Below, piece after piece: positions 1-64,000 of a stretch of DNA of 64,000 nucleotides. The notes beneath the pieces are model-generated. The model did not search any database. It was not told the origin of the DNA and worked only from the letters and a program-made list of their open reading frames with translations. The stretch comes from Eubacteriales bacterium (GTDB lineage Bacteria > Bacillota > Clostridia > Oscillospirales > CAG-272): NCBI GenBank assembly GCA_045577755.1, contig JAZNJA010000055.1, positions 974-64,973 on the forward strand, written 5' to 3'. A program made the translations under genes and the position numbers. Every line of letters starts with the position of its first letter. Positions within the stretch are counted from its first letter, which is position 1.

Positions 1-185
1 GTGTAAGACAATATTCTTACCTCCGTGTAGTTTGTTTGTGTGGTAACTACATTTTACACCCTGGCGAGAATATTGTCTATACTTTTTTGTAATGTTGCAC
101 TTGATATTATAGCACGCGGTCCCCCTTCCCCGCTGGGGAAGGCAAGGAAAACGCATCCTTCTCCCCGATAAACCCCAATTTATCA

Positions 186-1400
186 TCAATCACCTACGCT
201 GTTAAATACAAACTCATCCATCCGCCCAAACGCCTCCTTGACTCTTGCAAGGGGCAACGCCACGTTCAGTCGGATGTGTGTAGTACCGCCGTGACCCGTG
301 CCGTCCTGCCAGGCCACACCTACGTCGTGGCCCATCTTCACCAGCTCGGGGAGGGTCTTGCCGTGGGTCTTCAGCCACTCCTTGCAGTCCAGGAAGATCA
401 TGTAGGTCCCCTGGGGATGGGCGGCCTTGACACCCTTGAAGTGGGTATTGATGTAGTCCATGGCGTAGTCAATATTCTCGGTCAGCACCGAGCAGAGCTC
501 GTCCACCCACGCGGCTCCCTCGTCGCTGTAGCCGCCGATGAGGGCGTACATGGAGAGGACGTTCATGTTGTTGTAGTGGGACAGGGAGGACTCCTTCTCC
601 ACCCGGTCGCGGAGGCGGTCATTGTAGATGATGTGGTAGGATCCCACCAGGCCCGCCAGGCTGAAGGTCTTGGTGGTGGCGTACTGGGCCACCGTCCGCA
701 TACGGGCGTCCTCGCTCACCGACTGGGTGGGGATGTGCTTGTTCCCCGCCAGGATGATGTCCGACCAGATCTCGTCCGACACCACGTAGACGTCGTGCTT
801 GCGGTACAGCTCCATGACCGCCTCGATCTCCCATCTCTCCCAGACCCGCCCCGTGGGGTTGTGGGGAGAGCAGAACAGGGCGGCGTGGATGCGGTTCTCC
901 ACGATCTTCTGTTCCATGTCGGCCAGATCCAGCCGCCAGATACCGTTCTCGTCAAGGACCAGGGGGCTTTCCACGATATGGTAGCCCGCGTTGGTCAGAG
1001 AGCCCATGAAGCCCATGTAGACGGGGCTGTTGAGCAGGACGTTGTCCCCCTTGGAGCAGAAGGTACTCAGGGCGGAGAGGATACCGCCCAGCACGCCGTT
1101 CTCGTAGCCGATGTGCTTTTTCTCCAGGCCGACTACACCGTTGCGGGTGGTCTGCCAGTTTATGATGGCGTCGAAATACTCTTCGCGGGGGTCAAAGTAA
1201 CCGAAGCAGGGGTGGCTGATGCGCTCCGCCATGGCTTTCGTCACCGAGGGAGCGGTGGGGAAATTCATGTCGGCCACCCACATAGGGATGGGGTCGAAGC
1301 CCTCACGGGGCTTGCCGGGGGCCCAGCCTTGGCCCAGGGCGTCCACGGCCAGGGCATCCTTGCCCTCGCGGCGGAGGATGGTAGTGAAATCGTATTTCAT
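186..1400 (-). CDS. PLP-dependent class I/II aminotransferase, MalY/PatB-type C-S lyase family
   Basis: 404-aa ORF with fold-type-I aminotransferase motifs (CSPHNPTGRVW; TTKTFSLAGL with the PLP lysine). GAGG RBS about 8 nt upstream of the ATG. Confidence 0.85.
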   Translation of the reverse strand: MKYDFTTILRREGKDALAVDALGQGWAPGKPREGFDPIPMWVADMNFPTAPSVTKAMAERISHPCFGYFDPREEYFDAIINWQTTRNGVVGLEKKHIGYENGVLGGILSALSTFCSKGDNVLLNSPVYMGFMGSLTNAGYHIVESPLVLDENGIWRLDLADMEQKIVENRIHAALFCSPHNPTGRVWERWEIEAVMELYRKHDVYVVSDEIWSDIILAGNKHIPTQSVSEDARMRTVAQYATTKTFSLAGLVGSYHIIYNDRLRDRVEKESSLSHYNNMNVLSMYALIGGYSDEGAAWVDELCSVLTENIDYAMDYINTHFKGVKAAHPQGTYMIFLDCKEWLKTHGKTLPELVKMGHDVGVAWQDGTGHGGTTHIRLNVALPLARVKEAFGRMDEFVFNSVGD

Positions 1401-1444
1401 GACGGTATACCTCGTTTCTCGTATGGTCGTGGGATCGGGTGTTC

Positions 1445-3241
1445 TTACGTTCCCTCGGTCTCCCGCCGCTTGCGAGCCAGGAGGGTCTCAAACCACAGGT
1501 CGGGGGTGGGCATGGGAGAGATCGGCTCCAGAGCGGACACGGCCCCTCTCGTCACGGTGCGGGTGTCGCGGAAGCCCTGATCCCCGGCGGCCCTTCCGTT
1601 CACCAGGGCTGCGCCGTGGCTCCCCAGGGCCTCAGCCGAGCAGAGCATAGCCGACAGCACCGACCGCTGGGTCAGGACCGTATCGTACAGACGAAACGCC
1701 TCAGCGATCTCGGTGTCCTCCGAGATCGTAACGGCGTTGAAAAAGTCCTCGTACAGAGACTCCACTCGCCCGAGGAGTGCCTTCATACCCGCGGTACGGC
1801 GGTCGAAGTCAGCCACGCGGCTCATGGCGGTACGGAGCTCATCACCCAGAGCCCTGACATTGGATGCCCCATGCTTGAATGTCGGCGGGACGTAGGCAGG
1901 CACGGGACGGTTCTGCCCCTTCTGTCCCGCAATATGCTCAGCGGCACGGAGACTGCCTACCTGGGTGGAATTCAGGGCACTTCCTCCGGGGCGATAGACC
2001 CCAAAGGTCCCTGCCGCCTCACCGGCGCAGTAGAGGCCCCGAAGCTCGGTCTGCCAGTTCCTGTCCACGGTCACGCCGCCGTTGCAATGCTGAGCGCAGA
2101 CCGCGATCTCCAGCCGCTCGGTGTACAGATCGATGCCATGGTCGGCATACAGCTCAATGGCGCCGCGGTTCATTCTATCCAACCGCTCGATAGGGGTGCC
2201 GAACAGGGCCTCCGAGCGGGACAGATACCCGTATGCCTCGGGCGGGAGGACCGAAAAGCCATTCTCCAGCCCCTTAGGGTTGCGGGTAAAGTCCAGATAG
2301 ACACGGTTGCCCCGCTTGATCTCGGCAGCGACCAGGAGGTCCACCTTGGAGGAGCCCTCGGCCTTGCGGGTATCGAAGGGCCATTGATAGCCCTTGAGGA
2401 AGATGAGACCGAGAGAGGCGTCTCCCAGGGCATCGTATAGAAATTCCCGCTCCTCCCCTGTCCGATCCACGCTGATATAGCGGGGGAGGACCTGCTGGTA
2501 GGTTCCCGACAAATTCCAACGGAACTTCACGCTGGCAATGCCGTACTGCCACTCCTCCATGTTGGAAAGGGACACGCCCGCCTCGATGGCCAGGCCCGTA
2601 GCGCCGTGCTGGCTCTCGGGGTAGACGGTGTTTCGGTAGATCCCGGCGGGGCCTCCCGTGCAGAGAATGACGTTCCGGCATCCGATCACGGTGAACGCCC
2701 CCGTGACGGTAGACACGCAGGCCACACCCGCGATCCCCTCGCCGTCGGTGAGAAGTCTGACGGCCAAGGTATGATCGATGATCTCAATACCCTTGCGCAG
2801 ACAGGACCGCTCCAAGGCCTCGGTCATATACTTGGAGGTCAGGGGGCCGCAGGAGGTGGCGCGGCTGCGGGGATCGTGGTCGGTCTTGTAGCCCGCGTAC
2901 TCCCCGTACTCGTTGGCGGGAAAGGGGACCCCCAACTCCACCAGGCGCATGAAGCATCGGGTGGAGTAGGCCGCCTCGCAGAGAGCGTGCTCTCCCATGA
3001 CACCGCCACCTCCGTAGAGGGTATCCGCCATCTCGCGGACGCTGTCCCCCTCGCCGCCGCAGAGAGAGAGCTTATAGTAGGTCTGCTTGTCGCTCCCCGT
3101 GTTACGGGAGGTGCCCATGTACCGCCCCTCGGTGATAACGGCGATATCGGTCACCCCCAGATCATAGAGTCGGTCGGCGGCATTGTAGCCCGCGCAGCCC
3201 GTCCCGATGATGAGGGTATGATAGGTTTTCTTGGTGTTCAT
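1445..3241 (-). CDS. FAD-binding oxidoreductase (fumarate reductase/succinate dehydrogenase/L-aspartate oxidase flavoprotein-like)
   Basis: 598 aa with an N-terminal dinucleotide-binding LIIGTGCAGYNAADR. Starts 3 nt after the stop of the upstream SDR gene (operonic). Confidence 0.8.
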   Translation of the reverse strand: MNTKKTYHTLIIGTGCAGYNAADRLYDLGVTDIAVITEGRYMGTSRNTGSDKQTYYKLSLCGGEGDSVREMADTLYGGGGVMGEHALCEAAYSTRCFMRLVELGVPFPANEYGEYAGYKTDHDPRSRATSCGPLTSKYMTEALERSCLRKGIEIIDHTLAVRLLTDGEGIAGVACVSTVTGAFTVIGCRNVILCTGGPAGIYRNTVYPESQHGATGLAIEAGVSLSNMEEWQYGIASVKFRWNLSGTYQQVLPRYISVDRTGEEREFLYDALGDASLGLIFLKGYQWPFDTRKAEGSSKVDLLVAAEIKRGNRVYLDFTRNPKGLENGFSVLPPEAYGYLSRSEALFGTPIERLDRMNRGAIELYADHGIDLYTERLEIAVCAQHCNGGVTVDRNWQTELRGLYCAGEAAGTFGVYRPGGSALNSTQVGSLRAAEHIAGQKGQNRPVPAYVPPTFKHGASNVRALGDELRTAMSRVADFDRRTAGMKALLGRVESLYEDFFNAVTISEDTEIAEAFRLYDTVLTQRSVLSAMLCSAEALGSHGAALVNGRAAGDQGFRDTRTVTRGAVSALEPISPMPTPDLWFETLLARKRRETEGT

Positions 3242-3244
3242 GGC

Positions 3245-3976
3245 TCACAGACTCCGTATGTGCATACCGCCGTCCACAATGACGGAGGCTCCCGTGGTAT
3301 AGCCGAAGGTGCCGTCACAAAGGGCGACCACCGCCCTGGCCACGTCCTCAGGCTGACCCCAGCGCCCCAACGGAACCAATCCCCCCTCAATGAGGCGGTC
3401 GTATTTTTCCTTGACGGCGGCTGTCATGCCCGTCTCGATGATGCCGGGGCAGACCTCGTTGACGGTAATGCCCTCCCCCGCCAGGCGGTCGGCGAAGAGC
3501 TTGGTGATCATGGAGACCCCCGCCTTGGAGATGCAGTACTCCCCGCGGGAGGTGGAGCTGGTATAGGCCGAGCAGGAGGAGATATTGACGATTGCGCCGC
3601 CCTTCCCCCGAGCCACCAGAATATGAGCCACTGCCTGGGTCAAAAACAGGGTTCCCTTGGTGTTGATGCCCATGACGTAATCGTAGCTCTCCTCGGTCAT
3701 GTTCAGTATATCGGTCCGCACCTTGGGTGCCACGCCCGCCACGTTGACGAGGACGGAGATCTCGCCCTTGGCAGTGGCGGTATCCAACAGCCTTTGACGG
3801 TCGGCCGCGGAGGCAATATCTCCCGCGATACAGGTCACGTCGAGGCCCTCAAAGTCCGTGGGCAGAGTGTCGACCCGCCGTCCCATGCCCACAACGGCGT
3901 AGCCTCTCTCGGCCAGCATCCGCGCACTGGCCTTCCCGATGCCCCCCAGGACACCGGTCACGATGGCGATTTTCAT
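3245..3976 (-). CDS. short-chain dehydrogenase/reductase (SDR, 3-oxoacyl-ACP-reductase-like)
   Basis: 243 aa with TGVLGGIGKA cofactor motif and YCISKAG (YxxxK) catalytic motif. ATGA start/stop overlap with the upstream gene. Confidence 0.9.
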   Translation of the reverse strand: MKIAIVTGVLGGIGKASARMLAERGYAVVGMGRRVDTLPTDFEGLDVTCIAGDIASAADRQRLLDTATAKGEISVLVNVAGVAPKVRTDILNMTEESYDYVMGINTKGTLFLTQAVAHILVARGKGGAIVNISSCSAYTSSTSRGEYCISKAGVSMITKLFADRLAGEGITVNEVCPGIIETGMTAAVKEKYDRLIEGGLVPLGRWGQPEDVARAVVALCDGTFGYTTGASVIVDGGMHIRSL

Positions 3977-5169
3977 GCTTTGATCTCCTTATACAGGTTT
4001 CTGTAGTATTCGTGATACACCGCGCACCCCGATACTCGCCCCGCCCGCATGAGCTCGGTGCATTTGGAGCAAGCGAGACAGCACTTTTTGGGGGTGAAGC
4101 TCCCCTCGGTATAGTCCTGATAGAAGGCGGGATAGGCCAGCCACATCCGCCCGAAGCCCACCAGGTCGCAGACGCCGTCGGTCAGCTGTCTCTCGGCCTG
4201 CTCCATGAGGTCCTCACGGTAGTAGGAAAGCCCCGATCCCACCACGGTAAGGGTGGGGAAGGTTTCCTTGATATGCTTCTCCACCGTGACGAAGCGGGCC
4301 AGCCCCTCGGCGGGGGGCTCGGGAGGAATGTAGCCACCCTTGCGGTAGGGGCGGTTGATGTGGGGATTGTAATAGGGGTTGCCGATGGTGACGTTCAGCA
4401 CCTCGATCCCCTCCTCCACGAGGCGGGCAATGAGGCGGTCAGGCTCGGTGAGGTCCAATTCGTTTGCCTCGGTGGTGCCGAAGCCGTAGGGGTGGGGCAC
4501 CATATCCGACACGCTCAGACGGGTGGTCAGCAGGACCGATTCGGGTATGGCCCTCTTTACTTCTCTCACGCAGTCCAGATAGAGCCGCGCGCGGTTCTCG
4601 AAGCTCCCGCCGTAGCGCCCCTCTCGGGAGAAGGCCGACAGCAGCTCCTGGAAAAGGTAGCCGTGGCAGGACTTCACGTCCACCCCGTCAAAGCCCGCCT
4701 CCACGGCCAGAAGAGCGGCCTTTACGTACAGGGCGGGGAGGGTGTCCAGGTACTCGTCGGGCACGATATGCCCATCGGTCACGGGGCGGCGCTCCTCGTA
4801 CAGGGGATGGCGGTAGGCGATCATGGGGGTGATGCTCTGCCGCCCGGAGTGGGTGAGCTGGAGGATAAATACGGGCTTGATCCCGCGCTCCCGCTGAGCG
4901 ATCTCCCGCATATCCGCCACCAACGCCCGGAAGGCGGGGAGGTTTTCAGGGGTCAGCATCATCTGGCGGGGGTTGGTACGCCCCTCAGGGCAGACGGCAC
5001 AGGCCTCAAACCAGACAAGCCCCGCCCCGCTCCGAGCGGCACGGCGATACTTTTCAACCGTCAGCTCACTGGGGCTGCCGTCGGGGTTGCAGTCGCAGCC
5101 CTCCATGGGCTGCAGGGTCACGCGATTGGGGATAAGGGCGTTTCGGATCTGTAGGGAATTGTGGATCAT
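3973..5169 (-). CDS. NADH:flavin oxidoreductase, Old Yellow Enzyme family, with C-terminal Cys cluster
   Basis: 398 aa. OYE-type TIM-barrel N-terminus (LQIRNALIPNRVTLQPME...QLTHSGRQ). C-terminal CCLACSKCTELMRAGRVSGC. Confidence 0.85.
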   Translation of the reverse strand: MIHNSLQIRNALIPNRVTLQPMEGCDCNPDGSPSELTVEKYRRAARSGAGLVWFEACAVCPEGRTNPRQMMLTPENLPAFRALVADMREIAQRERGIKPVFILQLTHSGRQSITPMIAYRHPLYEERRPVTDGHIVPDEYLDTLPALYVKAALLAVEAGFDGVDVKSCHGYLFQELLSAFSREGRYGGSFENRARLYLDCVREVKRAIPESVLLTTRLSVSDMVPHPYGFGTTEANELDLTEPDRLIARLVEEGIEVLNVTIGNPYYNPHINRPYRKGGYIPPEPPAEGLARFVTVEKHIKETFPTLTVVGSGLSYYREDLMEQAERQLTDGVCDLVGFGRMWLAYPAFYQDYTEGSFTPKKCCLACSKCTELMRAGRVSGCAVYHEYYRNLYKEIKA

Positions 5170-5211
5170 ATGCGTACCGACCTTCCGTGAATTTCTGTCT
5201 ACTCTACGTTA

Positions 5212-5240
5212 ATTATAGCAGATACCGCCACACAAGTAAA
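5212..5240 (-). promoter_or_regulatory. candidate sigma-A promoter of the OYE-SDR-FAD-lyase operon
   Basis: Minus strand reads TTTACT-17 nt-TATAAT, about 45 nt upstream of the 5169 start. Confidence 0.4.
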
Positions 5241-5392
5241 GACCCAAATCCGTTTTTTTCGGTTTTTTCCGAAATTTTGCGGAAATCGCAACGAAAAAAC
5301 CCGACAGGCAAAAGTGTGATGTTCATATCGGAGAAATCATAATTTGATTTGAACATATCGCGTAAAATTGCTCCGCAGAAAACAAATAACAA

Positions 5393-5423
5393 ACGCCGAC
5401 AGATTTTCAAGGTCTGTCGGCGT
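5393..5423. terminator. rho-independent terminator (bidirectional shape) after the small lipoprotein gene
   Basis: Perfect 11-bp stem ACGCCGACAGA / TCTGTCGGCGT with a 9-nt loop. A-rich 5' flank and T-rich 3' flank (tgttatttg). Confidence 0.6.
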
Positions 5424-5434
5424 TTGTTATTTGA

Positions 5435-5839
5435 CTATTCAAGATATACAATTAATAGCGTCTTTCCTTTTTCGTTCATATAAACCGCTTGCTTTTCTGC
5501 ATCCTCATCGAAATAGTTGAAAACAACCTTCCATGTATTAGACTCGGGATCAAAGAAAACGAGATAATAAGGGCTGGATTGTTCAAGCGTATATTCTTTG
5601 ATTGCCTGATCTACTGCATCAAGATCGTTATCTATAGCACGCTCAAGTTCTTCCGTATTGACAAATCCATCACGCTTGACATTCGGCAAGTCCTCAGAAT
5701 AAACAAGCATTTCTTCTTGATATGAAAAAGAAGGATTCTCTTCTCTGTACGACGGTGGGGGAGAACATCCGCGATATGTACATCCGCGATATGTAATAGA
5801 TAATAGTAACACCATTGCTAAACTAATGAAGCTTTTCAC
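5435..5839 (-). CDS. small hypothetical lipoprotein in an AT-rich islet
   Basis: Start re-set to a GTG preceded by AAGGATG. This gives VKSFISLAMVLLLSITYRGC, a signal peptide plus lipobox-like Cys. I recognised no family. Confidence 0.55.
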   Translation of the reverse strand: MKSFISLAMVLLLSITYRGCTYRGCSPPPSYREENPSFSYQEEMLVYSEDLPNVKRDGFVNTEELERAIDNDLDAVDQAIKEYTLEQSSPYYLVFFDPESNTWKVVFNYFDEDAEKQAVYMNEKGKTLLIVYLE

Positions 5840-5955
5840 AATAATCACATCCTTTGAAAATTCTAATTTACCGTTCTGCTTTATCGCAAGTTTCGCCTTT
5901 GTATTACAAAGGCACAGGGCAAAGCCCACACCCCTAAAGTTGCACGCATCCAAAG

Positions 5956-6086
5956 GCTCCCTCCGGGAGGGAGCTGTCAGCGAAGCTGACTGAGGGAGAG
6001 TGCGTTACTATAAAGTTTATCTAAGCTCAAAGTCACGCAGGCTCCTTCCGTCACGCTACGCGTGCCACCTTCCTCCCGGAGGAAGG
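5956..6086. repeat. cluster of GC-rich pyrimidine/purine palindromic hairpin units
   Basis: GCTCCCTCCgGGAGGGAGC (5956-5974), GTCAGCgaaGCTGAC (5976-5990), CCTTCCTCCcGGAGGAAGG (6068-6086, followed by TTTTT). A related unit CCTTCCCCgctGGGGAAGG lies at 124-142. Confidence 0.5.
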
Positions 6087-6225
6087 CTTTTTGTTAGTTC
6101 CATTATAACACAAATCGGCAGAGAAAACAAGTCCTCTGCCGAAGTTTTTGTGCCCGTGATTTCTCCGTTAAAGACAACAGAGAAAGCTCATCGGGTTCTT
6201 TCCATGTATACGGGATTCGATCGGA

Positions 6226-7350
6226 TCAGACCAGCAGGTTCTGCTCGGTCTTGGTGTCGAAGAAGTGCATGACCTTGCCCTCGAAGGTGACGTAGATGGT
6301 GGCGCCGTAGACCATGCCGTGGCGCGCGTCGTCATCCAGGGTGACGGTGGGGATGCGGACGATGAGACGGTCGCCGCTCTCGGTCTCCACGTGGAGGTGG
6401 AGCTCACTGCCCATCATCTCGTTGACCTTGATGGTGCAGGGGATGGCTGCGGGGTCGCCCGCGGTGGACATCTTGAAGTGCTCGGGACGGACACCCAGGA
6501 TGATCTCACCGGCGCCCACCTTCTTGTCAGCAAGCATGGCGGCCTTCTTACCGCTGACCTCGATCTTGGCGCCGTAGGGAGTGACGTAGTACTTCCCGCC
6601 CTCGCAGACGAGGCTCGTCTTGAAGGTATTCATCTTGGGCGCGCCGATGAACTCGGCCACGAAGAGGTTCAGGGGCATATCGAAGACCTCGGTGGGGGTG
6701 CCGACCTGCTGGATGAAGCCGTCCTTCATGATGACGATGCGATCGCCCAGGGTCATAGCCTCGGTCTGGTCGTGGGTGACGTAGATGAAGGTGGTGTCGA
6801 TCTTCTGGCGGAGCAGAATGATCTCGGCTCTCATCTGGTTGCGGAGCTTGGCGTCCAGGTTGGACAGAGGCTCGTCCATGAGGAAGACCTTACTGTCGCG
6901 GACCATGGCGCGGCCGATGGCCGCGCGCTGTCTCTGACCGCCCGACAGAGCGCGGGGCTTACGGGTCAGATACTCGGTGATGCCCAGGATCTCAGCGGCC
7001 TGGGTGACCTTCTCGTAGACGATCTCCTGGGGGACCTTCTTGAGGCGCAGGCTGAAGGCCATGTTCTCAAAGACGGTCAGGTGGGGGTAGAGGGCGTAGT
7101 TCTGGAAGACCATGGCGATGTCGCGGTCACGGGGCTGGAGGTCGTTGACCACCACGCCGTCGATCTCCACGGTACCCGCCGAGATATCCTCCAAGCCCGC
7201 GATCATACGCAGGGTGGTGGACTTACCGCAGCCCGAGGGGCCGACGAATACGATGAATTCCTTATCGGCAATATCCAGGTTGAAGTCCTGCACGGCGACG
7301 GTGTCCTTGCCGTAGATCTTCTTGACGTTGGTTAATTTTACAGTTGCCAT
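6226..7350 (-). CDS. sugar ABC transporter ATP-binding protein (MsmX/MalK/UgpC family)
   Basis: 374 aa with Walker A GPSGCGKST, signature LSGGQRQR and Walker B VFLMDEPLS, plus a MalK-type C-terminal regulatory domain. Confidence 0.95.
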   Translation of the reverse strand: MATVKLTNVKKIYGKDTVAVQDFNLDIADKEFIVFVGPSGCGKSTTLRMIAGLEDISAGTVEIDGVVVNDLQPRDRDIAMVFQNYALYPHLTVFENMAFSLRLKKVPQEIVYEKVTQAAEILGITEYLTRKPRALSGGQRQRAAIGRAMVRDSKVFLMDEPLSNLDAKLRNQMRAEIILLRQKIDTTFIYVTHDQTEAMTLGDRIVIMKDGFIQQVGTPTEVFDMPLNLFVAEFIGAPKMNTFKTSLVCEGGKYYVTPYGAKIEVSGKKAAMLADKKVGAGEIILGVRPEHFKMSTAGDPAAIPCTIKVNEMMGSELHLHVETESGDRLIVRIPTVTLDDDARHGMVYGATIYVTFEGKVMHFFDTKTEQNLLV

Positions 7351-7374
7351 TATGTGTTTCCTCCAATGATTCTC

Positions 7375-8259
7375 TTAGCCCTTGACGGCGCCGCCGGTGA
7401 CGCCCTCGACGTAGTACTTCTGCAGAAGCAGGAAGACGGTGACCACGGGGATGGCCACGATGACGCCCGCGGCGCAGAACATGGTGTAGTGGGTATTCAG
7501 GTTGGTTCTGGAGAGCCACTCGAACATACCGACGGCCACGTTCATACCGTCGCTGGTCTGGTGGGCGATGTAGTTGGCCATCATGAAGTCACCCCAGGGA
7601 GCCATGAAGCCCATGAGCACGGTGTAGATGATGATGGGCTTGGACAGGGGCATGATGACCTTGTAGAACACCTGCCAACGGGTGGCGCCGTCCACGCGGG
7701 CAGCCTCGTCCAACGACTTGGGGATGGTGTCAAAGAAGCCCTTGGACACGTAATAGCCCATACCGCTGCTGGCGCAGTAGACGATGATGAGGCCCACGGG
7801 AGCCATCTCGTTGGTCAGTCCCAGCTCGGAGAACACCTTGTAGATCAGAATCAGGGTGAGGAAGCCGGGGAACATACCCAGAATCAGCATAAAGTTCATG
7901 AGTCCCTTTCTGCCCTTGAAGCGGAGGCGGGACAGAACGTAGGACATGGAGAGGATGAAGACGGTCTGCAGCACGGCGGTGGCGATGCCCATGATGGCGG
8001 TGTTGCCGAACCACTTGAGGAAGTCGGTCTCCTTGAAGAGGCGGATGTAGTTATCGAGGCCGAACTCCTTGGGGAAAAGGTAGGGGACCTGCTGGGTGGT
8101 CTCCACGCGGAAGGACTCCAGCACGATGCCGAAGAAGGGGAAGAGCCAGATGCAGGTGATGAGGATCAGAATGATGTAGATGACCGTATTGGACAGACGG
8201 CGGCTGGCGCGGGCGCCGAGACCGGTCTTGTGAATGGTCTTGTCATTGGTCTTTTTCAT
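7375..8259 (-). CDS. carbohydrate ABC transporter permease (MalG-like)
   Basis: 294 aa, multi-TM, with EAA-loop-like LDEAARVDGATRWQVFYKVIMP. Its start overlaps the upstream stop by 1 nt. Confidence 0.9.
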   Translation of the reverse strand: MKKTNDKTIHKTGLGARASRRLSNTVIYIILILITCIWLFPFFGIVLESFRVETTQQVPYLFPKEFGLDNYIRLFKETDFLKWFGNTAIMGIATAVLQTVFILSMSYVLSRLRFKGRKGLMNFMLILGMFPGFLTLILIYKVFSELGLTNEMAPVGLIIVYCASSGMGYYVSKGFFDTIPKSLDEAARVDGATRWQVFYKVIMPLSKPIIIYTVLMGFMAPWGDFMMANYIAHQTSDGMNVAVGMFEWLSRTNLNTHYTMFCAAGVIVAIPVVTVFLLLQKYYVEGVTGGAVKG

Positions 8260-9863
8260 TACTTGTAATCCTCCTCGTTCTTAGTAGAAGGAATGACGTT
8301 GTACACGATGAGGGACAGGACCGCCACCACGAGGAACACGCAGATACCGATGATGGAGGCATCATAGTAGCGGGTATCCGCCGAGCCCAGGGTCATCTTG
8401 TACAGCCAGGTGATGAGCAGGTCGGTATGTCCCACCGAGACGCCGCCCGCCGTACCGATGTCGGTATTGATGGGGTTACCCGTACCGCCCGTCAACAGAT
8501 AAATGACGTTGAAGTTATTCAGGTTGTTGACAAAGCTGGTCAGCAGATAGGGGCCCGTGACGAAGAGCATATAGGGCAGGGTGATCTTGGTGTACTGCTG
8601 GAAGGTGTTGGCACCGTCGATACGGGAGGACTCGTAGAGATCCGAGGGGATGTTCATGAGAATACCCGTAGCCATCAGCATGATGTAGGGGATACCGATC
8701 CAGATGTTGATGACGATGAGCAGCACCTTGGCCACGTCGGGGGAATCCCACAGGGAGGTGAAGTGGTTGACGTCCAGATACTGATCGATGAATGGGATCT
8801 GGCCCAGAATACGGCCGATGAGTCCCGAGGAATCGAAGAGCTTGGAGACGTACATGAGGGAGACGAACTGGGGGATGGCGATGGTCATGACCAGCACGGT
8901 TCTCCAGAACTTCTTGAGCCTGATGCCCTTCTTGTTGATCATGATGGCCACGAACATACCCAGGAAGTAGTTGGAGAAGGTGGCGAAGAAGGACCACATG
9001 AGGGTCCAGGACAAAATCTCACCGAAGGCCAGACCCAGGCCGCCCTTACCGAAGTCGAAGAGGGCGTTGAAATGCTCCAGACCCACCCAGGAGAAGAGGT
9101 TGGAGTAGCCGTCGTGGCGGGCGTCGTAGTTGGTGAAGGCCACCAGCACCATGTAGATGATGGGCAGGACGGTGAAGGCCAGGATGCCCACCAGAGGCAG
9201 GGACAGAAGGGTCTTGTGGAACTGATCGTCCAGAAGGGACTTCATGTCCTGCTTGCCGCTGCGGACCTTCTTGCCCTTGGCGGTGATGTCCATACAGATG
9301 CGGCACTGCTTGACCTGGAGACGCCAGGTGTAGATACAGCCGATTATGAAGATGATGGTCAGAAGGCCGTAGAGCATGACCTTGACCGAGTCGTCACCGG
9401 GGACCCAGACGTCGGTATCGTAGATGGGATCGTACTGGAAGCCGCCCTGGACCGTACCGACGGTCTCGCCGACCTTGAACCAGTTGCCCTTCCCCAGCCA
9501 GTAGAGGCCCGTACCCAGGGCATTGCCGCCGATGGGAATGAACATGAAGAAGACGAATACGATCTCGAACAGCAGAAACAGCATACCGCGCAAGAACTGT
9601 CCGTAGAAGAAATTACCGAAGCCGAAGATGAAGAAGGAGATCTTCACCGCCCAGTTACCCTTGATGAAGGTATAGCCGATGTCCTTGAACTCGTTTACAA
9701 CCGCCAGACCGCAGTTCTTGAAGAACGTGAGGATGCCGCGGCCAAGCTTCGCGAACCACAGGGGAATGGCGCAGAAGAACAGCTTCAGGTTGTAGAGAAA
9801 CGCTTGGAATTTGTTGAGCTTTAGGTACTCAAGCGGGCTGAGTCTTTTCATAGTCTGATACAA
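8259..9863 (-). CDS. carbohydrate ABC transporter permease (MalF-like, long form)
   Basis: 534 aa, multi-TM, with EAA loop YESSRIDGANTFQQYTKITLP. Confidence 0.9.
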   Translation of the reverse strand: MYQTMKRLSPLEYLKLNKFQAFLYNLKLFFCAIPLWFAKLGRGILTFFKNCGLAVVNEFKDIGYTFIKGNWAVKISFFIFGFGNFFYGQFLRGMLFLLFEIVFVFFMFIPIGGNALGTGLYWLGKGNWFKVGETVGTVQGGFQYDPIYDTDVWVPGDDSVKVMLYGLLTIIFIIGCIYTWRLQVKQCRICMDITAKGKKVRSGKQDMKSLLDDQFHKTLLSLPLVGILAFTVLPIIYMVLVAFTNYDARHDGYSNLFSWVGLEHFNALFDFGKGGLGLAFGEILSWTLMWSFFATFSNYFLGMFVAIMINKKGIRLKKFWRTVLVMTIAIPQFVSLMYVSKLFDSSGLIGRILGQIPFIDQYLDVNHFTSLWDSPDVAKVLLIVINIWIGIPYIMLMATGILMNIPSDLYESSRIDGANTFQQYTKITLPYMLFVTGPYLLTSFVNNLNNFNVIYLLTGGTGNPINTDIGTAGGVSVGHTDLLITWLYKMTLGSADTRYYDASIIGICVFLVVAVLSLIVYNVIPSTKNEEDYK

Positions 9864-10007
9864 CCGCGTTTATGCGAACTCCTTTGTAGAATAAAAGGGC
9901 ACCGTACACCGATATACAAGACACCTTTGGTCTATGCATACAGGCTACAATGCCCTTTATGCGTGAGACGGGGAGGGGGACTCCCCATCTCGTTTGGTTG
10001 TGGTAAA

Positions 10008-11573
10008 TTACTCGGTCACGGGGATCAGGGTAACGGTACCGCCCTGGGCGCCGTCCCAAACCAGCTGAACCTTGTACTTGCCGTCAGCCTCAACGACGAT
10101 GTTAGCGCCGTTGAACTCAACGCCGAAGTTCACGTCCCAGGAAGCGCCCTGGCGAACCTTGAACTCCTGGCCGGCCTTCAGCTCCAGAACCTCGGAGGTG
10201 TAGGTGCCTGCGGGCTCCTCGGTCATGGGGAAGTCGGTATCCCAGTTGGTGTCGCAGATGTTACCGATCACGCCCCAAGCGTTCTTCTGCTCGTCGGTCA
10301 TCTGGAACAGACCGTCGATGGTGGTCTTGTACTCATCCAGAGCGGTCTGGAGGTCAGCGTCGGAGGTAGCGGCCTTAGCGTCAGCGCCCAGGACCTTGGC
10401 GATATCCCACCAAGAACCGTGGATCTGACCCTGAGGAACACCGAACTCACCCTGCTTAGCCAGAGCAGCCAGAGAGGGGTTAGCCTGGACAGCCTCGGAA
10501 GCCTGAGCAGCCTTGTTGGAGGGACCCCACTGGAACTGCTCGTATCTCTCCAGCTGGCACTCCTCGCCGGTCAGGTACTGAGCCAGCAGAGAGAGGACAG
10601 CGGCCTTCTTAGCGTCGGTCTGGGGCTTGACACCCATCAGCTTGTTACCGGTGTAGGAGCCCAGGTGGTAGGACTTGCCATCCACCTCGAAGGAGGGCAG
10701 GTCGGTTGCGCCGAAGTTCGCGCCGAAGTGCTCCTCGGCGGCCTCAGCGTTCCAGATACCGGTGATGATGACACCGGCGTCGGTGAAGATATCAGCGTTG
10801 CTGTCGTAGCAGGAGGACTGAGCCAGCTTCTGCATACCCTTCATAGCAGCCAGACCCTCAGCGGAGTTGAAGGTGTCATCCACGGAGGTGAAGTTACCCT
10901 CGGTGTCCATGGACCAGTTGGAGTGGCAGCCGGTAGCGAAGAAGAAGGAAGCGGTGTACCAAGCGTTCTCCAGAGCGTAGCGGAACTTCAGGTTGTTGGC
11001 CTCGCAAGCGGCGATGAGCTTCTCCATGGACTCAGCATCCTCGGCGGAGATGATGCTGGTGTTGTAGTACATGTAGTAGCCGTTGTCGGAGGTCATGGGG
11101 TAAGCGTACAGGGTACCGGCAACGGAAGCGGCGGCAACGGAGCCGGCGTCGTTGTTGCTCTTGATGGTCTCAGCGGCCATCTTACCGGGAGCGGCCAGAG
11201 CGGCGGCCTGGACAAGGCGAGCCAGCTGGTCCTGAGCGAAGCAGTAGATGTCGGGAGCGGTAGCCACGTCAGCGACAACCAGGGAACCGGCGTCAGCCTC
11301 GGTAACACCCTCGATCTTGGCGTTGATGACGATGCCGGGGTTGGCAGCCATGAAAGCCTCGATCTGCTTCTGGGTCAGGGCAGCGACGCCCTCCTTCTCG
11401 GACACCCACATGGTGATGTCGTAGGTGCCTGCAAGCTCAGCGCTGGCGTTGCCATTGTTATTGGAGCCTGCGGTGGTCTCCTCATTACCGGCATTGTAAG
11501 TGGTGCAGGATGCGAAGCAAGCAACCAGCATCAGAGCGGCCAGCACGAGGGACAGAATCTTACTCATCTTCAT
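10008..11573 (-). CDS. extracellular sugar-binding lipoprotein (ABC SBP) with extra C-terminal CBM-like beta-sandwich
   Basis: Start re-set to an ATG 10 nt after GGAGGA. Signal and lipobox MKMSKILSLVLAALMLVACFASC. The MalE-like body is followed by about 100 extra aa (WGVIGNICDTNWDTDFPM...LKAGQEFKVRQGASWDVNFG). Confidence 0.9.
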   Translation of the reverse strand: MKMSKILSLVLAALMLVACFASCTTYNAGNEETTAGSNNNGNASAELAGTYDITMWVSEKEGVAALTQKQIEAFMAANPGIVINAKIEGVTEADAGSLVVADVATAPDIYCFAQDQLARLVQAAALAAPGKMAAETIKSNNDAGSVAAASVAGTLYAYPMTSDNGYYMYYNTSIISAEDAESMEKLIAACEANNLKFRYALENAWYTASFFFATGCHSNWSMDTEGNFTSVDDTFNSAEGLAAMKGMQKLAQSSCYDSNADIFTDAGVIITGIWNAEAAEEHFGANFGATDLPSFEVDGKSYHLGSYTGNKLMGVKPQTDAKKAAVLSLLAQYLTGEECQLERYEQFQWGPSNKAAQASEAVQANPSLAALAKQGEFGVPQGQIHGSWWDIAKVLGADAKAATSDADLQTALDEYKTTIDGLFQMTDEQKNAWGVIGNICDTNWDTDFPMTEEPAGTYTSEVLELKAGQEFKVRQGASWDVNFGVEFNGANIVVEADGKYKVQLVWDGAQGGTVTLIPVTE

Positions 11574-11627
11574 AACAAGTAAATCCTCCATTGTTTTTAA
11601 TTTTTACGCCTGAGGCGTATTCAACTT

Positions 11628-11656
11628 ATTATATCATTTTCTTTTTGTTTTGTCAA
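11628..11656 (-). promoter_or_regulatory. consensus sigma-A promoter internal to the glucan operon, upstream of the SBP gene
   Basis: Minus strand reads TTGACA-17 nt-TATAAT exactly, about 55 nt upstream of the SBP start. Confidence 0.65.
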
Positions 11657-11743
11657 CAAAAAAATGAACCTTTGGTTGATTTTCAGCGTTGTGGACAATT
11701 TCCAGCCTAATTGGACATAAATTCCCGATTCCATGCACAAAAT

Positions 11744-13357
11744 TCAGCCGAGGATCACGCTGGTCTGGGGGCCTACGGTCAGAATGCTCCCCTCCAGGGT
11801 GGCGTTTCCGACACCGATGGCATCCAAAATCTCGGAGGGGATAAAGCCATCGTTCCCCGTCAGAGCGGACAGATCCAGCGTCAGCTCCTCCATGGAGGTG
11901 TTGTGGATCAGAAGCAAGGTGTCGTCGTCATGGCGGATGACGAAGCCGCCGAGGTTCTTCTCAACGTTGACGGCGGTATAGTCCCCGCGGGCGATGGCGG
12001 GATACTTATGACGGACCGAAAGGAGCTTACAATAGTAATTGTAGAGGCTTGCCCCGTCGGCCATCTGGGTGGCGGCGGTGGTGGGGATCTGCTTGTCGGC
12101 GGGATAGGTGGAGCCTACGGGGTCGCGGATGAGGTCGTCATCCCCCCAGAGCATGGCCAGGCGGCGGTTGGCATCGGTATTCTCACCGCCGCGGGAGCCC
12201 CGCATACCCAGCTCCTCGCCGTAGTAGATCACGGGGGATCCGGGGGAGAGGAGGTAGAGGTTGGCCGCCATGCGCATATGGTTCTCGGTGATGAAGGCAC
12301 CCGCGATGCGGTCCATGTCGTGGTTGGACAGGAAGGACATCATCATGCCGTCGGGATTTTTCGCCAGCACCTTGTCCTGATAGGAAGTGATGTAGCCCGT
12401 GTACTTGGAGATGGACTGTCCCTTGGCGGCGTTGGCCACCACGCCCTCGGCCTGGGCCATGGTGAAGTTGAAGCAGTTGAGGGCGGGGAAATACTCCAGC
12501 ACCTCGCTGTCCCCCGACCAGCACTCGCCCACGCAGTAGATATCGGGCTTGATCGCACGCAGCTCGGTCATGTACCACTCCCAGAAGTCCACCGAGCGGG
12601 CGGTGTCCCCGAAGTAGATGTACTTCACCGCGTCGAAGCGGAAGCCGTCCACACCCAGGTCCAGGTAGTGCTTGGCCACGTCCAGAGAGGCCTTACGCAC
12701 CGCGGGATTGTCGAAGTTCAGCTCGGGCATCCCCCCCGAGAAATTGCACTCGTACCAGCAGTCCACTCCTGCGATCTTCTGGTAGGTCACGCCGTTCACC
12801 TTCTCGGCGGTGGTGGCGCAGGAGTAGAAATCGTAGTAGGGGTCGGACGTATTGCCGCCCACGCGGGCCTCCTTGAACTTAAGGAACCACTCGTGCTGAT
12901 TGGATGTGTGGTTGATGGCCAGGTCCAGGATGACCTTGACGTTGCGCTCGTGGCAGAGAGTAATGAGCTCTTTCAGATCCTCCTCGGTGCCGAACCGCCA
13001 ATCGATGGCGTAGTAGTCCTTGGCGTCGTACTTGTGGTAGGAGGGGGAGGTGAAGATGGGGGAGAGCCAGATGCCCTGGACGCCCAAGCTCTTACCCGAG
13101 TGAATGTTGCCGTCGTTGAGGTAATCCAGGCGGTTGATGATGCCCCGCAGGTCTCCGATGCCGTCGCCGTTGGAGTCCGAGAAGGATCCCACGAAGATCT
13201 GGTAGAAGGTGCGGAAGTTGTCGTCGATGGGATCGACCTCAGCCTCGGGCCCGGAGGGCTGATCCTTCCCGCCGCCGCAGGCGGTCATGGCCAGTGCCGA
13301 GAGAAGGACCGTAGCGGCCAGCAGAGCCGAGATCCACTTGATCTTGTTCTTTTGCAT
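11744..13357 (-). CDS. GH13 alpha-amylase-family lipoprotein
   Basis: 537 aa with lipoprotein signal ...LSALAMTACGG. GH13 conserved regions DLAINHTS, GVDGFRFDAVKY, VGECW and FLSNHD. Confidence 0.9.
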   Translation of the reverse strand: MQKNKIKWISALLAATVLLSALAMTACGGGKDQPSGPEAEVDPIDDNFRTFYQIFVGSFSDSNGDGIGDLRGIINRLDYLNDGNIHSGKSLGVQGIWLSPIFTSPSYHKYDAKDYYAIDWRFGTEEDLKELITLCHERNVKVILDLAINHTSNQHEWFLKFKEARVGGNTSDPYYDFYSCATTAEKVNGVTYQKIAGVDCWYECNFSGGMPELNFDNPAVRKASLDVAKHYLDLGVDGFRFDAVKYIYFGDTARSVDFWEWYMTELRAIKPDIYCVGECWSGDSEVLEYFPALNCFNFTMAQAEGVVANAAKGQSISKYTGYITSYQDKVLAKNPDGMMMSFLSNHDMDRIAGAFITENHMRMAANLYLLSPGSPVIYYGEELGMRGSRGGENTDANRRLAMLWGDDDLIRDPVGSTYPADKQIPTTAATQMADGASLYNYYCKLLSVRHKYPAIARGDYTAVNVEKNLGGFVIRHDDDTLLLIHNTSMEELTLDLSALTGNDGFIPSEILDAIGVGNATLEGSILTVGPQTSVILG

Positions 13358-13360
13358 AAT

Positions 13361-14692
<1,332 letters not shown>

Positions 14693-17368
14693 TTACTTGA
14701 CCAGGGTGTCGCTCACATACACGCGGATGCTGATGCCCTCCAGGGTGACGCTTCCGCTCTGCTTCTCCAGAACGCTACCGCCTGCGCGGGTGCCGTCGGC
14801 CACCAGGTTCCACTCGCCCTCCAGAGTGTAGGGCAGACCCGTGTTGTGGGGATTGATGACCACCAGAGCCTTACCGCCCTGACCGTCCTCGAAGATAATG
14901 GCCAGGATGCCGCTGCCCAGCTCCTCCACGCCCGCCACGGTGGCGGCCTTATCGGTGAAGATGCCGAAGGTCTTTCTCATCTCGATAAGTCCCTTATAGT
15001 AGAGCATGGTGGTGTACTCGCGGCTGCCCTCCTTGAGGACAGACCAGTTGATGTTGTTGATGGCGTCGGAGGACTTGTAGCTGTTCTCGTCGCCGTCCTT
15101 GGTGCGGAGCATCTCCTCACCCGCCTGCCAGAAGGGAGTACCCTTGGAGATGAGGTTGATGGCCGCGCCCAGATTGTTCATGCGGTTTCGCTCGTCGTCG
15201 CTGTTGTCGGGGTTGGAGAGCAGGAGCTTATCCCACAGGGTGTTGTTGTCGTGGGCGCTCAGGTAGTTGATGACCAGGCTGTCGGGTACGGTCCAGCCCA
15301 CACCGGCACCCTGACCGCCCTTGATGCCGAAGAGCACCTTGTTCTTGTTGGCGGTGGTGGCGCCGCTGATGAAGCCCTTGGAGGCCTTATCGAACACGCT
15401 TCCCTTCAGACCGTCGCGGATGGCGTCGTTGAAGACGGCGATACCGCCGATGGCATCCCCCGTGGGATTGATCTGGCCAATATTGCCCTGGTTAGCCTGG
15501 GCAGAGCCGTCGATGGTGGCACCCATGGTCCAGCCCTCGCCGTAGAGGATGGCGTGGGGGTTGACGGTGTGGACGGCGGACTCCACCTTTTGCATGGTCT
15601 CCAGGTCGTGGAGGCCCATCAGGTCAAAGCGCAGACCGTCCAGGTGGTACTCCTCGGTCCAGTAGGCGGTGGATTCCACCATGAACTTACCGAACATATA
15701 GCGCTCCGAGGCGGTGTCGTTGCCGCAGCCGCTGGCGGAGGAGTTGGCGCCCGTATTGGTGTAGCGGTAGTAGTAGTAAGGAACGATACGGTTGAATGAG
15801 CTGTTGGCATCGTAGGTATGGTTGTAGACCATATCCATGATGACGCCGATGCCCGCCCTGTGGAGGGCCTGCACCATCTGCTTGAACTCACGGATGCGGA
15901 CGTCACCGTTGTGAGGGTCGGTGGAGTAGCTGCCCTCGGGGACGTTGTAGTTCTTGGGATCGTAGCCCCAGTTGAACTCGGCATCGGGGTTGCCCTCGTC
16001 CACGGTGGCGTAGTCGTACACGGGGAGGAGATGAACGTGGGTGATGCCCAGCTGCTTCAGATAGTCCACACCCACAGCCATGCCGTGCTCGTTGACAAGA
16101 CCGGATTCGGTGAAGGCCAGGTACTTGCCCTTATACTGCGAGGACGCGATCTTGTTGGAGAAGTCCCGGACGTGGACCTCCCAGATGATAGCCTCGGTGT
16201 AGGAATGGATGGGGTTCTGCAGGATATCGGTGTCCCAGCCCTCGGGGTTGGTCTTGGTAAGATCCACCACCATGGAGCGGTTGCCGTTCAAGCCCGCGGC
16301 CTTGCCGTAGGGGTCGGTGGCGGTCTGGGTGCCGACAGCGGTGGTGACGGTGTAGGTGTAGTAGGTACCGTGACCGCAGGCCTCGGTGTGGCTCCAGACA
16401 CCCTTCTCCCCGCGGGTCATGGGGATATTCTTGATGAGAGACTCGGTGTGACCGTCGGAGTAGAGATTCAGACTCACTTCAGAAGCGGTGGGAGCCCAGA
16501 CCTTGAAGGTGGTCTGATCGCCGTTGACGACAGAGCCGAGATCGGTGCCGTCGTAGTGGAAGTTATCGGCGAAGTACTTGCTGTCGAAGATGTCCATGGG
16601 CACCACGGTCTTTTCGCCGTAGCCCTCGATCTCCACGCGGTAGCTCTTGGAGAGGTCCAGGGCCTCCTCCACTTCAATATAGCCGGTAGCGGCCTCGCGG
16701 CCCATGGTGGAGATGCCCACCACCTTCAGCTCGCGGTCGCCCTCGTAGACCTTGACCTGGCTGTATTCCTTAATGGTAATCTTGGGGTTGACACGGTACT
16801 CGATCTTATGCTGATCCGCCATACCCGCCATAGAGAAATCCTTGATCATATAGAGTGTCTTTCCTCCGTCATCGCTCTTGTACTGGTTGCCGTCACCGGG
16901 CTTGAGGTAGACGAAGGTCTCCTTGCCCTCAATGGTGACGAAGCGGTCCTGATCGAAGTCCTTGGTGGCATTGCCCCAGGAGGTGCCGCCGGGCTCGGAG
17001 CAGTCCTTGCGGACGATGAAGCCCACCTGAGTTACGCCCTCGGGGATATTCACCACGACCTTGGCACCGTAGCCGCACTCGTGGAACAGGTAGCCCTTAC
17101 CGGCCACGTCTCCCCACCAGATCCACATATCGCAGTTCTCATAGCTGCCGTTGTAGGTCCAGTAGAAGGTGACCTGGTTGTAGCCCTCCTCCGGAGGGAG
17201 CTTATACTCGTTCTCAGGGATGTCGGGGGTGGGCTGCCCCTGGGTCTCCGGGGTATCGGTCGTGTCGGTCGTGTCGGGGTTGGCCGCAGGCTGGCAGGCC
17301 ATCAGCAGCGCCGACAGGATCATGAGCAGCGCCAGCAGCAGCGCCACGTTTCTTTTGGTTTGTGTCAT
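14693..17368 (-). CDS. pulA: type I pullulanase (GH13 with N-terminal CBM-like domains), lipoprotein
   Basis: 891 aa with signal ...SALLMACQ. GH13 regions DMVYNHT, GLRFDLMG, YGEGW and YLSAHDN. N-terminal Trp-rich CBM-like region. Confidence 0.92.
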   Translation of the reverse strand: MTQTKRNVALLLALLMILSALLMACQPAANPDTTDTTDTPETQGQPTPDIPENEYKLPPEEGYNQVTFYWTYNGSYENCDMWIWWGDVAGKGYLFHECGYGAKVVVNIPEGVTQVGFIVRKDCSEPGGTSWGNATKDFDQDRFVTIEGKETFVYLKPGDGNQYKSDDGGKTLYMIKDFSMAGMADQHKIEYRVNPKITIKEYSQVKVYEGDRELKVVGISTMGREAATGYIEVEEALDLSKSYRVEIEGYGEKTVVPMDIFDSKYFADNFHYDGTDLGSVVNGDQTTFKVWAPTASEVSLNLYSDGHTESLIKNIPMTRGEKGVWSHTEACGHGTYYTYTVTTAVGTQTATDPYGKAAGLNGNRSMVVDLTKTNPEGWDTDILQNPIHSYTEAIIWEVHVRDFSNKIASSQYKGKYLAFTESGLVNEHGMAVGVDYLKQLGITHVHLLPVYDYATVDEGNPDAEFNWGYDPKNYNVPEGSYSTDPHNGDVRIREFKQMVQALHRAGIGVIMDMVYNHTYDANSSFNRIVPYYYYRYTNTGANSSASGCGNDTASERYMFGKFMVESTAYWTEEYHLDGLRFDLMGLHDLETMQKVESAVHTVNPHAILYGEGWTMGATIDGSAQANQGNIGQINPTGDAIGGIAVFNDAIRDGLKGSVFDKASKGFISGATTANKNKVLFGIKGGQGAGVGWTVPDSLVINYLSAHDNNTLWDKLLLSNPDNSDDERNRMNNLGAAINLISKGTPFWQAGEEMLRTKDGDENSYKSSDAINNINWSVLKEGSREYTTMLYYKGLIEMRKTFGIFTDKAATVAGVEELGSGILAIIFEDGQGGKALVVINPHNTGLPYTLEGEWNLVADGTRAGGSVLEKQSGSVTLEGISIRVYVSDTLVK

Positions 17369-17416
17369 GGGTGTCTCCTTATATGGTTTTGTGGCTTTTT
17401 TACAGCCTTAAATTAT

Positions 17417-17445
17417 ATTATATCATAGAATCTCCGTTTGCGCAA
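17417..17445 (-). promoter_or_regulatory. candidate promoter of the pullulanase operon
   Basis: Minus strand reads TTGCGC-17 nt-TATAAT, about 45 nt upstream of the 17368 start. Confidence 0.6.
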
Positions 17446-17510
17446 GGGGGGGAGAGCCCAAAAGTTGCCCATTCAAGGCATCGAATGGCTTTTTTATTCC
17501 CCGCAGGGCC

Positions 17511-17539
17511 TTGTATTCTTGCCGCCGATATGCTATAAT
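17511..17539 (+). promoter_or_regulatory. candidate promoter of the beta-helix gene
   Basis: TTGTAT-17 nt-TATAAT, about 30 nt upstream of the re-set start at 17570. Confidence 0.55.
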
Positions 17540-17569
17540 GGTAATGATCACGAAAAAGGAGATGACGGT

Positions 17570-19075
17570 ATGATCAAAGCGACACAGGAGCTTCTCGTCT
17601 CCCTGGAGGAGGCCTGTACCGAGCGGAGGAACGGGATCCTCAGCGCCGGGGACAAGCTGACAATCCGAGGGCAGACCTACTACGTCAGCAACGACGGCGA
17701 TGACCGAAACGACGGTCTGTCCCCCGAGTGTCCCTGGAGGACTCTTCGCAGGGTATCAACCGCCCCTCTGGCCGAGGGTGACGGAGTGCGATTCCGACGG
17801 GGAGACCTGTTCCGCGGGAGCGTACAGACCAAGCCCGGGGTCACCTACGCCGCGTACGGAGAGGGTGACAAGCCAAAGCTCTACGCCTGGGACAAGAATC
17901 TCGCCGATCCCTCCCTCTGGGAGCCTTGGGATGGGGTGCACGGTATCTGGCATCTCACCGAGCCCATCCTCGATTGCGGCACCCTGGTCTTTGAGGGCGG
18001 AGAAGCCCATAGCCGCAAGCTCATTCCCTCCTATCGGGACGGAGGCTTCGTATGCCGCGACCATCCAAGCCGTCCCTTTGATATGGCGGCCGAGATGACG
18101 GAGGATCTGGACCTGGTCTGCCTCTACGACGGACGGCTGACGGATATTCCCTCCAAGGGGGAGGATTTTCCCGTCCCCATCATAGACGGCGAGAGCTTCG
18201 GGGACCTGTACCTGCGCTGTGACCGAGGCAACCCCGGGGCCGTCTTCGGGGACATTGAGGCGCTCCCCCGCAGACGGGTCTTCGCGATCGGGGGAAACGG
18301 CAACGTCACGGTAGACAATCTCTGTATCAAGTACACCGGAGAGCACGCCATCGCGGGGGGCGGCAGCTGCCTGCAGGGACTGCGGGTCACCAACTGCGAG
18401 ATCGGCTGGGTCGGTGGCTCCATCCAGCACTACTTCGGTACCGACCCCAACTACCCCGAAGGGGGCCGCGGCACCGTTACCCGCTACGGAAACGGCATCG
18501 AGATCTACGGCGGATGCGACGGCTACACTGTAGAGAACTGCTATATCTATCAGGTCTACGACGCCGCCATGACCCATCAGATCTCCACGGGCGGCGGTGT
18601 GTTCCGACTCCGCAACATCCTGTACCGCCACAATCTTGTGGAGCGATGCGTCTATTCCATCGAGTATTTTCTGGAAAAGGACCCCGCCGATACCGAGAGC
18701 CTCATCGAGAACTGCGAGATCAGCGACAATATCCTCCGCTTCTCGGGCTACGGATGGGGGCAGCAGCGACATAACACCGACACCCCCGCCCACGTCAAGG
18801 GCTGGAGCTACGAGAATACCGCGCGGAATTTCCGTATCCGTGGCAACCTCTTCGACCGCGCGGCCTACCGTATGATCCATTTGGTGGCCGGTGAGCGTGA
18901 GAGCTGCCCCGTGATGGAGGGCAACACCTACATACAGCGGTTGGGGCTGCCCCTGGGCCAGTACGGCTCCAAGCGGGACGGAGAGCCCCCCATCCTGGCC
19001 TTCGACACCCACGCTGAGGATGCCCTTCGCACCGTCGCGGGAGAGATCTCCCCTACCGTGTACGGGCTGGATTGA
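17570..19075 (+). CDS. cytoplasmic right-handed parallel beta-helix repeat protein (pectate-lyase-fold)
   Basis: Start re-set to the ATG after AAAGGAG. YYVSNDGDDRNDGLSPECPWRTL N-cap motif typical of this fold. No signal peptide. Confidence 0.75.
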   Translation: MIKATQELLVSLEEACTERRNGILSAGDKLTIRGQTYYVSNDGDDRNDGLSPECPWRTLRRVSTAPLAEGDGVRFRRGDLFRGSVQTKPGVTYAAYGEGDKPKLYAWDKNLADPSLWEPWDGVHGIWHLTEPILDCGTLVFEGGEAHSRKLIPSYRDGGFVCRDHPSRPFDMAAEMTEDLDLVCLYDGRLTDIPSKGEDFPVPIIDGESFGDLYLRCDRGNPGAVFGDIEALPRRRVFAIGGNGNVTVDNLCIKYTGEHAIAGGGSCLQGLRVTNCEIGWVGGSIQHYFGTDPNYPEGGRGTVTRYGNGIEIYGGCDGYTVENCYIYQVYDAAMTHQISTGGGVFRLRNILYRHNLVERCVYSIEYFLEKDPADTESLIENCEISDNILRFSGYGWGQQRHNTDTPAHVKGWSYENTARNFRIRGNLFDRAAYRMIHLVAGERESCPVMEGNTYIQRLGLPLGQYGSKRDGEPPILAFDTHAEDALRTVAGEISPTVYGLD

Positions 19076-19112
19076 CTGGTTTCGCCCCCGCGAGGGTGGC
19101 GGCTCCTCAAAC

Positions 19113-19153
19113 AAAAAAACACTTGCTTTCCTTACGAAGGCAAGTGTTTTTTT
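19113..19153. terminator. bidirectional rho-independent terminator between convergent genes
   Basis: A7-ACACTTGC...GCAAGTGT-T7 hairpin. Confidence 0.75.
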
Positions 19154-19173
19154 CGTGAGTCGGACAGGCGGGG

Positions 19174-20019
19174 TCAGTCGGGGGCGGTATCCCGCTCGGG
19201 GGCAAGCTCACCCAGCTTATCCAGCAGGTATTCCACGGCGGAGGTATCGGGTAGGCAGGCGTAATCCAACACGGGGACACACTCCGTCACGTTGATCAGC
19301 AGAGGAAGCAGGGCGTTGTTGAAGGCGGGATCGTCGGCGCTCTTGATGGCCTGACTGTACAGAGCCATGAAGGCGTGGCGGCGGTCCAGCCGCTCGGCGT
19401 GATTGGTCTTTCCTTGATGAAGATACACAATGGCACGGACGGGCGCCCACAGATCCCGGAAGATGCGGGAGGTTCCCGCCACGGGACCGCCATAGGCCAC
19501 GGGCCGATTCCCGTCCGCCGAGAGGATCACCTTGTCTCCGTTGATGATCTCGGCACCGAGATGCTCGACCCACAGGTTGGCCTGCGTGGACTTTCCCGTC
19601 CCCGAGGGGGCGGTGAAGAGAATGGCGCAGCCGTCGTGGATCACCGCGGAGGCGTGGAGCATGATCCGCTGATAGGGGAGAAGCAGCCGTTCCGGCATCA
19701 GAAACAGTACCCAGTTCGCGTTGACGCAGAACTTATCCGCGAGGCTTTGAGGAACAAAAAGCCGACAGGTGTGATTCCTGTCGGCCGGGATAACGCGGAT
19801 GAAGCATTCTCCGTCTTTTCTCGGAAAAATCTTAACGCTGTCAGAATCACTGTAGCAAGCTTGTTCTGTTCCAAAAATAACCTCTATGACCCAGTCCGGC
19901 TCGTGAGTCGAGAGATCCTCGCGCCAAAAGGCCGCGAGATTCTCGGGTAAACGCAAGGGGCGGGGCGCGAGGATACGAAGATGTATCCCCGCGATCCGCA
20001 GATCATAGGTATTCGTCAT
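19174..20019 (-). CDS. HPr kinase C-terminal-domain-like P-loop protein (K1), paralogue of 45256-45960
   Basis: 281 aa. RIMLHASAVIHDGCAILFTAPSGTGKST (Walker A) in the LHa..v...g.a.l..G.SG.GKS context of HprK-related kinases. GAGGA RBS. 14-nt gap after the peptide gene. Confidence 0.75.
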   Translation of the reverse strand: MTNTYDLRIAGIHLRILAPRPLRLPENLAAFWREDLSTHEPDWVIEVIFGTEQACYSDSDSVKIFPRKDGECFIRVIPADRNHTCRLFVPQSLADKFCVNANWVLFLMPERLLLPYQRIMLHASAVIHDGCAILFTAPSGTGKSTQANLWVEHLGAEIINGDKVILSADGNRPVAYGGPVAGTSRIFRDLWAPVRAIVYLHQGKTNHAERLDRRHAFMALYSQAIKSADDPAFNNALLPLLINVTECVPVLDYACLPDTSAVEYLLDKLGELAPERDTAPD

Positions 20020-20033
20020 AGTCGGTACAGTCC

Positions 20034-20270
20034 TCAGGACTGGAAGCCGGTCTTGACGTGGCTGTGGTAGCAGAGGGTATCGCCGACGTCACCGATGTAA
20101 CCGAGGTCGCCGTCCTCATTATCAAAGTCAAACTCGCAAGCGTCACCGATGAACCATCCCTGAGCCTTCAGCTCGGGAGACTCGGAAAACTGATCGCAAG
20201 ACGCGGCAATGGGCATATCCAAGGACATGACCTCTACATGAATCGTAGGTTTGCTGTATTCTCTCTTCAT
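20034..20270 (-). CDS. small acidic peptide P1 (78 aa), RiPP/lasso-precursor-like N-terminus
   Basis: ATG 11 nt after AGGAGG. MKREYSKPTIHVEV leader-like start (YxxPxI). 15 Asp/Glu against 5 Lys/Arg, and 3 Cys. Acidic loop DFDNEDGDLGYIG. C-terminal Ser. Confidence 0.65.
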   Translation of the reverse strand: MKREYSKPTIHVEVMSLDMPIAASCDQFSESPELKAQGWFIGDACEFDFDNEDGDLGYIGDVGDTLCYHSHVKTGFQS

Positions 20271-20289
20271 GATTCTATGCACCTCCTTG

Positions 20290-23200
20290 TTAGTTGTTGG
20301 AGCCCTTGACCACGCTCGCGTAGATAGCGGCGGTCTCAGCCATGAGGTCGCTGGCGAACACGTCGTACATATCCTGGGTAGCCGACACCTCAGCGGCGGC
20401 GGTGCCCTGGGAAAGCTTGTAGCCGTTCAGCTTGATGTTGGTCAGAGCCAGCACGTTGAGGTTGAGGTCACTTGTGCCAATGATCACAAGTGCTCGGTTG
20501 GTACCGTTGGGATTGCTGAAGACCAGGTCATCCTCCACGGTGAAGTACTGCTCGGTACCGCTGCAAACGCTGTGAACGTTCTCGTTCGCCTCAAAGTCCT
20601 CGGCGCTGTTGCCGAAGAACATCTCCACGGGGCTGTCGTTGCCGGTAGCCTTGATGTGGGCACCGATCTGGATGCTTCTCTCGCCCTCGAAGTCCTCGAC
20701 AAGCTCCACGTAGAAGGCGATGTAGGTGAAGGCCTCGCGGGGATTGCCATCGGCGTCGGCGGGGTTGGAGAGGTAGATCTCGTTGTTGGGACCGTAGGTC
20801 ATGTAGTCGGCCACGCTGTCGGTCTGGGTCATGATGAGATCGGCGCTGATCCGGTCATCGGCGGGACGGAAATTCTCGATCATGGTGTTACCGAACTGCC
20901 ACTTGGCAGCGCCGGCAGCCACGTCGGAGCCGCTGACGACCTGACCGTACACGATGGTACCGTTCTTGATAGAGGTCTTGATCTCGTGGAAGGTCACGTT
21001 GGACTCGTCGGCCTTGTAGAGCCCGCTGCTCTGCTCGGCAGTCAGAGGCTGGTAGACACGGACACCGTCCACGTAGACCATGCGAGCGATCTGATTGTAG
21101 TTGGAGGTATAGACAGTCACGCGGTAGGTGCTGTGAGCCATATCCTTACGGACCACGTAAGGCACCTGGGTCAGCTCACCCGAGACGCACTCGGTGATGA
21201 CGGGAATAGCCTTGACCTCGCCGTTCTTCAGATTCTCGATCTTGACGGTCAGCAGGGCGTAGGCCTTGGCGGTGGTGCGACCGACGATCTCGAAGCCGGT
21301 ACCGGTGAAGGTAAAGCTCATGATCTCGGCGCGCTCGGTGCCGTTGACGGCCATGGCGTGGATGGTGTCGTTGGAGGCGTCACCGAGGATAGCGTGGGAC
21401 ACGCCGTCCATGGTGCCGTGGATGGTCTGGAAGATCTCGTCGCCGACACCGCCCAGGATGCTCTGATCGTCGCCCTCCACGTAGGAGAGATCCAGCTGGC
21501 CGCGGTTATTGGTACCGCCGGCGGTATAGCCGGGATCCGAGCCGTAGTTCAGATTCTGATCGGGAGCCTGGTAATCCTTGACGGCGTCGCCCTCAAAGAC
21601 GGCCCAGATGTTGCCGGTGGCATCCTTACCGGTGTTGACGTAGGTGATGGCGCCCTCGCCGGTGAAGTTATCCTCGTAGTACATGACGTTGGCGGGAGCG
21701 AAGGTCACGGTCTGGAGCATTTCCACACCGGTCCACTTGCTGAGACCGTCAGCATCCGTCTCCATGAGGGTGATTTTGATATTGAAGGTATCCACGCCGT
21801 TCATGATCTTGTTCATAACGTAAGTGACGGCGGTATTCAGACCCTCGTCTTTGGTACTGAAGGTACCGAAGTGATCGGTGAAGTCCAGGAACTCGATCTG
21901 CAGATCCATACCGTTGGGGTTATCGATAAGGCCCAGGATATCGTTGGCCACCAGACCGTGGTCCTGCGTAAGAACGGTCACGGGGAGGTTGTAGTCCAGG
22001 ACGAAGACGTTATCGCCCACGCCATAGACGTACACGTCCACACGGACGGGAGGATAGGTGTTGCCGTCTGCGGTACAGGTCACGTAGAAGGCATCGACGC
22101 CACACTTGGGAGCCTGATAGAGGAAGTCGCCGTTTTCCAGTGCGGTGACGTACTTGTTGATGTCGCCGCCCTCCAGGTTACCGGCGGGAGAGGACAGAGC
22201 GAAGGTCAGATTACGACCGCTCAGAGCACCCTCACCGAGGGTCTGCTCCATGATCTCGCGGATATCCTCGGCGGTGATCAGCACGCCCTTGGAGACGTCC
22301 ACGAAGCTGCCGTCAGCCAGCTTGTTGTTCAGTCTGCCCCAATCGTATACGTGCAGGTTGTTGAACTTGATGTTCGCCTTGTTCACGCGGTGGTAATCGT
22401 TACCGTTCAGGACCTTGTCGGTCACGTTGTCGATATCGGTGGTTGCGGTGGTATACAGGTGGTTGATGTAGTAGGTCTTGCCGTCCTGCTCCACCCACTT
22501 GTCCTCGGGGATCTTGTAGGAGAAGCCGCCAATGGTCAGGCGCTCACCGGCGTTCAGGCCGTCGACCAGATACTCACGGATCGCGGCCTCGTCCAGACCG
22601 GTGACGCTCTCAGCGACGGTGCCGTCGGGATTGTACTTGGTCAGTACAAGCTTATCGACCGTCACACCCTCGGGCAGAGCGAAGCTCTCACCCTCCTTGT
22701 AGGTCAGGTTTGCGCCGATATCGGAATCGGTGAAGGTCAGGTTTTTGAAGGCGATCTGGCTGTTGTTGAAGATCGAGAAGGTGTACTCAACGGGGCTGTT
22801 GTAATCGACCACGCCGTCGTAGCCGATTTCATGACCGTTCTGGTAGGCCTTCTTCTCGGTGATCATGCTGGTATCGGCCACACGGATGTTGGTCTCGATG
22901 GACAGGTTAGCGGCGGTGCCGTGACGCTCCATGTAGAAGAAGTCGAAGCTGTAGATGCCGCCCTCCTCCAGGCCGCAGACCTCAGCCACGTCGTTCAGGC
23001 TGACCTTGACCTTGGAGATGGGGTGGGTACCGCCCACGTCGACGATACGCTTACCGTTGACGTACAGGTACACGTCGTCGTCACCGATGAAGGTGAAGTA
23101 CAGGTCCTCACTGTAGTGGTAGACGAAGTGAGCATGACCCTCCATAGTATAATGGAAGTTGGTGGTCTTGTAGTAGATGTTCTCGGAGTACGTGTTGTAG

Positions 23201-25377
23201 TTACCAAGCATCTTGCGGTAGGTATCCTGCTCTCTGGAGGCGCCGTTGACGTCGTAGCCCAGACCGAACAGGGGGTCGAAGCAGCCGACGGGCTGCTTGT
23301 TACCGCGGTGGTAGTACCAGTCGCCGGTGTTGCCGTTCAGTCTGCGCTGGGTGGCGAGCTCGAACTGGCTGTTCTGGATGATACCGTCGACACGGTCGTA
23401 GGTAACGTTATCGAACGCGGTACTGAACACGTAACGGACGTTTCCGTTCTCGTCAGTCTTGGCGACCAGATTCAGAGTGTTGTACTCGTTGGCGGTCATA
23501 CCGTAGCCGGGGTTGTCTACGAAGGTATTGTGGAGCAGGAAGTAGGCAGCGTCCATGTAGGTCTCGATGTGATTCAGACCGTTACCGCCGACCAGATCCT
23601 TGACCTTAGCCTGAGTGGCCTCGTAGGTACCGGACTGGGCATTTGCCAGCTTTTCGCGCAGGTAGGAGGCCAGGTCCTTACCGCCGTACGCCTCGTCTGC
23701 CTCGCCCTTGATGAAGTTCATATTGGTCTTACCGTTGGTCGTCTCAGGAAGGGGCAGAAGCTTTTCCAGGTACCAGGCGATAAACTCCACGACGCCTTGA
23801 CGGTACACAGGCTTGCCGTTCTCGCCCAGCTCAGCCTCCACCAGATCGTAGCGGATCTCCGCGCCGTAGACGTCCTGCTTCGCACCGCTGTTCAGGATCA
23901 CCTCAATGGGATCGGGCTCAGGCTGATACGTGTTGATGGAAGAGCCGTTGGCGACGTAGGTATAGTCGTTGCCGTTCTCGTCGCGAAGGACGATCAGCTC
24001 CTCGAACTTCTCGCGCACCTCGGGGTCATACTTGCCCAGGATCAGGTCGGCGTTTCTGGAACCGATCAAGGCGGTCAGCGCGAAGCCGCCGTTGTTACCC
24101 AGATTGTGATTCGGATAGCCGTTGAGATCGGGATCCAGGGCACTGTACTCGAACAGCATACCGTCGGCTCTGTAGTCGCGGATGGTGATGGGGAGAGCCA
24201 CCAGGCTGTGCTTCTCTGCCTCCACGCAGGCCTCGGCGCCCGAGAGGGTAGAGAAGGTGCGGATATAGGCAATATCCATCACGGGGTTTTCGCCGTCCGT
24301 GGTAGAGTCACCGTCGTAGAAGTCGAAGCGCAGATTCTTTACAGGTCTGCTCTCGCCAGACAGCACATCGGCGTGGACAATGACGGTCTCCCATTCGCCC
24401 GAATCGTCGAAGGTAATTTCGGTCGACATGGCTCCCGAATAGTGTCCGCGGCCATCGAAGTCATAGAAGAAACGACCGGTCGTGATGTTGGAGGTACGGT
24501 ACTTGATGACGATATAGTCCATCTTGCTGCCTGGGATCTGGCTGATCTGAGAGTCAAGGGTACCGATTTCAAAGAAGGGATCGCTCTCCACGCCCTCAAC
24601 AGTCAAAAAGCCTCGGTCGGTGGGACGCTTGAAGTCAATCTTCGACTTGGTGGCATCGCCGGGGACCGTGTAGTTCTGGATCTCATGGGTAACGATGGGA
24701 TCGTCGGTATGCTGGGTCAGATCAGCGGAGGCACTGGCCTTGACCACGTCGGCAACGGTGTAATTGAAGGCCAATACGTTGTTGGAGCCGTTGATCGATG
24801 CGGTGCGGAACCAGAAAGCCGCGTTATTGGCCGCAGAACTGCCCATGAGCACGGTAAAGCCGTTCTGGTAAGCGCCTCCTGCGCCAAGCTGCTCGCAGGT
24901 CAGGCGGAAATACAGAGAGCCCTCCAGAGATACGCTCGCGGGTATTTCGCAAACAAAATCCGTATTGTCGGCGGGGCCGGTAAATACACCCTCCCAAAGA
25001 GGAGTCTTACCCTCAACCGAAGCGTTCAGGTCGTCCGTATTGCCGTTAGAATTGGTAGCGGCGAAAATGCTGACGCGGATCTTGGGAGGAGTCGTGGCTC
25101 CGTAGTTAGCCATGCTGGGAACCACAAGCCGCACAAGACGCTTCTCGGCGGGAATATGGATCTTACCCCACAGTGCCTCCCCCGTGCCGGCTCGCACAGG
25201 ACCGCAATGCCCTGTGGTGCCTCCCTGATACGTAGAGTAGGTTGCCTCTCCCGGATACTGTGTATCCGCGACGGCGCTCACCTCGTCCTCCGTCGCCGCG
25301 AAAACGGTGCCGGGCACACAGGTCACCACCATCAGTACCGACAGGATGAACGCGAGAATTCTCTTTGCATTCTTCAT
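20290..25377 (-). CDS. giant secreted protein G1 (1695 aa) with fibro-slime/PA14-like domain
   Basis: Start re-set to the ATG 6 nt after AAAGGAG. Signal peptide MKNAKRILAFILSVLMVVTCVPGTVFAA. LPITIRDYRADGMLFEY ... FIGDDDVYLYVNGKRIVDVGGTH ... FFYMERHGTAANLSIETNI. Confidence 0.9.
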   Translation of the reverse strand: MKNAKRILAFILSVLMVVTCVPGTVFAATEDEVSAVADTQYPGEATYSTYQGGTTGHCGPVRAGTGEALWGKIHIPAEKRLVRLVVPSMANYGATTPPKIRVSIFAATNSNGNTDDLNASVEGKTPLWEGVFTGPADNTDFVCEIPASVSLEGSLYFRLTCEQLGAGGAYQNGFTVLMGSSAANNAAFWFRTASINGSNNVLAFNYTVADVVKASASADLTQHTDDPIVTHEIQNYTVPGDATKSKIDFKRPTDRGFLTVEGVESDPFFEIGTLDSQISQIPGSKMDYIVIKYRTSNITTGRFFYDFDGRGHYSGAMSTEITFDDSGEWETVIVHADVLSGESRPVKNLRFDFYDGDSTTDGENPVMDIAYIRTFSTLSGAEACVEAEKHSLVALPITIRDYRADGMLFEYSALDPDLNGYPNHNLGNNGGFALTALIGSRNADLILGKYDPEVREKFEELIVLRDENGNDYTYVANGSSINTYQPEPDPIEVILNSGAKQDVYGAEIRYDLVEAELGENGKPVYRQGVVEFIAWYLEKLLPLPETTNGKTNMNFIKGEADEAYGGKDLASYLREKLANAQSGTYEATQAKVKDLVGGNGLNHIETYMDAAYFLLHNTFVDNPGYGMTANEYNTLNLVAKTDENGNVRYVFSTAFDNVTYDRVDGIIQNSQFELATQRRLNGNTGDWYYHRGNKQPVGCFDPLFGLGYDVNGASREQDTYRKMLGNYNTYSENIYYKTTNFHYTMEGHAHFVYHYSEDLYFTFIGDDDVYLYVNGKRIVDVGGTHPISKVKVSLNDVAEVCGLEEGGIYSFDFFYMERHGTAANLSIETNIRVADTSMITEKKAYQNGHEIGYDGVVDYNSPVEYTFSIFNNSQIAFKNLTFTDSDIGANLTYKEGESFALPEGVTVDKLVLTKYNPDGTVAESVTGLDEAAIREYLVDGLNAGERLTIGGFSYKIPEDKWVEQDGKTYYINHLYTTATTDIDNVTDKVLNGNDYHRVNKANIKFNNLHVYDWGRLNNKLADGSFVDVSKGVLITAEDIREIMEQTLGEGALSGRNLTFALSSPAGNLEGGDINKYVTALENGDFLYQAPKCGVDAFYVTCTADGNTYPPVRVDVYVYGVGDNVFVLDYNLPVTVLTQDHGLVANDILGLIDNPNGMDLQIEFLDFTDHFGTFSTKDEGLNTAVTYVMNKIMNGVDTFNIKITLMETDADGLSKWTGVEMLQTVTFAPANVMYYEDNFTGEGAITYVNTGKDATGNIWAVFEGDAVKDYQAPDQNLNYGSDPGYTAGGTNNRGQLDLSYVEGDDQSILGGVGDEIFQTIHGTMDGVSHAILGDASNDTIHAMAVNGTERAEIMSFTFTGTGFEIVGRTTAKAYALLTVKIENLKNGEVKAIPVITECVSGELTQVPYVVRKDMAHSTYRVTVYTSNYNQIARMVYVDGVRVYQPLTAEQSSGLYKADESNVTFHEIKTSIKNGTIVYGQVVSGSDVAAGAAKWQFGNTMIENFRPADDRISADLIMTQTDSVADYMTYGPNNEIYLSNPADADGNPREAFTYIAFYVELVEDFEGERSIQIGAHIKATGNDSPVEMFFGNSAEDFEANENVHSVCSGTEQYFTVEDDLVFSNPNGTNRALVIIGTSDLNLNVLALTNIKLNGYKLSQGTAAAEVSATQDMYDVFASDLMAETAAIYASVVKGSNN

Positions 25378-25863
25378 GTTTTTCTCCTTTGTTGTGTTGT
25401 TTTTCGGATTGCGGGCAGCGCGGGGCGAGTCACCTCGCTGCATCCGCAGGGGATCTGCTATGGGGTAAGTGCGAAGGATGGCGCCTCCTCTCGCGGGGAA
25501 TGGCGCGCATTCGACCGTCGGCAGGGGTTCTCAATCCCCGGGCCCGACAACAGTCAGCTCGATCCGTAACCGTTTCCCGACAAGTGATTTCGGGCAACGA
25601 AGGGATCCGACCGGGCCTCGGACGACCATACTTGAACCTTTTGCTTGGGGGGAACGGGTGAGCTGAGCGGCATCGGTCCAAAGGACGGTATCCGACTCGG
25701 GCACCAATGACTGTCTGCAGAAAGATAAAATAAAAGCCTTCTCACGGTTCCGTATTTACCCCCTCGGGGTCTTGAGTCCTCAGGCTGTTTGACTCCGCCC
25801 GCCAATAGAAACACTTCGGGCATTCGTCGATTTGGGCACAACCCACCCTTTGCCTGCGACATA
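25378..25863 (-). promoter_or_regulatory. long (about 485 nt) GC-rich structured 5' leader of G1, class unknown
   Basis: Lies between the promoter at 25871-25899 and the G1 RBS. It has no plausible ORF and multiple local hairpins. Confidence 0.4.
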
Positions 25864-25870
25864 TGTACCT

Positions 25871-25899
25871 ATTATATCACACCTGTAACCAAATCGCAA
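25871..25899 (-). promoter_or_regulatory. promoter of the G1 operon
   Basis: Minus strand reads TTGCGA-17 nt-TATAAT with an upstream TG (TGtGaTATAAT). Confidence 0.65.
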
Positions 25900-26024
25900 G
25901 TTTTTTTCCCTGTTGGCATATACAATTTACAAATAATTAACAATCGCCCAATGGAATCTTCACCAGCGGGCGGTCTCCCGTCCCCTTTCAGATCCAAAAT
26001 ATGCGCCAAGAGGGGCAAAATAAC

Positions 26025-26053
26025 TTGCAAACGCCCGCGAAATATGGTACAAT
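26025..26053 (+). promoter_or_regulatory. candidate azlCD promoter
   Basis: TTGCAA-17 nt-TACAAT with an extended TG, about 45 nt upstream of the azlC start. Confidence 0.55.
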
Positions 26054-26098
26054 AAAAGGGTCTCCCCCGTGCGACATCCATTTCCGAAAGGACATCCC

Positions 26099-26782
26099 AT
26101 GAAACGAATCGTAAAAACCGCCTTTACAGCCACGGTTCCCGTCATGTCGGGCTACCTTGTGCTGGGCTTTGGCTTCGGCGTGATCCTGCGGGCCAACGGC
26201 TTTCACATCCTGCTGGCGGCGGCCATGAGCGCCTTCATCTACGCGGGCTCCATGCAGTACGTCGCCATTGGTCTGCTGACGGGCGGTGCTTCCCTTCTGA
26301 CCTCCGCCATGACCGCCCTGATGGTCAACGCCCGCCACCTGTTCTACGGCATCTCCATGCTGGAGACCTACAGGGGCACGGGGAAGATCAAGCCCTACCT
26401 CATCTTCGCCCTCACCGACGAGACCTACTCCCTGGTCTGCGGCGACCTTTCCCATATCCCCGCCGAGGCACGCAAGGGGTACTTTTTGCTGGTCTCCCTG
26501 TTCAATCACCTCTACTGGATCGTGGGCTCGGTGCTGGGAGCCCTGGCGGGGACCCTGGTGCGCTTCGACAGCACCGGCATCGACTTCGCCCTGACCGCCC
26601 TATTCGTCACGGTGCTGCTGGATCAGTGGATGGGCACAAAAAAGCACGGCCCCGCCCTCATCGGCGTGGGAGCCTCGGTGGTCTGCCTCCTGAGCTTCGG
26701 GCGGGACCGCTTCCTGATCCCCGCCATGCTGGTCATCACCCTGCTTCTCTGTATCCGCAAGGAGGGGCCCGCCCATGAATGA
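26099..26782 (+). CDS. azlC: AzlC-family branched-chain amino acid exporter subunit
   Basis: Start re-set to the ATG after GAAAGGA. Polytopic membrane protein with an AzlC-like N-terminus (TATVPVMSGYLVLGFGFG). Overlaps the downstream azlD. Confidence 0.9.
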   Translation: MKRIVKTAFTATVPVMSGYLVLGFGFGVILRANGFHILLAAAMSAFIYAGSMQYVAIGLLTGGASLLTSAMTALMVNARHLFYGISMLETYRGTGKIKPYLIFALTDETYSLVCGDLSHIPAEARKGYFLLVSLFNHLYWIVGSVLGALAGTLVRFDSTGIDFALTALFVTVLLDQWMGTKKHGPALIGVGASVVCLLSFGRDRFLIPAMLVITLLLCIRKEGPAHE

Positions 26783-27101
26783 CCTGTATATCTGGGGCAC
26801 CGTCGCCGTGATCGCGGCGGTCACCGCCCTGCTTCGCTTTCTTCCCTTCGTCGTGTTCAGCGGGAAGCGGGCCGTCCCTCCCATCATCAACAGGCTGGGG
26901 CGGGTACTGCCCTCCGCGGTCATGGGTATGCTGGTGGTCTACTGCCTCAAGGACGTCCATTTCGCCAACGTAACGGGCTTTCTGCCGCCTCTCATCGCCT
27001 GTCTGGTGGTAGGCGTCCTCCACGTGTGGAAGCGCAACGCCCTCCTCAGCATCATCACGGGTACCGTCTGCTACATGCTCCTGGTACAGATCGTATTCTG
27101 A
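26775..27101 (+). CDS. azlD: AzlD-family branched-chain amino acid transport protein
   Basis: 108-aa hydrophobic protein overlapping the 3' end of azlC by 8 nt, which is the classic azlCD arrangement. Confidence 0.85.
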   Translation: MNDLYIWGTVAVIAAVTALLRFLPFVVFSGKRAVPPIINRLGRVLPSAVMGMLVVYCLKDVHFANVTGFLPPLIACLVVGVLHVWKRNALLSIITGTVCYMLLVQIVF

Positions 27102-27156
27102 CCCGAAAATCTCACGGCGGAAGGGCAACGGCCCCTCTCCCAAGCGGCGCCCCCCC

Positions 27157-27206
27157 AAAAAAAGCAGACGGACTCCCCCGCCCACTCGGGCGGGGGAGTC
27201 CTTTTC
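27157..27206. terminator. bidirectional rho-independent terminator
   Basis: A7...GGACTCCCCCGCC cactc GGCGGGGGAGTCC TTTT between convergent genes. Confidence 0.75.
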
Positions 27207-27251
27207 GATTGAAGGAACGCGTTTCGACGGAGGAACCCCGACGGCGGCGTG

Positions 27252-28808
27252 TCAGCCCAGCGCCTCCAGCAGCTCGCGGCGGACGCTGTCCAGCGCCTCA
27301 TGGGAGAATTCGTAATCGTCAAAGGTGCGGCAGACCTTGTCGATCAGTTCCAGCGCCTTGGCCTTGTCCCGCTTGCCGAGGATATTGAACAGCTCGTAGT
27401 CAACGGCTCCCGCTCTCTGAAGGTGAGCGCGGACGCCGTTCCATACGGTATCTCCCATGGGGTAAACTACATGGCCATTGCCCGCGGGGTAGTTGAGCCC
27501 GTCGGGGTGGTAGTTGGTGTCATAGCGGCCCTCGGGATTGTGGGCGTGGTAACCCCAATGGAGGAATCCGGGGGCATCGTACTTGTAGCACATCCACATG
27601 GGCAGACGGCTGGCCGTCAGGGGTAGGTCAATGATGCGGTTCATACAGTAGCCTCCGGGGAAGCCGCAGGTGTAGATCCACATGGTCTCGCCACAGGCCT
27701 GCAGACGCTTGTAGTCCTCGATGTACTTCTCAAACACCGCCTGCTTGACCACCCAGATGTCGCAGGCTCCCGCCAGCTCGGAGGACTCCACGGGATCGTT
27801 GATGATGACACCGGGGATACACTTGCGGCAGATGCCCGACAGGGCGCGGTAAGTCAGGCTATTGGGGAACTGGGGCTCGTCTACCAGACACTGCATATAG
27901 TTCTTCTCCCAGCCGTTGCGCTTGATGCACTCGTAGGCGCGGGTGAAGTAGATCTTGAGCTGGCGGTAGCCTTCGATGGAGGAGGCGGTGATGTCTCTGT
28001 CCCACAGAAGGAAATGATCGGGGTCGTCCCAAACCTTGAAGCGGGCCACGAAGCCGCCCATGATGTACTTGAAGCCATGGGCCAGGGCGCGGTTGCCCAC
28101 CAGCTCGGCGGCGGTGAAGTCGAAATCCACTACCTTCCCTTCCCCGTCGCGGACAGGAGTGCCCGAGGGGATCATGAGGTAGTCGTTTCTCATATCGATC
28201 TGATTGTCCAGGTAGCGGTCGAGAATCTCCATATACCCCTCGGAGTAGGGCTCCACCTTGTGATCCGATGCCAGGCGGCCGTAGTAGATCCAGTTGACCA
28301 TGTGGAATTCCGAATCCGCGAGGGCGGGGACACGGACGTTGTAGATCTTGACCGACACGGGGACGGTCAGCACCGCCTCCCCCATGCGGATGGTCAGGTC
28401 ACTCTCAAACACCCCCACGGGAGCATTGGCGGCCACGTTGATACGGATATAGAAAGCGGCGCGTCCGGTCTCGGTCTCCCCTTCGTCAATGGGGCGGGTG
28501 ATCTCGTAGACGTCGAAGGGCGCCTTGCGGGTGACAAAGTGCTTGACCGACTCGTAATCGGTGGTGCAGAGCATCTTGGCGTCGCTGTTCAAGGGGACGG
28601 TGGCGGTCAGAAGCTGGTAGACCACGGCCTCACAGCCCTCCATGGAGAAATCGGCGGTGACGGTCTCGCCCTCGGCCAGGATATGGTCGGTCAGCACCTG
28701 GAAGCAGACATCGGCGCCGCGGGGGGCATACAGCTCGGCTCTGTTCTGAACCGTGATCTCACTGTCGGGATAGACCCACTGGTTTTCTGAAAAGACCTGA
28801 TATTTCAT
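27252..28808 (-). CDS. DUF4091 / GH123-like glycoside hydrolase (cytoplasmic)
   Basis: Start re-set to MKYQVFSENQWVYPDSE after GAAAGGA. N-terminal pattern and size are typical of DUF4091 proteins. No signal peptide. Confidence 0.7.
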   Translation of the reverse strand: MKYQVFSENQWVYPDSEITVQNRAELYAPRGADVCFQVLTDHILAEGETVTADFSMEGCEAVVYQLLTATVPLNSDAKMLCTTDYESVKHFVTRKAPFDVYEITRPIDEGETETGRAAFYIRINVAANAPVGVFESDLTIRMGEAVLTVPVSVKIYNVRVPALADSEFHMVNWIYYGRLASDHKVEPYSEGYMEILDRYLDNQIDMRNDYLMIPSGTPVRDGEGKVVDFDFTAAELVGNRALAHGFKYIMGGFVARFKVWDDPDHFLLWDRDITASSIEGYRQLKIYFTRAYECIKRNGWEKNYMQCLVDEPQFPNSLTYRALSGICRKCIPGVIINDPVESSELAGACDIWVVKQAVFEKYIEDYKRLQACGETMWIYTCGFPGGYCMNRIIDLPLTASRLPMWMCYKYDAPGFLHWGYHAHNPEGRYDTNYHPDGLNYPAGNGHVVYPMGDTVWNGVRAHLQRAGAVDYELFNILGKRDKAKALELIDKVCRTFDDYEFSHEALDSVRRELLEALG

Positions 28809-28900
28809 AGGTTGGTTCCTTTCCGGGATGAAATGGGGATCGCGCTTGGTTTTTCGCGCCTGTGGCGGTACAGTCATTATAGCACAGGGCGGGCAATTGT

Positions 28901-29746
28901 TCAAGGCTTTTTCGGTGATTTCTCCATGGTCGATCCGGTTTTTCCCCCGTCTGTATCCCGCTTGGAGGGCGGATATCCGAAAAAGGCCACGTAATTCCGA
29001 TAGAAGGTGGTGTAATCCGAGAAGCCGCAGCGGATACAGACCGCCGTAGGCCGCTCTCCCTCCGCGAGCATTTTCCGCGCCAGCATGAGGCGCTTTTCAC
29101 GGATGTACCTTTGCGGTGTCCGGTGCAGCTCCTTTTTGAACAGACGGTACAGGTAGCTTTCGCTCACGTAGAGTCTGTCGGCGATCTGACCGATGTCCAG
29201 GGGGGAGCAAAGATGCCGATTGACGTATCCCAGAAACTCCGAGATCAGAGGGGAGAGCTTCGCCCCCTCGGCGGTGGAGCTCAGGTTCCCCGCCGTGTGC
29301 AGATTCAGAAACAGCTCGGAGAGAAGATGGGACAGAAGCCGCGAAAAGACCTCCTCACTACAGCTCAGTCGGTAGGCATCGCACCGACGGAAAATGTCCT
29401 CGGCCAAGGGGTTGCCCGCCAGGCTCACCACCTCCAGGCCCTCGGGGATCAGCTCCACCCCCTCCACCCCGTGAGCCTTGGGGTCAAAGAGGATATCGTA
29501 CCGCTCATAGCGGGCCCGCCCCTCAATCCGGATGAAGTGATAGCTCATGGGGCGGATCAGGATCAGATCCCCCTTTTTCAGCTTGTATTTTCTGTCCTCG
29601 ATGACGTGGCTGGCGTCCCCGTCCAGAAAGTAGATCAGTTCAAAGGCGTTGTGGGTGTGCATGGAGTAGGCATCGCAGGGCAGATCCTCGGAGATCTCGT
29701 GCTTGAAGAAAACGCGGTTGATGGTTTGGACGTATTCATTGGCCAT
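28901..29746 (-). CDS. AraC-family transcriptional regulator
   Basis: Start re-set to MANEYVQ after GGGAGG. Cupin-like N-domain plus C-terminal dual HTH (...YVSESYLYRLFKK...CGFSDYTTFYRNY). Confidence 0.9.
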   Translation of the reverse strand: MANEYVQTINRVFFKHEISEDLPCDAYSMHTHNAFELIYFLDGDASHVIEDRKYKLKKGDLILIRPMSYHFIRIEGRARYERYDILFDPKAHGVEGVELIPEGLEVVSLAGNPLAEDIFRRCDAYRLSCSEEVFSRLLSHLLSELFLNLHTAGNLSSTAEGAKLSPLISEFLGYVNRHLCSPLDIGQIADRLYVSESYLYRLFKKELHRTPQRYIREKRLMLARKMLAEGERPTAVCIRCGFSDYTTFYRNYVAFFGYPPSKRDTDGGKTGSTMEKSPKKP

Positions 29747-29930
29747 AGCTTTCCGCCTCCCTCGTTTGTTACCATTATTGTACCACATATGTTCACTTTT
29801 TGCAATGCTTTCATGCATATTTCGCTATTTACTTTTCAAAAACTTTATTCTATAATATGAGTAGACGATCTCACGCCCGCCTTGAGCGTTTATGGGGAGA
29901 TCGCGATCAAACCGTAAAGGAGTCGGAATC

Positions 29931-31001
29931 ATGAAAAAGCTGAACGTCGCCATCATCGGTCAGGGAAGAAGCGGAAAGGACATTCACGGAAAATACTTCC
30001 GCGGCGAGGACAATACCCACTACACGGTCAAGTACGTGGTGGACGCAGACGCGTTCCGCCGCGGCGTGGCCGAGGAGATCTACCCCGGATGTCAGACCTT
30101 TGCCCGCTACGAGGAGCTGTTCGCCCCGGAGGATATCGACCTGGTGGTCAACGCCTCTTACTCCGAGATGCACTATCCCATCACGAAAGAGCTTCTGCTC
30201 CACGGCAAAAACGTTCTGGTGGAGAAGCCCTTCGGCCGTACCCGCTACGAGTGCGACGAGCTGATCAAGATCGCGGGAGAGCGGGGCGTGACCCTGGCCG
30301 TGTTCCAGCAGACCTTCCTGGCCCCCTTCTATGAGTTCGTGTACGACACCGTCAAGTCGGGCAAGCTGGGGGAGGTCAAGCAGATCGGCATCCGCTACAA
30401 CGGCTTTGCCCGCCGCTGGGACTGGCAGACCCTCCAGAAGAAGTGCGCCGGAAGCACCTACAACACGGGGCCTCACCCCATCGGTATGGGTCTGGGCTTC
30501 CTGGATTTTGACCCCAACGCCAAGGTGGTCTACAGCCGCCTGGACACCGCCCTCACCAGCGGAGATGCCGACGACTACGCCAAGATCCTCCTGGCCGCCC
30601 CGAACAAGCCCTTGATCGACATCGAGATCTCCTCCATCGACGCCTACTCGGGCTACAATATCAAGGTCCAGGGCACCAAGGGTACCCTCAAGGCCACCCC
30701 CGCCTCCTATGAGATGACCTACATCGTGGAGGGCGAGAACCCCGACCGCCCCGTGATCGAGGCGTCTCTGAAGGATGAGAACGGAAACCCCATCTATTGC
30801 GGGGAGTCCCTGGTCAAGCACGTGGAGGGGAACTCCTTCAACGGCACCGCCTTCGATATCGGTACCGCCAAGATGTACGACCAGATCTACCACAAGATCA
30901 CCGAGGGCAGACCCATGACCGTCACCCCCGAGATGGCGGCGGCGGTGATCTCGGTCATCGAGACGGTCCACGCCGAAAATCCCCTGCCCCTGATATATTG
31001 A
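29931..31001 (+). CDS. Gfo/Idh/MocA-family oxidoreductase
   Basis: Start re-set to MKKLNVAIIGQGRSG (Rossmann) after AAAGGAG. Contains the EKP motif (VLVEKPF). Confidence 0.9.
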   Translation: MKKLNVAIIGQGRSGKDIHGKYFRGEDNTHYTVKYVVDADAFRRGVAEEIYPGCQTFARYEELFAPEDIDLVVNASYSEMHYPITKELLLHGKNVLVEKPFGRTRYECDELIKIAGERGVTLAVFQQTFLAPFYEFVYDTVKSGKLGEVKQIGIRYNGFARRWDWQTLQKKCAGSTYNTGPHPIGMGLGFLDFDPNAKVVYSRLDTALTSGDADDYAKILLAAPNKPLIDIEISSIDAYSGYNIKVQGTKGTLKATPASYEMTYIVEGENPDRPVIEASLKDENGNPIYCGESLVKHVEGNSFNGTAFDIGTAKMYDQIYHKITEGRPMTVTPEMAAAVISVIETVHAENPLPLIY

Positions 31002-31011
31002 GGTGAAGGCT

Positions 31012-31881
31012 ATGAAACGGATCGCCATACTGGGCTGTGAGAATTCTCACGCCAACGCGTTTCTGAAGTTTATCCAGGAAAGAGAAGAATTCTCCGACGT
31101 AGAGGTCGTGGGCGTGTACAGCGATCAGAGAGAGGCGGCGGAGAAGCTGAATCAGCAGTTCGGCGTGTCCGTCCTGGAGAACTACGCCGATGCCGTAGGT
31201 CAGCTGGACGGTCTGATCGTCACCGCCCGCCACGGAGACAATCACTACAAGTACGCAAAGCCCTACATCGACAGCGGCATCCCCATGTTCATCGACAAGC
31301 CCATCACGGTGAGCGAGGAGGAGGCGGTGGTCTTCATGAGGCGGCTCAAGGAGAAGAGCATCCCCATCTCGGGCGGCTCCTCCCTGAAGCAGGATGTATA
31401 TGTCAAGAAGCTAAAGCAGGCCGCAACGGACCGCGCAGGGGGAGCCACCCTCGGGGGCTACGTCCGCGCGCCCTACCAGAAGGAGAACCCCTACGGGGGC
31501 TTCTACTTCTACGCTCAGCATCTGGTAGAGATGGTCTGCGAGATCTTCGGCCGCTTCCCTCTTGCGGTGACGGCCAAGGAGAACGGAGGGCAGATCCACG
31601 TGCTGTTCCGCTATGAGGACTACGATTGCGTGGGTCTGTTCTGCGATAATAACTACCACTATTACGCCTCCCGCATGGCCGAGTCCGACGCGCAGAGCTT
31701 CACGATCCCCTCCACCGAGGATTGGTTCTACGAGGAATTTAAGGAGTTCTACGGCCTCCTGTCGGGAGAGCCGCAAACGGTCACCTATGAGGAGTTCATC
31801 TCCCCCGTGTTCATCATGAACGCCATTCAGCGGTCCTTGGTGAGTGGTACGGAAGAGGCCGTCAGGCGGGCCGGGCTGTAA
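31012..31881 (+). CDS. Gfo/Idh/MocA-like oxidoreductase (short form)
   Basis: MKRIAILGCENSHA Rossmann start after GAGGTGA, and FIDKPIT motif. Confidence 0.8.
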   Translation: MKRIAILGCENSHANAFLKFIQEREEFSDVEVVGVYSDQREAAEKLNQQFGVSVLENYADAVGQLDGLIVTARHGDNHYKYAKPYIDSGIPMFIDKPITVSEEEAVVFMRRLKEKSIPISGGSSLKQDVYVKKLKQAATDRAGGATLGGYVRAPYQKENPYGGFYFYAQHLVEMVCEIFGRFPLAVTAKENGGQIHVLFRYEDYDCVGLFCDNNYHYYASRMAESDAQSFTIPSTEDWFYEEFKEFYGLLSGEPQTVTYEEFISPVFIMNAIQRSLVSGTEEAVRRAGL

Positions 31882-31983
31882 GACCGCGCAAAAAACCGTG
31901 AGACGAGAAACGGCTATCCGAAAAAGAGAGGGCTATTGAGCCAATATTTTAAATTTGGGTTTGTCGGTGAGTTGTTGTTGCGG

Positions 31984-32070
31984 TCATCCTGAGCGGAGGG
32001 CGAAGCCCGAAGTCGAAGGATCTCTTGTCGGCAAAGGAGATCCTTCGACTCCGCCGCAAGCGGCTCCGCT
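31984..32070. repeat. 87-nt imperfect inverted repeat (REP/MITE-like intergenic element)
   Basis: Arms GTCATCCTGAGCGGAG...GTCGAAGGATCTC and GAGATCCTTCGAC...CTCCGCTCAGGATGAC. The outer 16 nt and inner 13 nt are perfectly complementary and the middle is mismatched. Confidence 0.7.
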
Positions 32071-32159
32071 CAGGATGACAGCCCACAAGTGGGAAAAAAA
32101 CAGACCGATAAACCCCAATTTGCATCACTGCTGAACAACAACGAAAGGAGTCGATCCCC

Positions 32160-32918
32160 ATGAAAGCATATAAAAAAGACCTGCTGGCGATACAGATCCA
32201 CGACACCCGCGCCGAGATGGGTGCCGCCGCCGCGAGGGATATCAAGGCCTGTATCCTGTCCCTTCTGGAGCGGAAGGAGACCATCAACATGATCTTCGCC
32301 GCCGCCCCCTCCCAGAACGAGGTGCTGTGGGGCTTGGCCACCGACAAGGAGATCCCCTGGAACCGCGTCAACGCCTTCCACATGGACGAGTACATCGGTC
32401 TGCCCGCCGACGCGCCCCAGGGCTTTGGCAACTTCTTGAAGGAGCATATCTTCGGGTTGGCCGACTTCAAGGAGGTTTTCTACATTGATATCACCGCCGA
32501 GGACGCCGAGGCCGAGTGCGACCGCTACGCCGCCCTGCTCCGACAGTACCCCACCGATATCGTGGTCATGGGCATTGGCGAGAACGGTCACATCGCCTTC
32601 AACGATCCCCCCGTGGCGGATTTTTCCGACCCCAAGGCGGTCAAGCCCGTGGAGCTGGATCCCATCTGCCGCAACCAGCAGGTCCACGACGGGTGCTTCG
32701 CCAGACTGGAGGACGTCCCCAAGACCGCCATCACACTGACCGTCCCCACCCTTTTCGCGGGGGACCACCTCTTCTGCATCGTCCCCGCCAAGACCAAAGC
32801 AGAAGCCGTCTGCGCCACCCTGTGCGGTGAGATCGGGGAGGCCTGCCCCGCTACGGTCCTGCGCCGCCATAGGAGCGCTGTTCTGTATCTGGACGGCGAC
32901 AGCAGTGCCCTGCTCTGA
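32160..32918 (+). CDS. nagB: glucosamine-6-phosphate deaminase
   Basis: 252 aa. NagB/6-phosphogluconolactonase-family motifs (INMIFAAAPSQ; MGIGENGHIAFNDP). Adjacent to nagA. Confidence 0.9.
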   Translation: MKAYKKDLLAIQIHDTRAEMGAAAARDIKACILSLLERKETINMIFAAAPSQNEVLWGLATDKEIPWNRVNAFHMDEYIGLPADAPQGFGNFLKEHIFGLADFKEVFYIDITAEDAEAECDRYAALLRQYPTDIVVMGIGENGHIAFNDPPVADFSDPKAVKPVELDPICRNQQVHDGCFARLEDVPKTAITLTVPTLFAGDHLFCIVPAKTKAEAVCATLCGEIGEACPATVLRRHRSAVLYLDGDSSALL

Positions 32919-32925
32919 TTGCCCC

Positions 32926-34077
32926 ATGAAAAGAATTAAGTCTGACAAGATCATACTGGAAGACCGTATCTTTGACGGATACGTGTACTTCGAGGACGGC
33001 ATCATCACCGACGTGACCGCCGAGGAACGCCCCGCCGACGAGGTCTATGACATGACGGGCTACTACGTCAGCCCCGGCTTCATCGATATCCATGCCCACG
33101 GTGGCGGCGGGTACCGCTTTGAGGGCAGTACCGAGGAGATCGTGAACGGTTGCAACTTCCACTTGAAGCACGGCACCACCTCCATCTGTCCCACAGTGTC
33201 AGCCGCTCCCTTTGCCTCCATGGCAGAGTCAGCCCAAAGCATCCGCGCCGCCATGGCCGATCCGCGGGTGCAGGGTACCATCCTGGGCGTTCACATGGAG
33301 GGTCCTTACCTCTCTGCCAAGCAGGCGGGAGCCCAATGTCCTACCCACATCACCGCCCCTGTGGAGGAGGACTATCTGCCCTTCATCCGAGAGAACGCCG
33401 ACGTCATCGCCCGCTGGACCTACGCGCCCGAGAACGATACCGAGGAAAAGTTCGCCAAGACCCTACAAAAGTACGGCATTATCGCCTCCGCGGGGCATAC
33501 CGACGCCATTTACGACGATATGCGGAGAGCTTTTGAGAACGGTTGCTCCCTGGTGACCCATCTCTACTCCTGCACCTCCACGGTCACCCGCGACCGCGGC
33601 TTCCGTCGGTTGGGGGTCATCGAGACGGCCTACCTGATGGATGATCTGTTCGTGGAGATCATCTGCGACGGCAAGCACCTGCCCTCCGAGCTGATCCGTC
33701 TCATCCACAAAGTCAAGGGAGCCGACCGCATCGCCCTGGTCACCGACAGCCTGGCCCTGGCGGGGACCGAGCAGACCCACGGATTCATGCAGGACACCGA
33801 GTTCATCATTGAGGACGGCGTCTGCAAGCTCATGGACCGCTCCGCTTTCGCGGGGAGCATCGCTACGGCGGATCGCCTGGTGCGGGTGGCCGTGAAGGAG
33901 GCGGGTATTTCCCTTTCCGACGCGGTGAGGATGATCACCCTGACCCCCGCGCGGATCATGGGCTTGAAAAGCAAGGGGCGCATCGCCCCGGGAGCAGACG
34001 CGGATCTCGCCATCCTTGACGGGGATATTCGGGTCATAGGAGTGTTTGCTAAGGGATCTCCCGTCCGGGACGCGTGA
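32926..34077 (+). CDS. nagA: N-acetylglucosamine-6-phosphate deacetylase
   Basis: Start re-set to MKRIKSDKIILEDRIF. Metal-binding FIDIHAHGGGG motif. Amidohydrolase fold. Confidence 0.92.
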   Translation: MKRIKSDKIILEDRIFDGYVYFEDGIITDVTAEERPADEVYDMTGYYVSPGFIDIHAHGGGGYRFEGSTEEIVNGCNFHLKHGTTSICPTVSAAPFASMAESAQSIRAAMADPRVQGTILGVHMEGPYLSAKQAGAQCPTHITAPVEEDYLPFIRENADVIARWTYAPENDTEEKFAKTLQKYGIIASAGHTDAIYDDMRRAFENGCSLVTHLYSCTSTVTRDRGFRRLGVIETAYLMDDLFVEIICDGKHLPSELIRLIHKVKGADRIALVTDSLALAGTEQTHGFMQDTEFIIEDGVCKLMDRSAFAGSIATADRLVRVAVKEAGISLSDAVRMITLTPARIMGLKSKGRIAPGADADLAILDGDIRVIGVFAKGSPVRDA

Positions 34078-34110
34078 GTCGCGGGCAACCGATCGGATCC
34101 CGCCCCAAAA

Positions 34111-34166
34111 GGGGCTGAGTCAACTGCTTTCGGTGAAAGCAAGAGACTCAGCCCCTGTATTTTTTC
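34111..34166 (+). terminator. rho-independent terminator after nagA
   Basis: 11-bp stem GGGGCTGAGTC / GACTCAGCCCC with a structured loop, followed by TGTATTTTTT. Confidence 0.7.
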
Positions 34167-34286
34167 AGGAGGAGCGGGCAACGCCCCTCCTGATGTCGTA
34201 TCGGCATCCGCCTGCGGCGGCGCACGTACGGCTATTTCGCGTTACAGCCGACGGATCTTGGGAATGGCGACCGAGGTCATCTTCCC

Positions 34287-34315
34287 TTGATAAATTCCAT
34301 AACAAATGGTATGAT
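34287..34315 (+). promoter_or_regulatory. candidate promoter P1 (distal) of 34507 gene
   Basis: TTGATA-17 nt-TATGAT. Part of a duplicated 48-nt block. Confidence 0.5.
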
Positions 34316-34401
34316 ACATTTGTGGATTTTCTGCATTTTCCGCTTTTTCATCGGCCTGCGTAGATCGTGGGCTGATTTCCTTGTGTGCAAACTATTTTCC
34401 A

Positions 34402-34430
34402 TTGACAAATTCCCCGTTGTATGCTATGAT
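34402..34430 (+). promoter_or_regulatory. candidate promoter P2 (proximal) of 34507 gene
   Basis: TTGACA-17 nt-TATGAT. Second copy of the duplicated block. Confidence 0.6.
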
Positions 34431-34506
34431 ATATTTGTAGGTTTTCCACAGAGAACCCCACAATTCCACAAGGAGAACGCTCAAGCCCCTTGAGCCGTAC
34501 ACCGTC

Positions 34507-36852
34507 ATGATGAAAAAGCTGCTTTGCGGCATTCTGGCCGCTCTCATGCTCCTGTCCGCCGTTGCCTGTACGGGCGGCGACACCACCGACACGGAGGGCG
34601 ACACCACCGCCACCCCTCCCGCTACCGACGCCCCCACCGAGGCACCCACCGATGCGCCTACCGAGGCACCCACCGAGGAGGCCACCGAGCCTGAGCCCGA
34701 GACCGAGCCCCCCATTGAGATCGAGGTTCCCGCTTACGAGGATATCGGCCTGGACGACCTCATGGCCGGCACCGACGACCGTCTGAATCTCACCTACAAT
34801 TTCGCTGACTATACCTACAGTCAGCTGAAGAACGACAACAATCTGGTCTTCACCTCCCAAACGGACTACGTGGTGGACGGGGACGGCCTGACCCTCACCG
34901 ACGACGGCTGGAACAGCGTAGGCTTTGCCCACACCCTTGTGGGTGAGTACACCGCCAAGGCCTCCATCATCAACCGCGGTGCTGAGAACAACGTCCGCAC
35001 CATCATGATGGGCTGCCGTGTCACCCGCTCGGATCACCTCTACATCGACAGCGGTCTGTGGTTTACCTTCTCGGCAAAGGCGGTCTACGTCCACGTCAAG
35101 AACGGCTTTACCACCCTGATCCGTAACGATTTCAGCTTTGACGCCGCGAAGGGCCTGAATATCACCCTCAAGGACGACGGCACCACCATCCAGTGCTACG
35201 TCAACGGCGCGGTCATCGCCAAGGCCGTGGTGGAGGGAGACACCTTGGCTGTCTACGATACCAGAGGCAACGAGGTCGCCCGTACCCCCGATCTGGAGCG
35301 TATCGCCCACGGGGACACCCTGGGCTTTGTGCGCACCATGTCCCACTTTGCCAACTCCACCACCAAGTCTATGAGCCTGGAGGCCGGCACCGTGATCCCC
35401 TACTCCCCCAGCGACGTCTGCGCCGAGCTGAAGGATGGCTACACCTACCTGCTCTGCGATAAGACTCAGGTCAAGGCCAAGTACCCCATTACCCTCCACG
35501 ACGGCGTTACCCTCATGGACGCCAATGCCGCCGCTACCCTCTTCGGCTTCAAATGCGCCGTCTCCGAGGACGGCACCACCGCCACCCTGACCCGTGACGG
35601 CGCCACCCTCACCTACAAGGTGGGCTCCGCTCAGGTGGATCTCAACGGCAAGACCTACGCCTGCCCCACCACCGTCTCCCGCGGCGGCAGTATCCTCATC
35701 TCCGCCGACTACCTGGCCCGCTGGATGGGCTACACCGTCACCCCTGCCGACACCTCGGTCTACGTGACCGCCACCCCCGCCGCCCTCACCGACGAGCGCA
35801 AGCAAGCCCTGACCGAGCGGTATCAGCTCTACAAGGACATCATCTACAACTACGACGACGTTGAGATCGATCAGATCGGCGTGGGTGTCTATGAGACCAC
35901 TCCTTACGAGGACCGTCTGGTGGGCATCGCCTACTCCACCTGGCTCTGCACTAAGATCATCACCTGGGGCAAGAACACCTGGGATACCCCCCTGTACGGG
36001 AACTACCTCTCCGACGACCGCGAGATGATCGCCAAGCACGCCGAGCTGCTCCGCGACGCGGGTGTGGACTTCGTCTTCGTGGATTGGACCAATAACACCA
36101 CCTACGACCCCGCCACCATGCGGGATTCCCTGTCCGACTTCCGCATGATCGAGGATGCCACCGAGCTGCTCTTTGAAATTTGGTCCCAGATCGAGGGTGC
36201 TCCCAAGATCTGCATCTTCGCGGGCCCCGGCCACTCGGGCATCGAGAACGTCAACAACGGCAAGCACCAGAAGAAGGTGGATCAGATCTACTCCTCCTTC
36301 GTGGAGAAGTACCCCGATATGTACTTCCAATACGAGGGCAGACCCCTGCTCATGTGCTACGGCGCTACCCCCAACCAGTACGGTGCCCGTCCCAGATGGA
36401 AGGACGACCGCTTTACCATCCGCTGGGTCACCGGCTACGTGGGCCAGCAGGGGGATCTGCACAACGACAAGGATATGTCCTCCCGCAACCGCTGGTGGAG
36501 CTGGGAGGAGAGAGGCCTGCAGGCCTACTCGGTCTCGGATGGCCGCGTGGAGTGCGTCACCTGTACCGCCGCCAGCCGTCCTCAGGGCACCGAGGGCAGT
36601 GCCGGCTATATCCCCGCCTACGGCCGCGAGAACGGTCTGACCCTTAAGAAGCAGTTCCAGCGCGCCAACGATCTGGGCGCGGGCATGGTCATCCTGGTCT
36701 CCTGGAACGAGTGGACCAAGGGCGAGCAGCCCTCCCCTGAGGTCTCCAAGGATCTGGAGCCCTCGGTGATCCACGGTACCTTCTACTACGACCTCCTCTG
36801 CGAGCAGATCAAGAAGTTCAAGGGACAGGTCACGGTAGACAGCGAAGAATAA
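34507..36852 (+). CDS. multidomain lipoprotein: T/P/E/A linker, LamG-like domain, copper-amine-oxidase-N-like stalk, GH99-like TIM-barrel hydrolase domain
   Basis: 781 aa with signal and lipobox MMKKLLCGILAALMLLSAVAC. TDAPTEAPTDAPTEAPTEE linker. C-terminal region has VDFVFVDWTNN and VSWNEWTKGEQ (SWNEW-type motif as in GH99-like enzymes). The domain calls come from motif recognition only. Confidence 0.8.
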   Translation: MMKKLLCGILAALMLLSAVACTGGDTTDTEGDTTATPPATDAPTEAPTDAPTEAPTEEATEPEPETEPPIEIEVPAYEDIGLDDLMAGTDDRLNLTYNFADYTYSQLKNDNNLVFTSQTDYVVDGDGLTLTDDGWNSVGFAHTLVGEYTAKASIINRGAENNVRTIMMGCRVTRSDHLYIDSGLWFTFSAKAVYVHVKNGFTTLIRNDFSFDAAKGLNITLKDDGTTIQCYVNGAVIAKAVVEGDTLAVYDTRGNEVARTPDLERIAHGDTLGFVRTMSHFANSTTKSMSLEAGTVIPYSPSDVCAELKDGYTYLLCDKTQVKAKYPITLHDGVTLMDANAAATLFGFKCAVSEDGTTATLTRDGATLTYKVGSAQVDLNGKTYACPTTVSRGGSILISADYLARWMGYTVTPADTSVYVTATPAALTDERKQALTERYQLYKDIIYNYDDVEIDQIGVGVYETTPYEDRLVGIAYSTWLCTKIITWGKNTWDTPLYGNYLSDDREMIAKHAELLRDAGVDFVFVDWTNNTTYDPATMRDSLSDFRMIEDATELLFEIWSQIEGAPKICIFAGPGHSGIENVNNGKHQKKVDQIYSSFVEKYPDMYFQYEGRPLLMCYGATPNQYGARPRWKDDRFTIRWVTGYVGQQGDLHNDKDMSSRNRWWSWEERGLQAYSVSDGRVECVTCTAASRPQGTEGSAGYIPAYGRENGLTLKKQFQRANDLGAGMVILVSWNEWTKGEQPSPEVSKDLEPSVIHGTFYYDLLCEQIKKFKGQVTVDSEE

Positions 36853-36870
36853 TCTTTAAGGAGAACCGCC

Positions 36871-37764
36871 ATGAAGCTACGCGATATTCATCTCCGAGAC
36901 CCCTTCATCTTTGCCGAAGATGGCGTATACTACCTCTACGGCACCCGTCGCGGCCCAAGCACTAAGGTCATTCCCTGGCAGGGCCTGGACGTCTACACCT
37001 CCACCGACCTGATCGAGTGGAGCGAGCCGCGGGAGTGCTTCACCCGTCCCAAGGACTTCTGGTCGGACAGAGACTTCTTTGCTCCCGAGGTCTACCACTA
37101 CGGTAATGCCTACTATATGTTCGCCAGCTTCCGCGGCGGGAATATCACCCGCGCCTCCCAGATCCTGAAGAGCGACAGCCCCATGGGCCCCTTCCTTCCC
37201 TTCACCGACGGTCCCATGACCCCTGTGGACTGGACCTGTCTGGATGCCACCCTGTACGTGGACGAGGAGGGCAAACCCTGGACTGCCTTCTGCCACGAAT
37301 GGACCCAGGTGGGTGACGGCACCATCGAGATCATGCCCCTGTCGGCGGATCTGACCGCCCCCGTAGGCGCCCCCGAGACCATCCTCCGCGCCAGCGGTGC
37401 CGCATGGTCCTACTCCCTGGTGGATCCCACCTCCCGTAACTACGTTACCGACGGTCCCTTCTTCCGCAAGGGCAAGAACGGTAAGCTGTATATGCTCTGG
37501 TCCGGCTTCCACGCGGGCCCTCAGTACTGGTACGTCCAAGCCCTGGCCATCAGTGACAGCGGCAGCATCCACGGTCCCTGGCGGCACGCCGATGACTTCA
37601 TCTACGATGAGGACGGCGGTCACGGCATGATCTTCGACGGCTTTGACGGAAATCTGTATCTCATTCTCCACAGCACAAACGTCAACCCCAATGAGCGTCC
37701 CCGCCTGTTCCACATTCAGGAGACCGACGACGGCTTCCAGATTCTGGAGCGGATCGATACGTAA
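36871..37764 (+). CDS. GH43-family glycoside hydrolase
   Basis: 297 aa. MKLRDIHLRDPFIFAEDGVYYLYGT N-terminus with the catalytic Asp context. No signal peptide. TAAGGAG RBS. Confidence 0.9.
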   Translation: MKLRDIHLRDPFIFAEDGVYYLYGTRRGPSTKVIPWQGLDVYTSTDLIEWSEPRECFTRPKDFWSDRDFFAPEVYHYGNAYYMFASFRGGNITRASQILKSDSPMGPFLPFTDGPMTPVDWTCLDATLYVDEEGKPWTAFCHEWTQVGDGTIEIMPLSADLTAPVGAPETILRASGAAWSYSLVDPTSRNYVTDGPFFRKGKNGKLYMLWSGFHAGPQYWYVQALAISDSGSIHGPWRHADDFIYDEDGGHGMIFDGFDGNLYLILHSTNVNPNERPRLFHIQETDDGFQILERIDT

Positions 37765-37776
37765 GCAAAAATATAA

Positions 37777-37813
37777 AGATTGGATGGTCCTTGCGGACTA
37801 TCCAATCTTTTTT
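37777..37813. terminator. rho-independent terminator between convergent genes
   Basis: AGATTGGATGGTCC ttgc GGACTATCCAATCT followed by TTTTTT, with an A-rich 5' flank. Confidence 0.7.
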
Positions 37814-37872
37814 CATGGCGACGCTTCCATCGGGCGGTGAATTCGGCGCAAGAGCTGAACGGCATCGTGAGA

Positions 37873-39168
37873 TCACTGCTTACTGCCCTGGGTCAACGCG
37901 ACGACGCGGTAGGTTCCTTCGGCCTTTTTTCGTTCCGCCTCCCACAGCGCGGCCTGGTAGTCGTATATCTCCCGTGAAATCTCAGGAGTGCCCGCCGCGA
38001 AGTTGGGAAGAAGCATTTCCCCCGCGGCCTTGGGATCCGTGCAGGCAGTGTCGTTGCGCCAAAGCTCCCGTTCCTCCCGATTGCGGAGGTTGGGGATCGC
38101 CATGGGAACCCCGCCCGCCAGAATGGAGCGGTAGGCAAAAAGCCCCGGCAGGAACATATCCAGAGCCTCGTACACGTCAATGGTGTCGGCGTTCCCATCC
38201 CCCAGAACGCGCTTGATGAAGTAGTACATGGAAAAGAAGTCCGAGCCGCCGTGCCCGAAGCCCTCCACCTCGTCGGCAAGGCCGTGCTCGGGATAACAGG
38301 CGTGGAGAGACCCGGTCTCATAGCCGCCATCGTACTCGTCCTTGTTGACGTACAGCTTACCGACGTAACCGTCCTGCGTATCCTCACGACTGCACTCCAT
38401 GCGCCCCTTGGAGCCATACATGGTATACCAGATGGAGGTCTTGTACAGATCCCCGTGGATAGATTTCACGATCCCGCCGTTCTCCAGCGTCACCATCTCG
38501 ATGCCGAACTGCCCGCTCTTACAGCCTGTCCGAAGGCGGCGGGCGTTCTTTGTGCCCTCAAATCCCACAACCGACACGGGACGAAGCCCTGTGGCGTGGA
38601 GGATGGGCCCCAACGAGTGGGTACAGTAAAAATTGGCGTAGCTGTTGTTGCGCCAATGATCGGGATTTCCGTAGGCGATGGAAGGCCAGATGGGCTCGCA
38701 GTTATGGATATACTCCCCCTCGCCGTACGCAAACTCCCCGATCTCGCCCCGCTGATACAGCTTTTTCATCTCGTAGGAAGCGGGCATATAGCAGTAATTC
38801 TCACCGTAGGCATAGACCAACCCGCTCTCCTCCACCGCCTCCACCAGCGCTACCGCCTCCTTCATATTCTGAACGGGCAGTACCTCGGAGAAAACGTGGA
38901 GTCCACGCTTGAGACAGCGAATGGCGAAGGGTGCGTGCTCGTTGGCATAGTTGGCCAGCACTACGGCATCCATATCATGCTCGATAAAGCGGTCAAAATG
39001 GTCGTAGTAGGTAATATCCAACCCCTTCGCGGCCTCTCTTTGAGCATCCAGGGCCTCGGGGTCCTTGTCGCAGATGGCCACCACCTCGGCATGGTCCGCC
39101 CGCTTGCAATAGTTGATCATGCTGGTGCCGCGGTAAGCACCCAGAACGCCAATGCGCACCTTGTTCAT
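37873..39168 (-). CDS. Gfo/Idh/MocA-family oxidoreductase
   Basis: Start re-set to MNKVRIGVLGAYRG, 8 nt after GAAAGGAAG. Rossmann N-terminus. About 430 aa. Confidence 0.88.
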   Translation of the reverse strand: MNKVRIGVLGAYRGTSMINYCKRADHAEVVAICDKDPEALDAQREAAKGLDITYYDHFDRFIEHDMDAVVLANYANEHAPFAIRCLKRGLHVFSEVLPVQNMKEAVALVEAVEESGLVYAYGENYCYMPASYEMKKLYQRGEIGEFAYGEGEYIHNCEPIWPSIAYGNPDHWRNNSYANFYCTHSLGPILHATGLRPVSVVGFEGTKNARRLRTGCKSGQFGIEMVTLENGGIVKSIHGDLYKTSIWYTMYGSKGRMECSREDTQDGYVGKLYVNKDEYDGGYETGSLHACYPEHGLADEVEGFGHGGSDFFSMYYFIKRVLGDGNADTIDVYEALDMFLPGLFAYRSILAGGVPMAIPNLRNREERELWRNDTACTDPKAAGEMLLPNFAAGTPEISREIYDYQAALWEAERKKAEGTYRVVALTQGSKQ

Positions 39169-39306
39169 GGAGTACACTTCCTTTCATAGCGGACGAGGAT
39201 CGGAGCAGCTCCGGAGCAGCTTCTCCACCGTTTCTATTATACCACAGGGACATCTCACCGTCTGCGTTGAATTTCCACATATTTATGTAATTTGGTCACG
39301 TTCCCG

Positions 39307-39335
39307 TTGACTTCTCTCCCAACATATGATATAAT
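39307..39335 (+). promoter_or_regulatory. candidate promoter of the second AraC gene
   Basis: TTGACT-17 nt-TATAAT, about 30 nt upstream of the 39365 start. Confidence 0.6.
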
Positions 39336-39364
39336 AACAGCAACTCATACAAGGAGGCTGGATC

Positions 39365-40201
39365 ATGTCTGAGCAGAATGTATGTCGTTTTGTCCCGCGA
39401 GAGATCAACGACCACAGTATCCATACCGTCCATTTTGTTTTAGAGACTAAAGAACAGCTCTACACGGGTCTGCGGCTGAAGTCTCTCTATACCGTATATT
39501 TCGTCAGCAAGGGCACGGGCAGGCTGCACACCCGCGGTAACGTTCTGCCCTTGAAGCAGGGAGACGTATTCTTCTCCTTCCCTGCCGAGCCCTTCGCCAT
39601 TGAATCGGTGGATGATTTTCAGTATATGTACATCAGCTTTTTGGGAGCGCGGGGAAATCGAATCATGGACAAGCTGGGGATCTCAGCCATGAACCCGCTG
39701 CATACGGATTGCGAGGAGCTGGAGACGGTCTGGAGCCAGGGACTGAGCAGTCCCTCAGAGCTCTCGGATATCGCCAGCGAGGCAGTCCTTCTCCACACCT
39801 TCGCCTATCTGGGCGGCTGTTTACCCAAGTTCGCCTCTCATACGGAGGGACGGACCGACCTGATCTCCATGATCCAGAAGTATGTGGACGAGCATTTTTC
39901 GGATCCCGATTTCTCCCTGGAGCGATTGGGCAGCGATTTGAGATACAACAAAAAATACCTCTCCACAGTGTTCAAGCGCCACGTAGGGGTAGGGATCGTG
40001 GAATACCTTCACACGGTGCGTATTCAACACGCCTGTACCATGCTGAAGCAAGGCTTCACCAGCGTCAGCGACGTGGCTCTGCGGTGCGGCTATCCCGACG
40101 CCCAGTATTTCTCCAAGGTATTCAAACGGAGAATGACCATGTCGCCGCGGGAGTACATCGCCTCGGTCAAGGCTGAGACCTCCGGAACGGGATCCATATG
40201 A
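39365..40201 (+). CDS. AraC-family transcriptional regulator
   Basis: 278 aa. Cupin-like N-domain and C-terminal HTH pair (...YNKKYLSTVFKRHVG...CGYPDAQYFSKVFKR). Confidence 0.9.
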   Translation: MSEQNVCRFVPREINDHSIHTVHFVLETKEQLYTGLRLKSLYTVYFVSKGTGRLHTRGNVLPLKQGDVFFSFPAEPFAIESVDDFQYMYISFLGARGNRIMDKLGISAMNPLHTDCEELETVWSQGLSSPSELSDIASEAVLLHTFAYLGGCLPKFASHTEGRTDLISMIQKYVDEHFSDPDFSLERLGSDLRYNKKYLSTVFKRHVGVGIVEYLHTVRIQHACTMLKQGFTSVSDVALRCGYPDAQYFSKVFKRRMTMSPREYIASVKAETSGTGSI

Positions 40202-40203
40202 TC

Positions 40204-40239
40204 AAAAGGAACCGAGCCCCACGGGGCTCGGTTCCTTTT
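40204..40239. terminator. bidirectional rho-independent terminator
   Basis: AAAA-GGAACCGAGCCCC ac GGGGCTCGGTTCC-TTTT, a perfect 13-bp stem. Confidence 0.8.
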
Positions 40240-40254
40240 CGCTAAGCGGCGCCC

Positions 40255-41724
40255 TCAATCGGCGTACAGATCACCGTAATAGATGTTATTCTCCTCGGTG
40301 GCTACGGGACGGTAGGCAAAGAGGAAGCGGGCGTTATCATAGCTGACGGGCTCGTCGGTGGGTTGCTTGGACATGATGCGGCTGTCCGAGCCGTGGTCGT
40401 AGCGCAGGGCGGTACCGCCCTCCTCGTCCTCGGCCAGCATGAAGACGTGCTGGGGGCCGCCGTCGGAGGGATGGGGATTGACGAAGATGATGTCACCCGC
40501 CTGCAGGTCCTCGATGCGGGTGATCCGCTCAAAGCCCATCTCGCGGCACCAGCTGTGGAGGTTCGATACCACACAGCCCTGGACGGTGGGCTGATCCGTA
40601 AAGCCCGCGCGGTAGAGGATCCAGTCCACCAGGCGGTCACAGCTGGTTCTGTGGGGCCTGTGGTTGATACCGGGGTTGGTGCAGGAGTCGCCGTACTTGA
40701 AGCGCTCGGCGCGGGCATACTCGGTGATGTACTTGCCCTCGCGGAGGAGGTTGCACTGGAGCAGGGAGTAGGGGGTATAGACGATCTCCCCCTTCTCGTT
40801 GGCTACGCGGTAGCCGAACTCCTTCTTGGAGTCGCACCGACGCTTGGCGTTCTCCAGGGTGGAGAAAGCATCTCCCAGGACGTTATCCTCGGGGAGGTGG
40901 AGCCTGTCCTCGTAGAGGCAGACGTAGAAGCCCTTTGGGACCTCGGGAACCGGAGCTGCCTCGCCCTTATCCTCAGCGATGTAGGCCTCAGCCTCGGCGC
41001 GATCGGCGCAGAAGGCGATCTCGCCGATGAGGAAGGTATCTCCCGCCTCTACGTAGTTGGTGTAGTCCAGGCGGAAGCCGTCATTGAAGCGCGTGGTCCA
41101 GCCGCGGGTATCCTCGTCAGCCTCGAAGACGACGTACTGCCAGACCCGCTCCCCGAAGAACTCGGAGTCGCCGCCGTAGATCTGGGTCATGGAATACGCC
41201 GCCTTGGGGGATCTCCGATCCTCGGTGGCGTAGAACAGCTCAAAGGCACCGCCCCATTCGGCCTGCACCTTGAAGACGATGACCTTCTTTTCCTCGGGGG
41301 TGAAGGGGACGTAGCTCTTACCGTCCTTGGAAGCGGGGTAGCCCGCGGCCTCAAACATTTTGCTGACATCCCATGGGATACCGGGGTCTCTGGACTCGCT
41401 GCGGGCAATGAACCGTACCCCCTCGTCACAGCTCTCGGGATAGGCGCCTGAGCCGCGGCGGAAGGCGGTATCCAGCAGCTCCTCGCTGAGGGCGGTCAGA
41501 TCAATTCGGGTGGGATCGGGAATAAGGTAGGGGGACTCGGTCTCGGGCTCGGTGGGGACCTCGGTGACCTCCTCGGTCGGTGCTTCGGTGGGAGCCTCGG
41601 TCTCCACGGTCTCGGGAGCCGTGCTCCCCTCGTCGGGAGGCGTAGACGGCTCGCCCGTACAGGCGGCGAGCGTCAGCAGGAGGGCGGCGAGCGCGATGGA
41701 TATGAGCAGGTAGGTTTTCCGCAT
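40255..41724 (-). CDS. lipoprotein with T/E/A/P linker, beta-sandwich-like middle region and C-terminal NlpC/P60-like papain-fold domain
   Basis: Start re-set to MRKTYLLISIALAALLLTLAAC after AAAGGATGG. The C-terminus has SCDRLVDWILYRAGF (Cys), LQAGDIIFV and QHVFMLAED (His) in NlpC/P60 order. Confidence 0.8.
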   Translation of the reverse strand: MRKTYLLISIALAALLLTLAACTGEPSTPPDEGSTAPETVETEAPTEAPTEEVTEVPTEPETESPYLIPDPTRIDLTALSEELLDTAFRRGSGAYPESCDEGVRFIARSESRDPGIPWDVSKMFEAAGYPASKDGKSYVPFTPEEKKVIVFKVQAEWGGAFELFYATEDRRSPKAAYSMTQIYGGDSEFFGERVWQYVVFEADEDTRGWTTRFNDGFRLDYTNYVEAGDTFLIGEIAFCADRAEAEAYIAEDKGEAAPVPEVPKGFYVCLYEDRLHLPEDNVLGDAFSTLENAKRRCDSKKEFGYRVANEKGEIVYTPYSLLQCNLLREGKYITEYARAERFKYGDSCTNPGINHRPHRTSCDRLVDWILYRAGFTDQPTVQGCVVSNLHSWCREMGFERITRIEDLQAGDIIFVNPHPSDGGPQHVFMLAEDEEGGTALRYDHGSDSRIMSKQPTDEPVSYDNARFLFAYRPVATEENNIYYGDLYAD

Positions 41725-41847
41725 GGTGATACCATCCTTTCGTGTTTTTGACAAAAGAATTATACCATATCTCCTTCGATGTTGTCAATGCCGCCCATTC
41801 AAATCGTGTATTTTAGTCTGTTTTTTCTGCCTTTTGGTCTCATTCTC

Positions 41848-41876
41848 TTGACAGATGTTTTCAATTGAATTATAAT
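41848..41876 (+). promoter_or_regulatory. consensus promoter of the GH36-like gene
   Basis: TTGACA-17 nt-TATAAT exactly, about 60 nt upstream of the re-set start. Confidence 0.65.
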
Positions 41877-41936
41877 GAACTCGTACGGTCTTCATGCCGT
41901 ACAATACACAACGCTTACGCGGAAAGGAAGTCCTCT

Positions 41937-43838
41937 ATGCATACCGTTCCCAATTTCTCTTTCCAATACAGGAAAAAGCCCTTTAATCTGGCCGACGTCA
42001 CCGTGACCCCCACCGAATACGGCCGCCTCTACGAGTACGCTGACGGCCTGCGTATCGAGCTGCACATTGAGGAATTCACCGCCTACAATGCCATCAAGTG
42101 GACTCTTTGGTTTGAGAACACGGGCGAGCACGACAGCGGACTCATCAGCGACATTCTGGATTGCGACGCGACCTGGTGCTTTGCGGACGCCTCGGGCAAG
42201 ACCCCTCCCCTCTCCCTCTTCAACACCGACGGCTGCGCGGGCTATGAGGCCTACCTGTACTCCGACCGCATCGCCGAGGAGTGCAAGGTCCACGAGACCA
42301 AGCTGGGTCTGGGCGCCTCCCGCTCCTTCCACCCCATGGGCGGCCGCTCCTCCAGCGGTCAGATGCCCTTCTTTGAGTTCTACACCCCCGGCCGCGGTCT
42401 CATGGCCGTCATCGGCTGGTCGGGCCAGTGGCACGCCCGCTTCGCCCACACCCAGGGGGACACTCTGGAGATCAAGAGCGGTCTGGAATACACCGCCTTC
42501 AAGCTCCATCCCGGTGAGCGTATCCGCACCTCCTCCATTCTGCTCATGGAATTTGAGGGCACGCGGATACAGGGCAGTAACAAGCTCCGCCGTCTCATCA
42601 AGAACGAGCTGTGTCCCTTCACCCCCGAGCAGTTCCCCTTCGCCCTGGAGGGCATGGGCATGACCACCGAGCGCCACCTGTACCACCTGAACAAGTACCG
42701 CGAGCACGGCGTCAAGGCCGACTACTACTGGATCGACGCGGGCTGGTACGGCAAGGGCGGTACCCCCGGCGCCGGTGACTGGTACAAGGAGGTGGGCAAC
42801 TGGCAGGTTCGTCCCGACGAGCATCCTGACGGGCTGAAGGACGTGGTCAAGACGGTACACGACATGGGCATGAAGTTCCTGCTCTGGATGGAGCCTGAGC
42901 GGGCCTACCCCGGGACCGACCTGGCGGTACAGCATCCTGACTGGCTCTATCCCCTGGACGGCTTCTACCTCCTCCTCCGCCTGGACAAGGACGAGGTGCG
43001 GGAGTACCTCTTTGACGTGATCTGTCACTTCATCGATGAGCTGGACATCAAGTGCTTCCGTCAGGACTTCAACATGGAGCCTCTCCAATCCTGGCGCATC
43101 ACCGACGAGATGGACCGCGGCGGCATGAACGAGATCAAGTACATCATGAACCTCTACCGCCTGTGGGATGACCTGCGGGCCAAATATCCCGATCTGGTCA
43201 TTGATAACTGTGCCTCGGGCGGCCGCCGCATTGATGCCGAATCCCTGTGCAGAGCCATCCCCATCTGGCGTACCGATGCCTTCTGCGAGGCCAACCTGGA
43301 CGCTGACGCCATCCAGACCCAGATGTTCGGCTACAACCGTCTGGTTCCCTGCTCGGGAGGTGTCTGCAAGCAGCCCGGTGACACCTACGCCACCCGCAGC
43401 TCCTACGCCCCCGCCTACGTGGGCAGCTGGTGGTGGACTGATCGCCCCGACCGCCCTGAGCCCACCGAGGAGGTCTTCGCCTGGATGAAGAGGATGTGCG
43501 ACGAGTACCGCTCTCTGCGTCACTTCTTCTCCTGTGACTTCTACCCCCTGGAGAACGTGGGCTGGAGCTACGCCCACGGTGGCTGGGCCGCCTATCGCTA
43601 CGACAGACCTGAGGAGGGCGACGGCATGATCATGGCCTTCCGCCGTGCCGGCTCGAACTCCATCACAGCCTGCTATCCCCTGGAAGGGCTGGATCCCGAA
43701 GCTGTCTACACGGTAACGGATATCGACACCAAGGAATCGGTGGATATATACGGCAGCACCCTGGTGAGCAAGGGCTTCACCGTAGTGATCCCCGAGCCGT
43801 ATCAGAGCAAGATCCTGCTGTACAAGCGCAAGGCGTAA
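41937..43838 (+). CDS. GH36-family alpha-galactosidase-like hydrolase (cytoplasmic)
   Basis: Start re-set to MHTVPNFSF after GAAAGGAAG. YYWIDAGWY, FRQDFNMEP (KWDMN-like) and DNCASGGRRID (CSSGGGR-like) motifs. Confidence 0.85.
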   Translation: MHTVPNFSFQYRKKPFNLADVTVTPTEYGRLYEYADGLRIELHIEEFTAYNAIKWTLWFENTGEHDSGLISDILDCDATWCFADASGKTPPLSLFNTDGCAGYEAYLYSDRIAEECKVHETKLGLGASRSFHPMGGRSSSGQMPFFEFYTPGRGLMAVIGWSGQWHARFAHTQGDTLEIKSGLEYTAFKLHPGERIRTSSILLMEFEGTRIQGSNKLRRLIKNELCPFTPEQFPFALEGMGMTTERHLYHLNKYREHGVKADYYWIDAGWYGKGGTPGAGDWYKEVGNWQVRPDEHPDGLKDVVKTVHDMGMKFLLWMEPERAYPGTDLAVQHPDWLYPLDGFYLLLRLDKDEVREYLFDVICHFIDELDIKCFRQDFNMEPLQSWRITDEMDRGGMNEIKYIMNLYRLWDDLRAKYPDLVIDNCASGGRRIDAESLCRAIPIWRTDAFCEANLDADAIQTQMFGYNRLVPCSGGVCKQPGDTYATRSSYAPAYVGSWWWTDRPDRPEPTEEVFAWMKRMCDEYRSLRHFFSCDFYPLENVGWSYAHGGWAAYRYDRPEEGDGMIMAFRRAGSNSITACYPLEGLDPEAVYTVTDIDTKESVDIYGSTLVSKGFTVVIPEPYQSKILLYKRKA

Positions 43839-43863
43839 CCTGCCCTGACGGCATCTATACAGA

Positions 43864-43898
43864 AAAGAGCAGATCCCCCGTGGGTCTGCTCTTTTCTT
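43864..43898 (+). terminator. rho-independent terminator after the GH36-like gene
   Basis: AAAAGAGCAGA...TCTGCTCTTTT hairpin running into a T-tract. Confidence 0.65.
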
Positions 43899-44025
43899 AT
43901 GGACGGCCCCCCTGCCGGCGGGATGGGCATCCCCCCGCGCCCAACGTTTACCTCGCTCCACAGGGAAAGTCCCTGTCCCACACGCTTTCGGGAGAGAGGC
44001 CTGTAATCAGACGCCATACGCAGAC

Positions 44026-44062
44026 AAAAAAATAAGGACGAAACACTTCGTTTCATCCTTAT
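44026..44062 (-). terminator. rho-independent terminator closing the G2 operon
   Basis: Minus strand reads ATAAGGATGAAAC gaagt GTTTCGTCCTTAT followed by T7-8, 12 nt after the PqqD stop. Confidence 0.8.
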
Positions 44063-44073
44063 TATACAGAGTA

Positions 44074-44343
44074 TCATTCGTCAAGAAGCTGATTGCTCCG
44101 CAGCATTTCGACGAACTCCTCTGCTTCGGCGCGGGCGGATTCCAAATCCAAGCCGTCGTACTTTTCCATGAGAGCAGTAACCATAGTTTCCATATCCGTT
44201 CCGGCCATCATCAGTTCCCACATGAATCGGGCGGTGGTATTCAGCGTCACCACCACACTGTGGTGATTGGGGACGATCGAGACAGCGATCGATTCACCAG
44301 CCACCTCCGAAACCGCGAATTCATACTTAATTTTCATCATACG
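44074..44343 (-). CDS. PqqD-family peptide-binding protein (RiPP recognition element)
   Basis: Start re-set to MMKIKYEF, 6 nt after AAGGAG, giving 89 aa. PqqD pattern ...VVVTLNTTARFMWELMMAGTDMETMVTALMEKYDGLDLESARAEAEEFVEMLRSNQLL. Confidence 0.85.
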   Translation of the reverse strand, partial: RMMKIKYEFAVSEVAGESIAVSIVPNHHSVVVTLNTTARFMWELMMAGTDMETMVTALMEKYDGLDLESARAEAEEFVEMLRSNQLLDE

Positions 44344-44433
44344 GTGCTCCTTTCGCGCTGTAATCAGCCCGTTAGAGTATTTTTCATATACATCCGTCTC
44401 TGTCACGGTCACACCGCCGTGAAGCGGGCCGTG

Positions 44434-44952
44434 TCAAGGGATGATCACGCCACCGGGGCCGATCTCGATGCCGGGGTGTCTTTCCTCGTAATCAGCCTTG
44501 GCCTGTTCAAACCAAAGAAAAAATCCCTCTATATCAGCAAAGCTGTTGAAGAAATCCAACTGCTCCTGAGACGTCATAGCGGAATATTCCTCATAGGTCG
44601 GGCTTGGGGCGGAAGGCGTATTGTCCTGAGTTTCCTCCCCCTCCGTCTCCCCTGTAACCTCGTCATTCGCCGCCGTATCCTCGGGGGGCGGGACCTGGGA
44701 GTCCTGGGTGACGTCGGGATCCGACATCACGTCGGAGCTTGTCTCTTGGGTCTTTGGCTCGGTTTCGGTTCGGTCCGGGGATACGGGATCCGTCTGCACG
44801 GCAGGATCGGTACTCACGGTCTCGGCGAGGGACACGGCCGGATCCTCCGCAGGCCCACGGCCGCAGGAAACGCAGAGGATGGCAAAAAGCAGTATCGCTC
44901 CGAAGAGGCCGGCGCGTATTGTTCTCTTTTGTTTATCGGTAAAGGTTCTCAT
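44434..44952 (-). CDS. acidic lipoprotein of unknown function
   Basis: MRTFTDKQKRTIRAGLFGAILLFAILCVSCG signal and lipobox, then about 90 aa of D/E/T/P-rich linker and a conserved-looking C-terminal approx 50 aa (YEEYSAMTSQEQLDFFNSF...). The start is uncertain because there is no clear SD. Confidence 0.6.
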   Translation of the reverse strand: MRTFTDKQKRTIRAGLFGAILLFAILCVSCGRGPAEDPAVSLAETVSTDPAVQTDPVSPDRTETEPKTQETSSDVMSDPDVTQDSQVPPPEDTAANDEVTGETEGEETQDNTPSAPSPTYEEYSAMTSQEQLDFFNSFADIEGFFLWFEQAKADYEERHPGIEIGPGGVIIP

Positions 44953-45015
44953 AATTTTCAGATAGACCCGGATCTGTTGCAAAAAACCGATCCGGATCTA
45001 TAGCAAGCTGTTCGC

Positions 45016-45201
45016 TTAGTCGTCATCGGGGAACGTGGGGGGAGTGTTGGTGTTACTACCTAAACCAATCTCACCGTCGATATCAGGGTCCATACCGTTG
45101 TTGAAGTAATCCACATTGTTACCCACAACAGAACTCAGGATGTTCTTATCGCCGTTCTCAACAATGATGCTCATTTTCGCTTTCGTGTACTTCTCCTTCA
45201 C
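45016..45201 (-). CDS. small acidic peptide P2 (61 aa), homologue of P1
   Basis: GTG 10 nt after AAGGAGG. MKEKYTKAKMSIIVENGD leader-like start. Asn/Asp-rich tail with a DPDIDGEIG (DxDxDG) loop and C-terminal FPDDD. 11 acidic against 5 basic residues. Confidence 0.6.
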   Translation of the reverse strand: MKEKYTKAKMSIIVENGDKNILSSVVGNNVDYFNNGMDPDIDGEIGLGSNTNTPPTFPDDD

Positions 45202-45255
45202 AGAATATTCTCCTCCTTTCTTCAGCCTATGGGATCCTCGAAGGGCTCCCATAGG

Positions 45256-45960
45256 TTATTTCATTTTGAGAGCCGCCGTGGTCATGACACGGTTGCTCAA
45301 GAGAACCGCTTCCTCGTCCGCGCGATTCTCCAGCATGAATACGGGTATTTCCCGGCTGAGCTGTAAAACACCCGTCAAAAGCAATTCACGGTTTTTCGGT
45401 ACCCGTAGCTTGTTCAGCGTTTGGGATACGATTGCGGGAATCGCGTCCTCAGGAGACAGCGCGGTGATGCGATTCTCCGTCGCTTGCCTGAGGAAACAGA
45501 TCCCGGCCAGGGGCACCCGCATATTGATGTTGATGCCGTCCTTTCCACACCAGGGAGTACCGTAGGCATACCATGCTCCGTCCACCCGCCGCAAGGCAGG
45601 CTTATCGTCGTTGAACACCTGCACCTCCTCGCCGAAGACGGATCGCCACAGGCGGGTATGGGTGCTTTTTCCCACCCCGCTGGGGCCGGAAAAGAGATAG
45701 GCCTGTCCCTTATAGGCAATGGCCGAGGCATGGAGCATCAGACCACCGTGCGCGAGCAGACGGATATAGAAGCGCGACCCCGATTCCATGTAGCAGCACA
45801 GCTCATGGGAAACGTTTTTCCAAAGCTCCGGACGGTAATCCTCTTCGCGGATCACGATGTCGGGAACGCGGTCGCTTTCGTATCGGTATGCCCCGATGCG
45901 GGGGGCTAAGCCCCCCGTTTCGGGCACTTCCACAAGTAGGTCAGCGATTTTGCAGAGCAT
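45256..45960 (-). CDS. HPr kinase C-terminal-domain-like P-loop protein (K2)
   Basis: 234 aa. GLMLHASAIAYKGQAYLFSGPSGVGKST Walker A in an HprK-like context. Its ATG lies 5 nt after the G2 stop (TAAattccATG). Confidence 0.8.
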   Translation of the reverse strand: MLCKIADLLVEVPETGGLAPRIGAYRYESDRVPDIVIREEDYRPELWKNVSHELCCYMESGSRFYIRLLAHGGLMLHASAIAYKGQAYLFSGPSGVGKSTHTRLWRSVFGEEVQVFNDDKPALRRVDGAWYAYGTPWCGKDGININMRVPLAGICFLRQATENRITALSPEDAIPAIVSQTLNKLRVPKNRELLLTGVLQLSREIPVFMLENRADEEAVLLSNRVMTTAALKMK

Positions 45961-45965
45961 GGAAT

Positions 45966-48900
45966 TTACTGATTCGAGCTTTCAGGCAGAGTCTGGATCA
46001 CCTCGACTACCGAGCCGGTATCCGAGACGACCTGCAGCTTGACCGTGAGGTTCTCGATGGCGGCGGCACCGGCCAGAGTGAAGCGGAAGGACTTGTTACC
46101 GCCGAAGCACTCCTGAACCATCTCATCGGTGAACACGTAGCTCTTGATGGTCTTCACGCCGTTGGCAGTCCACTCAGCGACCACACGGAAGGAAACACCG
46201 TGGTTCTCGTAGGTATCGCCGGTCATGAAGGTAGCGGTGGAGCCATTGACCTGAGCCTTGAAGTCAACGGTCAGATTGCCGTTCTCGTCAACCTTCGCGC
46301 CAAGCTTGCTATCCTCGGCAGGATCGTTCTTGATAAGGTAGCGGCCGAAGACGTAAGAGGAGGTTGCCTGATTCCAGATGGGCAGAAGAGCGCTGGTAGC
46401 GTCTGCGTAGCAACCCTCAGCAATGATCACGCGGTTCTTGTCGATCTTGATGGTACCGGAGGCTCTGGTTGCGGAGTAGCTCTTACCGGTCAGGTAGCCG
46501 CCCTTGAAGACCACGAGGTAATCAGCGGTCAGGGTCTTATCCTGAACGTCAAGCACCACGCCGTCATAGACCAGAACGACGCTCTCGGTGTGATCCTTGA
46601 TCAGGTAGACGGTATCCTTGCCGGTGGTCTTCTGAGCCTCGGCCATAGCGGCGGCGATGGAGTTGAAGAACTTCGCCTCATCGGAGCCCTCGGTCATGAC
46701 CTTGACCACGGTATCAGCGGGGATGACGGTCCAGACATTCTCCTCGATCTCGTAGGACATGTAGCCCTCGGCTACAGCGTTGAAGAAGGGAGCGGAGTTT
46801 TCGTAGTCATCGGGGGTGTTCTCAGGATCGAAGCCGTAGAAGGTACCGCCGTAGACGGTCACGGTAGCCTTACCGGAGATGAAGTACTTGGAGTTCTGTC
46901 TGTCCTTATCGTGACGAACGATGAGGTAAGACGCGTCATCAGCGGTGGTTTTGAACTCGCCGCCATTGATGACCAGGTCGCCGCCGTGAGTCACGTGGAT
47001 CAGACCGCTCGTGCCCTCGGTGGTGTACTTACCGTTCTCGATGGTGACCAGAGTCTCGGTGCCAACGACCCAGATCAGAGGATACTCGGTGTTGGAGATC
47101 ATACCGTCGCCGTCCTTGCTGTCCTTAACGGTGATCCGGCAGTTATCCATGAACAGGAACAGGTACGCGTCAGCGTTGTTGGTGATGGTATGGCCGTTGA
47201 GATCCAGCACAGCATTGACGTTGCTGGGGCTGTTCACATTGTCCACACGGGTACCGCCAACGTAGTTGATAGCGGGGTTGTAGTAATCGCCGAAGCCGGT
47301 TGCGCCGCCGATAGCAGCAACAACGTCGTCCTCACCGTAGACCAGATCGACCAGCAGGATGACGGTTTCACCGTCGGTGCAGGCGTTGAAGGCATCCATG
47401 AGAGATGCGTAGTAGGTCGTGCCGACCTGAGCTACGGCCTCCTCAACGGTCAGGGTGCCGGGAACGACCTTCACATAGTAGCCGTCGATGGCATCGGGAG
47501 TGCAGTTGATATCGAAGACGCCTGCGGTCTTACCGTCAGTAGCAACGCTGAGATCCTTCAGAGTGACCGTGACGTCGGTCCAGTTGAAGTACTCAACGGA
47601 GTAGGTAAGCTCGGGCATCTGGTTGCCTGCGACCATGTTCAGATCGTCAACGGTGATCACGATCATGGGCTTGACAACGTAGGTTCCGTCGGCCTGAGGC
47701 TCAGCGCCGTAGCCGATCTCGCAGAGGTCGCTCACATCGGAGGAGAAGGTACCGCCGGTGATGAAGTTCTCATCAGCCAGCTTGCTCTCGCCCTCGGTGT
47801 AGTAGGCCACAGCCTCACCGTTGGCGGACTGGAAGGTACCGCCGGTGATGCTCACGACGGGAAGCTCGTAAGCGGAGTTTGCGCTTGCCTCAATGACAAC
47901 CGCGTCACCGGTTGCGGTAGCTCCGTTGTTGTTGGGAGCGTACGCGACCTTATCGCCGGTAGCGATGAAGGTACCGCCGGAGATGTTGATGGTACCGGAC
48001 TTAGCCCAGACAGCGGTCTTACCGGAGATCACGCCGTCGGAAATGGTCAGAGTACCGTTCTGAGGCCAGTAGATCGCCATATCGGAGTTGGGAGCCGAGA
48101 CGTTGGGAACACCCACGTAGCCACCCCACTTGGAAATGGTGACGTTACCGGCGTAATTGCCGTTACCCTGGATAGCGGGATAATCGCCGTACGCGGTCAG
48201 GGTGACGCCGCCCTTGACGGTTACGTTACCGCCGCGGAGATAGACAGCGTTGCCGGTCTGGGACTTGATGATGGTGCGCTGGGACAGATCGCCAACGCCC
48301 TGGATGGTCAGGCTGCCGCCGTTCACGTAGAAGGCGTCGCCCTGAGCGTCGATGATGATGTTCTTGACTGCGAAGATGCACTTCTCCAGCTTGAACAGAG
48401 GACCGTCGTGAGTGCTATTGATGGTATACTTCATACCGTCATTCATCTCGAGGGTACCGCCGTTGGGATCATCAAAGACGTAGGTCTTGTTCAGAGTAAT
48501 ATTGTCGAGGATCACGTAGTTCACGTATCCGGTAGCTGCCAGACCTGCGTTCCATGCCTCGTCGAAGTCGGCATAGAAGGTGGTCTGACCGTTGGCGACT
48601 ACCTTAACGATGGCCTTCTGAACCGTCAGAGTGCCGGGGATCACCTCAACAGCGTACTCGTCATTCATGAAGACGTATGCATCCGCGGTGATCTCGTAGG
48701 TGCCCACGCCGTTCAAAACGACCTCAGGCTTACCAACGACCAGGAGCAGGCCGTCCTCGGCCACGTCGCCAAAGTCGGTGGTGTAGGTGAACTCGGGAAG
48801 CTTGTTGCCGTTGACGATGGTGATATCGTCGAACTTCACGGTGATCACAGGCTTAACAGTCCAGGTACCGTCACCGTTATCGACAGCCTTGAAGCCCTCG

Positions 48901-51900
48901 GTCACGGTATCGGTGGTCTCGCCCATAGCCAACTTGTTATCAGCGGTCTGCTGGAAGTAGTGAGCCTTGCTGGGATCCATACCGACGAAGGTACCGCCGG
49001 TGACCACGATCTTGGTCTTAGCAAAGTCGATCACGCTGTTCTTGTACTCGCCGCCATGGACGACGATCAGGTAAGAGTTACCCTCGCTATCCAGAGCCTG
49101 CTCGAAGCTACCGCCCTCGATGTAGAGCTCGCCGCCGTGAGAAGCGTACAGGAACAGGTTGGTAGCGCCGCACTCAGCGCAACCGTTGTTGACCCAGTTA
49201 CCACCCTGAATGGTGATAGCGGTGTCGGGGGAAGCGGAATACACGCCGGAAGCCACGCCGTAGACGATGACGTCACCCTCACCCACGATGGTCAGGTGTG
49301 CGCCGTCATTAGCGAAGAACAGGCCGTGAGCGACGGTGCAAGAGTTGTAGGTCTTGCCATTCCACTCGAAGGACTCGTGGCCGTTGTAGGTGATGGAGTG
49401 GCCGTTCAGGTCGAAGGTCACGTCGTAGTCACCGACCACGTTGAAGATGCCGTAGTTGGGGTACTTGCCGTTGCCGTTGGTGGGAGCGGGGATGGACTCG
49501 ATCATGGAGCCGTCCACGATAATGTCGCGGTCCAGAGTCACGTCGTTGCCGGCCAGCAGCTGGTCCTTAATCCACTGAATGTAGTTAATGACCGTGTAGG
49601 TGTCGTCGCCGTTGTCAACGGAAATGTGAGTCTCGGGCACGAAGTCAGTGCCTGCGCCCTCAGCGGCGTTGTTCTCGGGGTTGAACTTATAGAAGGTACC
49701 GCCCTTCACAACGATGGATGCGGTGCCATCCTTGTAGTTGGCGTCGATGCAGTTGAGGGTGTAATCGTAGCTACCCTCGTAAGGCTCGACGGAGAAGTCA
49801 CCGCCCAGAACGGTCAGAGTACCCTTAGTCACGGATGCGACAGAGGTACCGCCGTGGTAGGTGCCATCCACAATGGTCAGGTTACCGGCAACAGCCGTAT
49901 CGTCAACGGTGCCGCCGACGATGAAGCAGTAAGCCTCAGTATCCATGGTACCGTTCTTGACAGTCAGATCCGTCAGAACGCGGATTGCGGGATTGATCTC
50001 GTTCTCGGTGGTAATGGTATAGCCGCCGAGATCCAGAGTGATAGCCCCCTCAGTCTTAGTCAAGACAGTCTCGGAGAGGGTAACGTCCTTCAGCAGGGTA
50101 ATGACGTCGCCGTCCACGGCTGCGGCGAAGGCATCCTGCAGAGTCGTGTAGTAGGATACGTTACCGTCGGCATCGGTGACGGTTGCGACGCACTCAATAA
50201 TGGTAACATCAACGCCGTCAGCCATGTTACCGATGAACTTCAGATCGGAAACGCCGGTGTAGTAGCAACCGTCCAGCGTGATCTCGTCCACCAGATAATC
50301 GCGAGTGCCTGCGGGATAGCGGCCGTCGTACTTGGGAGTCACGTCGTACAGCGCGCCACCGAACTGACCTGCGTAGCCGGTGCCGTTGTTGGTCACGGTG
50401 CCGGAAGCGGAGCAGTTGTTGTAGACACCGCGGTCGCCGTCGCCGAAGAAGCCGCCGATGTCAGCAGTAGCACCCTCAACTGCCGTAATGTCGCCGGAGG
50501 CGGAGCAGTTGTTGAAGGTAGCGTACATGGAATTGTTGTTGGAGTTGGTTGCGGAACCGACGAAGCCGCCTGCGGAAGCCACCTTGGTGATGATGTCCAC
50601 GTCAGCGGTGCAGTCGGTGACTACGTGACCCATCTGGCCAAGGTCAGCGTTCCAACCGAGGTCGCCGAAGAAGCCGCCTGCGAAGCAGTCAGCGGAGGTC
50701 ACGCCGGTGACGTCGATCTTACCGGAAGTATGGCAGTTCTCAGCAATGGTGTGAGCGCCGGGCCATGCAATAAAGCCGCCAACGTCAACCAGACCGGAAG
50801 CAGTAATGTCGATACCGGTGATATCGCTGTTGATGATCTTGGGATTCTCCCAACCGCGCTGGGTCTGAGCAACGAAGCCACCCACGCCGCAACCGGAAGC
50901 ATCGGTATCAGTAACAGTTACCTTGAAGCCCTTGACATCGAGGTTATCAAAGACATGGTTGCTGTTCTTCTGCAGGATGCAAGCGAAGCCGCCAATCAGG
51001 TCAGCGCCTGCAGTAGCATCGACCACAAGATTCTCAACCGTGCAGTTGGTCATCCAAGGCCAACTCATAAAGGCTGCCATACCGCCAACCCAAGCATTGG
51101 TGTGAGTGGTGGTGACGGTAATATTCTTAACGGTAACGTTGTGAACGACACCCTGAATGGAATTAGCCAGAGTACCGAAGCGTGCGTTACCTACAGTTGC
51201 GGTCACATCGGAAAGGATCAGATCCTTAACCTTGACGTCCTCAAGGCCATTGCTGCTTGCAATGACGTTGAAGAAGCCGCCGCTTGCAGAAGTAGCATCG
51301 ATATGGAAGTTGGAAATGATGTGGTTGTTACCCACGAAGTTTCCAGCAAAGGAAGCAATGGGGGTCCAGGTCATACCACCCAGATCGATGTCAGCCATCA
51401 GATCAACAGTCCAGCCGGAGAAGTTGTTGCCGGAGTTGGCCAGAGCCGCGAAGGTCATGAGATCGTCAACGTCCCAGATCTCCAGCACGTTCTCGCTACC
51501 GGGAACGACCGTAAAGTTCTCGCCGTTTGCGACCGAGGTATAGCCCTCGGCGATCTTAACGGAGGTGCCCTCGGCAGTTGCGTAGTCTCTCTCGTAGGTA
51601 CCACCGTACAGAACGGTAACGCCGCCGTTAGCGTTGGTCATACCGTAGTAGTATTCGGGGGTATTGGAGACGAGCGTACCGCCGTAAACAGTCACGTTAC
51701 CGGCCTGGTTCTCAACGATCACCTTACCGACGAACGAGCCGTCATTAATGATGATCTTACCTGCGTAGGTCTCGACTGCGATACCATCAGCAGAAACGAT
51801 CTCGCCGCCGTTGATAGTGGTCTCGCCGCAGGTATCCACGATGGCGTAGCCGCCTCCGTTGGTAGCAACGATCTTACCGCCGTTGACGGTCAGAACGCCA

Positions 51901-54900
51901 TACTGGTTCTCGATGGTCGCGTACCAGGCGCCGAGTGCGGTGAACTCGCCGCCATAGATAACGACGGTCGCCTTACCGCTCTGCAGCTCGTTGTTATAGA
52001 TCGCGCCGTACTCGCCGGTGAAGAAGCCGCCGTTGACGGTCAGCGCGCCGTAGTTGTCGATAGCGACCAGGCCGCCCTCGATCTTACCGTTCTGAGTCTC
52101 GTCGTTGACGATCAGCTCAGCGTAGTTCACCAGCATGCCGGTGATGGTATGACCGTTCAGGTCGATGACCTTCTTGGCGGTGCCGGCAATGGTCAGACGA
52201 CCCTCGTCGGTCAGCTTGATGTCCTTAAGCAGAGTGACCTTGATGGGAAGGTTGGTGTTCTCGCCCAGAGCTGCGACCAGATCGGCCCAGTTCTCGACGG
52301 TGATGTAGCTGGTGCCCCAGACGCCGGGCATGAGCTCGACCTCGACCTTAGCCAGCTTGGCGAGGGTGACACTGTAGGTGCCGTCGCCGTTGTCGGCAGC
52401 CTCGTAGCCCTCAGCCACCCACTCGGTGGGATCGCTGTCGAAGGTACCGCCGGTGATCTCTGCGACCAGACCGTCGGTAACGATCATGTCAAAGTTGTTA
52501 AACGTACCGCCGGTGATCTCCAGAGCGCCGGGAGCGGCGTTGACAGCGATCGTGCCGTCAATGGTCATGCCCTCGCCGATGGTAGCGGGAGAACGGAGGA
52601 AGATGGATGCACCGTTCCAGCTGTCGTTGGAAGCAGTGTTACCGATAATGGAGCCGGCGTTCAGCACAATGGAGGTATCCTCATGCTGGCCGTGGCTGCC
52701 GCCGACCCAACGGGAAGCGATAGCGCCGGCGCGGCCGCCCTCATTGTAATTGATCGTGCCGCCGTTCATGACGAACTGAGAAGCACCCTCAAGAACGATC
52801 ATGGCACCTGCGGTGTTAGAACCAACGCCGATATGCTCATTGTAGTTCATGACGGCATCGAAGGTCACCTCCGTGCCGTTGATGACGCCCAGGATGGTAG
52901 CACTTCTGGCCATGGCCTTGTTGTAGGTGATGACACCCTTGATGTCCATGGTGCCGCCGTTGGCAATGATGATACCGCCCTTATTACCGGCACCCATGTT
53001 ATACATAACGTTGGTGTTCAGGCTGGTTTCAGCATTGATGGCGTTCAGGACCATACCGGCATTATACATAATGGCACCGCCGTTGATGGTGACCTTACCG
53101 CCGTTGGACTTGATCAGAGCGAGATCATCGTTGTACATCAGGTAGAAGCCGCCGGTCTCGGTGTTGGCAGTCTTACCGTTGTCGCCGTCGCTGGCGATGG
53201 TCACGCCCGTGATGGTCACGCCGTTCAGCGTCAGATCACCGGCGTTGACGATGACGTTATCGTTGATCGCCTTGTCCTCCTCGCCGACGTCCACGAAGCG
53301 AGTGTACCAGTTCTGGCCGTTCTCGACGGTAGTGGTGTCATCGTAGAAGGTGAAGGAATTCTCACCGTCGATGGTGAGGTCCTTCAGGGTGACGCTCACG
53401 CCACTCTCTACATTAAAGATAGTGCCGTTATAGCCGTCAGCCCAGGTGATGGTCTTGCCGTCACCCTCGATGATGACGTCCTTGGAGATGGTCATCATCT
53501 CACCCACGGTGGCATCAGTCAGCAGGGTGATGGTCGCGCCGTTCTCGGTTGCGTTGGCAGCGGCGATGGCGTCTGCAAGAGTCCAGTACTTGACATCGCC
53601 GATCTGGGCGACCTCGGTGGGATAGTAGGGAGGCTCAACACTGTAGGAGACGTTCTCCAAGGTCAGAGTTTTGCCCTCAGCCAGCTTGAACTCGCCAATG
53701 ATGCCTGCGCAGTACTCGGTATCGCTGGTCACGTTGCTGCTTGCCGTACAATCCTTGATGGTCACGTTCTTGCCGTAAGCGGTGCCGTTACCGGCAGTCC
53801 AAGCAGCCCAACCGTGGTTGGCGGTGGAGCCGATGAAGCCGCCTGCAACGTCGGTACCGGTCACAACACCGGAAGCAGAGCAACCGTCAAAGGTCACGTC
53901 AGTGGTGTAGCCGTGCTCGGTCAGACGGCCGGCAAAGCCGCCTGCGGTAGCGGCAGTCACGTCACCGCGAGCCTCGCAGTTGACGTAGCTGACGTAGGAA
54001 TTGTGATTACCCACAAAGCCGCCTGCGATGTTCGAAGCGGTGATGTCCACGTCGGCCACGCAGTTGGTGTAGGTCTGCTGAGCGTACTCGTAGGTTCTGG
54101 CTACGAAGCCGCCGACCTTGGCGTGGTAGTTGACGGGGTTTGCGGGATCGCTGCAACGCTCCACGATCTTACCGGAAACAGAGCAATCCGTGTACTTGGT
54201 ATTGGGGCTCTGGGAGGTACCGACCATACCGCCGACGCGGGTCTCACCCAGATAGTCGGTGGTCACGTCGAAGTCGATGTTGGAGATGTGGACGTTCTGA
54301 ACGTTGTGGCCGTTGTCACTTCTCCAGAAGTAACCGACCAGACCGCCGACGAACGCCTCGTGTGCATCCACGTCGATCTCAAGGCCGTCGATGGTACCGT
54401 CCTTGAGGGTGATGTAGCCATAGTAGGTGTAGGGAGCGTATCCGCCTGCAAACACGGTGTAAGCGTCTGCGGTGATGGAAACGTTCTCCACGTTGAAGGT
54501 ATCCACCAGCATAGCCGCTCTGGTATTGCCGTTATTGGAGATATTCTGGCCGCACAGGTAGCCGAGAATAGCAGCCGCGCGAACCTCATTACTGCCATCG
54601 GCCTTGGCATCAATGGTCAGGCCGGAGACGTTGATGTTCGCCAGGTTGGCAGGATAGCAGTAGCCTACGACACCGCCGATCAGAGCGGAGCCGGACTTGG
54701 ATTGAGCGTTGATCGTGCAACCATTGACCGTGATGTTCTCAAAGTTGATCGCAGCGTCGGTACGGTTCTCGCTGTTGCTGTGTGCAATACCCACAACAGC
54801 CGCCGCGCGGACCTTTGCGCCGACGACGTCAATATTGACGTTGGTCATGGTGAGGTTCTTGATCGTAGCCTTCTTGACACCGCCAAACAGACCGACAAAC

Positions 54901-55289
54901 TGATTTGCGTCGGGCGTGTTGACGTTGATGGTCATGTTGCTGATGATATGATCCTGACCATCGAAGTTGCCGCAGAAGTAATTGGTATCGTTACCGATAG
55001 GCGTCCAGTTGAGGCCCGCCAGATCAAGGTCGCTGCCCAGGGCAACGATCTTCCCTGAGTAGGTATCACCGGAGTTGACAGACTCTGCAAAATTCAGCAG
55101 CTCGTCAACCGAGTTGATTACCAGATCCGCCTCGGAGTTTTGCACGTCAACAGTGCCGGCGGCATCGTTGCCATCGACCGCGTTGACGTCATTCGCCGTG
55201 TCCTCTGCGAAGACTCCCAGACCAAACAGCGATACCATCATTACCGCCGCCAGCAGGAAGCCCAGAAGACGCATAGAATTCTTCTTCAT
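45966..55289 (-). CDS. giant secreted beta-helix/adhesin-like protein G2 (3107 aa) with GLUG-type repeat modules
   Basis: Signal peptide MKKNSMRLLGFLLAAVMMVSLFGLGVFAED. Two modules start with ...F.GNFDGQDHIISN... and continue with serial (A/V)GG(F/L/M)(V/I)G turns. Many GGTF...DP...AEGY...DGTY(T/S)V capped beta-helix units. AAAGGAAAAAGCT-ATG RBS. Confidence 0.92.
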   Translation of the reverse strand: MKKNSMRLLGFLLAAVMMVSLFGLGVFAEDTANDVNAVDGNDAAGTVDVQNSEADLVINSVDELLNFAESVNSGDTYSGKIVALGSDLDLAGLNWTPIGNDTNYFCGNFDGQDHIISNMTINVNTPDANQFVGLFGGVKKATIKNLTMTNVNIDVVGAKVRAAAVVGIAHSNSENRTDAAINFENITVNGCTINAQSKSGSALIGGVVGYCYPANLANINVSGLTIDAKADGSNEVRAAAILGYLCGQNISNNGNTRAAMLVDTFNVENVSITADAYTVFAGGYAPYTYYGYITLKDGTIDGLEIDVDAHEAFVGGLVGYFWRSDNGHNVQNVHISNIDFDVTTDYLGETRVGGMVGTSQSPNTKYTDCSVSGKIVERCSDPANPVNYHAKVGGFVARTYEYAQQTYTNCVADVDITASNIAGGFVGNHNSYVSYVNCEARGDVTAATAGGFAGRLTEHGYTTDVTFDGCSASGVVTGTDVAGGFIGSTANHGWAAWTAGNGTAYGKNVTIKDCTASSNVTSDTEYCAGIIGEFKLAEGKTLTLENVSYSVEPPYYPTEVAQIGDVKYWTLADAIAAANATENGATITLLTDATVGEMMTISKDVIIEGDGKTITWADGYNGTIFNVESGVSVTLKDLTIDGENSFTFYDDTTTVENGQNWYTRFVDVGEEDKAINDNVIVNAGDLTLNGVTITGVTIASDGDNGKTANTETGGFYLMYNDDLALIKSNGGKVTINGGAIMYNAGMVLNAINAETSLNTNVMYNMGAGNKGGIIIANGGTMDIKGVITYNKAMARSATILGVINGTEVTFDAVMNYNEHIGVGSNTAGAMIVLEGASQFVMNGGTINYNEGGRAGAIASRWVGGSHGQHEDTSIVLNAGSIIGNTASNDSWNGASIFLRSPATIGEGMTIDGTIAVNAAPGALEITGGTFNNFDMIVTDGLVAEITGGTFDSDPTEWVAEGYEAADNGDGTYSVTLAKLAKVEVELMPGVWGTSYITVENWADLVAALGENTNLPIKVTLLKDIKLTDEGRLTIAGTAKKVIDLNGHTITGMLVNYAELIVNDETQNGKIEGGLVAIDNYGALTVNGGFFTGEYGAIYNNELQSGKATVVIYGGEFTALGAWYATIENQYGVLTVNGGKIVATNGGGYAIVDTCGETTINGGEIVSADGIAVETYAGKIIINDGSFVGKVIVENQAGNVTVYGGTLVSNTPEYYYGMTNANGGVTVLYGGTYERDYATAEGTSVKIAEGYTSVANGENFTVVPGSENVLEIWDVDDLMTFAALANSGNNFSGWTVDLMADIDLGGMTWTPIASFAGNFVGNNHIISNFHIDATSASGGFFNVIASSNGLEDVKVKDLILSDVTATVGNARFGTLANSIQGVVHNVTVKNITVTTTHTNAWVGGMAAFMSWPWMTNCTVENLVVDATAGADLIGGFACILQKNSNHVFDNLDVKGFKVTVTDTDASGCGVGGFVAQTQRGWENPKIINSDITGIDITASGLVDVGGFIAWPGAHTIAENCHTSGKIDVTGVTSADCFAGGFFGDLGWNADLGQMGHVVTDCTADVDIITKVASAGGFVGSATNSNNNSMYATFNNCSASGDITAVEGATADIGGFFGDGDRGVYNNCSASGTVTNNGTGYAGQFGGALYDVTPKYDGRYPAGTRDYLVDEITLDGCYYTGVSDLKFIGNMADGVDVTIIECVATVTDADGNVSYYTTLQDAFAAAVDGDVITLLKDVTLSETVLTKTEGAITLDLGGYTITTENEINPAIRVLTDLTVKNGTMDTEAYCFIVGGTVDDTAVAGNLTIVDGTYHGGTSVASVTKGTLTVLGGDFSVEPYEGSYDYTLNCIDANYKDGTASIVVKGGTFYKFNPENNAAEGAGTDFVPETHISVDNGDDTYTVINYIQWIKDQLLAGNDVTLDRDIIVDGSMIESIPAPTNGNGKYPNYGIFNVVGDYDVTFDLNGHSITYNGHESFEWNGKTYNSCTVAHGLFFANDGAHLTIVGEGDVIVYGVASGVYSASPDTAITIQGGNWVNNGCAECGATNLFLYASHGGELYIEGGSFEQALDSEGNSYLIVVHGGEYKNSVIDFAKTKIVVTGGTFVGMDPSKAHYFQQTADNKLAMGETTDTVTEGFKAVDNGDGTWTVKPVITVKFDDITIVNGNKLPEFTYTTDFGDVAEDGLLLVVGKPEVVLNGVGTYEITADAYVFMNDEYAVEVIPGTLTVQKAIVKVVANGQTTFYADFDEAWNAGLAATGYVNYVILDNITLNKTYVFDDPNGGTLEMNDGMKYTINSTHDGPLFKLEKCIFAVKNIIIDAQGDAFYVNGGSLTIQGVGDLSQRTIIKSQTGNAVYLRGGNVTVKGGVTLTAYGDYPAIQGNGNYAGNVTISKWGGYVGVPNVSAPNSDMAIYWPQNGTLTISDGVISGKTAVWAKSGTINISGGTFIATGDKVAYAPNNNGATATGDAVVIEASANSAYELPVVSITGGTFQSANGEAVAYYTEGESKLADENFITGGTFSSDVSDLCEIGYGAEPQADGTYVVKPMIVITVDDLNMVAGNQMPELTYSVEYFNWTDVTVTLKDLSVATDGKTAGVFDINCTPDAIDGYYVKVVPGTLTVEEAVAQVGTTYYASLMDAFNACTDGETVILLVDLVYGEDDVVAAIGGATGFGDYYNPAINYVGGTRVDNVNSPSNVNAVLDLNGHTITNNADAYLFLFMDNCRITVKDSKDGDGMISNTEYPLIWVVGTETLVTIENGKYTTEGTSGLIHVTHGGDLVINGGEFKTTADDASYLIVRHDKDRQNSKYFISGKATVTVYGGTFYGFDPENTPDDYENSAPFFNAVAEGYMSYEIEENVWTVIPADTVVKVMTEGSDEAKFFNSIAAAMAEAQKTTGKDTVYLIKDHTESVVLVYDGVVLDVQDKTLTADYLVVFKGGYLTGKSYSATRASGTIKIDKNRVIIAEGCYADATSALLPIWNQATSSYVFGRYLIKNDPAEDSKLGAKVDENGNLTVDFKAQVNGSTATFMTGDTYENHGVSFRVVAEWTANGVKTIKSYVFTDEMVQECFGGNKSFRFTLAGAAAIENLTVKLQVVSDTGSVVEVIQTLPESSNQ

Positions 55290-55552
55290 AGCTTTTTCCT
55301 TTCGTAAAAAAATGGATTACACAAGACTCAGTCGGCATCAAACGGGAGCATAGGGCGTGAGCGTCACGTTCGCCCGCGATCGGACGACATACTGCTCAAA
55401 CGGATCCCGGTGCACACGAAAATTGAGAAAAAACGAATTGTACTCCGCTCAGTTTCTTCCGATCAGCGCCGCTTCCGGGAAGCCTCGAAGGCAACGCTCA
55501 TCCAAAGGTACCGGCGTCCAATACGACCGCCTTAGCAAAAAGAGACTTGCAC
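55290..55552 (-). promoter_or_regulatory. about 260-nt 5' leader of G2, class unknown
   Basis: Lies between the promoter at 55559-55587 and the G2 RBS and has no plausible ORF. Shares a 13/14-nt block with the G1 leader. Confidence 0.35.
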
Positions 55553-55558
55553 GATTTC

Positions 55559-55587
55559 ATTGTACCACAACGGGCTCCGTTTGTCAA
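55559..55587 (-). promoter_or_regulatory. promoter of the G2 operon
   Basis: Minus strand reads TTGACA-17 nt-TACAAT with an extended TG, and the upstream flank is AT-rich. Confidence 0.7.
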
Positions 55588-55834
55588 GAGGATTTATCTT
55601 TAAATTATATATACAATATGTCCAAAATCTGCTTGGATCCCCCAAATAGTCTTTTTTTTCGCCGTTTTCCTCCATCACGCGCTTCCCTTCGCGACGCCTC
55701 AAAGCCTTGCATTTTTATGTCCGCCAAAAAAGTTTTCAGTTCCGTCACGCTTTTTTTACATTTTTCGAGTCTTTAAAACCGTCAACCAAGGGGGAACTCC
55801 CCTGAAGCAACCGCCCCCTCCCTCTTGAAAGCGC

Positions 55835-55870
55835 AAAAAAAGGACGCAAGCCCGACACAGGCCTGCGTCC
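55835..55870 (-). terminator. rho-independent terminator after fucU
   Basis: Minus strand reads GGACGCAGGCC tgtgtc GGGCTTGCGTCC followed by T8. Confidence 0.8.
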
Positions 55871-55957
55871 CTTCATTCGGTTTGAGACGGCGAGATTACC
55901 GTGAGAAGATCGGACGGCAAAGCAGAGACCGTCGATCCCCTCCCCGCGGCGGACGGC

Positions 55958-56392
55958 TCAGAGCACGCCCTTTTGCAGGATCAAATTGGCGTACAGCGCC
56001 TTTTCACCCGTGGCGATGACGGCATACGCCCTCCCGGCCTCCTCGTAAAAGGCAAAGCGCTCGATCTCCCCGAAGGCCCGATCTCCTCTGCCGTCGTGGC
56101 GGGCGACGATGGCCTTATAGGTATCCCAGATGGGGGTCTCGACGGGATCTCCCGGCATGACCTGCATGAGGGCCACGGGACGGTCCACGTAGGTGTCCAG
56201 AGGGAACAGCTGCAGGATCGCGTCCAGCAGATCGGCAGCACTATGGCCGTCCGCGCGCAGCACGATGGCGTTTTTGCCAACACTCGCGGACGGAAAATTG
56301 GCGTCTGCGATGACGATACGGTCACCGTGTCCCATCTCACACAGGACCTTCAGCATATCGGGGGACAAAATGGGCGGGATATTCTTCAGCAT
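55958..56392 (-). CDS. fucU: L-fucose mutarotase (RbsD/FucU family)
   Basis: 144 aa. MLKNIPPILSPDMLKVLCEMGHGDRIVIADANFP is a near-canonical FucU N-terminus. Located next to a GH95 fucosidase. Confidence 0.9.
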   Translation of the reverse strand: MLKNIPPILSPDMLKVLCEMGHGDRIVIADANFPSASVGKNAIVLRADGHSAADLLDAILQLFPLDTYVDRPVALMQVMPGDPVETPIWDTYKAIVARHDGRGDRAFGEIERFAFYEEAGRAYAVIATGEKALYANLILQKGVL

Positions 56393-56429
56393 AATGACTC
56401 TACCTCATATTTCTATTTGCTTTGGATCC

Positions 56430-58640
56430 TCAAAGTGAAAAACGCAAGGTCACGCGCTCCCCGGCCCCAAGGGCGACGCGGCGCCGTTCCGTGCCGCACA
56501 GCAGGAGAGCCGTATCCATCGCGCGGCGGGCAGAGACGGTCACCGTCACGCCGTCCTCGGTCCAGTCCAGGTCCACGGTCCCCTCAGGAAACACCAGGCT
56601 GCGGACGGATCCCCGAGACAGGCGGGCGGGCAGGGCGGGCAGGATGGACAGGGCGTCCTTCTGGTAGCAGAAGACCATCTCCTGGAGGGCGTTGACGATG
56701 CCGAAATCGGCGTCCAGCTGGACGAAGGCGTCCCCGTTCCATTCCAGGGTGATGCCCATGCGCCGCCAGTCGTTGTGGGTGGTCATCAGAGAGCTCATGA
56801 CCACGCTCTTGGCCATGACGTCCAGGCAGTCGAGGGATCGTTCCCCCTCCCCCATGCGGGCGTAGATGGAGGCCATGTGGGCCAGAGACCAGCCTGACTG
56901 GGAGCCCAGCTTGCGGAGTCTCACCGCCTGCTTGAAGGCCTCAAAGAGGGCGGGCTGGGTGTGGGCGGTGACCTCGGTACCGGGGAAGACGGGGTAGATG
57001 TGGGAGAGGTGGCGGTGGTGGTAGTTGTCTCGGATGTCGGGGTGCATCCACTCCTTCACGGCGCCGTCCTCGTTGAGCATATAGGGCGGGATCTTGCGGA
57101 GCAGAGCGCGGAAGTTCTCCGCCTCGTCGGCGTAAAGTCCTGTGACCGCCATGCCCTCGAGGAGGTTGGTCAAGAGCTCCTTCAGGATGGCGAAGTCCAT
57201 GGTGGCGTTCTGGGTTACCACCCCCGTGTGACCCGCGGGGGTGTTCTCGGGGGAGACGGCGGGGTAGAGGCGGACGTATTCCCCGTCCTCCACGGCGTAG
57301 TCCAGATAGAACAGGGCGGCCTCCCGCATGAAGGGGAGGATCTCCTGCCGCAGGAGGGTCTCATCCTTGGTGTAGAGATAGTACTCCCAGAAGTGGCGGC
57401 AGAGCCAGCCCGCGCAGCTGATCCAGTTGAGGATCACCGAAACGGGCACACAGGGTCCCGAGGCGCCGGGGGTGGTGTAGGCCGAGATCCAGATGCCGCG
57501 GGTACCGAACATCTGCCGCGCGCACTCACGGAGCTTCTCGGTCTTGGCGGTGTAGTAGCGGAGGAGGGGCGGGATGGCATAGGAGAGGCCCCCGGCCATG
57601 GTGTGCCAGTAGGTGATCTCCACGTTCTCGTTGGCCACGTACTGGCTCCAGGCCAGGTGGTGATCCCCGTGCCACAGGCCGTACAGGGGGACGGGATTTC
57701 CCTTCTCCGAGGCCGCCGAGATGAAAAGGTAGCGGCCGAACCGCCACAGGCGTTCCAGAAGAGCGGGGGAGGCTTCCCCATCATAGGCCTCGTCCAGCAG
57801 CTCCTCGTTGGTGGCGTCGAAGGCCTCCTCGGGAGCCAGCTCCAGAGTCACACCGTCGTACAAGGGCTGATGGAGGGCGACATGATCCTTCAAAAGCTCG
57901 TCGTAGGACTTGCCCATAACGGCATCCAGGGCGCAGTCCGAGCCGTGGGAGCCGCAACGGATCAGGATCACGTAGTCCGAGCCGGTCACCGAAAGGACCG
58001 AGCCGTTGGCAGAAGCGGCGTAATCACCTACGAACTCCACACGAACGGACGTATACCCCTCGGCGGAGGCGCGGTACAAGCCGCTTTCGGTGGTCTCGGA
58101 CTCTGCTGTCTCGTTGTAGAGACGGAAATCGTAGGTAGCGGTAAAGGGCGCGTCGGCGGTCATGCGCAGAACCGTTACGTCGGCGGAGCGGGACACGAAG
58201 GCCTCGCGGCGGTAGTGACAGCCGTCTATGGTGAAGTCCACGAAGGCCTCGCCCGTCTGCATATTCACCCCGCGGCGGTACTTTTTGAAGACCGTAGAGG
58301 GTGAGAAGGAGATCTCCAACCGGCCTACGGAATGGGGGCAATCCACGGGGGTGGTGGCTCCCTTCTCCACCAGGGCGTGGGCCAGGTTCTCCTTGTTGGC
58401 GGCGGCGTAATCCCCTCTGTCCAGAGCCTCCCGCATCTCGCGGATGGCGTGGGTCACGTCGGGGATCTCGCGGTCATAGCCTCCCTCCCACAGGTTGAAG
58501 CGGTTGAAGGTGATCTCTTCCCTGCCCACCGAGCCGGGGATGAGGATGCCCGTCAGGCCGTTACCCAGAGGGAGGGCCTCCCGCCACAGCTCCTTGGCCC
58601 AGGAGGCGGGCTTTTTCAGGGTGTAAATGTGTCTGCTCAT
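56430..58640 (-). CDS. GH95-family alpha-L-fucosidase
   Basis: 736 aa. GH95 N-terminal pattern WREALPLGNGLTGILIPGSVGREEITFNRFNLWEGG. No signal peptide. Confidence 0.9.
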   Translation of the reverse strand: MSRHIYTLKKPASWAKELWREALPLGNGLTGILIPGSVGREEITFNRFNLWEGGYDREIPDVTHAIREMREALDRGDYAAANKENLAHALVEKGATTPVDCPHSVGRLEISFSPSTVFKKYRRGVNMQTGEAFVDFTIDGCHYRREAFVSRSADVTVLRMTADAPFTATYDFRLYNETAESETTESGLYRASAEGYTSVRVEFVGDYAASANGSVLSVTGSDYVILIRCGSHGSDCALDAVMGKSYDELLKDHVALHQPLYDGVTLELAPEEAFDATNEELLDEAYDGEASPALLERLWRFGRYLFISAASEKGNPVPLYGLWHGDHHLAWSQYVANENVEITYWHTMAGGLSYAIPPLLRYYTAKTEKLRECARQMFGTRGIWISAYTTPGASGPCVPVSVILNWISCAGWLCRHFWEYYLYTKDETLLRQEILPFMREAALFYLDYAVEDGEYVRLYPAVSPENTPAGHTGVVTQNATMDFAILKELLTNLLEGMAVTGLYADEAENFRALLRKIPPYMLNEDGAVKEWMHPDIRDNYHHRHLSHIYPVFPGTEVTAHTQPALFEAFKQAVRLRKLGSQSGWSLAHMASIYARMGEGERSLDCLDVMAKSVVMSSLMTTHNDWRRMGITLEWNGDAFVQLDADFGIVNALQEMVFCYQKDALSILPALPARLSRGSVRSLVFPEGTVDLDWTEDGVTVTVSARRAMDTALLLCGTERRRVALGAGERVTLRFSL

Positions 58641-58688
58641 ACTGTATCTCCTGTCTGCTGCCGCGCGGCGGCACGGTGATTGTGGGGG

Positions 58689-60935
58689 TTACGGATCCGA
58701 CTCCATCTTGGACATCTCCCTCTGAGCCATGACCAGGCCGTAGTAGATGCCGTGCTTCTCGATCAGCTCGTCGTGGGTGCCCACCTCGGCGATGCGGCCC
58801 TTGTCCAGCACCACCAGTCTGGTGGCGTTGCGGAGGGTGGAAAGGCGGTGGGCGATGGCGATGGTGGTGCGGTTGGCGGAAAGATTGGCCAGGGCGTCCT
58901 GGATCTGCTTTTCGGTCTCGGTGTCCAGGGAGGCGGTGGCCTCGTCCAGGATCAGGATGCGGGGATTGTGGAGCAGGGCGCGGGCAATGGCCACTCTCTG
59001 GCGCTCGCCCCCCGACAGGCTGAAGCCCCGCTCGCCTACCTTGGTATTGTAGCCGTCGGGGAGCCTGGTGATGAACTCGTGGCACCCCGCCAGCTTGGAG
59101 ACGGCAATGATCTCGTCCCGGGAGGCGGAGGGCTTGGCGTAGGCGATGTTCTGGTAGATGGTACCCGAGAACAGGAAGGTCTCCTGGAGCACCACGCCGA
59201 TCTGGGAGCGCAAGGACTCCTGGGAGTAGTCGCGGATGTCGATGCCGTCCACGCAGATACTGCCATCCTCCACGTCGTACATACGCATGATGAGGTTGAT
59301 GAGGGTGGATTTACCCGTACCCGATTTCCCCACAAGGCCGATGAACTCCCCCGACTTGATGTGGATATCCACCTTGTGGAGCACCTCGTTTCCGCTCTCG
59401 TAGCCGAAGGAGACGCGGTTGATGTCGATATCGCCCTTGATGGGGCGGTCCACCGACTGCTCCCGATCCGAAATCTCCACCTGCTCGTCCAGGATCTCGA
59501 AGATCTTGTTGGAGGCGGTGAGGAAGTGCATGGTGTGTCTCGGGATGGCGGCGATGGTGCGCAGGGGGCCGTAGATCATGCCCGCGTAGGAGGAGAACAG
59601 GGACATCTCGCCCAGGGTCATCTCCCCGCCCAGGATCTTGTTGCCCACGTAGTACAGGATGATGAACTCACCGAATCCCACGAAGAACTGCAGAAAGGGC
59701 ATGAGGATGCTCCACATACAGTCGGCCTTTTCGGTGACGCTTCGCTCCTCCGCGGCGGCGGACTCGAATCGCCGGGTCTCCCGACTCTCCATACCGAAGG
59801 CCTTGACCACGCGGATGCCCGAGAAGATGTCGTGAAGCACGGCGTTGGTCTTGGCCGAGCATTGCCATCTGCGGTGGTAGAGCTTGCGCATGGAGCCCCA
59901 AAAGAGGCGGAAGGAGATCACCACGAAGGGGGTGGGAAGCATGACCAGGAGGAAGAGCCGCACGTCGTACACCAGCATGACGATGCCCACGGCGAGGAAC
60001 AGAAGCAGCTGCTCCAGAAGGCTGGGGAGGTAGTTGATGAGGAAGCCCTGGACCTGGGAGGTGTCCCCCGACACGCGGTTCATGAGGTCGCCCGCGGTGC
60101 GCTGGGATATTTTGGCGATGGACAGCTTCTGGATCTTCTCGAAGAGCAGGTTCCGCAGATCCACGATCATACGGTTGCTGGCGTTGATGAGCAGATGGCT
60201 CTTGACCATGGACAGACCGCGGATCAGGAGCTGGACTCCCAACATGGAAAGGATCACCAATACGAAGGAGATCAGCGCGATGCTCTCGGGGGCGGGACTC
60301 TTGATGTAGTCGTCCACCAAGATCTTATTGATGTAGGGCAGAAAGAGATTCAGACCGCTGACCACGAAGAACAGAGCCACCGAGCAGAGCACGAAGCCCT
60401 TGTAGGGCTTGGCCATGTTCCAGAGCCGCTTGACCACCTTCTTCTTGCTGGCGCAGTGGACACAAGTGGTGGAGCCGGGACGGTAGGGGCGGCCGCACTT
60501 GGGACAGCGGTTCGAGCCGTCCCCCTCGCTCTGCTTGAACTGCAGGACCTTGCCGTCCTCCAGAAAGTAGTTCAGCCGCTTCAGGCTCTGGATGATCTGC
60601 CGCGAGGCACTCATATCGCTTCGGCAGAGCAGATGCACGGAATCATCGGCCTTCAGCACGTAGGACACGAAGATACAGCCCACCCCCGAGTCGGTCTTGA
60701 TCTCGGAGATCTCCGAAAGGGGCAGCTCCAGGGTGATCGCCCCGTCGGTCATAAGCCGCAGAGTAGTCCGATCTGCGTAAAGAATGCCGTCGCACAGCCC
60801 CTCGGGGCGGGTTGGGTCAAGATTGAAGGAGAAGGCGCAAAGGGCATTTTCGGGGCAGGCCTCGGGGATGAGAGGCTTCAGCCTTTCATAGAGATCCGCC
60901 GAGGGATCTCCGCCTTGTTTTCTGTCTGTGAACAT
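58689..60935 (-). CDS. ABC exporter half-transporter (TMD-NBD) with approx 165-aa N-terminal extension containing a Cys4 zinc ribbon
   Basis: 748 aa. CPKCGRPYRPGSTTCVHC, then six predicted TM segments. Walker A GKSGTGKST, signature LSGGERQR, Walker B ILILDEATS. Confidence 0.9.
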   Translation of the reverse strand: MFTDRKQGGDPSADLYERLKPLIPEACPENALCAFSFNLDPTRPEGLCDGILYADRTTLRLMTDGAITLELPLSEISEIKTDSGVGCIFVSYVLKADDSVHLLCRSDMSASRQIIQSLKRLNYFLEDGKVLQFKQSEGDGSNRCPKCGRPYRPGSTTCVHCASKKKVVKRLWNMAKPYKGFVLCSVALFFVVSGLNLFLPYINKILVDDYIKSPAPESIALISFVLVILSMLGVQLLIRGLSMVKSHLLINASNRMIVDLRNLLFEKIQKLSIAKISQRTAGDLMNRVSGDTSQVQGFLINYLPSLLEQLLLFLAVGIVMLVYDVRLFLLVMLPTPFVVISFRLFWGSMRKLYHRRWQCSAKTNAVLHDIFSGIRVVKAFGMESRETRRFESAAAEERSVTEKADCMWSILMPFLQFFVGFGEFIILYYVGNKILGGEMTLGEMSLFSSYAGMIYGPLRTIAAIPRHTMHFLTASNKIFEILDEQVEISDREQSVDRPIKGDIDINRVSFGYESGNEVLHKVDIHIKSGEFIGLVGKSGTGKSTLINLIMRMYDVEDGSICVDGIDIRDYSQESLRSQIGVVLQETFLFSGTIYQNIAYAKPSASRDEIIAVSKLAGCHEFITRLPDGYNTKVGERGFSLSGGERQRVAIARALLHNPRILILDEATASLDTETEKQIQDALANLSANRTTIAIAHRLSTLRNATRLVVLDKGRIAEVGTHDELIEKHGIYYGLVMAQREMSKMESDP

Positions 60936-60954
60936 TCGGAAAATGTCCTTTCTA

Positions 60955-61485
60955 TTACAAATATAGCTCGATACGGCGGTAGCTCTTGCGGTCCAGGGCG
61001 GCTACGCTCTCGATGATAAAGCGGTTGCCGTCCACGTCCAGAAGGATCAGGCTGTCCTCGCCCCGCTTGACAATGTTGCGGAAGGTATCCTGCATAGTGA
61101 AGTTCAGGGAGCGGCCGTCGGTCAGGGTCACCTTCCAGTAGGAGAAGCCGTAGCGCTCCTTCAGCCCCTCGATGGAGGCCACGGTGGGGGCGTAGTACTT
61201 GCGCTCCAGCTCAGTCTTCAGGAGCGCGGCGGTCGCCTCGTCAAAGTCGGTGATCTCGTAGATGAGTCCGACCTCCTTGCTGTCCTCTCCCATGACCGAG
61301 ACGTAGCTCCACAGGAGCTCAAAGGGGAAATCCCGGTGGAGGAAGACGCGGTCGTGGGTCTTCTCCCCCTCCTCTCCCGTATAGGTCATGGCCAAAAAGC
61401 CGTTTTTCATGAAGAATTTGGTGTTGGCGGGATCCAGGCGTTGGATCTGCGCCGCCTTTTGCAGGGTGATCTCATTGACTGCCAT
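60955..61485 (-). CDS. DUF1854-domain protein (ABC-exporter-associated)
   Basis: 176 aa, soluble, sandwiched between the two ABC genes. Its sequence pattern (FLHRDFPFE...YEITDFD...RYGFSYWKV) matches my recollection of DUF1854. Confidence 0.8.
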   Translation of the reverse strand: MAVNEITLQKAAQIQRLDPANTKFFMKNGFLAMTYTGEEGEKTHDRVFLHRDFPFELLWSYVSVMGEDSKEVGLIYEITDFDEATAALLKTELERKYYAPTVASIEGLKERYGFSYWKVTLTDGRSLNFTMQDTFRNIVKRGEDSLILLDVDGNRFIIESVAALDRKSYRRIELYL

Positions 61486-61500
61486 GTGGTGTTTCCTTTC

Positions 61501-63801
61501 TCATTCGGTGATGCCCGCGTTCTTCAACGCCTCGGCCTGGAGAGTATACAGCTTTTTGTAGACGCCCTCCTCCTTGTCCAGAAGCTCTCGGTGGGTGCCT
61601 TCCTCCGCCACCTTGCCGTGCTCGATGACGATGAGCTTGTCGGCGTCCCGCAGGGTGGAGAGGCGGTGTGCGATCATGATGGTGGTCTTGCCGCGGGTGA
61701 GGACGCTCAAAGCGTTCTGGATCAGCTTCTCGGTCTCGGTGTCCATGGCCGCGGTGGCCTCGTCCAGGATCAGGATCTTGGGGTCCCGCAGGATGGCACG
61801 GGCGATGGAGATCCGCTGGCGCTCGCCGCCCGACAGATCCTTGTAGCCGAAGCCGATCCTGGTGTTATAGCCGTCGGGGAGGCGGATGATGAAATCGTGG
61901 GCACCCGCACACTTGGCGGCGCGGATGACGTCCTCATAGGTGGCCTCGGGCTTGGCGTAGCGGATGTTGTCCAGGATCGTACCGATGAAGAGGTAGGTCT
62001 CCTGGGAGACGATGGCGATGTTATCGTAGAGGGCGGAGAAGGACAGATCCTTGACGTTGATACCGTCGATCAGCACCTCGCCCTCGTCACAGTCGTAGAG
62101 GCGGATGATGAGGTTGGCGATGGTGCTCTTCCCCGCGCCCGTGTGGCCCACGATGCCCAGAATGCGCCCCTCCTCGATGGAAAAGCTGACGTTGTCGATG
62201 ATCTTGCGGTTCTTGGCGTAGGAGAAATCCACCCCCTTGAACTCCACGGAGCCCTTGATCTCCTCGGGGGTGATGGCATCCTCCCGTTCGGTGATGTCGG
62301 GCTTGGTGTCCAGGATCTCAAAGAGTCTCTGGAGGGCGTTGGAGGCCGAGGCTGTCCAGTCGATCATGCCCGAGAAGAAGCCCATGGGGCTGTAGATCAT
62401 GTTGACGTAGGCGGTGAAGGTCAGAAGCTCACCGTAGGTGAAGTCCCCGTAGCCCCGAATGACCATCCAGCCGCCCACGCCCAGGGCGATGATGTTGCCG
62501 AGATAGAGGATGATCCCCGCGAAGGGGTAGGAGTAGTTGTTGAACAGGGCCAGCTTGCGGTTGCTCATGGCCAGGCGGGAGCTGCTCTTGTGGAAGCGGT
62601 CGATCTCCTCCTCCTCCTTGGAGAAGGCCTTGACCACCCGCACGCCTGACAGGACGTCGGAGAGCAGGGAGTTCATACCTCTCGCGCTGGAGTAGTTGCG
62701 GGCGTGGTACTTGGCGCTGGTGCGGTAGAACTTGCGGAGCACCAGGAAGAAGACGGGGATGGTGATGAGGGACAGGGCCGCCAGCAGAGGGTTCATGGTG
62801 AACAGGATGACGCAGAGCACGGCGACCTGGACGATATTGATGAGGAAGTAGGGGACACCGTCGCAGAAGAAGCCGTAGATCGTGTTGGCATCGTTGTTGA
62901 CCTGGGTCATGAGTCCGCCCGTCTGTCGGCCGTTGAAGAAGCCCAGAGACAGCCGCTCGATGGCCCCGAAGATGGTCATTTTCAGGTCGAAGACCACGCG
63001 GGCCGAGATCTTGGAGGTGATGTAGCCGTTGACGACGTTGGCCAGCTGGGACAAAAGCTTGGTGCCCACCACGATGGTGATGACCAGAAGGATCTGGCCG
63101 TAAAACTTACCCTCGATGTCCAGCACCTCGTCGTAGAAGAAGCCGCTGGAGAAGTAGGGGGCCAGGATACCCGTGGCGGTCAGCAGCACCAGGGAGGCGA
63201 TCATGATGAAGAGGTAGGCCTTATACTTGAACAGGAAGACCGAGAAGCGGTGGAAGAGCTTGCCCTTCTCCATACAGCGGGGGCAGATCCGACGGTTTCG
63301 GTCGGGATACCGCATCCCGCACTTGGGACAGCACAGACGGGCGGGATCGTCGTCGGGATCCACGGTGAAGCCCTGCTCGGCGATCTCTCCTCTCTGGAGC
63401 TTGTTCAGGTACTTGATAAACAAAAGAACGGAATTTTTGCAGAAGTTGGACATGGCGGTAAGGAATACGTACTCCCCGCTCTGGGTCTTGGCGGTGAGTC
63501 TCGCGCCCGACAGAAGCTCCTCCAGGCGGAAGTCCTTCAGCTCGGAGAGGGGGTATTCCCGCCAGTCGGACTCATTCCACACCGGATCCAACCCGCCCTT
63601 GGCGCGGTTCTCGCGGGAGACCAGTCCCACGGTCCCCGACAGGATATAGAGGGCGTCGGCGGTGGCGACCAGGTAGGTGTCGCGGTAGGTATGCCCGCGG
63701 TCCATATCGCAGTAGGCGGTCAGGTACACGGCGTCCCACGCCACCCCCTTGTCCGCCAGGGCTCCGCGTACGTGTACGGGGATCTGATCGATCTCAAACA
63801 T
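61501..63801 (-). CDS. ABC exporter half-transporter (TMD-NBD) with approx 190-aa N-terminal extension containing a Cys4 zinc ribbon
   Basis: 766 aa. CCPKCGMRYPDRNRRICPRC, then the TMD. Walker A GHTGAGKST, signature LSGGERQR, Walker B ILILDEATA. Confidence 0.9.
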   Translation of the reverse strand: MFEIDQIPVHVRGALADKGVAWDAVYLTAYCDMDRGHTYRDTYLVATADALYILSGTVGLVSRENRAKGGLDPVWNESDWREYPLSELKDFRLEELLSGARLTAKTQSGEYVFLTAMSNFCKNSVLLFIKYLNKLQRGEIAEQGFTVDPDDDPARLCCPKCGMRYPDRNRRICPRCMEKGKLFHRFSVFLFKYKAYLFIMIASLVLLTATGILAPYFSSGFFYDEVLDIEGKFYGQILLVITIVVGTKLLSQLANVVNGYITSKISARVVFDLKMTIFGAIERLSLGFFNGRQTGGLMTQVNNDANTIYGFFCDGVPYFLINIVQVAVLCVILFTMNPLLAALSLITIPVFFLVLRKFYRTSAKYHARNYSSARGMNSLLSDVLSGVRVVKAFSKEEEEIDRFHKSSSRLAMSNRKLALFNNYSYPFAGIILYLGNIIALGVGGWMVIRGYGDFTYGELLTFTAYVNMIYSPMGFFSGMIDWTASASNALQRLFEILDTKPDITEREDAITPEEIKGSVEFKGVDFSYAKNRKIIDNVSFSIEEGRILGIVGHTGAGKSTIANLIIRLYDCDEGEVLIDGINVKDLSFSALYDNIAIVSQETYLFIGTILDNIRYAKPEATYEDVIRAAKCAGAHDFIIRLPDGYNTRIGFGYKDLSGGERQRISIARAILRDPKILILDEATAAMDTETEKLIQNALSVLTRGKTTIMIAHRLSTLRDADKLIVIEHGKVAEEGTHRELLDKEEGVYKKLYTLQAEALKNAGITE

Positions 63802-63838
63802 AGGCTTGACAGCTCCTTTTTTGATTGATTCCGATGGT

Positions 63839-64000
63839 TCAGTCCAGTCCCATCATTTTGCGGAGAAGCCGTACCAGCTCCTGCCGCTCCTCCTCGGAGA
63901 GGTTCCTTGTCAGATCATGCTCCAGCTTCTCCCCCACCGCGTAGAGGGTGGGCTTCATGCCGTAGCCCGCCTCGGTAGGCTCGATGAAGCGGGAGTGGGG
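63839..64000 (-). CDS. MarR-family transcriptional regulator, C-terminal fragment (truncated by window edge)
   Basis: The open frame to the window end translates ...PHSRFIEPTEAGYGMKPTLYAVGEKLEHDLTRNLSEEERQELVRLLRKMMGLD*, a typical MarR C-terminus. Not in the ORF track because it is under 60 aa in-window. Confidence 0.7.
   Translation of the reverse strand, partial: PHSRFIEPTEAGYGMKPTLYAVGEKLEHDLTRNLSEEERQELVRLLRKMMGLD

Follow-up and report, generated by a model that had tools for sequence, protein, structure and literature searches.

Two small genes of the 64-kb window (by which we mean the whole stretch of DNA analyzed), P1 and P2, are best read as encoding RiPP-type precursors of different classes, both addressed by a RiPP recognition element (RRE) and a kinase and neither of them a lasso peptide. 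We consider it rather probable that the two peptides are precursor-type substrates of two related but distinct RRE-plus-kinase cassettes, each in an operon headed by the gene for a giant secreted protein. Both are real genes under purifying selection, with dN/dS ratios of 0.04 to 0.17 for P1 and 0.10 for P2, and the neutral evolution (dN/dS about 1) entertained in the original prediction was not seen. That prediction had taken P1 and P2 for a single family with a shared acidic, possibly Ca2+-binding loop. Its placing of the peptides in an RRE and kinase context holds, as both lie beside HprK-fold kinases and the P2 cassette, like orthologous P1 cassettes, includes a PqqD gene.

P1 gene and locus

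P1 lies between the genes for a giant secreted protein (giant1) and a kinase-like protein (K1), with the following features.

25871..25899, reverse strand: promoter-like site TTGCGA-17-TATAAT with an extended -10 TG, upstream of giant1 (consensus scan, a pattern match only)
20290..25443, reverse strand: giant1, a 1717-aa secreted protein with a likely start MKNAKRIL at 25377 and a signal peptide
20281..20288, reverse strand: AAGGAGG ribosome-binding site of P1, flanked by the stop codon of giant1 (20290-20292) and the ATG of P1 (read from the sequence)
20034..20270, reverse strand: P1, a 78-aa open reading frame encoding a class-I precursor-type peptide, with an ATG start (20268-20270)
19174..20019, reverse strand: K1, encoding a P-loop protein of 281 aa related to ScmC/HprK (N-G-D-K type), starting 14 nt after P1

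Only 19 nt separate the stop of the giant1 gene from the start of P1, and the site at 25871..25899 is a candidate promoter of a giant1-P1-K1 operon. The P1 locus in the window is reduced to these three genes and is followed, after K1, by a convergent unrelated gene. No gene for a PqqD, a radical SAM (rSAM) enzyme, a leader peptidase, or a nucleotidyltransferase adjoins P1 within the 64-kb window. A CxxxCxxC protein was absent from all of the predicted genes of the window, leaving it without an rSAM enzyme; tblastn searches of the window with S26-peptidase, NTP-transferase, and c5 representatives gave no match, and Rfam and tRNA scans of it were empty.

The P1 peptide starts with MKREYSKPTIHV, as read from the open reading frame, and consists of a leader, MKREYSKPTIHVEVMSLDMPIAAS, and a region of about 54 aa behind it. 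Landmarks of this core are Cys25, Cys45, and Cys67, a QGW at positions 37 to 39, a CYH at positions 67 to 69, and the C-terminal Ser78. P1 had no significant match in Pfam or NCBIfam, nor did the P1 profile in PDB, and P1 has no confident autonomous fold because its AF2 model reached a pLDDT of only 51.

A family of class-I peptides in gut Clostridia

The original prediction had allowed for no further family members being found, but searches recovered 35 homologues of P1 and 4 of P2. The P1 homologues, at 49 to 95% identity, form with P1 a 36-member subfamily in which the leader motif Y5-S-K-P8-T-I10 is invariant (36/36). P1 thus appears to carry a genuine RRE-type leader, YxxPxI, as had been proposed. 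Mean identity in this subfamily is 0.88 in the leader and falls to 0.32 in the least conserved block, which corresponds to P1 residues 46 to 63. The conserved core features of the P1 relatives are the Cys, QGW, and CYH positions. The C-terminal Ser, to which attention had been drawn beforehand, is present in 36/36 members and, in the wider family, in 35/39 foreign members against a background of 5.7%. One orthologue is 95% identical to P1 at a dS of about 1, with a dN/dS of 0.04.

Beyond the subfamily, P1 aligns over its full length with 27 foreign class-I members, and the family-wide alignment has the consensus MKKxYxKPxIxFExF..IAxxC...C...CYH...FxS. A leader hidden Markov model (HMM) built from 38 foreign kinase-adjacent peptides and searched against the six-frame translation of the window matched P1 at an E value of 2.6e-6 over all 26 positions, and this was the only significant match. 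P1 has the features that define class I, namely the leader, further Cys residues, a CYH-like motif, a terminal Ser, and an adjoining ScmC-type kinase; family members of this class reach 147 aa. None of 11 tested class-I peptides, P1 included, matched a precursor model in NCBIfam or Pfam. A metagenome scan with the P1 alignment returned three short contigs only, without usable context, and in the available part of the literature on RiPPs, SPASM proteins, and kinases of the gut microbiome, no paper was evidently about this family. By its alignments, P1 is a member of a large, uncatalogued, and unmodelled peptide family of gut Clostridia. The kinase-linked family is large; its members come from bacteria of the human and animal gut and go unseen by Pfam and NCBIfam.

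P2 gene and cassette

P2 stands in a second cassette, again behind a giant gene (giant2), with the following features.

45966..55289, reverse strand: giant2, encoding a secreted protein of 3107 aa that has a signal peptide and MBG_2 domains; the stop is 5 nt before K2
45256..45960, reverse strand: K2, a 234-aa ScmC/HprK-like kinase of the N-D-D-K type
45016..45201, reverse strand: P2, encoding a class-II peptide (Cys-free, acidic) of 61 aa; it starts with GTG and has its AGGAGG ribosome-binding site 10 nt upstream
44434..44952, reverse strand: a 172-aa protein whose N-terminus resembles a membrane anchor or lipoprotein, followed by a linker rich in acidic residues and Pro and by a small C-terminal domain
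44074..44337, reverse strand: RRE of the PqqD family (87 aa), with which the P2 cassette ends
44031..44063, reverse strand: intrinsic-terminator-like hairpin with a 15-bp stem and a T-run, 10 nt after the PqqD stop (consensus scan, a pattern match only)

The hairpin is the likely end of a giant2-K2-P2-172aa-PqqD operon. At 3.4 kb upstream of giant2 there are two generic ABC exporter genes, not evidently linked to the cassette. P2 has the N-terminus (M)KEKYTKAKMSI, a leader-like stretch YTKAKMSIIVENGDKNILSS, and behind it a region of about 45 aa that ends in DDD; it contains zero Cys and has no terminal Ser. Scanned against NCBIfam and Pfam, P2 had no significant match. Its family comprises five known sequences, in which the MKEKYTKAKM N-terminus, a GEIGxG..TNTxPxxPDD motif, and the acidic C-terminus are conserved. 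A search of 1.84 billion representatives with the P2 profile found two genuine family members, one of them new (P0040); two further candidates (P0041 and P0042) were rejected as repeat-inflated artefacts.

The order giant-ScmC-P2-protein of about 172 to 174 aa-PqqD is conserved in relatives whose peptides are 62% identical. A gene for a protein of 172 to 174 aa occupies the same position in loci L005 to L008 and is a conserved member of the P2 cassette; the 172-aa protein matched no family in Pfam or NCBIfam, and its gene has a dN/dS of 0.40. The PqqD of the window, whose position is also conserved in relatives, matches Pfam PF05402 at 5.5e-12, above the cut-off. It matches the NCBIfam lasso_PqqD models at 5.5e-7 and 7.8e-6 with scores below both cut-offs (29.7 versus 70 and 26.0 versus 80). 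It is the sole PqqD of the window and stands far from the PqqDs that P1-type loci encode (21% identity, E = 0.004), a point against our main reading.

Kinases

K1 and K2 are paralogous (34% identity, E = 3e-21). K2 matches NCBIfam ScmC at 1.2e-8 with 34.6 bits (cut-off, 125), and K1 matches HprK_rel_B at 2.8e-5, ScmC at 1.6e-4 (21.1 bits), and HprK_rel_A at 2.4e-4, all below the curated cut-offs. Orthologues of K1 are tagged PF27840 ScmC, as are 120/120 of the K2 homologues among the matches listed; at least 3375 K2 homologues were found at E values of ≤1e-5, and a genome scan confirmed at least 229 kinase relatives. The dN/dS of K1 is about 0.15 to 0.18.

A sequence search of PDB with the kinase profile returned P-loop-level matches only (HprK at an E value of 0.37), and we therefore turned to a fold search. 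The AF2 model of K2 (pLDDT 94.9, pTM 0.91) gave Foldseek matches in PDB to PEPCK at 4.1e-6 and to Lactobacillus casei HprK/P at 7.5e-6 to 2.2e-5, with target-normalised TM scores of 0.47 to 0.58 and a probability of 1.00. As modelled, K2 has the HprK/P (PEPCK-fold) catalytic-domain fold with a P-loop, which reads GPSGVGKST in K2 and APSGTGKST in K1.

The HprK-like kinases PadeK and ThcoK phosphorylate a conserved C-terminal Ser of precursor peptides, and a His-Lys-Asp-Asp tetrad has been reported as essential in lasso kinases (PMC9266682). By correspondence of motif positions, K2 keeps the whole tetrad (H77, K98, D118, and D119), whereas K1 has H122, K143, G161, and D162, with Gly replacing one Asp. 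The N-G-D-K/R form instead of N-D-D-K was found in 31/31 typed kinases adjoining class-I peptides. K1 may not be a conventional kinase, because one Asp of the tetrad is missing. It also weighs against our main reading that several P1-family loci keep the terminal Ser though the kinase gene is absent or truncated. The invariant C-terminal Ser, the three invariant Cys, the CYH motif, and the Gly-for-Asp replacement in the kinase are the sharp features of the class-I system.

The paeninodin-type kinases (PadeK, ThcoK, and PsmK; PMC9266682) act on precursor peptides and resemble those studied here in their HprK fold and in their setting of a highly conserved C-terminal Ser (their target, and a putative one here) and a YxxP or WxxP leader that is read by a PqqD-type RRE, and K2 shares their His-Lys-Asp-Asp. 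In contrast, our loci have neither a lasso cyclase nor a B2 protease, the P1 and P2 cores are 3 to 6 times longer, K1-type proteins have Gly for one catalytic Asp, and P2 has no C-terminal Ser.

Cassette composition and proposed maturation

A census covered 80 kinase loci. The class-I peptide loci had an rSAM/SPASM gene in 30/35, a PqqD gene in 20/35, and a kinase gene in 32/35. Loci orthologous to that of P1 have the order PqqD-giant-P1-ScmC-GH20-rSAM, where GH20 stands for a large GH20-type protein. Their rSAM enzymes match NCBIfam ScmE/ScmF at 1e-23 to 4e-29, and ScmD is the best match of their PqqDs. By these comparisons, an rSAM/SPASM maturase in an SCM-like cassette accompanies the P1 relatives, a partner that the original prediction had overlooked. 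K2-like kinases elsewhere (about 60% identity) adjoin short, Cys-free, acidic YxKP peptides and a PqqD; neighboring them are also an ABC exporter, NTP_transf_5, and, where the S26-type peptidase would be placed, a small protein. An S26-type peptidase was present in 21/80 kinase loci.

The SynChlorMet cassette (SCM; TIGR04248-04251) has a similar trio of an HprK-related protein, a PqqD homologue, and rSAM/SPASM proteins (ScmC, ScmD, and ScmE/ScmF), and these are the best or near-best NCBIfam matches of K2, the orthologous PqqD, and the orthologous rSAM enzyme. Scores are far below the equivalog cut-offs, at 26.5 versus 100 for PqqD against ScmD and 90 to 101 versus 400 for the rSAM enzyme against ScmE. 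The loci described here also differ from SCM in having one rSAM enzyme and not two, in belonging to gut Clostridia, and in having a giant and a GH20-type protein interleaved. To our knowledge, the original definition of the SCM cassette named no precursor. Literature searches found no paper on SynChlorMet, on HprK with radical SAM and RiPP, or on HPr kinase with SPASM, and for ScmC only unrelated uses of the acronym were among the matches listed. If our reading is true, P1 represents a candidate substrate family for SCM-type ScmC/PqqD/rSAM-SPASM cassettes. Sactipeptides and ranthipeptides likewise combine Cys-containing precursors and N-terminal leaders with rSAM/SPASM enzymes and RREs and are abundant in Clostridia, but the rSAM enzymes of our loci match StsB, AlbA, and SkfB more weakly than ScmE/F and AhbD, and those systems have no counterpart to the kinase or to the invariant terminal Ser.

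The analysis shows that the genes are real, that P1 belongs to its family, and how the cassettes are composed and ordered, along with the kinase fold and the patterns of conservation; what follows on RRE binding, on each chemical step, on the sites of phosphorylation, and on what becomes of the products is inferred. The leader of P1, MKxxYxKPxIxVE...IAA, is of the YxxPx[LIV] type bound by PqqD-family RREs, and such an RRE would dock on it. The rSAM/SPASM enzyme would then cross-link the conserved Cys positions, by analogy through thioether-type chemistry, and the HprK-like ScmC protein would act on a Ser hydroxyl, the C-terminal one being the most plausible by the precedent of paeninodin-type systems. 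In the case of P2, the RRE would guide the (poly)phosphorylation of an internal Ser/Thr, as in the linear polyphosphorylated peptides (LPP). The P1 locus itself is without PqqD and rSAM genes; therefore, any RRE or rSAM enzyme would have to be supplied in trans by genes beyond the window, unless P1 is modified by the kinase only.

Giant secreted proteins

A giant protein (at least 700 aa) is encoded directly upstream in 22/35 class-I loci and in every P1-family locus that reaches far enough, as well as in K2-type loci, and the giant-to-peptide spacer is 13 to 20 nt, as seen in 20 foreign loci. Judged by this synteny, the giant secreted protein is a conserved upstream partner that earlier work on this DNA had overlooked. 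Giant1 contains a fibro-slime/PA14 domain at aa 761 to 854 and, at its C-terminal end, a module of about 550 aa (aa ~1150 to 1700), and it is orthologous to the giants of loci L001, L004, and L095. The module is common to giants preceding such peptides in 17 or more loci and has no match in PDB and no known family. Apart from the signal peptide, no similarity between giant2 and giant1 could be detected; giant2 is without the shared C-terminal module, and the regions upstream of the two giants have no mutual similarity. Giants of 2324 to more than 5700 aa occupy the giant2 position in L005 and L099 to L101.

This recurrent association raises the possibility, which we regard as doubtful but worth stating, that the peptides are not free RiPPs but dedicated partners of the upstream giants, serving them as a cross-linked or phosphorylated subunit, a cofactor carrier, or an anchor in a QhpC-like manner. 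In quinohemoprotein amine dehydrogenase, QhpC is the gamma subunit, a small protein with Cys cross-links that the rSAM/SPASM enzyme QhpD matures, and the Qhp system has neither a kinase nor a discrete PqqD-type RRE. P1 and its relatives resemble QhpC in being peptides of ~80 aa with a leader, several conserved Cys, and a predicted rSAM/SPASM maturation, encoded next to a large protein that would be the one served, and P1 also has a conserved Trp; on the other hand, there is no sequence similarity and no PDB match for the P1 profile, and the giant is without dehydrogenase domains. Besides the upstream position and the near-constant spacer, partnership is favored by the module of ~550 aa shared among the giants and by P1-type cassettes having no exporter or leader peptidase of their own. 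P1 also keeps 95% identity with one orthologue, while the giants of the two loci are just 42% identical. Against it, giant2 has no such module and 13/35 class-I loci have no upstream giant. Moreover, an encounter with a Sec-exported giant is unexplained, because the peptides have no signal peptide and the P1-type cassettes no exporter.

In a broader form, and just as tentatively, gut Clostridia might possess a widespread, undescribed two-part system in which a giant secreted protein is co-translated with a small peptide bearing a leader, the peptide is matured by PqqD, an rSAM/SPASM enzyme, and an N-G-D HprK-like protein, and the mature peptide serves the giant, P1/giant1 and P2/giant2 being two versions of it. 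If this is true, the peptide would be a cross-linked subunit, a cofactor carrier, or an anchor linked through the C-terminal Ser, and not a free antimicrobial RiPP. The tight and recurrent coupling to giant glycan-binding or adhesin-like secreted proteins lies outside any known RiPP logic; it could hint at a new means by which gut commensals equip or anchor their surface proteins.

State of the P1 locus in the window

The incompleteness of the P1 locus might alternatively mean that it is a decaying remnant, in which rearrangement removed PqqD, GH20, and rSAM and left P1 and K1 without a mature product. Orthologous loci indeed have PqqD upstream of the giant and GH20 plus rSAM downstream of the kinase, both of which are missing here; a convergent unrelated gene follows K1, and cassette genes are often lost or truncated singly in relatives. 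However, P1 and K1 are intact, with a ribosome-binding site and no frameshifts, P1 is held at a dN/dS of 0.04 at a dS of about 1 and K1 at about 0.15 to 0.18, and the missing genes could lie outside the 64-kb window. We consider decay unlikely.

Relationship between P1 and P2

The sequence features on which the original prediction was built (the N-termini, the Cys counts, and the C-termini of P1 and P2) read as stated, and the acidic strings DFDNEDGDLG in P1 and DPDIDGEIG in P2 are both present. The proposal drawn from them made P1 and P2 a single homologous family with a DxDxDG-type Ca2+-binding loop common to the mature parts, and this we now regard as very unlikely; the family alignments largely refute it. 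In its favor, both peptides hold a D-x-D-x-(x)-D-G-(D/E)-(L/I)-G string, at least 60% of class-I peptides retain a D(G) position ahead of CYH, and the N-termini are alike. BLASTP of P1 against P2, on the other hand, gave no alignment at an E value of ≤100, and hhalign of the two family alignments gave a probability of 3.5% and a pairwise E value of 0.012 over the N-terminal 29 columns only. The foreign leader HMM missed P2 even at an E value of ≤100, and a second leader HMM missed it too. P2 has none of the class-I features found in P1, and the cores differ in all conserved features, with Cys, QGW, CYH, and a terminal Ser on one side and GEIGxG..TNTxPxxPDD on the other.

The loop fares no better as a family feature. 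Its gapped pattern occurs in 1/36 members of the P1 family, in the most variable block, and no P1-family member (0/36) has the strict DxDxDG, which 3/5 P2-family sequences show, the remaining two reading NPEVEGEIG and DEELNGEIG. The sole Ca-related Pfam match was TSP_3 at an E value of 0.31, below threshold. Ca2+ binding is unsupported because the loop is variable in the P1 family and kept in only 3/5 of the P2 family, and the loop was rejected as a family feature.

What the two peptides do share is confined to about 12 N-terminal residues. This short resemblance exceeds chance as judged from sequence, because a start of the form xK..Y.K occurs in 0/813 ordinary proteins (at least 160 aa) from 80 related loci and each peptide adjoins a paralogous kinase. 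The expectation that the leader positions would be conserved stood for P1, in which Y5 and P8 are invariant; the assignment of a lasso-type leader to P2 did not, since P2 reads Y5-T-K-A8-K-M10 with an invariant Ala at the Pro position (5/5 family members).

Relation to lasso peptides and LPP

Lasso cores have a ring-forming Asp or Glu at core position 7 to 9, and their clusters encode a macrolactam synthetase (the cyclase, an Asn-synthetase-like C protein) and a B2 cysteine protease. That P1 and P2 are lasso precursors with a cyclase and a protease encoded elsewhere is extremely unlikely, for the YxxPxI leader of P1, the HprK-like kinases with PqqD that are typical of paeninodin-type lasso clusters, and the lasso_PqqD matches at 5.5e-7 and 7.8e-6 are set against cores of 50 to >100 aa (versus about 15 to 26 aa for lasso peptides), a conserved partner that is an rSAM/SPASM enzyme, PqqD scores below the lasso cut-offs, no match of P1 or P2 to an NCBIfam lasso precursor model, and no cyclase or B2 protease in the window or in more than 100 related loci (Pfam scan and gene-family census). 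Lasso membership was rejected on the absence of a cyclase or protease from the window and related loci, and here the original prediction, which had noted the lack of a macrolactam-forming enzyme and the size of the cores, was correct.

Closer to the P2 cassette are the LPPs (Popov et al., Nat Commun 2026, PMC13381572), which the accessible portion of that paper describes as non-lasso linear RiPP-type peptides of 35 to 200 aa with a conserved YxxP-type leader at the N-terminus, a PqqD-like RRE that is a discrete protein, and phosphorylation of Ser by an HprK-like kinase, which acts on a 45-aa linear core. The same portion lists a core set of a SipW-like SpI peptidase, a discrete RRE, a kinase resembling HprK, an NTP transferase, and an exporter resembling MsbA and gives the lasso leader motif read by PqqD-type RREs as [Y/W]xxPx[L/V/I/A/F/Y] (PMC13381572). 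As far as this description extends, the common ground consists of linear peptides, YxxP-type leaders, a PqqD-like RRE, an HprK-like kinase, and a location in cell-surface or polysaccharide regions, and the P2 kinase-plus-PqqD cassette, without an rSAM enzyme, resembles LPP.

There are also differences. The P2 cassette consists of a kinase and an RRE only, with no SipW-like SpI, NTP transferase, or cassette-linked exporter in the window. The LPP leader YxxPxVLxHQxIxFETxxS is unmatched when compared by eye with the published consensus only, P1 reading YSKPTIHVEVMSLDMPIAAS; just its YxxPx[IV] part is shared, and by P1 alone, P2 having Ala for Pro. Class-I cassettes add rSAM/SPASM enzymes and Cys-rich cores ending in Ser. 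LPPs are described there in Bacilli and giants are not mentioned in that portion, whereas P1- and P2-type loci belong to Clostridia. If our reading is true, the LPP concept, so far as it can be judged from this source, extends from Bacilli into gut Clostridia, combined with radical-SAM chemistry. A further likeness to the core set described there comes from the relatives of the P2 cassette, in that K2-type relatives elsewhere carry an ABC exporter and NTP_transf_5 and S26-type peptidases occur in the 80-locus census.

A family of small peptides beside HprK-like kinases

The P1 locus of the window consists of giant1-P1-K1 only, with the small ORF P1 lying between a large secreted protein that heads the operon (giant1) and an HprK/ScmC-like kinase (K1).

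Features of the P1 locus
20034-20270 (-): P1, 78-aa ORF with an ATG start and an AAGGAGG ribosome-binding site
20290-25443 (-): giant1, 1717-aa secreted protein; stop codon 19 nt before P1
19174-20019 (-): K1, 281-aa gene; starts 14 nt past P1
25444-26068: non-coding leader, 625 nt upstream of giant1
25871-25899 (-): predicted sigma-70-like promoter (good match) within the region upstream of giant1

A K1/K2 alignment (K2 being the kinase beside the second small ORF, P2), run against 185,579 species genomes, gave at least 229 loci with relatives, of which the best 80 (L009-L088) were examined. These 80 loci are all from Bacillota, mostly gut Oscillospiraceae, Lachnospiraceae, and other Clostridia. 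In 35 of them, a same-strand small ORF adjoining the kinase shares a pattern that consists of an MKKxYxKPx[IVM]x[FV]ExFxLxxx[IV]A(x)xC leader, a variable Cys-containing core, often with CYH, and a C-terminal Ser. The last residue is Ser in 35 of 39 such peptides, with Ser-Leu in three and Ser-Tyr in one, against a background frequency of 5.7% for terminal Ser. A 26-position leader HMM built without P1-like sequences gave P1, end to end, as its only significant match in the six-frame window (E = 2.6e-6); thus, judged by its sequence, P1 is a bona fide member of this large family, which we name class I.

The 35 homologues of P1 are 74 to 85 aa long and 49 to 95% identical to it. Invariant positions are K2, Y5, P8, T9, I10, V12, E13, D18, P20, A22, C25, Q37-G38-W39, C45, C67, H69, and the C-terminal S78. 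One orthologue shares 95% identity with P1, whereas the adjoining giants are only 42% identical (dS ~1), and therefore the peptide is the most constrained gene of its operon. No Pfam model matched P1 or P2, no NCBIfam model matched P1 or any of ten diverse relatives, and the P1 profile had no match in the PDB. AlphaFold2 with a 36-sequence alignment predicted no confident fold for P1 (pLDDT 51, pTM 0.25), which is consistent with a substrate peptide but no proof of one.

Relationship between P1 and P2

The original prediction had joined P1 and P2 in one family of RRE- or kinase-addressed, non-lasso peptides with a shared acidic, possibly Ca2+-binding loop. All sequence strings that it quoted are present, and both ORFs are real genes with further family members, whose conserved positions are not neutral: dN/dS (Nei-Gojobori) is 0.04 to 0.17 for P1 in comparisons with four orthologues (a fifth had saturated dS) and 0.10 for P2. 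A single family is contradicted by BLASTP, which gave no alignment at E<=100, and by hhalign, which compared the two family alignments and assigned a probability of 3.5% (pairwise E = 0.012) over the N-terminal 29 columns only. The N-terminal likeness is short, with four identities in twelve, but not meaningless, as none of 813 control proteins begins xK..Y.K; in addition, P1 and P2 each adjoin paralogous kinases (34% identity, E = 3e-21).

The loop did not hold up either. The predicted pattern is kept in 1 of 36 P1-family members; conservation in this family is lowest in residues 46-63, which form the acidic stretch (mean identity 0.32 versus 0.88 for residues 1-24). In the P2 family, strict DxDxDG occurs in three of five members, the others reading NPEVEGEIG and DEELNGEIG. 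Therefore, with the loop variable in both families, Ca2+ binding is without comparative support. The RRE- and kinase-addressed, non-lasso character of the peptides was correctly sensed, as was the weight to be given to the terminal Ser. The observation is thus partly confirmed and the interpretation partly supported; the actual signal lies in a large peptide family not yet catalogued, in its radical-SAM/SPASM (rSAM) partner, and in a link to giant exoproteins.

Cassette around class I peptides

All-against-all clustering of ORFs in the 80 loci gave as recurrent families the kinase (72 loci), an rSAM/SPASM enzyme of ~380 aa (48), PqqD (39), homologous giant proteins (31), an MsbA-like ABC exporter (25), a 268-aa membrane protein (22), an S26-type signal-peptidase-like protein (21), and NTP_transf_5 (15). 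Among the 35 class I loci, rSAM is found in 30, a giant of the homologous cluster in 23, and PqqD in 20, many contigs ending short. P1-orthologous loci read PqqD, giant (737 to 1710 aa, orthologous to giant1), P1, ScmC (PF27840), a 490- to 1063-aa protein that is often GH20, and rSAM/SPASM (385 to 394 aa). In P1-type loci, the rSAM matches ScmE/ScmF of the SynChlorMet (SCM) cassette at 1e-23 to 4e-29 and the PqqD has ScmD as its best match, while the kinases match ScmC and HprK-related kinases A/B. All these matches fall below curated cutoffs, and the architecture is therefore SCM-like, not an equivalog-level membership.

The P1 loci closest to that of the window (95% and 79% peptide identity) have lost the kinase but retain PqqD, GH20, and rSAM. 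In L089 (659-1295), L095 (7907-8549), and L106 (10570-11076), it is missing or truncated to 168 aa, and tblastn found no trace of ScmC in the ~640-nt gap of close P1-family loci. Of the cassette members, the kinase thus appears to be the easiest to do without. All of these loci retain the terminal Ser, whose role may lie elsewhere than in phosphorylation or extend beyond it. The window has the opposite loss pattern, with the kinase kept and no orthologous PqqD, GH20, rSAM, or accessory proteins adjoining the P1 locus by tblastn; none of the genes predicted in the 64 kb encodes a CxxxCxxC protein.

P1-family cassettes elsewhere adjoin divergently transcribed [FeFe]-hydrogenase-maturase-like genes (L001 1173-4133, L004 2488-7003, L105 1507-2900, and L106 2777-6901). 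The set comprises Radical_SAM+BATS, Radical_SAM, and TM1266-like genes, joined in one locus by HydF, and the window has no such neighborhood.

Kinase subtypes

At E<=1e-5, the homologues of K2 number at least 3375; each of the 120 matches listed carries the PF27840 tag. Its AlphaFold2 model is confident (pLDDT 94.9, pTM 0.91) and matches PEPCK (4e-6) and Lactobacillus casei HprK/P (7.5e-6 to 2e-5; target-normalized TM 0.47 to 0.58) in the PDB; the predicted fold is HprK/PEPCK. Lasso-associated HprK-like kinases phosphorylate their precursor on the hydroxyl of a C-terminal Ser that is highly conserved, and need a His-Lys-Asp-Asp set (PMC9266682). K2 carries this set (H77, K98, D118, D119), whereas K1 has H122, K143, G161, and D162, with one Asp missing. 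Subtyping of K1, K2, and 72 kinases of L009-L088 indicated that the substitution is systematic: all 31 typed kinases beside class I peptides are N-G-D-[KR], and the eight N-D-D-K kinases besides K2 are all in loci without class I peptides, seven of them without rSAM. Therefore, these residues suggest that K1-type proteins may have altered activity.

Giant secreted proteins

In 22 of the 35 class I loci, the gene directly upstream of the peptide encodes at least 700 aa or is cut by the contig end, and the giant-to-peptide spacer is 13 to 20 nt in 20 loci (19 nt in the window). Such Sec-secreted giants of 1000 to >5700 aa lie directly upstream of kinase-associated peptides in both class I and K2-type loci (including giant1 and giant2 of the window and those of L009, L020, L021, L042, L062, L070, L071, L081, L083, and L099-L101). 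Giants in at least 17 loci have in common a C-terminal module of ~550 aa (giant1 residues ~1150 to 1700) with no Pfam, NCBIfam, or PDB match; giant1 also carries a fibro-slime/PA14 domain (TIGR02148, 2.2e-24). This tight, recurrent pairing cannot be accounted for by any known RiPP logic. It lends support to a reading in which the giant has a dedicated partner in the peptide, which we nevertheless consider rather improbable.

The P2 operon and class II peptides

P2 lies outside the interval, that of P1, to which the original prediction was tied.

Features of the P2 operon
45966-55289 (-): giant2, 3107 aa
45256-45960 (-): K2, 234 aa
45016-45201 (-): P2, GTG start, AGGAGG site 10 nt upstream
44434-44952 (-): 172-aa protein; membrane anchor or lipobox-like LCVSCG at the N-terminus, then a linker rich in acidic residues and Pro, and a small, conserved domain at the C-terminus
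44074-44337 (-): PqqD (PF05402, 5.5e-12)
44031-44063: predicted strong terminator-like hairpin after PqqD
55290-55957: non-coding leader, 668 nt upstream of giant2

The leaders of giant1 and giant2 have no mutual similarity and no Rfam match. A word-indexed search and an exhaustive HMM search of 1.84 billion representatives yielded four P2 homologues; two further HMM matches were repeat artifacts. MKEKYTKAKM and GEIGxG..TNTxPxxPDD are invariant in the family. The order giant, ScmC, P2, ~172- to 174-aa protein, and PqqD is kept where peptide identity is only 62%, and these cassettes contain no rSAM. The 172-aa protein, which has no family match, is present in every P2 cassette and evolves fast (dN/dS 0.40).

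In other Oscillospiraceae, K2-like kinases of ~60% identity belong to loci that begin with a giant (2324 to >5700 aa) and a short acidic peptide without Cys. ScmC, PqqD, an unknown protein, a small protein occupying the place of the S26-type peptidase, and an ABC exporter follow in that order, and one locus also has NTP_transf_5. Their peptides are MKNYEKPTVEVVSFQPEIIMIEAEDELYANLPSVGGGAEEW and MKKQYEKPTAVKVSFAVEDVLMDDGTLTPITGSDKGDVNPPFAIDEGYQNP, and comparable ones occur in L030, L040, L077, L079, and L085. In context and composition, P2 fits this group of short Cys-free acidic peptides (class II), from which it nevertheless differs in three respects. Ala is invariant in its family at the position where all other class II peptides carry Pro, a small class II leader HMM did not recognize P2, and its cassette is incomplete (below). 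In L030 (8281-8738) and L040 (8314-8771), a class I peptide (80 aa, ending FTS) is followed 57 nt on by a class II peptide (52 aa, ending PEDPL), and therefore one cassette can serve both classes.

The P2 cassette of the window is without peptidase, transferase, or exporter. Two adjacent MsbA-like ABC exporter genes, 58689-60935 (-) and 61501-63801 (-), lie 3.4 kb upstream of giant2 and are ~27 to 33% identical to exporters inside kinase cassettes elsewhere.

Proposed mechanism and comparison with known systems

The two operons, the conservation patterns, P1 family membership, the cassette partners in relatives, and the PqqD domain are direct observations, to which the predicted HprK/PEPCK model of K2 is added. 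By analogy with characterized systems, PqqD would bind the Y-x-x-P-x-I leader, the rSAM/SPASM enzyme might cross-link the conserved Cys residues, and the kinase would phosphorylate Ser78 of P1 and an internal Ser/Thr of P2. Ahead of the first Cys, the [IV]-A-[AG] motif is a candidate S26-peptidase-type cleavage site.

The closest characterized system is that of the linear polyphosphorylated peptides (LPP), reported in 2026 from Bacilli (PMC13381572), followed by paeninodin-type lasso kinases and the SCM cassette. The LPP gene set is essentially that of the ~60%-identity K2-like loci, but neither its full gene set nor its leader consensus is present in the window. Of the features that define lasso peptides, the cyclase, the B2 protease, and the short core were likewise not found, and the scores for SCM fell below equivalog level. 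Therefore, the system appears to work like these three and is a member of none. In the open-access literature, we found nothing on class I peptides or the Ser at their end, on the N-G-D subtype of kinase, or on the linkage to giants. The system would amount to an RRE-guided peptide modification combining an HprK-like protein with rSAM/SPASM chemistry.

Genomic surroundings

The window is a dense glycan utilization neighborhood typical of gut Clostridia (10008-17368, 27252-28904, 36871-43838, and 55958-58640), with genes for a solute-binding protein, GH13 amylase, GH53, pullulanase, GH123, GH43, GH36, GH95, FucU, and two AraC regulators. A 172-aa ORF at 5435-5953 (-) has a GC3 of 0.36 versus ~0.8 for window genes and may be a recently acquired gene or a noncoding region.

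Follow-up and report, generated by a model that had tools for sequence, protein, structure and literature searches.

Linear polyphosphorylated peptides (LPPs), a class to which no function has yet been assigned, were described in 2026 in Bacilli only (Popov et al., Nat Commun 2026, PMC13381572). LPP clusters sit inside capsule loci and encode a precursor with a YxxP leader (LppA), an HprK-like protein (LppK), a discrete RRE (LppB), a leader peptidase of SipW type (LppS), an exporter of MsbA type (LppD) and an NTP transferase (LppN), with no cyclase (PMC13381572). The leader follows the pattern YxxPxVLxHQxIxFETxxS, with cleavage at T-1 and S3 as the acceptor; the cores are basic and Gly/Asn-rich, and LppA P-13A shows weaker RRE binding (PMC13381572). 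A YxxP-type leader, a PqqD-type RRE and an HprK-like kinase also occur in paeninodin-type lasso clusters, and Clostridial RREs were filed by Popov et al. as "others", not as LPP (PMC13381572). A sequence-only reading of the locus analysed here had known of no described system with its composition; this is outdated, as LPPs combine a kinase, an RRE and a YxxP-leader peptide with no cyclase.

The window is the whole 64,000-nucleotide stretch of Clostridial DNA that was analysed. The features of the locus, from upstream to downstream, are:

55559..55587, minus strand: promoter-like site ahead of the giant gene (TTGACA-17-TACAAT with TG)
45966..55289, minus strand: giant gene, 3107 aa, secreted; first gene of the candidate operon
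45256-45960, minus strand: K2, 234 aa, contains LHASAIAYKGQAYLFSGPSGVGKST
45016-45201, minus strand: P2, 61 aa, GTG start; AAAGGAGGAG ends ~9 nt upstream of the start
44434-44952, minus strand: anchored acidic-linker protein (ORF map)
44437-44607, minus strand: LipoC, conserved ~55-aa C-terminal three-helix domain of the anchored protein (LipoC HMM)
44074-44343, minus strand: PqqD-family discrete RRE, 89 aa, with a Pfam PqqD match
44031..44063, minus strand: intrinsic terminator at the end of the unit, with a 15-bp stem, a 3-nt loop and a T-run (terminator scan)

The four co-directional genes that the sequence-only reading had mapped downstream of the 3107-aa gene were borne out at these coordinates, in the order giant gene, K2, P2, anchored protein, PqqD, terminator. 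The RBS that it had called strong for P2 was confirmed, and the terminator, formerly placed at 44026-44062, is present at 44063-44031 on the minus strand. The intergenic gaps measure 5 nt (giant-K2), 54 nt (K2-P2), 63 nt (P2-anchored protein) and 90 nt (anchored protein-PqqD), and the terminator scan found no terminator-like site on the minus strand between the giant gene and PqqD. The promoter-like site matches a sigma-70-like consensus at 11/12 with an extended -10; by this consensus match alone, it is the likely start of the transcription unit. Taken together, the gaps, the lack of terminator-like sites between the genes, the closing terminator and the promoter-like site suggest that the genes from the giant gene through PqqD form a single unit of ~11.5 kb.

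The AF2 model of K2 had a pLDDT of 92.4. In a Foldseek search its best match was to L. casei HprK/P (1jb1, E 7e-6, prob 1.0), with PEPCK next. K2 has retained the catalytic His, the P-loop and the DD motif of HprK/P, and H77, G97-K98-S99-T100 and N117/D119/K120 are invariant. At the sequence level the best family was NCBIfam ScmC (34.6 bits, cut-off 125); HprK_rel_A/B reached ~20 bits (cut-off 200), Pfam Hpr_kinase_C (PF07475) gave no match at E<=1, and none of the NCBIfam lasso or paeninodin-family models scored above threshold. A kinase-profile sequence search of the PDB returned no useful match, and 9X8Z was not among the matches. The earlier HprK-like call is thus upheld by fold and motifs but not by sequence HMMs, and its support comes from the fold matches rather than from HMM scores. 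The likeness to HprK/P concerns the C-terminal P-loop domain and its motifs; K2 differs in being only ~15% identical, in having another N-terminal domain, and in lying beside a peptide and an RRE with no HPr context. Pfam PF27840 ("ScmC") is listed for the exact window protein (P0001) and for all 120 homologues listed, a membership that rests on precomputed assignment. More than 3375 homologues of K2 were found, and its pN/pS is 0.16. On the strength of the modelled fold we regard K2 as a putative peptide Ser/Thr kinase with an HprK/P fold.

P2 belongs to a family of at least 50 peptides with an MKKxYxKPE leader (consensus MKKxYxKPE[AVI]Ex[IV]x[FL]x[S/A]) and strongly acidic cores, whose median net charge is ~ -6.5. 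In the family alignment no core Ser/Thr is conserved at a fixed position. The P2 leader, KEKYTKAKM..., departs from the family consensus at P3, E4, E6, F10 and E14 and has Ala in place of the Pro of YxxP; P2 reads KYTKAKMSIIVENGDKNILSS, without the Pro, F-3, T-1 or S3 of the LPP leader, and its acidic core ends GEIGLGSNTNTPPTFPDDD. The description of P2 as a genuine, conserved, leader-bearing acidic peptide stood up to comparison. It was called by an independent gene caller in other assemblies, and its orthologues in L086 and L087, where the kinases are 85% and 77% identical, have intact ORFs with the same GTG start and RBS. The P2 clade shows strict conservation of both the leader KEKYTKAKM and the C-terminal GEIGxGxSTNTxPTxPDD. 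Judged by its pN/pS of 0.28-0.55, P2 is under purifying selection.

The PqqD assignment was confirmed by a match to Pfam PqqD (E 3.1e-12, 47.1 bits, cut-off 23.4), and the protein is a discrete RRE, a type of leader-binding chaperone. Its best NCBIfam models were those for lasso PqqD, both below cut-off, and a sequence search of the PDB gave 0 matches. It is ~30% identical to LppB over 33 aa, 36% identical to the RRE of SSN cluster 9 of Popov et al., and 31% identical to that of cluster 4. The positions that match LppB N33, W40 and F74 are unchanged, and Glu stands in for D70, the Asp with which the RRE binds Tyr.

A sister version of the LPP module was found in at least 486 candidate stretches of species-level genomes. 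Every one of these genomes is labelled Clostridia, and most belong to Oscillospiraceae or Faecousia; the related proteins fall into more than 3000 protein clusters. Frequencies were counted over 80 species-level loci, with denominators that vary by feature. The usual order in these relatives is a giant secreted protein, a peptide (MKKxYxKPEaExIxF leader and acidic core), the kinase, PqqD, the anchored protein and an SpI-like peptidase, followed by an ABC exporter and/or NTP_transf_5. Canonical relatives of K2 thus combine the parts of an LPP cluster within a single operon. PqqD is present in 67/76 loci (9/76 have none nearby), the LipoC domain in 65/75, the SpI-like peptidase in 45/69 and NTP_transf_5 in 16/57. 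The peptidase shares 24% identity with LppS (E 1e-10) and 31-42% with proteins of SSN clusters 4 and 9, Clostridial clusters left unanalysed by Popov et al. The capsule genes Wzz/CpsD, LytR_cpsA_psr and CpsB are recurrent neighbours. A module of this kind behind the gene for a giant surface protein recurs in uncultured gut Oscillospiraceae; the gene order of the window, found in 3/59 loci, is rare.

No cyclase, B2 protease or rSAM/YcaO/LanM enzyme was found among the recurrent ORF families of the 80 related loci (>=120 aa, within 9 kb), no lasso cyclase or B2 in any annotated related locus, and no maturase in the 64-kb window, where the Pfam scan took in most ORFs >=150 aa. The absence of these enzymes, as first read from the window, therefore holds there and among the recurrent families. 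The window also has no LppS-like SpI peptidase (tblastn and family HMM), no NTP_transf_5 and no dedicated exporter of the ABC545 type. Canonical relatives add a SipW-like peptidase and an ABC exporter and/or NTP_transf_5; by its gene content, the window locus is a trimmed variant and not a minimal system that is complete in itself.

The window shares with LPP clusters a small leader-bearing precursor, a discrete PqqD-type RRE, an HprK-fold kinase and the lack of a cyclase, and the canonical Oscillospiraceae relatives share in addition the SipW-like peptidase, the MsbA-like exporter, NTP_transf_5 and the vicinity of capsule genes. The window differs from LPP clusters in having no peptidase, exporter or NTP transferase and in its gene order. 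The family leader YxKPEaExIxFx[S/A] is ~3 residues shorter than that of LPPs and has no HQ or S3 (in P2, Ala also replaces the Pro), acidic cores take the place of basic ones, and the RREs probably belong with the "others" of Popov et al. (SSN clusters 4 and 9), to which the window PqqD is closer than to LppB, and not with the LPP clade. Two genes come in addition in the family: the giant one upstream, and that of the anchored protein, whose C-terminal domain is conserved. With paeninodin clusters (PadeA/B1/B2/C/D/K) the family shares the HprK-like kinase, a PqqD-type B1, the ABC exporter, NTP_transf_5 and a [Y/W]xxP leader; however, neither the window nor its relatives have a lasso cyclase or a B2 cysteine protease, and the window RRE has Asn where paeninodin RREs carry Gly.

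We hold with moderate confidence that the locus is the tail of a single operon, and that K2, P2 and PqqD together represent a trimmed version of an LPP sister family that spans the Clostridia. The best reading of these three genes is a leader-dependent, probably phosphorylating module, because an RRE, a kinase with the HprK fold and motifs and a conserved P2 occur together with no other maturase. By homology with LppA/B/K, the PqqD-type RRE would bind the N-terminal leader of P2 and hand the peptide to K2, which would phosphorylate Ser/Thr of the acidic core with ATP. In canonical relatives the SipW-like peptidase would then cut off the leader after IxFx[S/A], and the MsbA-like ABC exporter and/or the NTP_transf_5 enzyme would finish maturation. 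Since these three genes are missing from the window and the P2 leader has neither the Pro nor the F(-3) determinant, the product there would most likely be phosphorylated P2, uncleaved or processed in trans. The co-transcribed giant protein, the anchored partner and the frequent capsule adjacency point to a role at the cell surface. Gene order, family memberships, folds, conservation of the peptide and the synteny counts are direct observations; RRE-leader binding, phosphorylation and any tie of the product to the envelope are inferred.

Against this reading we counted that K2 falls below every curated sequence cut-off, that the cores are acidic and, in contrast to LppA with its Ser3, hold no fixed Ser/Thr, that P2 has Ala for Pro and the RRE Glu for Asp, that Popov et al. 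filed such RREs as "others", and that 9/76 relatives have no PqqD nearby. As neither a leader peptidase nor a dedicated exporter is encoded within 64 kb, the pathway in the window may also be incomplete or repurposed.

The conserved partner of the kinase locus is the giant upstream gene. In the 3107-aa protein a signal peptide, repetitive modules and an MBG_2 domain are accompanied by a conserved domain at the C-terminus, "GiantC" (137.7 bits with the GiantC HMM). A homologous GiantC domain lies immediately upstream of the kinase in 49/66 species-level loci, and 5/66 more have an upstream ORF of >1000 aa. In the anchored protein, LipoC scored 83.7 bits, and its AF2 model has three helices (pLDDT 78). 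The LipoC model had no match in a fold search of the PDB, a single-sequence database search found nothing, and a profile search recovered short, unnamed fragments alone; weak profile matches to HMG-box proteins (E 2e-4 over 25 residues) were treated as a chance likeness of helical segments. The gene and its acidic linker were as first described, but the label "lipoprotein" was dropped because the lipobox is non-canonical (AILC / CVSC); we call the protein membrane-anchored and, by its sequence, possibly lipidated. Relatives anchor it through an unambiguous lipobox, a TM helix or SLH domains. The C-terminus of the peptide is mirrored in the linker of the anchored protein at the same locus (p<5e-5).

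These findings bear on a second explanation, in which the locus is an accessory system for the giant protein or the capsule: K2, PqqD and the anchored protein would aid assembly, anchoring or release, and P2 would be a ligand or adaptor. The frequency of upstream GiantC-type proteins, a giant gene before both modules of the window, the recurrent capsule genes, the mirrored C-terminus and the attachment of the anchored protein by lipid, TM helix or SLH domains all favour it. However, at least 12/66 loci have the anchored protein and the K/A/B genes but no giant gene, mirroring of the peptide C-terminus in the giant protein is not significant (p=0.06), and the giants carry their own Sec signal peptides. 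The occurrence of the anchored protein at giant-less loci also weakened the idea that it is the anchor of the giant protein. We rate the accessory system as possible though doubtful; it is compatible with the LPP-sister reading, not exclusive of it.

A more speculative proposal, which we put forward quite tentatively and think unlikely, is that the kinase-modified peptide, the anchored protein and the giant or capsule genes form an unrecognised surface system of gut Oscillospiraceae. The exported peptide would mimic, in soluble form, a motif that is otherwise tethered, or would bind to it, and would thereby govern how giant adhesins or the capsule are displayed, anchored or released. The idea comes from the anchored linker, which copies the C-terminal motif of the peptide and ends in a conserved three-helix domain, and it would, if true, give LPP-type peptides their first biological role.

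The window locus could instead be a decaying remnant: the peptidase, exporter and NTP transferase of a canonical cluster would have gone, and P2, with its mutated leader, would be turning into a pseudogene. The missing SpI, ABC545 and NTP_transf_5 genes, the leader without P3, E4, E6, F10 and E14 and the rearranged, rare gene order fit such a history. However, the arrangement, the intact ORF, the GTG start and the RBS are kept in lineages with 77-100% identical kinases and in L006, the pN/pS values are 0.28-0.55 for P2 and 0.16 for K2, and both ends of P2 are strictly conserved, which makes decay improbable.

Equally improbable, in our estimate, is that K2 phosphorylates neither proteins nor peptides and is instead an ScmC-type P-loop enzyme of other chemistry, acting for example by nucleotidylation or carboxylate activation on the acidic core. 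ScmC, rather than the lasso kinases, is the best sequence model, the cores are mostly Asp/Glu with no fixed Ser/Thr, and PEPCK-like matches stand beside HprK in the fold search. The best structural matches are nonetheless to HprK/P, the catalytic His, P-loop and DD motifs of HprK are conserved, and the homologous slot performs Ser polyphosphorylation in the only characterised system with the same parts. Against membership in the SynChlorMet ScmC equivalog itself (TIGR04249), K2 misses the cut-off by a wide margin, and the radical-SAM/SPASM partners of the SynChlorMet cassette are absent from the window and the related loci. We know of no biochemical function for ScmC; literature searches found nothing on the SynChlorMet cassette and, for "ScmC", nothing relevant among the matches listed.

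A decayed or split lasso cluster with cyclase and B2 encoded elsewhere, to which the YxxP-type leader, PqqD-type RRE and HprK-like kinase common to paeninodin-type clusters (PMC13381572) and the sub-cut-off lasso PqqD models might point, was rejected as highly improbable, because no Asn-synthase-like cyclase, transglutaminase-like B2 or radical-SAM enzyme recurs in the 80 related loci, no such cyclase or B2 is present in the window genes scanned or in annotated loci, the relatives carry a SipW-like peptidase instead, and the cores are long and acidic with no conserved position-7-to-9 Asp/Glu ring pattern.

Members of the LPP sister family are found widely among uncultured Clostridia of gut and rumen. 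Three of the family's features have not been reported for LPPs: the acidic cores, the conserved anchored partner, and the close synteny with genes for giant secreted proteins and for capsule. Through them a role at the cell envelope can be put to a direct test. The links of an LPP-like module to giant and anchored proteins are new. The trimmed variant in the window, where peptidase and exporter are missing and both leader and RRE are altered, offers a natural experiment on what the pathway can do without.

The only exporter-type ABC genes of the window are an unrelated pair with DUF1854 (58689-63801, two ~750-aa ABC_membrane proteins), 13 kb upstream. There was no support for the pair as the missing exporter: it is ~27% identical, differs in architecture, and a GH95 gene lies between it and the operon.

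The window contains a second, RRE-less module consisting of a giant gene, a peptide and a kinase:

19174..25443, minus strand: second module, whole extent
20290-25443, minus strand: secreted protein of 1717 aa; its PA14 match is below threshold
20034-20270, minus strand: P1 peptide, MKREYSKPTIHVEVMSL..., with 4 Cys
19174-20019, minus strand: K1, ScmC-like kinase, 33% identical to K2

K1 scored 158 bits against the ScmC HMM, and a GC-rich inverted repeat with a T-run, read from the sequence, lies downstream of it. P1 keeps the canonical YSKP motif and, given this motif, might also be bound by the PqqD protein of the first module. Both modules follow a giant gene.

All four minus-strand genes and the terminator that the sequence-only reading had listed between 44031 and 45960 are present as listed. 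They lie directly downstream of a giant gene, in a minus-strand region spanning 44031-55587:

55587-55559, minus strand: sigma-70-like site (11/12, extended -10) upstream of the giant gene
45966-55289, minus strand: giant secreted protein, 3107 aa
45256-45960, minus strand: K2, HprK-like P-loop protein, 234 aa, containing LHASAIAYKGQAYLFSGPSGVGKST
45016-45201, minus strand: P2, leader-bearing acidic peptide, 61 aa, GTG start, with AAAGGAGGAG 9 nt before the start
44434-44952, minus strand: acidic-linker protein with a hydrophobic anchor at the N-terminus (anchored protein)
44074-44343, minus strand: PqqD (RRE-type) protein, 89 aa
44063-44031, minus strand: terminator with a 15-bp stem

The stop codon of the giant gene lies 5 nt from the K2 start, and a terminator scan found no terminator-like sites on the minus strand between the operon genes. 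Together with the upstream sigma-70-like site, this points to one operon of about 11.5 kb, of which K2, P2, the anchored protein, and PqqD would most simply be the tail. The remaining window genes encode carbohydrate-active enzymes, sugar transport, AraC regulators, and oxidoreductases.

The PqqD assignment was upheld by hmmscan (47.1 bits against a Pfam cut-off of 23.4); matches to the NCBIfam lasso-PqqD models fell below threshold. The description of K2 as HprK-like held for the fold but not for the profiles. K2 had no match to Pfam Hpr_kinase_C, and its NCBIfam matches were all sub-threshold (ScmC 34.6 against a cut-off of 125; HprK_rel_A/B about 20 against 200). More than 3375 homologues were found, and the newer Pfam family PF27840 "ScmC" is assigned to the exact K2 sequence and to all 120 homologues among the matches listed. 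The AlphaFold2 model of K2, with 20 homologues as input, was confident (pLDDT 92.4); its top PDB match was the HprK/P of L. casei (1jb1, E 7e-6, prob 1.0), and PEP carboxykinases, which belong to the same superfamily, came next. H77, G97-K98-S99-T100, and N117/D119/K120 are invariant in the K2 alignment and correspond to the catalytic His, P-loop, and ADD motif of HprK/P.

In two lineages whose kinases are 85% and 77% identical to K2, the P2 open reading frame, its GTG start, and its ribosome-binding site are kept, as are the leader KEKYTKAKM and the C-terminal GEIGxGxSTNTxPTxPDD. The pN/pS was 0.28-0.55 for P2 versus 0.16 for K2, and an independent gene caller placed a 60-aa gene at the P2 position in other assemblies. 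This evidence indicates that P2 is a real gene.

Relatives were collected by scanning one genome per species; at least 486 candidate stretches contained a K2 relative, and 80 loci were kept. Nearly all are MAGs, and every label is Clostridia, most commonly Oscillospiraceae, Faecousia, and Eubacteriales, with a few Lachnospiraceae, Acetatifactor, and Anaerovoracaceae. Annotated contigs and our own annotation of the 80 loci gave the canonical order: giant secreted protein, 35-60-aa peptide, ScmC-like kinase, PqqD, anchored low-complexity protein with a conserved C-terminal domain of about 55 aa, SipW-like S26 peptidase of about 155 aa, and finally a 545-aa MsbA-like ABC exporter and/or NTP_transf_5. 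Among loci with sufficient flanking DNA, PqqD was present in 67/76, the anchored-protein domain in 65/75, the peptidase in 45/69, and NTP_transf_5 in 16/57. A homologous giant C-terminal domain was encoded immediately upstream in 49/66, and five more loci had an upstream ORF of >1000 aa without this domain. In nine of the 76 species-level loci (L010, L025, L026, L027, L030, L048, L050, L057, and L072, from MAGs of Faecousia, Eubacteriales, and Oscillospiraceae), no PqqD lies within 6 kb, though peptide and kinase are present, and the anchored protein is found in eight; the RRE would there act in trans or be dispensable.

When ORFs neighboring the 80 loci were clustered, the recurrent families were Wzz/CpsD (17 loci), LytR_cpsA_psr (8), CpsB (8), and sugar-nucleotide enzymes. 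Neither an Asn-synthase-like cyclase nor a transglutaminase-like protease nor a radical-SAM enzyme recurred among them. In many relatives, capsule or glycopolymer genes (Wzz/CpsC-CpsD, CpsB, LytR_cpsA_psr, sugar-nucleotide enzymes) continue from or adjoin the peptide-kinase operon, for example downstream of the kinase in L010, L025-L027, L030, L033, L034, and L048, and at 1-2865 of L004 and 14914-20705 of L086.

The same parts list is shared by the canonical Oscillospiraceae loci and the linear polyphosphorylated peptides (LPPs) described in Bacilli by Popov et al. (Nat Commun 2026; PMC13381572). There, the precursor LppA carries the leader YxxPxVLxHQxIxFET|xxS, and the HprK-like kinase LppK polyphosphorylates its Ser3. 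A discrete RRE, LppB, is required by the SipW-like leader peptidase LppS, which recognizes F-3, E-2, and T-1; the other components are the MsbA-like exporter LppD and the NTP transferase LppN (PMC13381572). LPP clusters have no cyclase and are located in capsule loci (PMC13381572), a placement matched by the capsule-gene neighborhood of our relatives. In BLASTP comparisons with sequences of Supplementary Data 1 (PMC13381572), the relatives' peptidase was 24% identical to LppS (E 1e-10) and 31-42% identical to peptidases of SSN clusters 4 and 9, which come from Desulfosporosinus, Anaerocolumna, uncultured Ruminococcus, and Firmicutes CAG:56 (PMC13381572). The window PqqD shared 36% identity with the RREs of cluster 9 and 31% with those of cluster 4; with LppB it shared only about 30%, over 33 residues. 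The Clostridial RREs of these clusters were filed as "others" and left unanalysed by Popov et al. (PMC13381572). Given this listing and the BLASTP pattern, we treat the present Clostridia family as a putative sister of LPP rather than a member. Homology of the module with the LPP-type pathway is highly probable. The observation behind the sequence-only reading was confirmed, and its interpretation was right in kind; its statement that no described system has this composition no longer holds, since the system now counts as a variant of an already described family. The larger conserved context had been missed.

A consensus was built from 52 non-redundant peptides. Their common leader, M-K-K-x-Y-x-K-P-E-[AVI]-E-x-[IV]-x-[FL]-x-[S/A], leads into [DE]-E-x-[IL]-[AMT]-D, beyond which lies a variable acidic core (median net charge about -6.5) with at least one Ser/Thr in every case, at no fixed position; 34/52 peptides have an aromatic residue among the last four positions. 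The leader appears to align to that of LPP with three residues deleted (Y..P.V ... I.F.[S/T]), which predicts cleavage after a small residue two positions beyond the conserved F/L. LPP clusters carry one to three precursors (PMC13381572); L080 has two tandem near-identical peptide genes (…ANDDWVDGEMGLESSIF) upstream of the kinase.

The P2-clade leader has Ala instead of the YxxP Pro; of the consensus residues of the family, E4, E6, F10, and E14 are also lost. In LPP, P-13A of LppA weakens RRE binding, and F-3 is inserted into the peptidase (PMC13381572). The window RRE retains equivalents of LppB N33, W40, and F74, of which N33 holds the kink at Pro in place, while Glu replaces the Tyr-binding D70. 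This Glu is found throughout the Pro-to-Ala clade (window, L086, L087); L006 keeps both the leader Pro and the RRE Asp. As the two replacements represent a single evolutionary event, their co-variation is only suggestive.

The window order (giant, kinase, peptide, anchored protein, PqqD) is rare. The anchored protein precedes PqqD in 3/59 species-level loci having both, and among these three the peptide follows the kinase only in L006; L086-L088 have the same placement. The SpI-like (SipW-like S26) peptidase, 545-aa-type exporter, and NTP_transf_5 were absent from the 64-kb window in tblastn and family HMM searches. That the peptidase determinants and the peptidase gene were both lost is coherent; this and the purifying selection on P2 favor a stable variant over random decay. 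P2 could remain uncleaved, be processed in trans, or remain in the cell.

By homology, the most likely chemistry would be that K2 phosphorylates Ser/Thr of P2 under RRE guidance, a proposal in which our confidence is evenly balanced. Three points weaken it: no acceptor residue is fixed, the cores are acidic, and the sequence affinity is ScmC-like, not lasso-kinase-like. The giant-protein, anchored-protein, and capsule gene context suggests a putative cell-envelope role.

The window anchored protein, previously called a lipoprotein, does have an N-terminal hydrophobic anchor and an acidic linker, but its lipobox is not canonical; among relatives the anchor is a lipobox, a TM helix, or SLH domains. 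The C-terminal domain (consensus TYEEYxAMSxxEQxAFxxSFxxxxDFFxWYNxAKAxYExxNPxIEIGxDGxIDLG) belongs to no Pfam family, and its profile has weak HMG box matches. Its model comprises three helices (pLDDT 78) and matched no PDB fold. In many relatives (L026, L080, L048, L001, L010, L050, L043), the last ~9 residues of the peptide are mirrored in the linker of the anchored protein of the same locus, e.g., SVGDRGDDY versus GVGERGDDY, 50-80 residues ahead of the C-terminal domain. Own-locus scores were higher than cross-locus ones (15.3 versus 12.0; permutation p<5e-5), and the own locus ranked first in 6/46 loci, with about one expected. The same test against the C-terminal 250 residues of the giant protein was not significant (p=0.06), and no mirroring is seen in the window locus.

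A second module occupies 19174-25443 of the window:

20290-25443, minus strand: secreted protein, 1717 aa, with a sub-threshold PA14 match
20034-20270, minus strand: P1 peptide, 78 aa, MKREYSKPTIHVEVMSL..., four Cys
19174-20019, minus strand: K1, ScmC-like, 281 aa, 33% identical to K2

The P1 leader, MKREYSKPT, has the canonical YxKP motif, and a GC-rich inverted repeat with a T-run was read from the sequence downstream of K1. No PqqD or anchored protein adjoins P1/K1, and the three genes make up a second unit that lacks an RRE; the lone window PqqD may serve both modules. Convergent with K1 is a 545-aa ORF (17438-19075, plus strand) in which Gly, Asp, and Asn are abundant and which had no Pfam match at E<=1e-5. 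At 58689-63801 (minus strand), a DUF1854 gene is flanked by two genes for ABC exporters of about 750 aa, with a GH95 gene downstream. These exporters share about 27% identity with the canonical 545-aa exporter, and the pair is probably unrelated to the peptide-kinase module.
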